Origin: Pseudodesulfovibrio piezophilus C1TLV30
GTDB taxonomy: Bacteria > Desulfobacterota > Desulfovibrionia > Desulfovibrionales > Desulfovibrionaceae
DNA: 32,000 nucleotides
NCBI RefSeq assembly: GCF_000341895.1
Contig: NC_020409.1
Location: 1,920,001-1,952,000 of the forward strand
Direction of reading: 5' to 3'
In this document: positions 1-32,000 of the stretch, piece by piece
How the letters are laid out: every line of letters begins with the position of its first letter
Numbering within the stretch: position 1 is the stretch's first letter
Position numbers and translations under genes: made by a program
The notes under the pieces: generated by a model
Told to the model about the DNA's origin: nothing
The model's database searches: none
What the model saw: the letters and a program-made list of their open reading frames with translations, nothing else

Positions 1-517
1 CGCAAACCACACGAACTTCACCGGTACGATTCTGAGACACGGAATGAACGCCATCGCTGTCCGCCCATATATCTGCGGTCTTCCGATCAATGGATTCTTC
101 CAGATAGAAAGACACCTCGATGGGGGCCATGCCCCGCTCAACCTCCAGGAACCGTGTGTCCTCAAGTTTCAGAGCCTTGCCCAGCCAAAAGGCGGGACCG
201 TCGGGTCGGGTATCAAGAGAAGTATGCGCTGCGTAGAGCCATGCTCCATGGTTCACCATCTGGCGGACCACATTCATAAACATGTTGTTGGAATCCAGTG
301 CCTTGGGCTTCATGTAAAGCGGGTGATGGGTCAGAATCACACCCGCCTCCCAATCCAGGCACTTGGACACCATGGACGGGGTCGGCTCAAGACAGACGGC
401 CACACGATCAGTTTCCCCCAGCGAACCAGCAATCTGCACGCCACAGTTGTCCCAGGCGCTCTGGTTTTCCTCTGGAGCCAAACGACGGAAAATCGGCAAA
501 ATATCTTTTATTTTCAT
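1..517 (-). CDS. Nif3-like dinuclear metal centre protein (YbgI / GTP cyclohydrolase I type 2 homologue), N-terminal part; the 3' end lies beyond the window
   Basis: This gene is missing from the ORF track because it runs off the window edge. The reverse complement reads GAGGTG-N7-ATG (ATG = 517..515), then MKIKDILPIFRRLAPEENQSAWDNCGVQIAGS...GVILTHHPLYMKPK...WLYAAHTSLDTRPDGPAFWLG with no stop down to position 1. The WDNxG, THHP and AHTxLD blocks are typical of the NIF3 family. Confidence 0.8.
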   Translation of the reverse strand, partial: MKIKDILPIFRRLAPEENQSAWDNCGVQIAGSLGETDRVAVCLEPTPSMVSKCLDWEAGVILTHHPLYMKPKALDSNNMFMNVVRQMVNHGAWLYAAHTSLDTRPDGPAFWLGKALKLEDTRFLEVERGMAPIEVSFYLEESIDRKTADIWADSDGVHSVSQNRTGEVRVVC

Positions 518-544
518 ATATTTACACCTCATTACCAGAAAGAG

Positions 545-578
545 AATGCTCCCGTAGGGATTCCCCCTCGGGAGCATT
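545..578 (-). terminator. Stem-loop between the tRNA and the Nif3-like gene (possible tRNA terminator or processing hairpin)
   Basis: A 10-bp perfect stem is formed by AATGCTCCCG (545..554) and CGGGAGCATT (569..578). T-rich tracts flank it on both strands (ATTTTCTT on +, CTCTTTCT on -). Confidence 0.35.
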
Positions 579-693
579 ATTTTCTTCATCTATATCCCAG
601 CCTGCGGCCTTCACGGGATACTTCAAGACATATGCGTTGAACATCGTTCCTGTATCGTATGGAATCAATCATTCCTCCCGCCTGAGGGGGGAT

Positions 694-769
694 TGGTGGG
701 CCAGCCAGGATTCGAACCTGGGACCGACCGGTTATGAGCCGGTGGCTCTGCCAACTGAGCTACTGGCCC
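694..769 (-). tRNA. tRNA with CAU anticodon (elongator tRNA-Met, or tRNA-Ile2 if C34 is lysidinylated)
   Basis: The reverse complement is GGGCCAGTAGCTCAGTTGGCAGAGCCACCGGCTCATAACCGGTCGGTCCCAGGTTCGAATCCTGGCTGGCCCACCA. It folds as a cloverleaf: 7-bp acceptor stem, GCTC/GAGC D stem, ACCGG/CCGGT anticodon stem, loop CTCATAA, CCAGG/CCTGG T stem with TTCGAAT loop, and an encoded CCA. It lacks the three G-C pairs of an initiator anticodon stem. The C4-G69 and C5-G68 pairs are also seen in E. coli tRNA-Ile2, so identity is ambiguous. Confidence 0.93.
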
Positions 770-813
770 GTAGTCTATGAGCAGGATACCTTATCCAAAG
801 AATCCGACAAATG

Positions 814-1134
814 TCAAGAGATCTTCTCACCAAAGAGAGACGTTTTCTTCTCCAAGCCTGTCGAAACGACCTCGACATCCATTTCAGTCCTCAGTGCTTG
901 CAGAAACTGCCGGATTTCCTTTTTCTGGTGAGGACTATACCACAGTTGCAAAATCCCCTTGAACTTATTGGTCACGGTAAAGATACCTAGGTTGTCATAC
1001 CCTTCAAGCAAAAATCGAAACAAGCCGATTTTCGCCGGATCAAGGCGGATATACATTCTTTGCGAACGAAGGGGCGGTGGCGGGCATATCCGCTTACGAG
1101 GCCGCCTGCGCGACGATTTTCCGACTTTGCTCAT
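814..1134 (-). CDS. DUF4911-like small protein
   Basis: This is the ORF 814..1170. The core sequence MYIRLDPAKIGLFRFLLEGYDNLGIFTV...LQLWYSPHQKKEIRQFLQAL resembles the DUF4911 family as I remember it. I prefer the start at 1134 (MSKVGK) because AGGA lies about 10 nt upstream. Starts at 1170 or 1056 remain possible. Confidence 0.6.
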   Translation of the reverse strand: MSKVGKSSRRRPRKRICPPPPLRSQRMYIRLDPAKIGLFRFLLEGYDNLGIFTVTNKFKGILQLWYSPHQKKEIRQFLQALRTEMDVEVVSTGLEKKTSLFGEKIS

Positions 1135-1286
1135 GGGCGTGGTCCTACATTCAGTCCGGGGAAAAGGCAATATCCAAGATACCTTTGCCTTTTCCCTTGT
1201 TTAAGCTATGATTAGACGTAAACGTCAAAATCCTACTCCCTTTTTTGACACATTTCATCTCATTTTTTGCTTGCAAGGAGGCCACC

Positions 1287-2480
1287 ATGGCTCATATCGC
1301 ACAGGATTCCCTGGCGACAATATATTTCACCTTCACCTGGAAGAGTTCTCATGCATCACATATTGAGAATTATCTGGCCAGGAATGTCAGCTTTACCCGC
1401 GACATTCTGCCTGTCGGCGTCAAAAGCCGCATGCGGGGACTTGGTGAAGGAGATTCCGTCCAGATGACGCTCGATCCATCAGAAGTCCCGGCCTTCAAAC
1501 CAGGCAAGATTCTGGATATGCCCATAGCCCGCTTTCAACCCAATGAGCTTGATATGCGCCCACGCATCGGGCGGTATTATCCTAAATATTTCATTGCTTC
1601 CGTTCCCGGTACTCGTCCGGACTCCACTACACCATTTCGCGTGGTCAACGTGGACCGGGGCGGATTCAAGGCCGACCTGAACCACCCCATGGCAGGTCGT
1701 GAAGTTACGATGAAAGCCAAGGTCATCGAAATAACGGACAAAAGCAGCGCAAAGGGAGTGCTCAATCGCTGGCCGGATATTTTCTTCAGTGGCCCCGGCA
1801 TGCAAGTCCGCCTGCTTGACTCTCCAACAGATTTTCTTGGCAATGAACCTTTTAAGCGGGAAGATGAGGCCGGAGATGCCGACTTTTACGCCAACCCGCA
1901 TCGTATCCATCACCTGGACAACCAAGCCAGACACAATGTGCAAACCGCCTATGGACACCTGCTCACGGACGGCATGGATATTCTCGACCTCATGGCCGGA
2001 CAGACTTCTCACCTTCCTTCTGCTTTGAAGCCTCGATCAATGACAGGGCTCGGGCTTAACAAGCGGGAGATGGAAGACAACACTGCACTGACAGCAAATA
2101 GTGTTCACAATCTCAACGAAGATCCCAAACTCCCCTTTGCGGACAACAGCTTTGACGCCATCATCTCGACCGGGGGCATCGAGTACCTGACAAAACCCTT
2201 TGAGATTTTCGATGAAGCCGCACGGGTCCTTCGCCCAGGTGGCATGTTTATCGTGGTCTTTTCCAACCAGTGGTTTCAACCAAAGGTGGTACATATATGG
2301 AGAGAACTCCTGGACTTCGAGCGCATGGGGCTCGTCAGTCAGTACTTTATCCGTTCTGGGGAGTATGAGGGGATAACCACGTACTCCGACCGCGGATGGT
2401 CCTCATCTGACGCAGCAAAAGGAGAAGACGGTACGCCCTCAAGTGACCCGATATATGCAGTTTGGGCGACCAAACGATAA
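1287..2480 (+). CDS. Fusion protein: SlyD-like FKBP domain (N-terminal) + class I SAM-dependent methyltransferase (Methyltransf_11-like, C-terminal)
   Basis: AAGGAGG lies 6 nt upstream of the ATG at 1287; the track ORF begins at a TTG at 1245. The N-terminal segment ...GLGEGDSVQMTLDPSE...FRVVNVDRGGFKADLNHPMAGREVTMKAKVIEI parallels the SlyD/FKBP pattern (DxNHPLAGKxLxFxVxVxxV). The C-terminal segment ILDLMAG...FDAIISTGGIEYLTKPFEIFDEAARVLRPGGMFIVVFSN is a typical methyltransferase motif I to post-III region. Confidence 0.85.
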   Translation: MAHIAQDSLATIYFTFTWKSSHASHIENYLARNVSFTRDILPVGVKSRMRGLGEGDSVQMTLDPSEVPAFKPGKILDMPIARFQPNELDMRPRIGRYYPKYFIASVPGTRPDSTTPFRVVNVDRGGFKADLNHPMAGREVTMKAKVIEITDKSSAKGVLNRWPDIFFSGPGMQVRLLDSPTDFLGNEPFKREDEAGDADFYANPHRIHHLDNQARHNVQTAYGHLLTDGMDILDLMAGQTSHLPSALKPRSMTGLGLNKREMEDNTALTANSVHNLNEDPKLPFADNSFDAIISTGGIEYLTKPFEIFDEAARVLRPGGMFIVVFSNQWFQPKVVHIWRELLDFERMGLVSQYFIRSGEYEGITTYSDRGWSSSDAAKGEDGTPSSDPIYAVWATKR

Positions 2481-2503
2481 TCAACACCATCACACACCAT
2501 CAC

Positions 2504-2548
2504 GAAGGCCGGTCCGCATGAATACAACGGACCGGCCTTCGCTTTTCT
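2504..2548 (+). terminator. Rho-independent terminator between convergent genes
   Basis: A 13-bp perfect stem is formed by GAAGGCCGGTCCG (2504..2516) and CGGACCGGCCTTC (2528..2540), followed by GCTTTTCT. Confidence 0.75.
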
Positions 2549-2575
2549 GGTGAGGGAATGGAAATTCAAACGCGA

Positions 2576-3583
2576 TCAGGTCAATTTTGCCTTGGACAAA
2601 ACAGAAATCAGCATAGTCAGCATCTCTGGATCGTGTGCGGTCTTACGACTTTTAATGCGTGTCAAAGCTTCGAATGGGGTCAGCTTTTTAACAAGGGATG
2701 TTCCGCGAATAAGGTTGTCATATTCATTACATAGGGAAAGGACCTTGACATAGGACGGTAGCATCTCTCCATGAGCACCAGAAGGATACCCCGACCCATC
2801 CATGCGCTCATGGTGGAAGAGAATACATTGCAGCGTCTCCTGAGGCAGCGGCAGGGAAGAACAAACCCCCACACCGAGGGCAGGATGGGATTCGACCAAT
2901 TCCCTTTCCTCCTTGTTCAGGCTTTCTCTGTGCCGGAAAAAAAGGGTCTCTGGCAACTCCAACTTCCCGATATCGTGAAACATGGCCCCCATACCGACTG
3001 CGACCAACAGGTCTTCATCCTTCACATATGTGTTCATCACGCTCAGAGTCATGACCATGACTCCGATTCCGTGCAAAAAGACTTCCTCACCCTCCGCAAT
3101 AAACCGGGTCAACTCCCGTATGGCATCAGCCCGCGCCAGGAATTTCAAACTGCTGTTGACCAACTTCTTGATTTTGAGGAACTCCCGCTTACCGGTCCTC
3201 TTGGGCAAATCGCGAGTAAAAGCCTCACGGGCCAGAGAAACCGCAGCATCATTCCAGACCCGTGCCCGCTCTGCAACAGGGATGTCTTCGTCATATAAAA
3301 GTTGGAGGAGATTCTCCTGAAGATAGGAAGTATAGGCAGCGTAATCTTCAACTTTAACATACAAATGATCCACGCCGAGACGAGTCAGCCGACTTTTGTG
3401 AATGTCAGCCAGGAGCACGCCCTTTTCCGCATAAAGGACATAGGTTTCCCCCTGCTTGAGAAACAGGGCAAACCCAACTCTCCGCGACGGGATGACCATG
3501 AAAGGTGAAATTTTAAAGACCCCGAACCGTTTCTTGCGAACAGGCTTGGCTTCGTCTACCGAGGCACTGTTTTCCATATGCAT
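2576..3583 (-). CDS. HD-GYP domain protein (putative c-di-GMP phosphodiesterase) with an uncharacterised N-terminal domain
   Basis: The motifs MFHDIGKLELPE...ESHPALG...FHHERMDGSGYPSG give the HD and HHExxDGxGYP signatures. I prefer the start at 3583 (MHMENSA) because AGGGA lies 4 nt upstream. The track ORF start at 3634 has no RBS. Confidence 0.9.
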   Translation of the reverse strand: MHMENSASVDEAKPVRKKRFGVFKISPFMVIPSRRVGFALFLKQGETYVLYAEKGVLLADIHKSRLTRLGVDHLYVKVEDYAAYTSYLQENLLQLLYDEDIPVAERARVWNDAAVSLAREAFTRDLPKRTGKREFLKIKKLVNSSLKFLARADAIRELTRFIAEGEEVFLHGIGVMVMTLSVMNTYVKDEDLLVAVGMGAMFHDIGKLELPETLFFRHRESLNKEERELVESHPALGVGVCSSLPLPQETLQCILFHHERMDGSGYPSGAHGEMLPSYVKVLSLCNEYDNLIRGTSLVKKLTPFEALTRIKSRKTAHDPEMLTMLISVLSKAKLT

Positions 3584-3643
3584 ATTTCCCTGGGGCGCCG
3601 AATCGTCACGGCCCCGAGGTGCATTGCAAATCATTCGGGCAGA

Positions 3644-3745
3644 CTCTTGGCAACCCGGCTATCTTGTATCCCGGCATTATTGCCGAAAAAGACCCGTGGC
3701 TTTCCGTCCCCGCCTCACGACGGGTTTGGCTTTCTCTTCGGCAGG
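3644..3745 (-). ncRNA. Candidate c-di-GMP-I (GEMM-I) riboswitch aptamer in the leader of the HD-GYP gene
   Basis: The minus-strand RNA 3736->3644 is GAGAAAGCCAAACCCGUCGUGAGGCGGGGACGGAAAGCCACGGGUCUUUUUCGGCAAUAAUGCCGGGAUACAAGAUAGCCGGGUUGCCAAGAG. Blocks GCCAAA, a 6-bp hairpin CCCGUC-GUGA-GGCGGG with a GNRA loop, GACGGAAAGCC, and AGCCGGGUUGCC line up with the Vibrio Vc2 aptamer as I recall it (GGCAAA, CCAUUC-GAAA-GAGUGG, GACGCAAAGCC, AGCGGGGUUACC). No covariance-model search was run. Confidence 0.5.
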
Positions 3746-3823
3746 CAACATACCCGCCGAAGCCCCTCCTGTAAACGGGGTAAAGAACCTGCTTATTTTA
3801 TTGGGCTTTAGAAGTAGACAAAC

Positions 3824-4288
3824 CTAATAAAGACTTTGTTGGGCAAGAAAGACCTTCCGGGCATGGTCAAGAGATTCATTTTTCAGGTAATCACGAGTAA
3901 ATTCAAAACAGATTTCATCCGCATCCACAAAAGCCATGACCACATCGAACTCTACATCTTCGACGATTCTCATCGAATCGATGACCGTATCCACGTCTGT
4001 GGACGGCGACAACTCAAGACTTTCCATCGTCTCAATCGCCTTCTCGATACCATGGACAGCTTCGGAAGTGACAGGGGCCTCCAGTCGAATTTCGGACAGG
4101 GAATCCCTGATTTCCGTCAAGGCCCGAAGGTGAAGTACTTCATCTTCCTTGATACCGGACAGGCATTGAACAAACGCTTCATTCTTCCCGAAGTGGGTTT
4201 CCAGCCTATCATAAAATTCATAGGCAAGCGTTTCCATTTTCATGGCTTTTTCGATGAGTTGCCCAAGTGTCATTTGAGAATTCAGCAT
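3824..4288 (-). CDS. Ferritin-like / rubrerythrin-family four-helix-bundle protein
   Basis: The 154-aa helical protein begins LIEKAMKMETLAYEFYDRL and contains an ExxH motif (EDEVLH), as in ferritin-like diiron domains. The second metal motif is not obvious. Confidence 0.6.
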   Translation of the reverse strand: MLNSQMTLGQLIEKAMKMETLAYEFYDRLETHFGKNEAFVQCLSGIKEDEVLHLRALTEIRDSLSEIRLEAPVTSEAVHGIEKAIETMESLELSPSTDVDTVIDSMRIVEDVEFDVVMAFVDADEICFEFTRDYLKNESLDHARKVFLAQQSLY

Positions 4289-4402
4289 GGATTCTTTTGA
4301 TATGAAAGATGGTCGGAGTCAACCCTGCAAAGGTGCTTTCAGGGGGACTAAGAAAAAATCCGGTGCTCCCCGTCCAGGAAGTCACCGGATCATTACATGG
4401 CT

Positions 4403-5416
4403 TCAGCCAAGCCAGTTCATAACAAAGCCAGTGGTTATCGCCATACCGAAAACTGAGCAGAGGAAAGCACTAATCACAGGCCACCGAAACAGCCCCTTGA
4501 GCATGATCATCTCGGGAAGACTGGCTCCGGCCCCTCCAATGACAAGCGCAACCACCGCCCCCAGACTCATCCCTTTACCCATGAGCGAGAGACCGATAGG
4601 CAGCAGAGTCGAAGCACGCACATACAAGGGAACACCTATCAAGGCGGAAAATGGTACGGCCAGGGCATTGTCTGCACCAGCATACCGAGCAACCACATCG
4701 GAGGGAACAAACCCGTGTAGCAGAGCACCGATAACAAGACCAAGGGTGATCAATGGCATGAGTTTGAGAAACTGCCCTAAGGCATCGTGAAAAATCCTAT
4801 TCCACCGCGAAGGCTCCCCCTTGGCTGGATTTTGAACACCTGCCGGAGCCATGGGCAGTATCGTAACAGAGGTATCGCCTCCACCGCCAGGCGTGGATGT
4901 GGAGCAGGCACAGCCGCCGAGGCTTCCCCGATCCAAAAGATCATCCTTAATGAATCTCTGAAAATTCAAGCGGTGCAACCCCCACCCCGCAAATATGGCC
5001 AACACCAAGGCCATGAACACATAGAGAGCTGTTGTCTTTGCTCCGAACAGGGTCAGAAAAAGCCCGACAATGATCGGATTAACCAAAGGGGACGTGAACA
5101 GGAACGTCATGGTCGGTCCAAATCCTGCCCGCGCCTTGAGCAGGCCGACTGTCATCGGGATGGTCGAACAACTGCAAAACGGTGTAATGGCCCCCAGGAC
5201 AGCCCCTGCCAGATACCCTCGGCCCTGCCGTTCTGACAGGATGGATTTGATTTTCTCCGCAGGAACGAACTCGTTGATAACCCCAACCAGAAAGCTGATC
5301 CCCACAAAAAGCACAGCCAGTTCAACAAACGCAAAGACAAAGAAGTCAGCCGAGCCTGCAAGCTTCACCACCCACGCAGAATTGCCCGGACCAACCAGAG
5401 TTTGAAAATAATTCAT
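4403..5416 (-). CDS. ArsP/DUF318-type permease (PF03773-like)
   Basis: This is a polytopic membrane protein with the family signature ITPFCSCSTIP and a central Gly/Cys-rich loop (GGCACSTSTPGGGGD). The RBS GGAGATGAG lies directly upstream of the ATG at 5416. It sits immediately downstream of an ArsR-family gene. Confidence 0.85.
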   Translation of the reverse strand: MNYFQTLVGPGNSAWVVKLAGSADFFVFAFVELAVLFVGISFLVGVINEFVPAEKIKSILSERQGRGYLAGAVLGAITPFCSCSTIPMTVGLLKARAGFGPTMTFLFTSPLVNPIIVGLFLTLFGAKTTALYVFMALVLAIFAGWGLHRLNFQRFIKDDLLDRGSLGGCACSTSTPGGGGDTSVTILPMAPAGVQNPAKGEPSRWNRIFHDALGQFLKLMPLITLGLVIGALLHGFVPSDVVARYAGADNALAVPFSALIGVPLYVRASTLLPIGLSLMGKGMSLGAVVALVIGGAGASLPEMIMLKGLFRWPVISAFLCSVFGMAITTGFVMNWLG

Positions 5417-5425
5417 CTCATCTCC

Positions 5426-5447
5426 ATATTTCTAGAAATCTAGAATA
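5426..5447. promoter_or_regulatory. Putative ArsR operator (palindrome) upstream of the permease
   Basis: The site is ATATTTCTAGAAATCTAGAATA and contains the perfect 12-bp palindrome ATTTCTAGAAAT (5428..5439). The 12-mer ATATTTCTAGAA recurs at 5815..5826 upstream of arsR. Confidence 0.4.
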
Positions 5448-5469
5448 ATTAGCACAAAAAAACACGCAC

Positions 5470-5787
5470 CTATTTTGGAACAATATTCCCAGAGCAACAC
5501 TCCGACAACAGAAAATCCGCAGTCTCCTTCACGGCATCCATAAGCGGCAGACAATACAACGTCCGGCTTTCCCTGCGTTGCTCTACCAGCCCGGCATTGA
5601 CCATCCGTGATATATGATGCGACAGGGTCGATCCTGGAATATCCAAAATTTTCTGCACATCACCCACAGCCACCCCTTTCCGGCCTGCCTTGACCAGCAC
5701 CCGAAAAATAGACAGGCGAGTCAGGTTCCCCAATTCGCCGAGTCGCTTGGCATGAAGTTCCATTTCCTTGCTCATGCATGTGATCAT
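5470..5787 (-). CDS. ArsR/SmtB-family metal(loid)-responsive transcriptional repressor
   Basis: The segment LGNLTRLSIFRVLVKAGRKGVAVGDVQKILDIPGSTLSHHISRMVNAGLV is a typical ArsR winged helix-turn-helix. The C-terminal tail carries a vicinal Cys pair (SECCSGN). Confidence 0.88.
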   Translation of the reverse strand: MITCMSKEMELHAKRLGELGNLTRLSIFRVLVKAGRKGVAVGDVQKILDIPGSTLSHHISRMVNAGLVEQRRESRTLYCLPLMDAVKETADFLLSECCSGNIVPK

Positions 5788-5813
5788 ACTGAGGGCAATC
5801 CTTTCTTGTCAAC

Positions 5814-5835
5814 TATATTTCTAGAATTTTCGAAA
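5814..5835. promoter_or_regulatory. Putative ArsR operator upstream of arsR
   Basis: The site is TATATTTCTAGAATTTTCGAAA. It shares ATATTTCTAGAA with the site at 5426..5437, and both the TTCTAGAA and TTTCGAAA cores are palindromic. It lies about 27 nt upstream of the arsR ATG. Confidence 0.4.
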
Positions 5836-5879
5836 CAACTTTCATACCATCACCGCGAACACAGAGCCCAAGCCCCGGA

Positions 5880-6404
5880 TCAGGAACAGCGGCAGCCAAG
5901 GGACTCCTTGACCTCTTCAGCAATAATCTGTGCAAAGGTTTCTTCACAACACTGCCCTGCCGGGTGCCGGGTGGCGCAGGCCGAAGTCACTTCCGAACGA
6001 TGCAGCAGGACAATTTCCTCCATTGTTCTCAGCCCTTTGACTGCAACGCCATGCCGAATCATCTCTCGGGTGATCCTATTACAATAGCAGATATATGCCG
6101 GTTCGGCACCTCTCTTGCTCCATATCGGGGTGTCTGTCTGATCAACCGTGAAATGATGCGACCCATCCTGCGCATACCAGGCAACAGAACAATCTGGAGA
6201 AAGGCAGAGACCATAGATTTTTTCCACAGCCTGTTCACGGAATGTGTCCGTGAGCAGATACCGCACGGTTCCCGCTTTGACTCGCATCCCCTTTTCACCA
6301 CAACAGGGGCATACTGTCTCGATATATTTTGCCGGTCCACCACAGGTACACGTCGTACTTTTGGTGTTCATAGGCAGATCCATCATTGATTTTGTCATGG
6401 TCAT
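5880..6404 (-). CDS. Cys-rich putative Fe-S metallochaperone: CopZ-N-terminal-like zinc/[2Fe-2S] region with BFD-like [2Fe-2S] motif
   Basis: The sequence CTCGG...CPCCGEKGMRVKAGTVRYLL...GLCLSPDCSVAWY...ICYCNRITREMI...ACATRHPAGQCC matches the CxC...C...CC spacing of BFD-like (2Fe-2S) domains. It also matches the N-terminal domain of Archaeoglobus-type CopZ as I remember it. I prefer the start at 6404 because GAGGAAGAA lies directly upstream; the track ORF begins at 6500. Confidence 0.65.
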   Translation of the reverse strand: MTMTKSMMDLPMNTKSTTCTCGGPAKYIETVCPCCGEKGMRVKAGTVRYLLTDTFREQAVEKIYGLCLSPDCSVAWYAQDGSHHFTVDQTDTPIWSKRGAEPAYICYCNRITREMIRHGVAVKGLRTMEEIVLLHRSEVTSACATRHPAGQCCEETFAQIIAEEVKESLGCRCS

Positions 6405-6608
6405 TTCTTCCTCTGTATTGGACTCAACAACATCCCTTTCATGCCTTCTTTCCCATGGTAACAACTTCAATGCCAATTGACCACAGCGTTCAGTTTTCAT
6501 AAAAACATTCCCTCCCCAAAACTATCATGTTCAATTTCCCCGACACAAGAGACACTGTAGACAAAATATTTCTCGCCAGATTACAGACCGACTTCCAGGG
6601 AGGTAAGC

Positions 6609-7367
6609 ATGAGGCAACGCATTCTGATATTTTTTTTATGCTGGATACTTTCGACTGTTGCATTCACCTCGATTACGCCTGCTGCCGAGCCTTCCCAAGT
6701 GGACTTCTCCTTTGGCACAGCCTCGCCCCCGGATACTTTCACACACAAATACCAGAAGGTTTTATTGACAGAAGCATTCAAACGAAACGGGCTTCAACTC
6801 CATGTAATCTACATCCCGAATCTCAAAGAGATGACCAGCCAGGTTAACCAAATGATATTGGATGGGGATGTCCACAGGGTAGGCTCTCTGACCGGACGAG
6901 ACGGATATCCCGGATATGTCAGAATCAACTTCTCCACGCACACCTTGGAATGGGGCGCATACGCATGCTCTCCTCTCCCTGTGAAAGGGTGGAAAAGCCT
7001 GTCCACGCTTGGCATGACAGTTGGCTACAGAAAGGGTAACTTCATCAGCAAAAAGAACTTGACCGGGACTGTCCCCCCCCGGTTCCTTCACGAATTTCAA
7101 ACCCAACTTGATGGTTTCAAAGCTTTGGCAGCGGGAGAAATCGCGGTTTTCGTCATGGCAAATCAATATACGGCTCAGGAGTTTCTCTGCTCAAAACAGT
7201 TCAGCGACTCTGGAATACGATTACTGTGCGTTTTATCCAAAAAGAATATGTACGCTTATTTCTCCAAAAAACATGCAGCCCTGGCTCCTCGGATAGCGAA
7301 GACTCTCAAGAACATGAAACAGCAGGGGTTTTTTGAAAAGACCCTGCTCAAAATAATGGGCCAATAA
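6609..7367 (+). CDS. Periplasmic substrate-binding protein (family 3 / amino-acid-ABC-type SBP fold), orphan
   Basis: It has an N-terminal signal peptide (MRQRILIFFLCWILSTVAFTSITPAAE), the RBS GGGAGG upstream, and a length and pattern typical of SBP_bac_3-like proteins. No permease or ATPase genes are adjacent. Confidence 0.65.
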   Translation: MRQRILIFFLCWILSTVAFTSITPAAEPSQVDFSFGTASPPDTFTHKYQKVLLTEAFKRNGLQLHVIYIPNLKEMTSQVNQMILDGDVHRVGSLTGRDGYPGYVRINFSTHTLEWGAYACSPLPVKGWKSLSTLGMTVGYRKGNFISKKNLTGTVPPRFLHEFQTQLDGFKALAAGEIAVFVMANQYTAQEFLCSKQFSDSGIRLLCVLSKKNMYAYFSKKHAALAPRIAKTLKNMKQQGFFEKTLLKIMGQ

Positions 7368-7455
7368 GGACTGACTTTCCCACTCATTCAAAAATGGAAC
7401 GTGACATTCACAGTCTCCCGCTTGCCATCTTTTCAGGAATGATTATCCTCCCGAA

Positions 7456-10224
7456 ATGACCAAATCCGCACCGAATCATTCCATCCATATAGAAGGCGCC
7501 CGCCATCACAATCTCAAGGACCTGACCCTCGACATCCCCCGCGACAAGCTCGTGGTGGTCTGTGGGCCATCCGGGTCGGGCAAATCAACTCTGGCCTTTG
7601 ACATCGTCTATGCCGAAGGCCAACGCCGCTACGTGGAGTCTCTCTCCGCCTATGCCCGCCAGTTCCTGCCCCAGATGGACAAACCGGATGTGGACAAGGT
7701 GGAGGGGCTTTCCCCCGCCATATCACTGGAGCAACAGACCGCGACGAGAAATCCCCGATCCACCGTGGGAACCGTCACCGAGGTCTATGATTTTCTGCGA
7801 GTCTTCTATGCCAGGCTCGGCAAATTCTATTGCCCGAAGTGCGGAAAGCCCATCGAGGCTCAGACCACCGACCAAATAGTGAAAACAATCCTCGCCATGG
7901 AAGAGGGCACCAAACTCATGCTGCTCGCCCCCTTGGTCGAGCACCAGAAGGGAACGCACAAGGATCTCTTTTCCAAGCTTAAAAAAGATGGGTTCGTCCG
8001 TGTCCGTGTCGGCGGCCAAATCTATCCCATCGATGAAGTGCCCGACCTGGAAAAGCACAAGAAACACACCATCGACTTGGTAATAGACCGTCTCGTCATC
8101 AAGGACGGCATCAAAAAACGCCTTGCCGATTCCGTGGAACTCGCCCTGGAACACGGCGAGGAACGCATGATCGTCACCGTGGTCGGTGGCAATGCTCCCG
8201 GCGACACCTTCATGTCCACGCTTTCAACATGCCCGGCCTGTAAAATATCCATGCCGCGCCTCACCCCACAGCTCTTTTCCTTCAACTCGCCTCAGGGAGC
8301 CTGCCCCACCTGCAACGGCATTGGCTCGGTGGAATATTTCGAACCGGACCTTATTTCACCCAACAAGGGACTCTCCCTCAACCAAGGCGGCGTCATCCCC
8401 TGGAAGTCCGCCTACCGTCAGGAACAATACGGCCCGCAACTCAAAAAGTTGGGCAAAAAACACGGATTTACGCTCGACACCCCCCTGTCCGACTACACCA
8501 AGGACGGCTGGGACGCCCTCTTCCACGGGTGTTCCGAAACCGGCTGGCCCGGCATCGTGCCCATCCTCGAATACGGACAACAACAATCTGGCGTCTGGGA
8601 CCACTGGACCGCTCGCTACAAGCAATCAACACCCTGTCCGGCCTGCCATGGCGCACGACTGCGCCCTGAGGTTCTGGCTGTCCGCGTGGCCGATAAAAAC
8701 ATGTTCGAATTCGCCTCCATGTCCATCCAACGGGCACTGGACTGGCTCAACGGACTGAATTTCACCGGCCAGGAAACCCTCATCTCCGAACCATTGCTCA
8801 AAGAACTGACCCACAAGCTTGGCTTCATGGTCAATGTCGGACTTGAGTACATCTCCCTTGGCCGCAACATGAGCACGCTCTCCGGTGGCGAAGCCCAGCG
8901 TATCCGCCTCGCTTCCCAACTCGGTTCCGGCCTGGTTGGTGTCACCTATGTCCTCGACGAACCGTCCATCGGTCTGCACCCCCGAGACAACCAACGGCTC
9001 ATCGATACACTCCGCTCACTCCAGACGCGTGGCAACACCGTCCTCGTGGTTGAACACGATGAACCAACCATTCTTGAAGCGGATCATGTCATCGAAATCG
9101 GCCCCAGCTCGGGCTGGCTTGGCGGTGAAATCGTTTTCCAGGGGCCAGTAGACAAACTGCTCAAGGCAGACACGCTGACCGGCAAATACCTGCGAGGTGA
9201 TATCGTCATTGAACCACCGGAAACGCGCCGCACGCCCACAGATTCGATTGTTATCAAGAATGTCGAGACCAACAACCTCAAGAATCTCGATGTGGATATT
9301 CCTCTTGGTGTCATGACCTGCGTGACCGGCGTGTCTGGCTCGGGTAAGTCGTCCCTTGTCATGGACTCGCTCTACAAGCATCTGCAATTGTTCAATGGGA
9401 ACAAGGCGGACAACCCCGGAAAGATCGGTGGAATCGAGGGCCTCGACAAAATCGAAAAGGTCATATCCATCGACCAAACGCCCATTGGCAGGACTCCTCG
9501 CTCCAACCCCGCCACCTACACCAAGATTTTCGATGAGATCAGGAAAATATTTACCGGCTCCAAAGAGGCCCGAACCCGAGGCTACAAACCTGGCCGATTC
9601 TCCTTCAACGTCAAGGGCGGGCGATGCGAGGCCTGCAAGGGGGACGGACAAATCAGGGTGGAAATGCATTTCCTGCCCGACGTCTACGTCACCTGTGAAA
9701 CCTGCAAAGGCAAGCGCTACAACGCCCAGACTCTCGAAGTGGAATACAAGGGCAAGAATATCGCTGATGTTCTCGACATGACAGTACGGCAGGCCCGCGA
9801 ATTCTTTGCCAACCATCCTCCGCTCATGCGGCGGCTTGACGTGCTCTCCGAAGTCGGCCTCGACTACATCAAGCTCGGACAGGCAGCCACCACGCTCTCC
9901 GGCGGCGAAGCCCAGCGTATCAAGATTTCACGCGAACTCGGCAAACGGAACCTGCCCGGCGCACTCTATATCCTTGATGAACCGACCACAGGCTTGCACA
10001 TGCATGAAGTCGGCAAGCTCATCCGGGTACTCCATGCCCTGGTGGACAAAGGAGCCACCGTCATCGTCATCGAACATAATACCGATGTCATAAACGGGTC
10101 CGACCACGTTATCGATCTCGGCCCTGGCGGCGGAGAACACGGCGGGCAGATAGTCGCCTCCGGCACCCCGGAAGAGATCATCGCCAACCCGAATTCCGTG
10201 ACCGGGGCATTTCTGAAAAAATAA
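7456..10224 (+). CDS. uvrA: Excinuclease ABC subunit A
   Basis: The 922-aa protein begins IEGARHHNLKDL. It has two ABC modules (GPSGSGKSTLAF and GVSGSGKSSLV Walker A; two LSGGEAQR signatures) and zinc-finger CxxC pairs. This is an unmistakable UvrA. Confidence 0.98.
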   Translation: MTKSAPNHSIHIEGARHHNLKDLTLDIPRDKLVVVCGPSGSGKSTLAFDIVYAEGQRRYVESLSAYARQFLPQMDKPDVDKVEGLSPAISLEQQTATRNPRSTVGTVTEVYDFLRVFYARLGKFYCPKCGKPIEAQTTDQIVKTILAMEEGTKLMLLAPLVEHQKGTHKDLFSKLKKDGFVRVRVGGQIYPIDEVPDLEKHKKHTIDLVIDRLVIKDGIKKRLADSVELALEHGEERMIVTVVGGNAPGDTFMSTLSTCPACKISMPRLTPQLFSFNSPQGACPTCNGIGSVEYFEPDLISPNKGLSLNQGGVIPWKSAYRQEQYGPQLKKLGKKHGFTLDTPLSDYTKDGWDALFHGCSETGWPGIVPILEYGQQQSGVWDHWTARYKQSTPCPACHGARLRPEVLAVRVADKNMFEFASMSIQRALDWLNGLNFTGQETLISEPLLKELTHKLGFMVNVGLEYISLGRNMSTLSGGEAQRIRLASQLGSGLVGVTYVLDEPSIGLHPRDNQRLIDTLRSLQTRGNTVLVVEHDEPTILEADHVIEIGPSSGWLGGEIVFQGPVDKLLKADTLTGKYLRGDIVIEPPETRRTPTDSIVIKNVETNNLKNLDVDIPLGVMTCVTGVSGSGKSSLVMDSLYKHLQLFNGNKADNPGKIGGIEGLDKIEKVISIDQTPIGRTPRSNPATYTKIFDEIRKIFTGSKEARTRGYKPGRFSFNVKGGRCEACKGDGQIRVEMHFLPDVYVTCETCKGKRYNAQTLEVEYKGKNIADVLDMTVRQAREFFANHPPLMRRLDVLSEVGLDYIKLGQAATTLSGGEAQRIKISRELGKRNLPGALYILDEPTTGLHMHEVGKLIRVLHALVDKGATVIVIEHNTDVINGSDHVIDLGPGGGEHGGQIVASGTPEEIIANPNSVTGAFLKK

Positions 10225-10347
10225 AGCGGCACTCTGGAGAGAACACAGGACCGTTTCCCGACCGTGGGGAGAGTCTCGACCTCCAGCATCCGATTGACGC
10301 GACAACACCGTCTCAATCGGTCCTTTACCTCAAAAAAGGAAAAAATC

Positions 10348-10638
10348 ATGTTCATCATTACGCTGACCTATATCAAGCCCCTTGAAACGATCGATGCCCT
10401 CATCCCTGAACATCGTGCATTCCTCACCCGCCACTACGCAAACGGCACTTTTCTTTTTTCCGGCCCGAAAATTCCGCGCAACGGTGGCATTATCATCGCA
10501 ACAGGAGAGTCACGAGAAGCGATGGAAGCGGTCATAAGCGAAGACCCGTTTCACCGCGAACAGGCTGCAAAGTATGAAATAGTGGAATTCACCCCCGCCA
10601 TGACCGCAGAAGCTCTGAACGACTTCTGCACAGCCTAA
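10348..10638 (+). CDS. YciI-family protein
   Basis: The sequence MFIITLTYIKPLETIDALIPEHRAFL...GPKIPRNGGIIIA...EDPF...EIVEF matches the YciI-like pattern. The RBS AAAGGAAAAAA lies upstream of the ATG at 10348; the track ORF begins upstream at 10264. Confidence 0.8.
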   Translation: MFIITLTYIKPLETIDALIPEHRAFLTRHYANGTFLFSGPKIPRNGGIIIATGESREAMEAVISEDPFHREQAAKYEIVEFTPAMTAEALNDFCTA

Positions 10639-10666
10639 GCCGGCAGTACCCCACACTCTCTTCTTT

Positions 10667-10724
10667 CGCTTACCAATGGAAAAGGCCGCTGACCATGATC
10701 AGCGGCCTTTTCCATTGGTAAGCG
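10667..10724. terminator. 26-bp perfect inverted repeat; probable bidirectional terminator between convergent genes
   Basis: The arms are CGCTTACCAATGGAAAAGGCCGCTGA (10667..10692) and TCAGCGGCCTTTTCCATTGGTAAGCG (10699..10724), separated by a 6-nt loop. The inner part, AAAAGGCCGCTGA...TCAGCGGCCTTTT, has A/T tracts on both sides. Confidence 0.6.
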
Positions 10725-10737
10725 AACCAAAGCGACG

Positions 10738-11139
10738 TTATCGCCAGTAAATCGTCGTCTCCATCTCGCCGAATTCACGGGCCTCGGCTACATCCACGCC
10801 GAAATAGACATCCACCCGCTTCTCAAAGCGCCGATTCATCTTGTCCAACACGGTATAGGGACCACCCACGCCTTCGATATAGACTTCGGCTTCGTGCCCA
10901 AGCCCCAGGGGGATTAGATCTCGAGACACGGCCACAGCATCCATTCCGGGCTTGAGCCGATCACCCCATGCAGCCACAAAAGGGTTTCCCTGGGTCTGTC
11001 CTTTGGTGGAGTTATAGGCTGTAACCGTCACATCAAGCGTCTTCCAAAAAATGGGGTTCGGCACATGCAGCCCGAGAACAACAAGAGTTGAACCGGCGAT
11101 CACCCAGAAAACAAGAAGAAACAAGAAAACCCGTTTCAT
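10738..11139 (-). CDS. 3D-domain protein (MltA-like, cell-wall-associated) with N-terminal signal/anchor
   Basis: It has the N-terminal hydrophobic segment MKRVFLFLLVFWVIAGSTLVVLG. This is followed by VTVTAYNSTKGQTQGNPFVAAWGDRLKPGMDAVAVSRDLIPLG...VYIEGVGGPYTVLDKMNRRFEKRVDVYF, the conserved layout of 3D domains. Confidence 0.75.
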   Translation of the reverse strand: MKRVFLFLLVFWVIAGSTLVVLGLHVPNPIFWKTLDVTVTAYNSTKGQTQGNPFVAAWGDRLKPGMDAVAVSRDLIPLGLGHEAEVYIEGVGGPYTVLDKMNRRFEKRVDVYFGVDVAEAREFGEMETTIYWR

Positions 11140-11160
11140 GCATCCTGCCCTGTCATTGAA

Positions 11161-12495
11161 TCAAAAACCGAACCGGACATACTCCTTGTCCAGGCGGTTG
11201 ATCAGTTGAATATATCGGTAGTTCCCCTTCAGTTGCCCTTCTTCCACCAACTGATAGCCTTTGCTTCTGCACTCAGGGCAGGCGTCAATGGGTATTTCCA
11301 CGCCGAGACAAAGCGGACCGGAATCCGCACGCGTTTCGATTTTGAGCAGCCCTCGGCACTTCGGGCAAACGGTCAGGTTTTCCTGCTGAACCTCATTGAT
11401 GCCATCCGTATCGTAAAAGATCTGCCGATGTCGTACAAAAGTGTCCCCGGAGAGAATTCCCTGTGAAGTATCCTTGCCGCTTTTGAACGCTGGTGGGTCA
11501 AAGTACAACCGTGGGAGTTGGGAGCACAGCTCCTCAATGTATTCCGTCGTCCGGGAGGATTGACGTACCTGTTCAGGATTGTAATTCGGCTCCCGGATAT
11601 GGGAAAAGTCCACCCCGGCCATGGCGAGGCAAATGCCCAGATTAATATATGGCAAGGCTCCCTGAATGGAGTAGCCACCCTCCAAGACAGCGATATCCGG
11701 CCTGAGCATCTCATTGAGCGCGGCATAGCCACGGGCAGAAAAGTTCATGTTGGTGATAGGGTCGGAAAAGTGGTTGTCCTGACCTGCCGAATTGATGATG
11801 ATGTCCGGTTTGAAATCATCGAGAATGGGCATGACCACCCTTTCCATGGCCATGAGAAATCCTTCATCCGAAGTATTGGGGGGCAGCGGGATGTTCAGAG
11901 TCCGCCCCATGGCACCGGGACCACCCAACTCCTGGGGAAAACCGGAGCCGGGATACAGTGTGCGCCCGTCCTGATGAATGGAGATGAACAACGTCTCGGG
12001 ATCATGCCAGTAGACATCCTGCGAACCATCACCGTGATGGCAGTCGGTGTCAATAATAGCCACACGCTTATGCCCGTATGTTTCCCGGATATGTTCGATC
12101 ATCACGGCTTCGATGTTGACAGTACAGAAGCCACGCGACCCGTGAACGACCTTCATGGCATGATGACCGGGAGGACGAACCATGGCAAAGGCCCGTTCGC
12201 GTTCCCCCGTCATGACGAGATCAGCGGCTTTCATGGCCCCCCCCGCCGAGATGCGATGGGAGCGCGTCGTGACACTGCCACCATCAGGAAACAGGAAATG
12301 CACCCTCTCCAGGTCTTCGATAGCGGCAACATCCGGTTTGTATTCTCCTATTCCCTCGATGTCGAAAAGCCCTTCTTCCCGCAATTGGTCCTGCGTGTAG
12401 AGAAGCCGCTCCTGCCGTTCGGGATGCGTGGGGGAAATGGCCCAATCAAAAGCCGGGAAAAAAATGATTCCAAGTGAGTTCTGTGCCTTGAGCAT
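11161..12495 (-). CDS. Histone deacetylase-family (arginase/deacetylase fold) amidohydrolase with C-terminal zinc-ribbon
   Basis: The motifs RPPGHHA, IIDTDCHHGDGSQDV and LEGGYS are the class-defining HDAC/AcuC/acetylpolyamine amidohydrolase motifs. The C-terminus has CPKC...CPEC. The RBS GGGAGA lies inside the end of the upstream gene, with a 3-nt gap. Confidence 0.9.
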   Translation of the reverse strand: MLKAQNSLGIIFFPAFDWAISPTHPERQERLLYTQDQLREEGLFDIEGIGEYKPDVAAIEDLERVHFLFPDGGSVTTRSHRISAGGAMKAADLVMTGERERAFAMVRPPGHHAMKVVHGSRGFCTVNIEAVMIEHIRETYGHKRVAIIDTDCHHGDGSQDVYWHDPETLFISIHQDGRTLYPGSGFPQELGGPGAMGRTLNIPLPPNTSDEGFLMAMERVVMPILDDFKPDIIINSAGQDNHFSDPITNMNFSARGYAALNEMLRPDIAVLEGGYSIQGALPYINLGICLAMAGVDFSHIREPNYNPEQVRQSSRTTEYIEELCSQLPRLYFDPPAFKSGKDTSQGILSGDTFVRHRQIFYDTDGINEVQQENLTVCPKCRGLLKIETRADSGPLCLGVEIPIDACPECRSKGYQLVEEGQLKGNYRYIQLINRLDKEYVRFGF

Positions 12496-12498
12496 GAT

Positions 12499-14199
12499 CT
12501 ATCTCCCAACCAGGGTTGCGACAACACCAGGCCGAACCTGACATTTGACCCGAATGTTCCTGCCGACCTGATTCATTCCTTCAATCATGTTGAAGCTGGA
12601 GGAATGGGTTACCTGGGCATCTTCCCGCTCCAGGGAAACCCCCATGGAATCGAGCTGCCTGGTCAAATGATTTACGGCGTCCTTCTTCGCATCCCCCAGG
12701 TCATAGGACGAGTGAATATTCTCACGGTGGGACAAGGAAGGAATGAACAGGACATGTCGTTGAGTATCTGCGAACAACTCCAATTCCCATGTTGTGCGAG
12801 TCAGGGCTGCACCGATGGCGTTGGCCACATCGTAGTTTTCCGGTACTTCCGTGGCAAGCTGGAAGCACTCGTGAAGCGATTCCCGGAGCGCTTGAGCCGG
12901 TCCACCCATGAGATAGACTTTTTTCGGGACCACACGCTTGTCTTCCACCAGTTCATGAATGGTGTAGACCGGCTTGGAATTGATCTCATCAGTCAGTTCC
13001 CGAGTTGCCGAGTGAATGGCTTGAGCCGCGTAATCCACGGCAGCACCGGCCACATCCTGACCGGACATGGAATACCGGGCCGCAAAAGTATCGAGAGCCT
13101 TTGCCGACGCCTCGATATCCCCAACCTGTCCAACTCCTGTCACGTTAAGCGCATCGGTCAGAGTCACCCTCGCCCCACCGAAACACACGGATGGGCCAAA
13201 CCTGTTAGGGCCGACACGGACGTCTTTCCCGACCACGGAGATGGCGGAATCCCCACCAATTCCGATAGATCGGACCTTCAGAGCAGAGACAAGCGTTGGG
13301 TGGGAGCCAATGGCAATGCCCTCCCGTTCGATAAGGGGCGCGCCATCGGCAAACACGGCGATATCAGTGGTGGTTCCTCCGATATCGAGAATGACTGAAT
13401 CCAGAAAGATATCTGTCAAAGCGACAATCCCCATGACCGAGGCGGCCGGACCGGAAAAGATGGACTGCACCGGCATGGTACGCGATTGCGGCAAAGGCAT
13501 GGTACCGCCATCCGCCTTGAGCATGTTGACCTTGACGTGAGCCAACCCCATATCATGGAGAGCCTTTTCCACCGCCGTGGCAAAGTCATTATAGAGACGC
13601 CAAACCGAACAATTGAAATAGGCGGTAGCCACCCGTCGCGGAAAATTGAGCGCACCGCCCAATTGATGTCCCAAAGTGACGAAATCCGCGTGATCGCATT
13701 GATCGGTTTCACGACACTGACAAATGGAACGACGAATAACGTTTTCATGGCGCGGATTGCGCGTGGAAAATTTACTGACTGCGGCGAAGACACGCACCCC
13801 ATTGGCGCGGCAGGCATCCACAGCATCACTGAGTTGACGGGAGGAAAGGGACTTTATTTCATTCCCCCGATGATCAATGGACCCTTCAACAACATGAAAA
13901 TCCCGGCACAGCATGGAGTTATGCGGATCAATGCCGGGACCGGACGAAACAATGACTCCCACATCTTCGGTCTGCCCCTGGACAATGGCATTGGTCGACA
14001 AGGTCGTGGACAAATTAAGCTGTGTCACCGCATCCTTGTCCACTTTACCCAAAATGGTTTCCAAAGCCTCAGTCACGGACCGCAACAGATCATCATGTCG
14101 AGTCGGCACCTTGCAGGAAGCCATCACGCCTACACCCGTATCCACAGTGATGGCGACAGCATCGGTATGCGTCCCGCCAACATCAATTCCAAGTAACAT
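12499..14199 (-). CDS. Hydantoinase/oxoprolinase-family (HyuA-like, ASKHA-fold ATPase) protein
   Basis: The N-terminal MLLGIDVGGTHTDAVAI and the later LDIGGTTTDIAVF phosphate-binding motifs are typical of Hydantoinase_A. I chose the start at 14199 because GAAGGAGAG lies directly upstream; the track ORF begins at 14226. Confidence 0.88.
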   Translation of the reverse strand: MLLGIDVGGTHTDAVAITVDTGVGVMASCKVPTRHDDLLRSVTEALETILGKVDKDAVTQLNLSTTLSTNAIVQGQTEDVGVIVSSGPGIDPHNSMLCRDFHVVEGSIDHRGNEIKSLSSRQLSDAVDACRANGVRVFAAVSKFSTRNPRHENVIRRSICQCRETDQCDHADFVTLGHQLGGALNFPRRVATAYFNCSVWRLYNDFATAVEKALHDMGLAHVKVNMLKADGGTMPLPQSRTMPVQSIFSGPAASVMGIVALTDIFLDSVILDIGGTTTDIAVFADGAPLIEREGIAIGSHPTLVSALKVRSIGIGGDSAISVVGKDVRVGPNRFGPSVCFGGARVTLTDALNVTGVGQVGDIEASAKALDTFAARYSMSGQDVAGAAVDYAAQAIHSATRELTDEINSKPVYTIHELVEDKRVVPKKVYLMGGPAQALRESLHECFQLATEVPENYDVANAIGAALTRTTWELELFADTQRHVLFIPSLSHRENIHSSYDLGDAKKDAVNHLTRQLDSMGVSLEREDAQVTHSSSFNMIEGMNQVGRNIRVKCQVRPGVVATLVGR

Positions 14200-14437
14200 T
14201 CTCTCTCTCCTTCTCAGGCGGGACAAGACAACAGCATTCTCGGTCCCTTCTCAAGCCTGCCGCTTTTTCCAAGCGTCATCGAGATTTAGCACTGGCCACG
14301 CCATGGGTGCAACCCGGAAAACGGCGAATGGTCGTATTGAAGGGGGGAACGGTTCAGCAGCACGGCCGGTCGAGGCGGCTCTGACCGCCCGTGTTCCCTC
14401 TGAATACGGGGACATGGATCGGGCGCACTGCGAATCC

Positions 14438-14680
14438 CTAACTCTCGGGATCCTCAAATTTTCCTGCAATGACAGCGGCATCCCCTGATTTTGCTTCCAA
14501 TTGCAGCTCCTTGGACGCACCATGACAATGAAAACCGTCCGGACGCAGGGAAACATACCCGGCGGAAAGGGCTTTGGGATACGGCATCTGTTCACGCATT
14601 TCAGCATGATCGATCCGATTGGGAAAAATGACGGGCACAGGCACACCGGAAAAATCTTCAAACATGATATATTTCATCAT
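14438..14680 (-). CDS. Hypothetical 80-aa protein
   Basis: A strong RBS, AGGAGG, lies 4 nt upstream of ATGATG. The composition is protein-like (MMKYIMFEDFSGVPVPVIFPNRIDHAEMREQMPYPKALSAGYVSLRPDGFHCHG...). I recognise no family. Confidence 0.6.
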   Translation of the reverse strand: MMKYIMFEDFSGVPVPVIFPNRIDHAEMREQMPYPKALSAGYVSLRPDGFHCHGASKELQLEAKSGDAAVIAGKFEDPES

Positions 14681-14790
14681 CAGCCTCCTGACTGCTTGAA
14701 TTCATTCGACTCTGCTCCAGCAGAATACGGGCATCGGCACAGGAGATCAACCGTTGCCTCAACCGCAGGGACAGGATACACCTTCTCTCG

Positions 14791-15855
14791 ATGAGCGAAT
14801 ACACCAAAATCGGCGTCTGGCAGACAGCCTTTCTCGGCGATGCCGTCCTGACTCTGCCCTTGTTGCACGCCCTCAAAACCCGCTACCCAAAAGCGGAAAT
14901 CCACTTTTTCGTCCGCAGTGGCGTCGAGTCTGTCTTTACGGCCCAGCCGGAGATCACCCGCGTTCGCCCCTTTGCCAAACGAGGTGCGCAAAAATCCCTT
15001 TCCTCAGCGGTTCGGTATGGCTGGGAACTCGGCAGGGAAGGCTTCGATCTCTGGATTTCAGCGCACAAGAGTTTCCGCTCCGCCTTGATAAGCGGAGCCA
15101 CCGGCATCAATCGGCGTATCGGCTATGATCAACCATGGTTCAACACGCTGGCCTATACAGAAACCGTTTCGCGCCGCTTTGCAGACCTGGAGGAAATAGA
15201 ACGCCTCTTCCAACTACTCAAGCCCCTTGGCATCGACGCGCCCGCTCCCAAGGCGTCACTCTCGATATCCGACGAGACACGACAGGATGCGGAACAATTC
15301 TGGAGAGCACACTGTGGCAATCGCCCGGTGCTTGGCCTGCACCCCGGCTCCACATGGCCCACCAAATGCTGGCCCGTGGAATATTTCAGCGAGATAGTCA
15401 CTCGCGCAGCCCGTGCCGGAGCGCAGGTGCTCATTTTCGCAGGACCGGATGAACGGGACGTCGCAGCCCAGGTTCAGGCAGGAGCCGAGGTCGAAGGTTC
15501 TGTCAATGTTCTCAATCTGGGTGGAGAATTGACGCTCCCACAGCTGGCCGCCTACCTTGGCAAACTCAACGCCTATCTGACAAATGACTCCGGCCCGATG
15601 CACCTTGCCTGGGCCCAGGACACCCCTTTGGTCGCCCTGTTCGGCCCCACTGTCAGAGAACTGGGCTTCTTCCCGCGCGGCGACAACTCCACCGTGGCCG
15701 AGATTCCCCTTGAGTGTCGGCCATGCGGCCTGCACGGTCCCAGGCGGTGCCCGCTGAACCACCACGACTGTATGCGCCGCCTGACTCCCGACATGGTCTG
15801 GGAGATGCTTCGAAGAAAACTCTTCACCGAGCCCTTTGACCAAAGCGTTTTTTGA
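14791..15855 (+). CDS. Glycosyltransferase family 9 (ADP-heptose:LPS heptosyltransferase-like)
   Basis: The motifs KIGVWQTAFLGDAVLTLPLLHALKTRYP..., GLHPGSTWPTKCWP and LTNDSGPMHLAWA are GT9 heptosyltransferase hallmarks. Confidence 0.88.
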   Translation: MSEYTKIGVWQTAFLGDAVLTLPLLHALKTRYPKAEIHFFVRSGVESVFTAQPEITRVRPFAKRGAQKSLSSAVRYGWELGREGFDLWISAHKSFRSALISGATGINRRIGYDQPWFNTLAYTETVSRRFADLEEIERLFQLLKPLGIDAPAPKASLSISDETRQDAEQFWRAHCGNRPVLGLHPGSTWPTKCWPVEYFSEIVTRAARAGAQVLIFAGPDERDVAAQVQAGAEVEGSVNVLNLGGELTLPQLAAYLGKLNAYLTNDSGPMHLAWAQDTPLVALFGPTVRELGFFPRGDNSTVAEIPLECRPCGLHGPRRCPLNHHDCMRRLTPDMVWEMLRRKLFTEPFDQSVF

Positions 15856-15896
15856 TGTAGACTCGTTGCAAACCCTAACGGTTGCGGGAGGTCTCA

Positions 15897-16319
15897 ATGC
15901 TCTGGTTTCATCCGGCTCTCCAGATATTCGCCACCTTGGTGGGGCTGTACGCGGCCTCCCTTGGAATGAAACGATTTCTGGCCCGACATTTTGAAATGCG
16001 CACACGCTTTCCCTGGAAACGGCATGTGACAGTGGGACAGATAGCCCTGTCCCTCTGGTTACTCGGCATGATAGGCGGCATGACCGTCGCCCGCCTCAAA
16101 TGGGAAGTGAACTTCGTGACAGGCGCTCACTACAAAACAGCGTTCGCCATGCTCCCGCTTCTCATTCTGGGGGGCGCTTCAGGCCTCTATATGGACAAGA
16201 AAAAGGCTCGCAGAAAAATACTGCCCCTGGCCCACGCTGCTTGCAACCTGATATTACTTGCCCTGGCGTTATGGCAATTCAGGACAGGCTTTCAGGTCAT
16301 CAAGGATTTCATCCTGTAA
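15897..16319 (+). CDS. DUF4079-like integral membrane protein
   Basis: Four predicted hydrophobic helices are present and the sequence begins MLWFHPALQIFATLVGLYA. The RBS GGGAGG lies 5 nt upstream of the ATG at 15897; the track ORF starts at a TTG at 15882. Confidence 0.65.
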   Translation: MLWFHPALQIFATLVGLYAASLGMKRFLARHFEMRTRFPWKRHVTVGQIALSLWLLGMIGGMTVARLKWEVNFVTGAHYKTAFAMLPLLILGGASGLYMDKKKARRKILPLAHAACNLILLALALWQFRTGFQVIKDFIL

Positions 16320-16377
16320 GCAACCTTGCGTTTTTCCCGTTGCAAAGGTATCCGTTTTCTCCACTCAGGGAGAAATT

Positions 16378-16686
16378 GTGTCCGACGAATTCAACATATT
16401 CACCGATGCCCCCGCCATTGAGCCTCTTTCGGAAGAAAATGCGCCATGCGTGGGGTGTGGCTGGTGTTGTCTTCGGGATCCATGCTCGGAATCTCACCGC
16501 CGTTATGGCTACACCAAACGTTGCCCTGAGCTGCTCTGGGACCCAAAAAACACCCGCTATATCTGCAAGTTGATGCTCGACCCGAAGTACGGCGAAGACG
16601 TTCGCCGATCTCAACACGCCGGACAAGGCTGTTACGCCCCACTCAATGGATGGAGACTGGACGTTCGAGACCGGGATGACGTATGA
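16378..16686 (+). CDS. Small Cys-rich protein with CxxCxxCC motif (YkgJ/UPF0153-like zinc/iron-chelating domain)
   Basis: The GTG start at 16378 is preceded by AGGGAGAAATT. CVGCGWCC matches the CxxCxxCC signature, and further Cys residues lie downstream. The upstream part of track ORF 16258.. overlaps the preceding gene and looks non-coding. Confidence 0.55.
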   Translation: MSDEFNIFTDAPAIEPLSEENAPCVGCGWCCLRDPCSESHRRYGYTKRCPELLWDPKNTRYICKLMLDPKYGEDVRRSQHAGQGCYAPLNGWRLDVRDRDDV

Positions 16687-16943
16687 TTTTTTTACAACGC
16701 GACCGGCCCCTGCTCCCGCTCTCTGCTGTCCCTTTCGACATCTCCCTTTTCCTTCCTCTTCCAAACATGCTGAAACTCTTTCGCAAAAGCCTGAAAAAAC
16801 ACTCTGCACAGTGCATCAAAGAATCGCCGCCCATGCCCGTGATGCCTTGAAATACGGGGGTTGCATCAATCATTCTTTCACGATAGAGAAGCCTTTCCCC
16901 TCATGGGGGGAACTACATCATTTATAAGGAAGACGGAAAGACT

Positions 16944-18848
16944 ATGATCAAGATCCGCAAAGATGACGACAGACGAGGTCCCTCCAATGGACCGCGCAAA
17001 GACGATAGACGCGATAATTTTACCCGCAATGACAGGGATGACCGTCCTCGCCGAGACGATCGGTCAGAAAGGCCTCGTCGAGAGGACAGAACCGATCGAC
17101 CACGCCGAGACGACAGAACCGATCGCCCGCGTCGTGATGACAGAACCGATCGACCGCGTCGTGATGAAAGCCGAGGCCCACGCAAGTTTGAGAAACGAGG
17201 CGGAGGCGGACGGGGCAAACGTGACTTCTTCGGCAATCTCCCTCCCCGCGACGAAGAGTCGTTCGTCGACAAATCCCAGGCGGTTTCCGAACACCGTTTC
17301 AATGATATTTCCGACATCGACAATCAGGTCCTGAATCTGCTTGAGAAGCGTGCATTCCTTATCCGCAAGGAAGGCGCATGGCGTAAATCACGCCAAAAAT
17401 CCCTGGTCGACCCCAAGCTCGAAAAGCTGCTGCGCGGCTCCTTTGACAAACACGCCGGGGAACTTGGCCTTGATGCTAAACTGACCAAACAGCTTTTCAC
17501 CCTGCTCAACCAGTTTTCCCTGGCTGACATTCGCAAGAAATTCGAAGGCGAAGGATACAAGCTTGCCCCGCGTGTGGAAGCGGTTTCTGCTTCCATCACC
17601 GGCCCTCGTTCCTTCCGTTTCACACGAATGCTCCTGACACTCGCAGCAAGCTCCGGCGCTGCGGTTAAACTGGCTCCAGTGACAATGAACGCCCCCAACA
17701 AGGATCTGGCCAAGGCCCTCAAGCAGGCCGGAGCACCCATCTCCTGGGATGATGATTTCATCCGCAATGAAGGAGACCGTACCCTCGGTTTTGAAGGCAA
17801 CATGATCTTTGTTGGTGAAGACCACTTCAACTTCTATATGTTGCTCTGCCTCGCTCTGGGCCACGCAGGTCGTTGCAAATTCACCGGCAAGCCAGCCCTT
17901 CAGCTGCTGGATATCGCCACCATGAACAGGGTGCTGCCCAAATTGGGAGCACGCCTTGTCCCCATGAATCCGAACAACCCCGGACTTCCCGCACGCCTTG
18001 AGTGCGGTGGTCCCATGGACGAGGAAATAACCCTGCCCGGCGGCATTGATCCTGATTTCGCAGCCGCCCTGACCCTGGCGGCATGGTCCTTTCCCGGAGG
18101 CCTGACCATCCGGGGACTGAACCAGACGGCCAGGGAACGTGTTGCCGAAGCCGTGGATGTTCTGACGATCTGCGGCATCAAGGCCACCCTGGAAAAAGAT
18201 TCCGTGACGGTTTCCGATGGCATTCCCGTCATTGAAGAACGCCCGCTCCTGCCCCTGTCTGTCCGGCTCAACTCCATTCTTCTGGCCCTGCCTGCCATGG
18301 CTGGCGGGTCTATCAACATCGCTGGTTCCTGGCCCAAGTCCGACAAGGGAGACCGGGTTCTGGAACAGCTCCGCGCTCTGGGACTTCGCATTGATGTCGC
18401 CACGGAAAACATCATTGCGACCATGGAAGGTGAATTACCTGAATCCGCGACCATTACCCTCGGCGAAAGCGAGGAAATGCAGCCCCTGGCTCTGGCCTTG
18501 GCCATGAAGCTGGGTAACGCCACCCTCACCGGTGAACTGAGCGAAACAGGAGCCGAACTTCTCGACCGCACAGGGGTCGCTTACGAAAAAACCGAAAGCG
18601 GCGTGGAGATCAAATCCGGCGAACGGTCGTGGGAAGGCACATGGTTCAGCCCGGAACCTATCTGGTCCATGGGATGCGCCCTGGCTGCCTACTCGGTGCC
18701 CGGCATCAAGCTGGAAAACCACGGAGAAGTGACCTCCACCTGGCCCGAGTTCTGGAACTTCTACAACTCCCTGCCCTCCGGCAAGATGAAACCCAAGCCG
18801 GTCAAGGAAACCAAAGATGACACACGCAGAAGAATCAAAATCCGGTGA
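16944..18848 (+). CDS. Chimeric protein: N-terminal Arg/Asp-rich 9-aa repeats + chorismate-mutase-like helical segment + EPSP synthase (EPT fold)-like body with degenerate catalytic motifs
   Basis: The RBS GGAAAG lies upstream of the ATG. Residues 30-74 are five 9-aa repeats: DRDDRPRRD, DRSERPRRE and three copies of DRTDRPRRD. The segment ISDIDNQVLNLLEKRAFLIRKEG...DPKLEKLL...GLDAKLTKQLFTLL resembles an AroQ chorismate mutase. The rest parallels AroA: ITGPRSFRFTRMLLTLAA vs PGSKSxSNRxLLLAAL; LALGHAG vs LGNAGTA; C-terminal VTSTWPEFWNFY. Confidence 0.85.
   Translation: MIKIRKDDDRRGPSNGPRKDDRRDNFTRNDRDDRPRRDDRSERPRREDRTDRPRRDDRTDRPRRDDRTDRPRRDESRGPRKFEKRGGGGRGKRDFFGNLPPRDEESFVDKSQAVSEHRFNDISDIDNQVLNLLEKRAFLIRKEGAWRKSRQKSLVDPKLEKLLRGSFDKHAGELGLDAKLTKQLFTLLNQFSLADIRKKFEGEGYKLAPRVEAVSASITGPRSFRFTRMLLTLAASSGAAVKLAPVTMNAPNKDLAKALKQAGAPISWDDDFIRNEGDRTLGFEGNMIFVGEDHFNFYMLLCLALGHAGRCKFTGKPALQLLDIATMNRVLPKLGARLVPMNPNNPGLPARLECGGPMDEEITLPGGIDPDFAAALTLAAWSFPGGLTIRGLNQTARERVAEAVDVLTICGIKATLEKDSVTVSDGIPVIEERPLLPLSVRLNSILLALPAMAGGSINIAGSWPKSDKGDRVLEQLRALGLRIDVATENIIATMEGELPESATITLGESEEMQPLALALAMKLGNATLTGELSETGAELLDRTGVAYEKTESGVEIKSGERSWEGTWFSPEPIWSMGCALAAYSVPGIKLENHGEVTSTWPEFWNFYNSLPSGKMKPKPVKETKDDTRRRIKIR
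17031..17165 (+). repeat. Five in-frame 27-bp tandem repeats (coding)
   Basis: Units start at 17031, 17058, 17085, 17112 and 17139. The last three (GACAGAACCGATCG...) all encode DRTDRPRRD but differ at synonymous positions. Confidence 0.9.
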
Positions 18849-19122
18849 AGCGCGACTGAGCGATGATATCCCCACTCTTGAAGCCGAAGCCGCACAGCTG
18901 ACTCTTGAACGAGAAAGAACCGCGAAACGAGTGCGGGAATTGATGGAGGCGGAAAATCCCAAAGAGGGAATCTACCACCACAAGGAAATATTCGAATTGC
19001 AGCAGCAAAAACTTCGCTTGGACGTGGACATCAAGTTCCGCACCAACAAGATCAACCGGATCACCCTCGGCATCGAGGAAGGCGGTCCGAGTGAAGGCCT
19101 TGAAAAGGGCTTTCTCTTCTAG
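18817..19122 (+). CDS. Hypothetical 101-aa coiled-coil protein, overlapping the end of the upstream gene by 32 nt
   Basis: AAGGAA lies 7 nt upstream of the ATG at 18817. The composition is charged and heptad-like (LEAEAAQLTLERERTAKRVRELMEAE...ELQQQKLRLDVDIKF). A clean terminator follows at 19151. Confidence 0.5.
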   Translation: MTHAEESKSGEARLSDDIPTLEAEAAQLTLERERTAKRVRELMEAENPKEGIYHHKEIFELQQQKLRLDVDIKFRTNKINRITLGIEEGGPSEGLEKGFLF

Positions 19123-19150
19123 AGGAAATGATTACGAGCCGTAGAAGCGC

Positions 19151-19187
19151 GCAGGGACGATTTGTGAGAGGATCGTCCCTGCTTTAT
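19151..19187 (+). terminator. Rho-independent terminator
   Basis: An 11-bp stem is formed by GCAGGGACGAT (19151..19161) and ATCGTCCCTGC (19172..19182), followed by TTTAT. Confidence 0.75.
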
Positions 19188-19256
19188 CCTGCCAGGGCAC
19201 TTTGGCGGCTGTAACTGAGAGTACCCGATAACCTTTTGACATTGCAGGAGTGACAG

Positions 19257-21179
19257 ATGGGCAAGTCCATAACCCACAAGATCATTGAAAAGCACCTCGT
19301 TTCCGGAGAGATGGTTCCGGGGCAGGAGGTGGGCCTCCGTATCGACCAGACCCTGACCCAGGACGCCACAGGCACCATGGCGTGGCTCCAGTACGAGGCC
19401 ATCGGCATCGGCGAAGTGAGAACAGACCTTTCGGTCAGCTACGTCGATCACAACACCTTGCAGATGGGCTTTCGCAACCCGGACGACCACCGCTATCTGC
19501 GTACCGTGGCCGCTCAATCCGGCGCGATCTTTTCTCCTGCCGGGACCGGTATATGTCATCAGCTCCACCTTGAAAACTTCGCCAAGCCGGGTGCGACTCT
19601 CATCGGGTCCGATTCCCATACCCCCACAGCGGGTGGCATTGGGTCCATGGCCATGGGCGCAGGCGGACTCTCCGTGGCGCTCGGCATGGCCGGAGAAGCC
19701 TATTTTATCCCCATGCCCAAAGTGGTCAAGGTCCACCTGACAGGTGAACTGACAGGATGGGCCGCAGGCAAGGATGTTATCCTCGAACTGCTTCGCCGCC
19801 TTACGGTGAAAGGTGGCGTGGGTAAAGTCTTCGAATACGGAGGTCCTGGCGTTGCTGCCCTGTCCGTCCCGGATCGGGCCACCATCACCAATATGGGTGC
19901 TGAACTCGGTGCCACCACTTCGATCTTCCCCTCCGACGACAAAACCAAAGACTTCCTGACCAAGATGGGACGCCCCTGCGACTTCGTTGAACTGGTTGCC
20001 GATGAGGACGCCTCCTTTGATGAAATCATCGAAATCAACCTCTCGGAACTGGAACCCATGGTTGCCCAGCCGCATATGCCCGACCAAGTCTGCAAAGTGC
20101 GAGACCTGGCTGGCAAAAAGATCGACCAATGTGCCATTGGCTCCTGCACCAACTCCTCGTATTCCGACCTCAAAAATACCGCGCAGATCCTGTCCGGTAA
20201 AAAGACTCCGCCCGAGACAGACCTGCTGATTTCCCCCGGCTCCAAACAGGTCATGAAGATGCTGTCCCGCGAAGGGCTGATCGAACCATTACTGGATGCC
20301 GGAGCCCGCGTCCTGGAATGTACCTGTGGTCCCTGCATCGGCATGGGAGGTTCACCGACCAGCGGAGGTGTTTCCGTACGCACCTTTAATCGGAACTTCG
20401 AAGGCCGATCAGGCACCCTGGACGGCCAGGTTTACCTTGTTTCTGCCCAGACAGCCGCGCGGCTGGCACTTGACGGAGAATTTTCCGATCCTGCCACTTG
20501 GGGACCGGCTCCCGAACGCATCGAACTGCCCGATGATGTCCCATCGATCCGCGACCTGTTTGTCTTCCCGCCCGAGGACAAGGATTCCGTGGAGATTCTG
20601 CGCGGTCCCAACATTGTGGCTCTGGAAGACTTCACTGAATTACCCAAGACGGTACAGGCCAAAATCCTGCTCAAGGTCGAGGACAATATCACCACGGACC
20701 ACATCCTGCCTGCCGGTGCCGAGATTACAGCCCTGCGCTCCAATATCCCGGCCATCAGCCAGTATATCTTCAACCGCGTGGATGCCGACTTTGTCGGCCG
20801 CATGAAAAATCATGGTACCGGAGTGATTCTCGGCGGCGAAAACTATGGGCAAGGTTCCAGCCGGGAACACGCCGCCCTTGGACCGCGTCATCTGGGGGTC
20901 AAGGCGGTTATCGTCAAATCCCTGGCCCGTATCCATCGTGCCAATCTGGTCAACTTCGGCATCCTGCCCTTGTTATTGGTCAATCCTGCCGACTACGACA
21001 GACTGGAGTTGGGAGCAGAACTGACCATCCCGGCCGGGGACATGACACCCGGCGGAACTCTTGAAATCACAACAGCCAGCGGCGATGCCATCCCGGTCAT
21101 AAATGATTTGACCAAAAAGGAACTGGATATTATCCAGTCAGGTGGTTTGCTTAACGCTGTCCGTCAAAGTCAATCGTAA
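19257..21179 (+). CDS. Aconitate hydratase (about 640-aa short form)
   Basis: The sequence RIDQTLTQDATG...IGSDSHTPTAGG...CAIGSCTNSS...CGPCIGMG...NRNFEGR...GENYGQGSSREHAA carries the aconitase Fe-S ligand and swivel-domain motifs. Confidence 0.95.
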   Translation: MGKSITHKIIEKHLVSGEMVPGQEVGLRIDQTLTQDATGTMAWLQYEAIGIGEVRTDLSVSYVDHNTLQMGFRNPDDHRYLRTVAAQSGAIFSPAGTGICHQLHLENFAKPGATLIGSDSHTPTAGGIGSMAMGAGGLSVALGMAGEAYFIPMPKVVKVHLTGELTGWAAGKDVILELLRRLTVKGGVGKVFEYGGPGVAALSVPDRATITNMGAELGATTSIFPSDDKTKDFLTKMGRPCDFVELVADEDASFDEIIEINLSELEPMVAQPHMPDQVCKVRDLAGKKIDQCAIGSCTNSSYSDLKNTAQILSGKKTPPETDLLISPGSKQVMKMLSREGLIEPLLDAGARVLECTCGPCIGMGGSPTSGGVSVRTFNRNFEGRSGTLDGQVYLVSAQTAARLALDGEFSDPATWGPAPERIELPDDVPSIRDLFVFPPEDKDSVEILRGPNIVALEDFTELPKTVQAKILLKVEDNITTDHILPAGAEITALRSNIPAISQYIFNRVDADFVGRMKNHGTGVILGGENYGQGSSREHAALGPRHLGVKAVIVKSLARIHRANLVNFGILPLLLVNPADYDRLELGAELTIPAGDMTPGGTLEITTASGDAIPVINDLTKKELDIIQSGGLLNAVRQSQS

Positions 21180-21248
21180 TCAATGAAATCAACCGCCGCC
21201 TCCTCGCAAATCGGGTGAGGCGGCGGACAAAGAGTTTCTGGAGTAGTA

Positions 21249-23141
21249 ATGCTTGAGATAATGCGTGAAAACGCGTCGGGCTGGGTCGTCAAGGTCATCT
21301 TTGCCATCCTCATCGTCGTCTTTGTCTTCGCCTTTGGTATGAGCGGTATGGACACAGGCAATGATCCTGTCCTTGCCACCGTCAACGACCAAATCATCAC
21401 CCGAGCCGAGTTCGAGGATGCTTTCCAACGAGCCGCAGAGGGGATGCGCAAGTCCAACCCGAGCGTCACCAGCGCCCAGTTGCAGACACCACAGTTCAAA
21501 CAGATGGTTCTCGGTGAACTGATCAATTCCCGACTGCTCCTTGACGAAGCGAGCCGCCTTGGTATTTCCGCTTCCAAGAAAGAAGTTTTCGCAGCCATTA
21601 CCCGCCAATCCATTTTCTGGAACCAGCAGGGACAGTTCGACCGCAACATCTATCAGATGGCCCTGCGCTCCATCCGCATGACTCCTCCGCAGTTCGAGGC
21701 CAATTTCCGCAATGAATACATCTCCGACAAGGTCAAGAACATGGTCCGTCAGACCGGCGTCGTGACGCCGGAGCAGGCACGTCAGATATACGACTGGGTG
21801 GGAGAACAGATCACCATCGATTATATCCAAAAGACCCCTGCCGATTTCATGAAGCGTGTGAATGTGACCGAAGATGAAGTGGAAAAATTCTACACTGCCA
21901 ATGAAGAGAAATTCATGGTGCCGGAACAGGTTCGCCTGCGTTACCTGTCTTTCACCCCATCCGACCTCGCGGCCTACCAGACCGTCTCTGATGAGGAAAT
22001 CAAGGCATATTATGATGCCAATGCTGATTCCATGATCCAAAAGGAACAGGTCAAAGCCCGCCATATTCTGATTCTGTCAAAAGAAGATGATCCCGAGAAT
22101 GTCCAGAAGGAAGCTCGAAACAAGATCAATCGTATCTATAAAAAAGCCAAGGCAGGATCTGACTTCGGCAAGTTGGCTCAAAAGTATTCCGAAGGCCCCA
22201 GCGCCCCTCGGGGAGGAGAACTGGGGTGGTTCGGTCGTGGTGACATGGTCCCGGAATTCGAGACCGCGGCATTCACCACCCCCAAGGGCTCTTTCTCCCA
22301 ACCGATCAGGACACAGTTCGGCTGGCACATCATTCTGGTGGAAGACCACAAGAAAGCAGAAACCAAGACTCTGGAGCAGGTCAAGGACGAGATCTCCAAT
22401 ACTTTGGCCGAAGAAAAAGCGTCCGAAAAGGTCACTGACATGCTCGACCAATCCATGGACCGCCTTGTCTCCGGTATGAAGCTGGAGGATGTGGCGGATG
22501 AGCTGGGTATGTTGGCAGTAACGTCCCGTCCCATCCCGGAAAAATTCCTGCCCCAGGCCTTTGGTATGACCCCGGAAGCCGCCAAAGTGGTGATGTCCAT
22601 CCCCGTGGGAGAAGCTCACCAGACTCCTCTGGCCATCGATGGCGGATATATGCTCGTGGAAAAAGCTGAAGACATTCCGGCCGCCCCCATGGAACTGGAA
22701 CAGGTCAAGCCGGTGATCATCAACAATATCAAAAAAGACAAAGCCACGGAGCTTGCCCAAAAAGCCGCCGAGGACATTCTCGCCGAACTTGCAGCCTCTC
22801 CTGAGGCCGCCAGGAAATACAAAGGCCAGATCAAGACAACCACGCCTTTTGATCGCAAGGGCACTGTCGCGGAACTGGGTCAGAATGAAAATATGGCCAC
22901 AGCCGCTTTTGCTGCCAGAGACAACGCATGGCTGGACCAGCCGTATGTCATGCCCTCCGGTATCATCGTTGCTCGCGTCGCCAAACGCATTCCCGCTCCT
23001 GAAGCAGCATGGGAGGCACAAAAGGACGCTTGGATGCAACAGGCCAGCCAGAACTACGAAAACGAAGTGCTGAACGCCTTCATGACCGGTCTGCGTGAAA
23101 AAGCCCAGATCGAGATCGCCCGTCCGGACCTGCTGAACTAG
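21249..23141 (+). CDS. ppiD: Periplasmic chaperone / peptidyl-prolyl isomerase PpiD-like
   Basis: It has an N-terminal membrane anchor (MLEIMRENASGWVVKVIFAILIVVFVF), a SurA_N-like region and a parvulin domain (ARHILI...GGELGWFGRGDMVPEFETAAF...TQFGWHIILVED). Confidence 0.9.
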   Translation: MLEIMRENASGWVVKVIFAILIVVFVFAFGMSGMDTGNDPVLATVNDQIITRAEFEDAFQRAAEGMRKSNPSVTSAQLQTPQFKQMVLGELINSRLLLDEASRLGISASKKEVFAAITRQSIFWNQQGQFDRNIYQMALRSIRMTPPQFEANFRNEYISDKVKNMVRQTGVVTPEQARQIYDWVGEQITIDYIQKTPADFMKRVNVTEDEVEKFYTANEEKFMVPEQVRLRYLSFTPSDLAAYQTVSDEEIKAYYDANADSMIQKEQVKARHILILSKEDDPENVQKEARNKINRIYKKAKAGSDFGKLAQKYSEGPSAPRGGELGWFGRGDMVPEFETAAFTTPKGSFSQPIRTQFGWHIILVEDHKKAETKTLEQVKDEISNTLAEEKASEKVTDMLDQSMDRLVSGMKLEDVADELGMLAVTSRPIPEKFLPQAFGMTPEAAKVVMSIPVGEAHQTPLAIDGGYMLVEKAEDIPAAPMELEQVKPVIINNIKKDKATELAQKAAEDILAELAASPEAARKYKGQIKTTTPFDRKGTVAELGQNENMATAAFAARDNAWLDQPYVMPSGIIVARVAKRIPAPEAAWEAQKDAWMQQASQNYENEVLNAFMTGLREKAQIEIARPDLLN

Positions 23142-23167
23142 ACAGGACAACCAGAACGAGCTTCATG

Positions 23168-23199
23168 GGGCTGACCGGGTGTCTCGGTCAGCCCTTTTT
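23168..23199 (+). terminator. Rho-independent terminator after ppiD
   Basis: A 10-bp stem is formed by GGGCTGACCG (23168..23177) and CGGTCAGCCC (23185..23194), followed by TTTTT. Confidence 0.8.
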
Positions 23200-23657
23200 C
23201 ATGCCAAGCTCCCCCTGTCACGCAAAAAGATCCCCTGACAGGCGCGAACGAACTCTTTAGAATGCACCATTTTATTACGAGAGGCCTTTTCCCCTCTCAC
23301 TTCAAGACCTTGTACTTCCATCTCAAACACGGGTAAAAAAAGCTCTTCTCCCTCTGCCCGGACAAAAAAACTTTCCAAATGGGAAATTCTCGCTTCTCCC
23401 GATTTTCTTGACAAGCAGAACAGTATAAGATCACCAAACACGGAGAGCTTGGAGTTTTCCACAGGTTTAAAAACAGTTCCGACGCCTTCTTGACGTATTC
23501 AACCCGACACCGCAGCGGCTCGAAATCATTCAAACATCAATTGGGAATTGCTCTCATCGCAATGTGGCTTGAAAAAAAAGTGAAATGGGGTCAACGTATC
23601 ATCCCGTTCACGATAAGCCGTTGGCTCACACGTCCTGACTCTTGAGGAGACTGTACC

Positions 23658-24800
23658 GTGCTCAGTACAAAATTCGCCATACCGGACATAATCTTCGGAC
23701 ATGGGTCCATCACTCACCTCCCCCAATGTGCGCAGCGCGTCGGCGCTCGACGGATATTCTTTGTCAGTGACAAAGGACTTGAGGAAGCGGGGTGGGTTGA
23801 CCGCGTGCGGGGTATCCTCAGGGCAAATAATCTTGATTGCGTCTACTTCAACAACGTCAATTCCAACCCCCGTGACAGTCAGGTGCACGAGGGAGCCAGA
23901 CTCTACCGAGAGGAAGGGTGCGACGTCATCATTGCTCTCGGGGGGGGCAGCCCCATGGACGCAGCCAAGGGTATCGGCATTATCGTCGGCAACGGAGGGC
24001 AGATACGAGATTACGAAGGGGCAAACCGTATCATGCGCCCCCTGCCTCCCATGATCCTGATTCCGAGTACTGCGGGCAGCAGCTCCGACATCTCCCAATA
24101 CTGTATCATCACCGACGTCAAACGGCAGGTCAAGATGTCCATCATCAGCCGTTCGCTCGTTCCCAACATTTCCATCATCGACCCACAGATCCTCGTAACC
24201 CAGAACAGGAGCCTGATCCTGGCCGCCAGCATAGATGCACTGGCACACGCGGTGGAGTCCTATGTTTCAAAACTCGCTTCGCCATTTACCGAAATGCAGG
24301 CACTCAAGGCCATTGATCTGATCACGGCAAACATCCTTCCCGCTGCCGAAGAAAAAGACATTAAGGCGCTGGAACAACTTTCCATCGCCGCCACTGCGGC
24401 AGGCATGTCATTCAGCAATGCAGGATTGGGTTCCCTGCACGCCATAGCCCACTCTCTTGGCGGAATTTATGATGTCCTGCATGGCTGGGTTCACCCGGTC
24501 CTGCTTCCCTCGGTCATGCGTTACAATATGCCTTCCTGTGTCGAAAAAATGGGGGACATCGGTAGACAAATCGCCGGAGCCAGACTGTGTCCGGACAAAC
24601 ATACCGCCCAAATCGGTATCGATACACTGGAACAGCTCTTCAAGGATTTGAACCTCAATACCCAACTTCGACAACTTCTCCCGGATAAGTCGACCTTGGA
24701 AGACATCTGCAAAACCGCGACCCACGATGCCTGCCACCTGACCAACCCGAGAGCAGCCGATTGGCAGGACCTGATGTCCATATGCGAGGAGGCATGGTGA
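23658..24800 (+). CDS. Iron-containing (group III) alcohol dehydrogenase, paralogue 1
   Basis: The GTG start is preceded by GAGGAG 8 nt upstream. The sequence GGGSPMDAAKGI...IPSTAGSSSD...DALAHAVESY...HAIAHSLGG...HG carries Fe-ADH signatures. Confidence 0.93.
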   Translation: MLSTKFAIPDIIFGHGSITHLPQCAQRVGARRIFFVSDKGLEEAGWVDRVRGILRANNLDCVYFNNVNSNPRDSQVHEGARLYREEGCDVIIALGGGSPMDAAKGIGIIVGNGGQIRDYEGANRIMRPLPPMILIPSTAGSSSDISQYCIITDVKRQVKMSIISRSLVPNISIIDPQILVTQNRSLILAASIDALAHAVESYVSKLASPFTEMQALKAIDLITANILPAAEEKDIKALEQLSIAATAAGMSFSNAGLGSLHAIAHSLGGIYDVLHGWVHPVLLPSVMRYNMPSCVEKMGDIGRQIAGARLCPDKHTAQIGIDTLEQLFKDLNLNTQLRQLLPDKSTLEDICKTATHDACHLTNPRAADWQDLMSICEEAW

Positions 24801-25996
24801 TGACCCCGACCACTTTGGCCGACCTGATCGGCATTGAGCACTCAAAACTCGGCTTTTTCCAGGAATTACAGCATACGATTGAAGAGCTGAAAACCTCCAG
24901 CCAAAAGTCGGAAAACCAGCGCCGGGAAATTGCTGCCATTCTTGACGGTATCACTGATATCATGATGGTCCTGTCCGAGGACCTGCGCATCATTGCCGTC
25001 AACCATGAATTTGAACAACTCTTCGGGAAGGGCAAACAACACAAAGGCAAATACTGCTACACACTCTTTCGCGATACCAACGCTCCCTGCCCGGAATGTC
25101 CGGCCTTTCGCTCTCTTTCCACCAACAAGGTGTGCAAGGAAACAGCCATATTCCGCATAGGCAACCGGAACCGCCAGTTTGAAATGATCGCTTCCCCAGT
25201 CAAGATACCTGACCAGTCCGGCAACCGTGTCCTGATTTTCAAACGGGATGTGACACTCGAAAAAGAATACCAGGCTAAATATTATCAGGCGCAAAAGATG
25301 GCAACCGTCGGAACCCTGGCGACGGGCGTCGCCCATGAGGTGAATAATCCGCTCATGGCCATTTCCGGTTTTGCCGAAGGTATTCAGCGACGGCTCTCGA
25401 AACTTGACGGACAGATTCCCGACGAGGTCATTGACGACTTCGCCGACTGCACAGGCATCATTCTCAAGGAATGCAATCGATGCCAGGAAATTGTCCGCAG
25501 CCTGCTCAACTTCGGACACCCCAGGTCATCGGTCTTTACCGTAGTGTTTCTCAATTCAATTATTCGCGAGACGATCGATCTTCTCGGATTTCACCTGAAA
25601 AAATCAACCAATCTGACGCTCAACGTCACTCTCCAGCCTGAGTTGGCGTTGATCAAAGCCGATGAACCGCAACTCAAACAGGTCATTCTCAACCTGCTGA
25701 CCAACGCGAGCGACGCCCTGGACGGCGAGGTCGGAACGATTACCGTCAATACTTTCCACAAGAACGACGACATGATCGCCATTGAAGTGAAAGATACCGG
25801 CTGTGGCATTTCTGCAGACATCAAAGACAAACTTTTCGACCCCTTTTTCACCACAAAACCCGTGGGAAAGGGAATCGGCATCGGGTTGTCCACCTGCTAC
25901 AATATCGTCAAGGAACATAAAGGGGAGATCGAAGTCACCAGTGAAGTCGGCAAAGGGTCGAGTTTCATTGTTTCCCTCCCGATTCAACAGGATTAG
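24800..25996 (+). CDS. Cytoplasmic PAS-domain sensor histidine kinase
   Basis: The ATG at 24800 overlaps the adh stop (TGATG), and GAGGAGG lies 7 nt upstream. It has a PAS region with the Cys cluster CYTLFRDTNAPCPECPAF, an H-box (ATGVAHEVNNPL) and N/G1/G2 boxes (LLTNASDAL, DTGCGI, GKGIGIGLS). I see no transmembrane segment. Confidence 0.9.
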   Translation: MTPTTLADLIGIEHSKLGFFQELQHTIEELKTSSQKSENQRREIAAILDGITDIMMVLSEDLRIIAVNHEFEQLFGKGKQHKGKYCYTLFRDTNAPCPECPAFRSLSTNKVCKETAIFRIGNRNRQFEMIASPVKIPDQSGNRVLIFKRDVTLEKEYQAKYYQAQKMATVGTLATGVAHEVNNPLMAISGFAEGIQRRLSKLDGQIPDEVIDDFADCTGIILKECNRCQEIVRSLLNFGHPRSSVFTVVFLNSIIRETIDLLGFHLKKSTNLTLNVTLQPELALIKADEPQLKQVILNLLTNASDALDGEVGTITVNTFHKNDDMIAIEVKDTGCGISADIKDKLFDPFFTTKPVGKGIGIGLSTCYNIVKEHKGEIEVTSEVGKGSSFIVSLPIQQD

Positions 25997-25997
25997 C

Positions 25998-27341
25998 ATG
26001 CAGACAAGTTACAGAGTGCTCGCGGTCGACGATGAGGAAAGCATCCTCAAACTGCTCGAACGGGAACTGAATTCCGACGAACGAATCGTCCATACGGCCA
26101 AAAGCGCACAACAGGCCAGAAAAATGGTCGCTAAAAACGAGTATGATGTCCTCATTCTCGATATCAAGCTCCCGGATGGAGACGGCCTGGACCTCTTTAC
26201 CGAATTCAAGGCAAAATTGCAGGATATCGAAATCATCCTCATCACCGGGCATGGCGATATTGACAGTGCGGTCGAAGCCATGCGGATCGGAGCCTATGAC
26301 TATATTACCAAACCCTTCAAGCTGGACCGGTTGGAATTGGTCCTCGATCGTGCTTTCCAGCGAGTCTGGCTGCAACGTGAAAACAAGGGATTACGCCATA
26401 CTCACGAAGCTTCTGACGATGATTCCCTGATCGGCAAGTCCGATCCTATTAAGCATATCCGATTTCTCATCGGCAAACTCCGTCCTTCGGAGATCCCCCT
26501 ACTCATTACGGGCGAAAGCGGCGCGGGCAAGGATGTGGTGGCTCGCACGGTCCACAGTCAGAGCAAACGTGCTTCCCATCCCCTGATTATCAAGAACTGC
26601 GCCATGCTCCAGCGCGAACTGGTCCGCTCCGAGTTATTCGGACACAGAAAAGGTGCATTCACCGGTGCTTCCGAAGCTCGAGAGGGGCTGATCTCCCTGG
26701 CCCACAAAGGCACTCTGTTTCTCGATGAGATAGGCGACCTGCCTGAGGATGTGCAAGCCTCCCTGCTCAGGGTCATTGAAACCAAGACATATCGCCGTAT
26801 GGGTGAAAATGAAGAACGCAGGGCTGATGTCCGATTCCTGTTCGCAACCAATCGAAATCTGGCAAAGGCAGTGGAAAACGGCCAATTTAACGAAGCGCTT
26901 TTCCATCGAATCAACGTCTTCAATATCCACATCCCTCGCCTGAAAAAACGCAAGGAAGACATTCCGCTGCTGGTGGCCTATTTCCTCGGCCGACTCAGCG
27001 GCGGCGGCGATCAATGCGTGGTAGCGGACAAAGCCATGCAGCTTCTGCTCAGCTATGACTGGCCGGGTAATGTGCGCGAACTGAGAAACGTGCTTGAGCG
27101 GGCATTGATTCTGACGGACAATAACGTCATTACCGATCAGGCTCTGCCCAAGGAAATTCTCAATTGCAGCGCCACATGCGAAGACTCTCCGCCGCCCATG
27201 TCGCTGGAGACTGTTGAGAAGGAACACATCCTGCGCATCCTGTCCTACTATGACAACAACAAACAAAAAGCATCGGAAGTTCTTGGAATAGGAAGAAAAA
27301 CTCTTTACAGAAAAATTCTCAAATACGGTATAGAAAGCTAA
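25998..27341 (+). CDS. Sigma-54-dependent response regulator (NtrC family: REC + AAA+ + Fis-type HTH)
   Basis: The ATG lies 1 nt after the kinase stop. The REC domain has VLAVDDEE...VLILDIKLPDGDG. The AAA+ domain has GESGAGKDVVA, SELFGHRKGAFTGA and RVIETKTYRRMG. The C-terminal HTH is ASEVLGIGRKTLYRKI. Confidence 0.95.
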   Translation: MQTSYRVLAVDDEESILKLLERELNSDERIVHTAKSAQQARKMVAKNEYDVLILDIKLPDGDGLDLFTEFKAKLQDIEIILITGHGDIDSAVEAMRIGAYDYITKPFKLDRLELVLDRAFQRVWLQRENKGLRHTHEASDDDSLIGKSDPIKHIRFLIGKLRPSEIPLLITGESGAGKDVVARTVHSQSKRASHPLIIKNCAMLQRELVRSELFGHRKGAFTGASEAREGLISLAHKGTLFLDEIGDLPEDVQASLLRVIETKTYRRMGENEERRADVRFLFATNRNLAKAVENGQFNEALFHRINVFNIHIPRLKKRKEDIPLLVAYFLGRLSGGGDQCVVADKAMQLLLSYDWPGNVRELRNVLERALILTDNNVITDQALPKEILNCSATCEDSPPPMSLETVEKEHILRILSYYDNNKQKASEVLGIGRKTLYRKILKYGIES

Positions 27342-27510
27342 AAAAGAACCTGGAAGTCACTTTGACCCATCAGCCTCAAGCTGTGTGTCATTACGACACT
27401 TACCATAAAATAATCTACAAATTCGTATCATTACTCGTATTGTTTATAGTTATGACAAAGCCACCCCCCCACCGAGTATGGGACAAAATGCCCCACACAC
27501 GGAAAGCACA

Positions 27511-27532
27511 GTGTTCAAATAAAGTTGAACAC
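27511..27532. promoter_or_regulatory. Palindrome GTGTTCAA-N6-TTGAACAC upstream of the sigma-54 promoter (candidate activator site)
   Basis: It has 8-bp perfect arms and ends 26 nt upstream of the -24 element. A second, weaker palindrome, GTGTC-N5-GACAC, lies at 27385..27399. Confidence 0.35.
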
Positions 27533-27557
27533 CCTGAAAACAATGATGAAAATCCAT

Positions 27558-27573
27558 TGGCACGCTATCTGCT
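27558..27573 (+). promoter_or_regulatory. Sigma-54 (-24/-12) promoter for the second Fe-ADH
   Basis: TGGCACGCTATCTGCT compares with the consensus TGGCACG-N4-TTGCW, with the GG and GC dinucleotides at the exact canonical spacing. It lies about 77 nt upstream of the adh ATG and directly downstream of an NtrC-type activator gene. Confidence 0.7.
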
Positions 27574-27649
27574 GACAGAGGTCTCAGCCTCAGTTGGTAA
27601 CCAGTACGGATATTCCGTCATTCGTTAACTTCAATTCAGGAGATGTATC

Positions 27650-28831
27650 ATGGCTGTACAGGAACAAGTTTATGGATTTTTCATTCCCAGTGTCACTCTC
27701 GTCGGCATCGGTGCTTCCAAGGAAATTCCCGGCAAGATTCGCGACCTGGGCGGTAAGAAACCCCTTATCGTAACTGATCAGGGTATTGTCAAAACGGGTA
27801 TTCTGAAACAGATCACCGATCTGCTCGACGATGCCAAGATGTCCTATGAAGTCTATGACAAGACCATCCCGAACCCGACTGACGCCAATGTCCACGAAGG
27901 TGTCGATGTCTACAAAAAAGCCAAGTGCGACAGCCTGATCACCTTGGGTGGCGGTTCATCCCATGATTGTGGTAAAGGCATCGGCCTGGTTGTTTCCAAC
28001 GGCGGCAAGATTCATGATTACGAGGGCGTTGACCAGTCCACAAAGCCCCTGCCGCCTTACGTTGCAGTGAACACCACTGCCGGAACAGCTTCCGAAATGA
28101 CTCGTTTTTGCATCATCACCGACTTGTCCAGAAAGGTGAAGATGGCTATCGTTGATTGGCGTGTCACCCCAGGTATCGCTCTTGATGATCCGATGTTGAT
28201 GGTCGGCATGCCGCCGTCCCTGACTGCCGCCACCGGCATGGATGCGCTGACTCACGCTGTGGAAGCATACGTCTCCACCATTGCCAACCCCATGACCGAC
28301 GCATGTGCAGAAAAGGCCATCGAACTCATCTTCACGCACCTGCGCCCGGCAGTTGCCAACGGTCAGGATATCAATGCTCGCGAAGGCATGTGTTTCGCTC
28401 AGTATCTCGCAGGTATGGCGTTCAATAACGCCTCCCTGGGCCACGTCCACGCCATGGCTCACCAGCTTGGCGGTTTCTACGACCTGCCCCATGGCGAATG
28501 CAATGCGATCCTCCTGCCCCATGTTGAAAAATTCAACCTTATTGCCAAAGTCGATCGTTTCGCCAAGCTGGCCGAAATCATGGGTGAAAACCTCGACGGT
28601 TTGTCCCCCATCGAAGCAGCCGAAAAATGCCTTGTGGCCATCCGTAGACTTTCCTCCGATGTCGGCATACCTTCCGGTTTGGTCGAACTCGGCAAACGCT
28701 ACGGCAAGGAAGTCAGCCCCAAGGACATCAAGGTCATGACCGGCAACGCACAAAAAGACGCCTGCGGTCTGACCAACCCGCGTTGTCCCACCGATATGGA
28801 TGTCGACGAGATCTACAAAGCAGCCATGTAA
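27650..28831 (+). CDS. adh: Iron-containing (group III) alcohol dehydrogenase, paralogue 2
   Basis: The RBS is CAGGAG. The sequence GGGSSHDCGKGIG...VNTTAGTASEMT...DALTHAVEAY...HAMAHQLGG...HGECNA carries classic Fe-ADH motifs. Confidence 0.95.
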   Translation: MAVQEQVYGFFIPSVTLVGIGASKEIPGKIRDLGGKKPLIVTDQGIVKTGILKQITDLLDDAKMSYEVYDKTIPNPTDANVHEGVDVYKKAKCDSLITLGGGSSHDCGKGIGLVVSNGGKIHDYEGVDQSTKPLPPYVAVNTTAGTASEMTRFCIITDLSRKVKMAIVDWRVTPGIALDDPMLMVGMPPSLTAATGMDALTHAVEAYVSTIANPMTDACAEKAIELIFTHLRPAVANGQDINAREGMCFAQYLAGMAFNNASLGHVHAMAHQLGGFYDLPHGECNAILLPHVEKFNLIAKVDRFAKLAEIMGENLDGLSPIEAAEKCLVAIRRLSSDVGIPSGLVELGKRYGKEVSPKDIKVMTGNAQKDACGLTNPRCPTDMDVDEIYKAAM

Positions 28832-28847
28832 ACCGGCCAGCAGAACA

Positions 28848-28875
28848 CCCCGGGAAAGCCGTCCCTTTCCCGGGG
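28848..28875 (+). terminator. GC-rich stem-loop after adh without a U-tract (partial terminator, attenuator or mRNA-stabilising hairpin)
   Basis: An 11-bp stem is formed by CCCCGGGAAAG (28848..28858) and CTTTCCCGGGG (28865..28875). It is followed by ACTCATGCC, which is not T-rich. Confidence 0.5.
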
Positions 28876-29004
28876 ACTCATGCCCGCCACAATGTCGTCA
28901 ACGATCCCGGCTGATCGCCACCCGATTTCATCGCATGTTCGGAACGATTCGGGAACGACAACATATAGAGAAACCAACACCGAAGCCCAGGCTTCGGCTA
29001 AACC

Positions 29005-29580
29005 ATGCGAGATCGATACATGAACACGATACACATGAACGATGCCGGTGACGACGCGTTCATTCGCCAAGTGGAGAAAGAGAGCGGGCAGAACCTGAGC
29101 CTATGCTATCAATGCGGAAACTGTACCGCGGGATGTCCGTACAACTCATTTTACGACATCCCGGTCAGTCAGGTCATGCGCAACCTCCAGGCGAAACAAC
29201 GCGAAACGGTCCTTTCCTGCCGGTCCATCTGGTTGTGCGCCTCCTGCGAATCGTGCACCACCCGTTGTCCCAATGAAATCGACGTCGCGCGCATCATGGA
29301 TGTTTTGCGGCACATGGCCCGGCGAGAGGGATACGCTCCTGAGCCTCAGGTCAAGACTTTTTGGGACGCCTTCCTGCAATCCGTTGAACGCCATGGCCGG
29401 GTTTTCGAAGTCGGCTTGATGGTAGCCTATGCGACCAAGACGGGTAAACTCTTCACTGATATCGACCTTGGCCTCAAGCTCATGCCTCGGGGCAAGCTCG
29501 GTTTCAAAGCCCATGACATCGTGGGCAAGGATGAAGTCAAAAAGATTTTCCAACGATTCAACGAGGAGCGTCGTTCGTGA
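29005..29580 (+). CDS. hdrC: Heterodisulfide reductase subunit C-like (two [4Fe-4S] motifs)
   Basis: CYQCGNCTAGCP and CASCESCTTRCP are ferredoxin-type motifs in an HdrC-sized protein. The start is uncertain: ATGs at 29005, 29020 and 29035 all lack a clear RBS. Confidence 0.85.
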   Translation: MRDRYMNTIHMNDAGDDAFIRQVEKESGQNLSLCYQCGNCTAGCPYNSFYDIPVSQVMRNLQAKQRETVLSCRSIWLCASCESCTTRCPNEIDVARIMDVLRHMARREGYAPEPQVKTFWDAFLQSVERHGRVFEVGLMVAYATKTGKLFTDIDLGLKLMPRGKLGFKAHDIVGKDEVKKIFQRFNEERRS

Positions 29581-30473
29581 GTTCCCCTCTTACCTTTGCA
29601 TATTATCCGGGGTGTTCCGGTCAGGGCACCTCGATCGAATACGATCAGTCCACCCGCGCCGTGTGCCACGATCTGGGTATCGAGCTCGTGGATATCCCGG
29701 ACTGGAGTTGCTGTGGTTCCACCCCGGCTCACACCGTGGACCACCATTTGTCCGCCGCCCTGTCGGCCCGAAACATCATCCAGGCCGAGACCCTGGATGT
29801 TCAGGGTATTATCACGCCGTGCCCCAGTTGCCTGACCAACCTCAAAACGGCCAGCCACCGCATGCGTGATCCCGAGTTCAAGAAAGAAGTCGATACATTG
29901 GCAGGCGGTTCCTGTCGAAACGATCTTCCTGTGATGTCCGTCATGCAGGTTCTCTTTGAGAAACTCGGCGTGGACAGCATTAAGGGCATGGTCAAAAAAC
30001 CGCTGGAAGGATTGACCCTGGCCCCTTATTACGGATGCATCATGAATCGCCCGCCCGAGGTCATGGATTTTGACGACTGCGAGAATCCCATCGCCATGGA
30101 CCGGATCATGGAAGCCATCGGTGCGACAGTTGCGCCCTTCCCACTCAAGGTGGAGTGTTGTGGCGCGTCATTCGGTGTGGCCAGAAATGACATCGTCACC
30201 CGACTTTCCGGCAAACTTCTTGATGCAGCAGAAGACTGTGGAGCCATTGCCATGGTCACGGCCTGTCCTCTGTGCCAGATGAATCTGGACATGCGTCAGG
30301 ACCAGATCAACAGGGCCAACAACAGCAAACACGACATGCCCATCTTCTACTACACACAGCTCATCGGCATGGCGCTCGGCCACAGCGACGCCAGCCTAAT
30401 GATGGACAAACTGTGTGTGGACCCTGGAAAGGCATTTCGCACAATGCGTGAAACCCAACAGGCCCAAGCCTAG
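29577..30473 (+). CDS. hdrB: Heterodisulfide reductase subunit B-like (two CCG domains)
   Basis: The GTG start overlaps the hdrC stop (GTGA). The sequence YYPGCSG...DWSCCGS...PCPSC and YYGC...VECCGAS...CPLCQ contains duplicated CCG motifs. Confidence 0.92.
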   Translation: MSSPLTFAYYPGCSGQGTSIEYDQSTRAVCHDLGIELVDIPDWSCCGSTPAHTVDHHLSAALSARNIIQAETLDVQGIITPCPSCLTNLKTASHRMRDPEFKKEVDTLAGGSCRNDLPVMSVMQVLFEKLGVDSIKGMVKKPLEGLTLAPYYGCIMNRPPEVMDFDDCENPIAMDRIMEAIGATVAPFPLKVECCGASFGVARNDIVTRLSGKLLDAAEDCGAIAMVTACPLCQMNLDMRQDQINRANNSKHDMPIFYYTQLIGMALGHSDASLMMDKLCVDPGKAFRTMRETQQAQA

Positions 30474-30503
30474 CCAGGCAGGATCCAAGGAGCGTCATTC
30501 AAT

Positions 30504-32000
30504 ATGAAAATCGGAGTTTTCGTCTGCCACTGCGGCAGCAACATAGCCGGAACCGTCGATGTCGCCGAAGTGGCCAAACAGGCCCGCAAAATGCCCAATG
30601 TGGCCTTTGCCAGCGACACTTTGTACGCGTGCTCGGAACCGGGCCAGGACGGCATCATCGACGCCATCAAGGAACATGGACTTGACGGCGTCGTGGTTGC
30701 ATCCTGCACCCCGCGCATGCATGAACCGACCTTCCGCCGGACTGTGGAACGCGCCGGTCTCAACAAATACATGTTCGAGATGGCCAATATCCGCGAGCAT
30801 GTCTCGTGGATCGGCAAAGATACGGAAGCCAATACAGCCAAGGCCATTGATCTGGTCTCCATGGCTGCGGCCAAGCTCGCCCATGACAAAGGGCTGACAC
30901 CTAAGAAATTCGACATTAACAAACGCGTGCTCGTCATCGGCGGCGGCGTGGCCGGAATTCAGGCAGCCCTGGACTGCGCGGACGGTGGACTTGATGTCGT
31001 TCTCGTGGAAAAGACTTCATCCATCGGCGGCAAGATGTCGAAGCTGGATAAGACTTTCCCCACAGTGGACTGCTCAAGCTGTATCCTCGGCCCCAAGATG
31101 GTCGATGTGGCCCAGCACCCGAACATCACCCTTTATGCCAGTTCCGAAATCGCGGACATCAAAGGGTATGTGGGCAATTTCAATATCACCGTCAAGAAGA
31201 AAGCCACCTATGTGGACTGGGATGCCTGCACAGGCTGCGGTCTGTGTATGGAGAAATGTCCGAGCAAGAAAAGCAAGGACTATTTCAACGAGGAAATCGG
31301 CACCACCACGGCGATCAACATCCCGTTTCCCCAGGCCATTCCTAAAAAAGCGGTTATTGACGCTGATTTCTGCAAAAAATTGCAAAGTGGCAAATGCGGC
31401 GTCTGTGAAAAAGTCTGCCCCACCAAAGCTATCAGATTCGAACAGCAAGACGAGGCTGTGGAAGAAGCCGTTGGAGCGATTATCGTAGCCACAGGCTATG
31501 ACCTCTTTGATTTCACTCGTTACGGAGAATACGGGGGCGGTCGATACCCGGACGTCATCACCTCAATGCAATACGAACGACTGCTCTCGGCCTCCGGCCC
31601 CACCGGCGGACACGTCAAACGTCCGTCCGATGGCAAGGAGCCGGAGACCGTGGTCTTCATCCAATGCGTCGGTTCAAGAGACAAATCCATTGGCAGGCCA
31701 TACTGCTCAGGCTTCTGTTGCATGTACACGGCTAAGCAGGCTATTCTGACCAAGGATCACATGCCGGATTCACAATCCTATGTCTTCTATATGGATATCC
31801 GCGCACCAGGAAAGCTGTACGACGAATTCACCCGTCGAGCCATGGAAGAATACGACACCAAGTACATTCGTGGCCGCGTCGCCATGATTTATCCCAAAGG
31901 TGACAAATATGTTGTCCGTGGAGCGGATACACTGCTTGGCAGCCAGGTTGAGATCGAAGCAGACCTCGTTGTCCTCGCGGTCGGAGCCGAAGCAGCCCAC
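30504..32000 (+). CDS. hdrA: Heterodisulfide reductase subunit A-like flavoprotein, N-terminal 499 codons; continues beyond the window
   Basis: This gene is missing from the ORF track because there is no stop within the window. AAGGAG lies upstream of the ATG at 30504. My own translation of this frame reads MKIGVFVCHCGSNIAGTVDV...VLVIGGGVAGIQAALD...FPTVDCSSCILGPK...CTGCGLCMEKCP...CGVCEKVCP...FIQCVGSRD...CSGFCCMY, and it is open to position 32000. Confidence 0.93.
   Translation, partial: MKIGVFVCHCGSNIAGTVDVAEVAKQARKMPNVAFASDTLYACSEPGQDGIIDAIKEHGLDGVVVASCTPRMHEPTFRRTVERAGLNKYMFEMANIREHVSWIGKDTEANTAKAIDLVSMAAAKLAHDKGLTPKKFDINKRVLVIGGGVAGIQAALDCADGGLDVVLVEKTSSIGGKMSKLDKTFPTVDCSSCILGPKMVDVAQHPNITLYASSEIADIKGYVGNFNITVKKKATYVDWDACTGCGLCMEKCPSKKSKDYFNEEIGTTTAINIPFPQAIPKKAVIDADFCKKLQSGKCGVCEKVCPTKAIRFEQQDEAVEEAVGAIIVATGYDLFDFTRYGEYGGGRYPDVITSMQYERLLSASGPTGGHVKRPSDGKEPETVVFIQCVGSRDKSIGRPYCSGFCCMYTAKQAILTKDHMPDSQSYVFYMDIRAPGKLYDEFTRRAMEEYDTKYIRGRVAMIYPKGDKYVVRGADTLLGSQVEIEADLVVLAVGAEAAH

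Follow-up and report, generated by a model that had tools for sequence, protein, structure and literature searches.

A probable class-I c-di-GMP riboswitch in the 5' untranslated region of an HD-GYP phosphodiesterase gene of Pseudodesulfovibrio piezophilus

The HD-GYP gene and its neighborhood

The window, by which we mean the whole 32,000-nt stretch of the P. piezophilus C1TLV30 genome that was analyzed, carries on its minus strand a gene for an HD-GYP phosphodiesterase of 335 amino acids (2576..3583). The product is a complete HD-GYP enzyme, which contains the Pfam HD_5 domain (PF13487, 83.5 bits) with the HD and HHExxDGxGYP motifs of HD-GYP phosphodiesterases and matches the database protein P0001 exactly. 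Its orthologs, which are 55–71% identical and come from Pseudodesulfovibrio species, are named HD-GYP or c-di-GMP phosphodiesterases, and the residues of the HDxGK and HHExxDGxGYP motifs (H203, D204, H257, H258, E259, G265, Y266, and P267) were invariant in 34 orthologs. A gap of 240 nt separates the start codon of this gene (3583) from the stop of the upstream ORF (3824). A mechanically called minus-strand ORF reaches into the gap up to an in-frame ATG at 3634; the start supported by homologs is the ATG at 3583, which yields the 335-residue product of P0001, and the gap can therefore be regarded as non-coding, as the first-pass annotation of this DNA had stated. Three in-frame ATGs on the minus strand (3634, 3583, and 3577) precede the coding region, and the one at 3583, which is used by the database protein, lies only 3 nt after the Shine-Dalgarno (SD)-like AGGGA. 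The ATG at 3577 has the more usual SD spacing of 9 nt and may be the real start.

The order of genes around the orthologs comprises a divergent uvrA, optional zf_CopZ and rubrerythrin-like genes, the HD-GYP gene, a convergent methyltransferase gene, and a DUF4911 gene. In Pseudodesulfovibrio genomes, either 250–400 bp separate the HD-GYP gene from the divergent uvrA upstream of it, or one to two small genes lie between them. In the window, uvrA (7456..10224) is separated by about 3.9 kb from the HD-GYP start and by about 3.2 kb from the upstream 154-residue ORF; a gene for an ArsP-type permease (4403..5416) and other ORFs lie between that ORF and uvrA, and the segment 3824..7455 looks like a local insertion or rearrangement. 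A tRNA-Met gene (anticodon CAT, 70.3 bits) is present at 694..769 on the minus strand, and a tRNA of the same printed sequence, also with 70.3 bits, was found downstream of the HD-GYP locus in three of the orthologous loci (L088, L089, and L102), which supports the synteny.

The aptamer and its conservation in orthologous leaders

The whole window was scanned with the Rfam covariance models at their gathering thresholds. As a result, two matches were obtained, the tRNA-Met and an aptamer of the c-di-GMP-I class at 3645..3739 on the minus strand, within the gap. The latter matched RF03167, termed c-di-GMP-I-GGC, over the full length of the model (positions 1–80) with 69.9 bits against a gathering score of 59, and the E value was 8.6e-15 in the whole-window scan and 1.1e-16 in the scan of a 401-nt region. 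The element thus belongs to the c-di-GMP-I clan (Rfam CL00126), and its resemblance to that clan is far beyond chance. Because cmscan displays only the best-scoring member of a clan, the score shown for the window is that of RF03167; one further, lower-scoring clan match exceeded its own gathering score in the window, its family not being displayed by the scan. Two sibling leaders with near-identical cores (L083 and L100) scored 60.4 and 59.8 bits with RF01051, the c-di-GMP-I family itself, for which the gathering score is 35. A permissive scan of 3500..3900 returned nothing credible beyond the clan match, and c-di-GMP-II (RF01786), which had been suggested as a negative control, gave no match there even at E <= 10. 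The RNA strings quoted in the first-pass annotation are all present on the minus strand of the gap, where the blocks are, in order, GAGAAAGCCAAA, CCCGUC-GUGA-GGCGGG (3724..3709), GACGGAAAGCC, ACGGGUC, CGGCA-AUAA-UGCCG (3685..3672), and AGCCGGGUUGCC (3660..3649).

Between 3739 and 3645, the aptamer adopts the fold of two parallel helices that is typical of the family. The first hairpin, which corresponds to P2 of the Vibrio cholerae Vc2 aptamer and to P1b of the Rfam model, is CCCGUC-GUGA-GGCGGG (3709..3724, minus strand) with a GNRA tetraloop at 3718..3715. The second helix, corresponding to P3 of Vc2 (3651..3701, minus strand), was delineated by alignment, folding, and pair counts; it pairs AGCC-A-CGGGUC with GAU-AG-CCGGGUU, includes the bulged G3659 (G83 of Vc2), which is the partner of C3706 (C44 of Vc2), and carries the distal hairpin CGGCA-AUAA-UGCCG at 3685..3672. 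C3706, G3659, and A3702/3701 were invariant in our core alignment of the orthologous aptamers (alignment A2). The fold of RF01051 is thus present with its two covariation-supported helices at a three-way junction, the C44-G83 contact, A48/A49, and the GNRA loop. The junction is closed by a single G-C pair, in which C3649 (C93 of Vc2) pairs with G3736 (G14 of Vc2) as the sole remaining Watson-Crick pair of P1, and A3647 corresponds to the bulged A95; the roles of the G14-C93 pair and of A95 were taken from PMC3764141. Two of the three P1 pairs of the model are non-standard here, so that a P1 helix closing the junction was not found, in accordance with the earlier remark that no convincing one could be identified. 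The RF01051 consensus structure itself contains no P1, and P1 is therefore not what decides membership in that Rfam family.

The same aptamer was found 5' of orthologous HD-GYP genes in 15 distinct Pseudodesulfovibrio-type leaders, which were collected through a metagenome scan and exact-protein look-ups. Base pairs were counted on alignment A2, which holds 15 aptamers with the variable distal stem excised, and 98.9% of the cells were paired. Compensatory changes were observed in five pairs, four of them in the first hairpin, in which four of the six pairs are compensated and 100% of the cells are paired. None of 500 shuffles reached the observed values, and slid controls were just 27–54% paired. 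The first-pass annotation had named conservation and covariation among orthologous leaders as a check of its proposal, and both were found. The length of the excised distal stem ranges between 7 and 63 nt among the orthologs, with insert sequences that are unrelated and most of which can form a hairpin when examined by eye; the lengths are not multiples of three, which indicates a non-coding region.

At three orthologous loci (L084, L085, and L099), the promoter TTTACA-N17-TATGTT is retained about 110 nt before the HD-GYP start, with neither an aptamer nor any Rfam match, and this sub-clade has either lost the riboswitch or never acquired it. Relatives of the HD-GYP protein that were retrieved by the genome scan at identities of 43% or less were set aside as paralogs or distant homologs, not orthologs, and no GEMM match was present among the best 20 of them.

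Compared with the Vc2 aptamer and RF01051, the window element has the same two-helix architecture with a GNRA-capped first hairpin, the same junction strands (AAAG-NC-AAA ... GAC-GN-AAA-GCC ... AGCCGGGUUGCC), and the same G20, A47, A48, A49, C92, C44-G83 contact, and G14-C93 apex pair, and it likewise lies in the 5' untranslated region of a gene of c-di-GMP turnover. It differs in that the pair 21:46 is C:G, in place of the consensus G:C. This is the swap that had tentatively been read as a single G-C to C-G exchange, and it is real, the columns of the pair being marked as compensated by cmscan and carrying C:G in 15 of the 15 orthologous aptamers. The tetraloop is GUGA, whereas the RF01051 consensus has a GAAA loop with a CUAAG/UAUG receptor, which is missing here. 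Unlike in Vc2, P1 is reduced to one Watson-Crick pair, the aptamer is predicted from the promoter position to lie at the 5' end of the mRNA, and the expression platform is unrelated. These traits of the clade, namely the flipped 21:46 pair, the GUGA loop without a receptor, the minimal P1, and the aptamer at +1, do not exceed the variability known for the family.

Promoter, expression platform, and regulatory output

A consensus scan of 3450..3950 indicated a single promoter-like site, the sigma-70-type TTTACA-N17-TATGTT (3775..3747, minus strand), with a -35 hexamer TTTACA at 3770..3775 and a -10 hexamer TATGTT at 3747..3752, both of which are also supported by conservation. The pattern TTTACA-N17-TATNNT was present in all 16 leaders with a 17-nt spacer of non-conserved sequence, and G20 lay at a fixed 43–47 nt from the first nucleotide of the -35 hexamer in the 15 leaders measured, the value for L103 being excluded as a mis-hit. 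The different promoter proposed previously (TTTGTC-N16-TAAAAT) was absent from the consensus scan and was not seen in the orthologous leaders read, and it should be replaced by this site. Since the promoter lies directly 5' of the aptamer, its geometry places the transcription start at about 3739, 7–8 nt past the -10 hexamer and about 9 nt before G20, and transcription from this promoter would produce an mRNA in which the aptamer begins essentially at the 5' end. An upstream hairpin, CUUCGGC..GCCGAAG (3762..3736), was considered as a part of the RNA or as P1 and was rejected, as orthologs lack it and it falls within the promoter spacer, the sequence of which is not conserved.

Downstream of the aptamer, folding indicated a hairpin (3578..3624, minus strand) with the core GGGGCCG/CGGC-CCC (3615..3593), in which the AGG of the SD (3591..3589) and the UG of the first AUG are paired. 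The SD-like AGGGA itself (3587..3591, minus strand) aligns with CCCAGG(G)AGGGAG, which is conserved ahead of the ATG in orthologs, and the hairpin GGGGCCG..CGGCGCCCC adjoining the AGGGA, to which the first-pass annotation had drawn attention, is present as described. When folded alone, the hairpin had a free energy of -19.8 kcal/mol with a z score of -1.46, which was not significant against shuffles, and it recurred in folds of the full leader. It is a plausible candidate for the expression platform. A C-rich, anti-SD-like element beside the SD was seen in most orthologs when the printed leaders were read by eye, and the sequences of the platforms are poorly conserved.

We also considered other types of expression platform. 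No terminator-like site was present on the minus strand in a scan of 3450..3950, and in two orthologous leaders (L086 and L088) hairpins are followed by weak U-rich tails; such U-tailed hairpins are limited to a few orthologs, and an intrinsic terminator was therefore rejected as the general platform. In Vc2, ligand binding is usually taken to be relayed through P1, and the reduction of this helix to one G-C pair here is a point against the canonical riboswitch reading. When the accessibility of the SD was compared between the locked and free states of the aptamer, no consistent direction of change was observed in 16 leaders, and the unpaired probability of the SD in the window was 0.31 with the aptamer locked and free alike. 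The aptamer 3' strand was no more complementary to the platform than in shuffles (mean z of -0.49 in 16 leaders), for which reason a switching helix formed by these two segments was rejected; the best duplex of this kind ended 12–19 nt before the AUG in 10 of the 16 leaders. An alternative 15-bp helix (3696..3679 with 3653..3636) was likewise rejected, as it occurred in one minimum-free-energy fold and was not consistent in orthologs by eye.

Based on the lack of a terminator, the inclusion of the SD and first AUG in a hairpin, and the anti-SD-like elements in most orthologs, control of translation initiation would be the most likely output, with somewhat better than even chances. The main alternative is that a genuine c-di-GMP aptamer acts through another output, either mRNA stability by 5'-end-dependent decay or Rho-dependent termination, as suggested by the position of the aptamer at the extreme 5' end and without P1. 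This would be consistent with an aptamer that begins about 9 nt into the predicted transcript, with thermodynamic models showing no ligand-linked change at the SD, and with the lack of an intrinsic terminator; however, the embedding of the SD and AUG in structure in the window and most orthologs is the usual signature of translational control, and we consider this alternative rather unlikely. With respect to the sign of translational control, there is a slight structural lean toward ligand-OFF, because the aptamer has a 3' strand rich in G that shows complementarity to the stretch immediately preceding the SD, and ligand-ON would be favored by the logic of feedback.

Ligand-site nucleotides, variant signatures, and the likely ligand

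The nucleotides of the ligand site were located on the minus strand as G3730 (G20 of Vc2, model position 10, invariant in alignment A2), A3703 (A47, model position 37, invariant in 15 of 15 orthologs), A3702/3701 (A48/A49, invariant), and C3650 (C92, model position 75, C in all of the 15 orthologs but L103, which has U). In Vc2, the ligand's G-alpha base has G20 as its pairing partner (PMC5888326), A47 intercalates between the two ligand bases at the ligand site (PMC5888326, PMC3764141), and C92 forms a Watson-Crick pair with the G-beta base (PMC5888326, PMC3764141). Of the 17 nucleotides listed as highly conserved in c-di-GMP-I (PMC3764141), 16 were mapped by hand onto the window (G20, C22, A23, A25, G32, A35, G42, C44, G45, A47–49, C59, G79, G83, and C92), the equivalents of G32 and A35 belonging to the tetraloop, and one, G90, was not placed; the G14-C93 pair and A95 of the same source map likewise. 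That the G aligned with the ligand-specifying G20 is retained, which was held to favor c-di-GMP over cGAMP, is borne out by G3730 and its invariance in the clade.

The consensus lines of three Rfam families differ exactly at positions 20, 47, and 92 in Vc2 numbering, with GAC in RF01051 (..AAaG-GC-AAA-[hairpin]-GAC-GC-AAA-gCc .. UgCC), GGC in RF03167 (..AAAG-GC..GAC-GC-GAA-gCc .. UGCc), and UAU in RF03168 (..AaaU-gC..GaC-Gc-AAA-gCc .. UGUC), and we infer the meaning of the names GGC and UAU from these three lines. The two variants were reportedly defined by Weinberg et al. in 2017. The window carries G3730, A3703, and C3650 and thus has the GAC signature of c-di-GMP-I. The G at position 47 that marks the GGC variant is replaced by A in the window and all 15 orthologs, the U at both 20 and 92 that marks the UAU variant is replaced by G and C, and the A at 20 that marks the cGAMP riboswitch (GEMM-Ib) is replaced by a G that is invariant in the clade. 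Judged by its signature, the element is not a variant of the GGC, UAU, or cGAMP type.

These observations bear on other readings of the element. It might be a member of the GGC class, a subgroup that was split off c-di-GMP-I for a changed ligand-site nucleotide, and perhaps sense something other than c-di-GMP. RF03167 is indeed the top family for the window (69.9 bits, gathering score 59) and for 12 orthologous leaders, with similar helices (CCCGNCG..AG.CGGGGACG, CCACGGGNC, and AGCCGGGNUGCC); however, the A at Vc2 47 is that of the parent class, the position being an explicit mismatch in the alignment (model position 37, G in the RF03167 consensus and A in the window, as in RF01051), the siblings with long stem insertions (L083 and L100) score best on RF01051 with about 60 bits, and models within a clan tend to recognize the same sequences (PMC9943018). 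Membership in the GGC class is accordingly very improbable. Because the window signature is G, A, C and position 37 disagrees with the RF03167 consensus, the GGC label is, on the basis of the aligned nucleotides, a score artifact of a narrow model built from similar sequences. The label was assigned through clan competition in Rfam to the window and 12 related loci, though all carry A and not G, and picking the best clan member thus mislabels the clade; variant calls should therefore be checked at the signature positions.

The other readings concern the ligand and the functional state. The leader could sense 3'3'-cGAMP, or both c-di-GMP and cGAMP promiscuously, like the GEMM-Ib riboswitches of Geobacter, which would imply that the encoded HD-GYP enzyme is a cGAMP phosphodiesterase. 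In favor of this, the two kinds of riboswitch share one fold, cGAMP is degraded by some HD-GYP enzymes, and the C92U change in a sister species would favor adenine at the beta site; however, specificity in GEMM-Ib and in the engineered Vc2 mutants G20A and G20A/C92U resides at positions 20 and 92, the window retains G at 20, the cGAMP-selective change being G20A (PMC7288161), and C92 is kept in the window and 14 of 15 orthologs, with only the sister leader L103 carrying C92U. Sensing of cGAMP is thus improbable, though marginally less so than membership in the GGC class. The flipped C:G pair 21:46, the single-pair P1, and the aptamer at the +1 end of the mRNA could also mean that the Pseudodesulfovibrio clade is a distinct GEMM-I sub-type, of which the specificity or read-out is possibly non-canonical, for example through stability of the mRNA 5' end, and the C92U change in L103–L107 would then be a natural step toward a different dinucleotide ligand within one gene lineage. 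This is also unlikely, if slightly less so than sensing of cGAMP. Finally, a chance resemblance or a decayed, non-functional relic might be supposed, as the absence of the aptamer at three orthologous loci (L084, L085, and L099) indicates that it is dispensable in some lineages; however, this is scarcely credible and already contradicted by the conservation data, since the clan match has an E value of 1e-16, the nucleotides of ligand and tertiary contacts are invariant over 15 leaders in which the proteins are just 55–71% identical, and the stems have changed in a compensatory manner between orthologs.

It is therefore very probable that the HD-GYP gene has a canonical class-I (GEMM-I) c-di-GMP riboswitch as its 5' untranslated region, as had been proposed in the first-pass annotation, with a full-length clan match, canonical G20, A47, and C92, and a fold backed by covariation. 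As every ligand-contact nucleotide of Vc2 is kept, c-di-GMP is, as far as the sequence indicates, the most likely ligand, and it is also the substrate of the enzyme encoded downstream. Sensing of c-di-GMP by the leader together with its degradation by the encoded enzyme would form a direct feedback loop. GEMM RNAs were first tied to c-di-GMP through their association with the genes of its synthesis and degradation (PMC7266159), and our search of the literature for such riboswitches in combination with HD-GYP in Desulfovibrio found no papers. The element is of an already known kind, belonging to an RNA family that is well known and being unexceptional within it. The Pseudodesulfovibrio sulfate reducer thus appears to couple a c-di-GMP sensor to a c-di-GMP-degrading enzyme in a one-step feedback on a second messenger of biofilm formation and motility; beyond this wiring and the lesson for annotation, it is a routine riboswitch instance.

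One item that possibly deserves follow-up is the C92U change in the sister species. In L103 (1855..1929), as well as in L104–L107, U replaces C at Vc2 92 (GUUGUCAAAG), with G20 and A47 kept, and the best Rfam match of L103 is the UAU family RF03168 with 68.4 bits. The sequence carrying U92 is identical in four independent assemblies and is thus not an assembly error, and C92 is kept in L091, the closest relative of L103. The change may represent a natural shift of ligand preference within an orthologous leader.

Follow-up and report, generated by a model that had tools for sequence, protein, structure and literature searches.

The locus raises a simple question: what is a protein for when it is built from the folds of two shikimate-pathway enzymes? 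In a window of 32,000 nucleotides from Pseudodesulfovibrio piezophilus C1TLV30 (by the window we mean this whole stretch of DNA), a 634-aa open reading frame (ORF) with an ATG start carries a strongly charged N-terminus with repeats, a segment resembling AroQ-type chorismate mutase (CM), and a region with the EPSP synthase/MurA (EPT) fold. A preliminary description of this DNA had named these three parts, and all of them were borne out (Table 1). Its word "chimera" is misleading, since the architecture is old and conserved. A low-complexity, repetitive N-terminus and marginal Pfam scores might suggest that the ORF was mis-called, that it is a pseudogene, or that the assembly is chimeric, but hundreds of full-length homologs have the identical architecture and conserved termini, synteny is conserved, AlphaFold models the protein with high confidence, and differences in repeat number among homologs stay in frame. 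These observations effectively refute an artefact, whose probability we consider practically nil. The ORF is real.

The family to which it belongs comprises about 246 clusters at 50% identity (E ≤ 1e-30), and all 150 of the listed matches are full-length. Every match with a name comes from Desulfovibrionaceae, and a genome-collection scan with the family alignment returned Desulfovibrio and Desulfovibrionaceae only, with no model strain among them. Identity across genera falls to about 28%. The family is real, old, and under selection. A search of the full-text literature gave nothing relevant on it, in keeping with the earlier remark that no function had been described for this architecture.

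Table 1. Features of the locus, in window coordinates.
Feature	Residues	Position	Strand	Remarks
CM-like/EPT-like protein gene	634 aa	16944..18848	+	Start backed by N-terminus MIKIRKDD common to Pseudodesulfovibrio homologs
Disordered polyampholyte tail	aa 1-107	16944..17264	+	R 29%, D 20%, net +11
Five 9-aa DRx(D/E)RPRR(D/E) repeats	aa 30-74	17031..17165	+	27-bp DNA period
KRGGGGRGKR, RGG-like	aa 84-93	17193..17222	+	
AroQ-type three-helix CM-like domain	aa 110-194	17271..17525	+	
EPT body	aa 205-611	17556..18776	+	pLDDT >90; all 21 AroA active-site positions changed
C-terminal K/P/E-rich linker and basic RRRIKIR		18777..18845	+	RRRI codons 18825-18836
Partner ORF	101 aa	18817..19122	+	Overlaps CM-like/EPT-like gene by 32 nt, different frame
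Terminator-like hairpin		19151..19182	+	13 bp stem, then TTTAT; between small ORF and aconitase gene

The EPT fold proposed in the preliminary description is recovered by structure prediction. In a Foldseek search with the AlphaFold model, the top matches were all EPSP synthases (EPSPS; TM 0.78-0.83), and the model superposes on 2bjb with a TM of 0.82. The TIGR01356 aroA profile matches aa 233-610 with an E value of 1.4e-12 and 47.1 bits; its cut-off is 287. Pfam, which had been suggested as a check on both domains, detected only one of them: CM_2 came out above its gathering score, and EPSP_synthase (PF00275), at 20.5 bits, stayed under its cut-off of 22.8.

The active site was scored across 199 non-redundant members of the family (<70% identity), profile-aligned to E. 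coli AroA. None of the 21 substrate-binding and catalytic residues of AroA is conserved among these representatives. K22, R27, and H385 are retained in 0 of 199, R124 in 1, D313 and K340 in 5 each, K411 in 7, and R386 in 10. The window protein has F224, R225, and M229 at the positions of K22, S23, and R27, and E292, H294, F295, Y298, and L322 at those of N94, G96, T97, R100, and R124. D369, P370, and D371 take the places of S169 to Q171. Further on, D313 corresponds to a gap or to E510, N336 to T529, E341 to G530, H385 to P572, R386 to I573, and K411 to S598; K340 and R344 fall into gaps, and the RVKExDR segment of AroA is deleted. The active site is therefore degenerate, as the preliminary description had said, and more thoroughly so than it claimed. 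Several of its motif assignments were out of register with the HMMER alignments. It had equated LGHAGRC with LGNAGTA, where FVGEDHFNF (aa 289-297) aligns, and EEMQPL with the DHR motif, which corresponds to E571-P572-I573, EEMQPL belonging to the D313 region. Its placement of GPRS at the K22/S23 region is found in only one of two HMMER alignments.

Conservation within the body follows the fold. Information content averages 1.57 bits over the former cleft and 1.90 bits elsewhere in the body (permutation p 0.93), which makes the cleft the less conserved of the two. Most conserved columns hold Gly, Pro, or Leu; R337, P349, and E353 are conserved at 100%. The EPT body thus has the appearance of a pseudoenzyme, in which the fold would be under purifying selection while the cleft for S3P and PEP was dismantled and drifted. 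The preliminary description had also entertained an enzyme acting on a different substrate, and an EPT body with a remodelled cleft could indeed perform enolpyruvyl transfer or other chemistry on a new substrate. EPT-fold enzymes with other substrates exist, MurA being one and present among the Foldseek matches, and some cleft positions have acquired moderately conserved new identities: Pro at S169 in 151 of 199, Tyr at R100 in 128 of 199, and Asp or Glu at N94 and at Q171 in more than 70%. Against this, the phosphates and carboxylates of PEP and S3P have lost all eight of their cationic binding residues with no invariant polar cluster in their place, the cleft is on average less conserved than the remaining domain, and the conserved columns are almost all fold determining. 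We consider such an enzyme very unlikely.

Could the protein be an ordinary bifunctional shikimate enzyme, EPSPS plus CM, that merely looks divergent? Both folds are present. Public records of homologs bear the names "chorismate mutase," "3-phosphoshikimate 1-carboxyvinyltransferase," "hypothetical protein," and, in another case, [quoted passage not shown] and NCBI calls the family "chorismate mutase." However, the complete loss of AroA residues, the deletion of RVKExDR, a score of 47 bits against an equivalog cut-off of 287, and the relaxed constraint on the cleft all argue against it, and so does the genomic setting of the pathway. In related Desulfovibrionaceae a canonical aldolase-DHQS-pheA-aroA-tyrA-trp operon is reported elsewhere in the genome, which gives them a separate aroA and pheA; CM is encoded in these relatives in both pheA and tyrA, and in D. 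vulgaris Miyazaki the chorismate pathway genes are essential. The bifunctional reading is hardly credible. That this is not the housekeeping aroA, as suggested earlier, agrees with the residue count, with the distance from the aroA equivalog cut-off, and with the lack of aromatic-gene context.

The neighbors of the gene are a GT9 gene, a DUF4079 gene, aconitase, and a PpiD-like gene. There are no aromatic amino acid genes within the 32-kb window and no RNA-related gene context around the gene, and an Rfam scan near it found no RNA element. Synteny with sat/aprBA/qmoABC and with aconitase-ppiD is kept in several genera; the apr neighborhood is absent from the window. We considered a functional link to either group and rejected it, taking the arrangement as genome-backbone synteny. 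The terminator-like hairpin splits the gene and its small downstream partner from aconitase.

This small partner, a coupled gene missing from the preliminary description, lies directly downstream in 14 of the 19 loci fetched and is missing in four. It appears to be translationally coupled to the CM-like/EPT-like gene, and since the terminator-like hairpin sits 3′ of it, the two may form a bicistronic unit. Its product, 77 to 110 aa long across the family, is predicted in the window to be a helical hairpin (H18-45 and H55-84, pLDDT 96-98). It has 118 homologs, and every organism-named one is from Desulfovibrio or Pseudodesulfovibrio. The small protein had no Pfam, NCBIfam, or PADLOC family match, and a Foldseek search of the PDB turned up nothing beyond generic helical hairpins at E>1. 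The PADLOC defence-system models matched neither the large protein nor the small one.

The large protein itself ends in a basic motif, RRR(I/V), that the preliminary description does not mention. It is near-universal in the family (R629 in 92%, R630 in 96%), and its Arg codons vary synonymously between loci. AlphaFold does not place it confidently (pLDDT 46-73). We asked whether one of the tails might dock in the cleft and found no support for this: the C-tail is left unplaced in the model, and the cleft shows no preferential conservation.

We then turn to the CM-like domain. Pfam CM_2 (PF01817) matches aa 121-188 at 28.6 bits, where the gathering score is 27, and a family profile of the domain run against the PDB found 1ecm, 2d8d, and MtCM, the CM of M. 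tuberculosis, at E values of 7e-5 to 5e-3 (6.6e-5 for 1ecm). Both searches thus detect the AroQ-type segment proposed earlier. AlphaFold models three helices, 110-149, 157-173, and 178-194, at pLDDT 76-89. CM_2 is barely detectable in a distant Desulfovibrio clade (1 of 7 members, E 0.0095), and the NCBIfam CM equivalogs are not reached; TIGR01791 gives 27 bits against a cut-off of 66.95, and the other CM models score lower.

In the numbering of the E. coli enzyme (EcCM), the catalytic set is R11′, R28, K39, D48, R51, E52, S84, and Q88. R136 and E160, the equivalents of R28 and E52, are each conserved in 198 of 199 representatives. R147 occupies the K39 position, a basic column with Arg in about 150 of 199. 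The rest of the set is eroded: D48 is found in 81 of 199, S84 in 20, R11′ in 18, R51 in 7, and Q88 in 1. The window protein has no equivalents of R11′, R51, S84, and Q88, and its domain does not possess the full EcCM set. Chorismate binding is uncertain, because R11′ and R51 are the two carboxylate-binding arginines of AroQ. K161, D177, R/K182, F185, and Q/N189 are conserved in a family-specific way. The preliminary description had overlooked this partial degeneracy.

Despite these losses, the domain could be an active CM or a related pericyclic enzyme, switched on in cis by the dead EPSPS body to which it is fused, or else by the small partner or the C-terminal Arg motif. It would then be a covalent version of the "junior partner" in the MtCM-DAHP synthase complex, making prephenate for a dedicated purpose. 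MtCM (Rv0948c) is an AroQδ enzyme that has Arg for Lys39 and no Gln88 homolog; it is poor unless partner-bound, and highly active without those two residues once its partner DAHP synthase repositions a loop and the C-terminus (PMC7762937). In the window protein R28 and E52 are present and another cationic residue, Arg, stands at K39; its helix 3 is as short as in AroQδ, its C-terminal arginines could in principle stand in for R11′ and R51, and the NCBI family name says "chorismate mutase." But its degeneration has gone further than that of MtCM, since R11′ and R51 have been lost besides Q88 and S84. In addition, relatives already have CM in pheA and tyrA, docking of the C-tail is not confident in the AlphaFold model, and no NCBIfam CM equivalog is reached. 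We take an active mutase to be a serious possibility, if on balance an unlikely one.

The N-terminal tail varies widely within the family. AlphaFold gives aa 1-107 a pLDDT of <50. The five 9-aa repeats noted earlier hold up, with the consensus D-R-x-(D/E)-R-P-R-R-(D/E), and a tandem repeat with a 27-bp period (87% matches) is seen in the DNA at 17076-17167. One homolog, P0001, is an otherwise identical protein minus one 9-aa repeat unit. Among the 199 representatives the N-extension has a median length of 22 aa and a range of 0 to 459 aa, and it is shorter than 40 aa in 125 of them, so the core function cannot reside there. The Arg/Asp tail, a putative nucleic-acid-binding element in the preliminary description, is an accessory that varies from lineage to lineage and does not define the family. 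Electrostatic compensation between a basic N-tail and an acidic EPT body was tried as an explanation but gained no support: tail charge and body charge are uncorrelated (Spearman -0.05, p 0.5), and the median body charge of -9 is no different from the -10 of E. coli AroA.

The tail nevertheless suggests a different reading, in which the protein is a scaffold for RNA or another nucleic acid, of the degradosome, ribosome, or condensate type. Its Arg-rich tails would bind, and both enzyme-derived domains would be inert. The N-tail is disordered, rich in Arg and Asp, and contains an RGG-like run. Repeats of the DRPRRDDRTERPRFDR type, very like those of the window tail, make up an N-terminal extension of the DEAD-box RNA helicase P0101, whose first 330 aa consist of DDRPRRDDRTERPRFDR-type repeats that can be aligned with the window tail. 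Long R/D/P/G-rich extensions recur in the family (48 of 57 long tails are net positive), and the basic C-terminal motif is near-universal. Other observations speak against this scaffold. Most family members have only a short N-extension, a polar pair of the buried type (R136/E160) conserved at 99% is not expected in an inert helical module, RNA-related neighbors are absent, and Pfam and NCBIfam detected no known RNA-binding domains. We judge it rather improbable that RNA scaffolding is the function. The Arg/Asp tail is probably an accessory disordered region, prone to slippage and dispensable for the core function, that may lend electrostatic or RNA affinity in some lineages.

Our preferred reading, which we hold with about even confidence, is that the protein is a dimeric scaffold or regulator without EPSPS function, and that its functional center is the AroQ-like pocket. 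We place this center in the N-terminal CM-like helical domain, which would be expected to form an intertwined homodimer, as all AroQ domains do. The polar pocket of R136, R147, E160, K161, R/K182, and Q/N189 would suit a dicarboxylate resembling chorismate or prephenate. The domain would be at best a weak, partner-dependent mutase in the manner of the AroQδ enzyme MtCM, and we regard ligand binding or a regulatory role as more likely than bulk catalysis. Together with the near-invariant RRR(I/V) and the co-translated helical-hairpin protein, the dead EPT body could then serve as scaffold or output in a complex. A bolder version, frankly a long shot, is a double-pseudoenzyme signaling module, so far limited to Desulfovibrionaceae. 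Here the AroQ-derived pocket would sense chorismate, prephenate, or a related dicarboxylate, and its status would be relayed without catalysis, through protein-protein or protein-RNA contacts made by the dead EPSPS body, RRR(I/V), and the helical-hairpin partner. Association with RNA or condensates might be tuned by the expandable Arg/Asp tails.

Some consequences follow for annotation. The name "3-phosphoshikimate 1-carboxyvinyltransferase" for homologs appears on present evidence to be wrong, and "chorismate mutase" is doubtful. Because homologs are misnamed, metabolic reconstructions of Desulfovibrionaceae, those for gut species and mercury methylators included, may list a second aroA or CM that is spurious. 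The family also seems to offer a clear bacterial case of a pathway-enzyme fold retained for hundreds of millions of years after complete loss of its active site. This dead fold is joined to a second enzyme domain, itself partly degenerate, and has a dedicated small protein as its partner. Its function, once worked out, would extend the short list of understood bacterial pseudoenzymes and could bring to light regulation specific to this lineage, a family of environmental and medical relevance. If the double-pseudoenzyme module is true, it would be a new coupling of aromatic-precursor supply to regulation in sulfate reducers. The copy-number-variable repeat tail is a natural system for disordered-region expansion.

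How does the protein compare with known systems? With AroA (EPSP synthase, EC 2.5.1.19; e.g., 2bjb and 1g6s) it shares the two-lobed EPT fold, an inside-out alpha/beta barrel, over about 400 residues; aligned full-length, the family profile spans AroA residues 10-417 with a score of 106 bits, and the fold-determining Gly, Pro, and Leu columns and D242 are common to both. It departs from AroA in that all 21 residues for S3P and PEP binding and catalysis are replaced or deleted and the cleft is under relaxed constraint. The family body, moreover, comes with a fused AroQ-like domain and with charged tails, and its gene lies outside the aromatic operon. HisZ, an aminoacyl-tRNA synthetase paralog that regulates HisG, is a pseudoenzyme regulator derived from a metabolic enzyme. 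The likeness to regulators of this type is one of concept, a pathway-enzyme paralog with its fold kept, catalysis lost, and selection retained; for the window protein, contact with a shikimate-pathway enzyme would be conjecture. The Arg-rich extensions of RNase E and DEAD-box proteins resemble the window tail, itself predicted to be disordered, in composition and repeat style. This likeness is compositional and does not speak for common descent or shared function, and in the family of the window protein the tail is optional.

The CM-like domain can be set beside two AroQ systems. Like MtCM, it has Arg at Lys39, a short helix 3, and no Gln88 homolog, and it is tied to a large partner derived from the shikimate pathway. 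Unlike in MtCM, that partner is covalently fused and itself catalytically dead, and the R11′ and R51 equivalents, which MtCM keeps as Arg18′ and Arg58, are gone. In the PDB profile search the domain is no nearer to AroQδ than to EcCM. The DAHP synthases of the Bacillus/Listeria type (AroA(Q); 3nvt, 5gmu, and 5j6f), which were weak matches of the CM-like domain profile, likewise carry an AroQ domain N-terminal to a larger protein with a shikimate-pathway fold, and their CM-like domain is reported to be a ligand-sensing module (PMC5526877). Their partner is active and their CM residues are canonical, whereas in the window protein the partner is an EPSPS fold that has apparently lost its activity.

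The 634-amino-acid ORF is real and has the three parts assigned to it in the preliminary description: an Arg/Asp repeat tail, an AroQ-type chorismate mutase-like (CM-like) segment, and a two-lobed EPSP synthase-fold (EPT) body. AlphaFold2 predicted amino acids 205 to 611, the EPT body, with pLDDT >90, and Foldseek placed it best on EPSP synthases (2bjb, TM 0.82; E. coli AroA, 0.78), with MurA lower. Pfam EPSP_synthase scored below threshold, and TIGR01356 aligned over amino acids 233 to 610 (E = 1.4e-12), but at only 47 bits versus a 287-bit cutoff. We aligned 334 family proteins with MAFFT, kept 199 representatives below 70% identity, and aligned E. coli AroA and E. coli chorismate mutase (EcCM) to the family HMM; in these two reference sequences, all canonical numbered residues were checked to be the expected amino acids. 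Since the family profile aligns AroA residues 10 to 417 at 106 bits, homology to AroA is secure. None of 21 S3P/PEP-binding or catalytic AroA residues is conserved among the 199 representatives: K22 is kept in 0, S23 in 5, R27 in 0, N94 in 15, G96 in 0, T97 in 3, R100 in 0, R124 in 1, S169 in 20, S170 in 3, Q171 in 7, D313 in 5, N336 in 0, K340 in 5, E341 in 36, R344 in 0 (deleted), H385 in 0, R386 in 10, and K411 in 7. The degenerate site called by eye therefore stands, but the motif register does not: by HMM alignment the equivalent of LGNAGTA is FVGEDHFNF, that of DHR is E571-P572-I573, and EEMQPL belongs to the D313 region.

The low TIGR01356 score and the lost residues agree with the earlier view that this is not the housekeeping aroA, and we regard an ordinary bifunctional enzyme as extremely improbable. 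No aromatic-pathway genes lie within the 32-kb window. Among relatives, D. hydrothermalis (PMC4162548) and D. desulfuricans 27774 (PMC5701242) are reported to have their housekeeping genes in an aldolase-DHQS-pheA-aroA-tyrA-trp cluster, and chorismate pathway genes are essential in D. vulgaris Miyazaki; by analogy, we infer a canonical aroA elsewhere in the P. piezophilus genome. Information content is 1.57 bits in the AroA active-site columns and 1.90 bits in the other columns of the domain; a permutation test of whether the former are at least as conserved gave p = 0.93. As judged from the alignment, this is the opposite of an enzyme pattern. The strongly conserved EPT columns are Gly/Pro/Leu fold determinants plus R337, P349, and E353 (100%). 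An enzyme acting on a different substrate in the old cleft, as had been suggested, is disfavored by these values and seems very unlikely. Judged by sequence, the body would not act as an EPSP synthase, and its cleft shows no functional constraint.

The three predicted helices of the CM-like domain match Pfam CM_2 (28.6 bits; gathering score, 27), and a profile built from 22 diverse members finds real AroQ mutases in the PDB: 1ecm (E = 6.6e-5), 2d8d, the M. tuberculosis enzyme MtCM, C. glutamicum CM, and PchB. Two designed coiled coils among the matches were rejected as spurious. In EcCM numbering, R28 (R136) and E52 (E160) are each kept in 198 of 199 representatives, a cationic residue, mostly Arg, occupies the K39 column (R147 here; about 150 Arg and 10 Lys), and D48 is kept in 41%. 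R11′ (18/199), R51 (7/199), S84 (20/199), and Q88 (1/199) are not conserved, and helix 3 of the model stops short of the Q88 position. Around the same region are conserved polar residues specific to the family: K161, D177, R/K182, and Q/N189. By sequence, then, the domain is only half intact, with a partial, conserved polar pocket. Because the buried-type Arg/Glu pair is 99% conserved, the pocket probably retains a role, in binding or in weak catalysis, which argues against a mere helical spacer. The main rival holds that the protein is a truly active mutase, activated in cis; we consider this unlikely.

A purine-rich stretch precedes the start codon. Residues 1 to 115 are 29% Arg and 20% Asp (net charge, +11), residues 1 to 107 are predicted to be disordered (pLDDT <50), and Tandem Repeats Finder reported a 27-bp period at 17076-17167 (87% matches). 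The N terminus, MIKIRKDD, is conserved among Pseudodesulfovibrio homologs and repeat number differs in-frame between homologs; both observations support the assigned ATG and indicate that the tail is translated. An artefact has next to no probability. P0001, from an 84.8-kb JGI contig, lacks exactly one unit, DRTDRPRRD, and is otherwise identical, a difference that indicates a recent slippage-type change in copy number of the 27-bp repeat. Across the family the N-terminal extension has a median of 22 amino acids (range, 0 to 459) and reaches at least 40 in 74 of 199 representatives. Long extensions are always low-complexity and R/D/E/P/G-rich (charged-residue fraction, 0.42; net positive in 48 of 57). 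Some Desulfovibrio homologs (P0139, P0150) have 1,050 to 1,100 amino acids, with ~450 N-terminal residues of R/D/P/G-rich low complexity and an additional Glu-rich insertion within the EPT body. The extension is an accessory feature. Since most members are without a long tail, an RNA-associated scaffold driven by the tails cannot be the core function, and we hold it to be quite improbable; it is compatible with a DEAD-box helicase, P0101, whose N-terminal ~330 amino acids are DDRPRRDDRTERPRFDR repeats of nearly the same unit. Convergence of low-complexity sequence may explain that likeness, as may an RNA-related module common to both.

The preliminary description included neither this accessory nature nor two features at the 3′ end. 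A C-terminal linker of about 29 amino acids leads to a near-universal basic-hydrophobic motif, (K/R)RR(I/V)(K/R/I)(I/V/A), with R629 at 92% and R630 at 96%; different loci use different synonymous codons for its Arg residues, meaning that the peptide is what is selected. The second is a small overlapping ORF. An equivalent of 77 to 110 amino acids with the motif EDPxxG-FHAxEIHxxKQ occupies this position in 14 of the 19 loci retrieved, in most cases with an overlap of 32 to 44 nt. Its 118 database homologs are all unannotated, and every organism-named one is from target-family taxa. The product is a predicted two-helix hairpin (pLDDT 96 to 98), for which we found no informative structural or family match. 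In four Desulfovibrio/Desulfovibrionaceae MAG loci (L011, L012, L016, L017), the partner was not detected downstream, and an aminotransferase or AMP-ligase-like ORF is directly 3′ of the large gene. Both motif and partner gene are conserved. Given the overlap, the recurrent pairing, and the terminator-like hairpin that follows, the two genes appear to form a bicistronic unit with translational coupling.

Features of the target gene and its surroundings
Feature	Position	Strand	Remark
Cys-rich ORF (…CVGCGWCCLRDPC…RCPELLWDP…YICK…)	16258-16686	+	just 5′ of target
Target gene	16944-18848	+	ORF, ATG start, 634 aa
Five 9-aa units, DRx(D/E)RPRR(D/E)	aa 30-74 (17031-17165)	+	translation
KRGGGGRGKR	aa 84-93	+	translation
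Helices 1, 2, 3	aa 110-149, 157-173, 178-194	+	AlphaFold2; after tail
Small partner ORF	18817-19122	+	101 aa; overlaps target 3′ end by 32 nt, other frame
Terminator-like hairpin, 13 bp	19151-19182		3′ of small ORF

Upstream are genes for a GT9 heptosyltransferase and a DUF4079 protein and the Cys-rich ORF, which has no match in Pfam or NCBIfam, probably starts internally, and was not found adjoining the family in other genera. Downstream are an aconitase (NF005558 equivalog) and a PpiD-like chaperone. Paucidesulfovibrio and Desulfovibrio share a gene order of target, small ORF, (methyltransferase or aminotransferase), aconitase, and ppiD, and the Desulfovibrio pair lies divergently beside sat/aprBA/qmoABC. 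We interpret this arrangement as conserved synteny of the genome backbone rather than as an operon. Elsewhere, a c-di-GMP-I-GGC riboswitch (RF03167; 3645-3739, minus strand; 69.9 bits, gathering 59) lies directly 5′ of an HD_5/HD-domain gene (2576-3634, minus); this gene probably encodes an HD-GYP-type phosphodiesterase or effector under riboswitch control. At 23658-28831 (plus), genes for a PAS histidine kinase and for a sigma-54-dependent response regulator sit between two iron-containing alcohol dehydrogenase genes, likely an alcohol- or aldehyde-responsive regulon. A 252-amino-acid ORF adjoining uvrA (6609-7367, plus) has no match in Pfam or NCBIfam, a histone-deacetylase-family gene neighbors a hydantoinase/oxoprolinase-family gene (11161-14226, minus), and a tRNA gene lies at 697-769 (minus; Rfam RF00005, 70 bits).

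About 100 close homologs share 70 to 80% identity in Pseudodesulfovibrio, about 52% in Salidesulfovibrio, 39% in Paucidesulfovibrio, and about 28 to 31% in Desulfovibrio. Searching 1.84 billion representatives exhaustively with a profile gave 246 clusters at 50% identity (E ≤ 1e-30); the 150 of these that were listed are all full-length (515 to 1,103 amino acids). All named matches are Desulfovibrionaceae (Desulfovibrio, Desulfocurvus, Pseudodesulfovibrio, and gut/termite MAGs), and in the distant clade Pfam barely detects either domain. The sequences are already in databases, yet uncharacterized and variously misnamed. Source records call them "chorismate mutase," "3-phosphoshikimate 1-carboxyvinyltransferase," "EPSP synthase/chorismate mutase," or "hypothetical protein." Consistent with the earlier statement that no described function was known for the architecture, the literature that could be searched contained nothing on the family. 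Neither fold is new by itself. The novelty lies in bringing together a fully dead EPSP synthase, an AroQ domain that is degenerate, an RRR motif under conservation, a hairpin protein as dedicated partner, and tails that can expand, and in the restriction of this combination to a single family.

We put at about even the chance that the protein is a ligand-binding scaffold or regulator centered on the AroQ-like pocket. By analogy with known AroQ domains, the helical domain would pair as an intertwined homodimer, so that the particle would carry two bodies and four tails; the pocket would bind ligand as the functional center, the hairpin protein would act alongside, and mutase activity, if present, would be weak or partner dependent. 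The family offers a clean, testable case of a putative bacterial pseudoenzyme and an annotation correction. The AroQδ mutases, typified by MtCM, have as hallmarks Arg replacing Lys39 and no homolog of Gln88 (PMC7762937). The target family likewise has mostly Arg at Lys39 and no Gln88 homolog, but it is more degenerate still.
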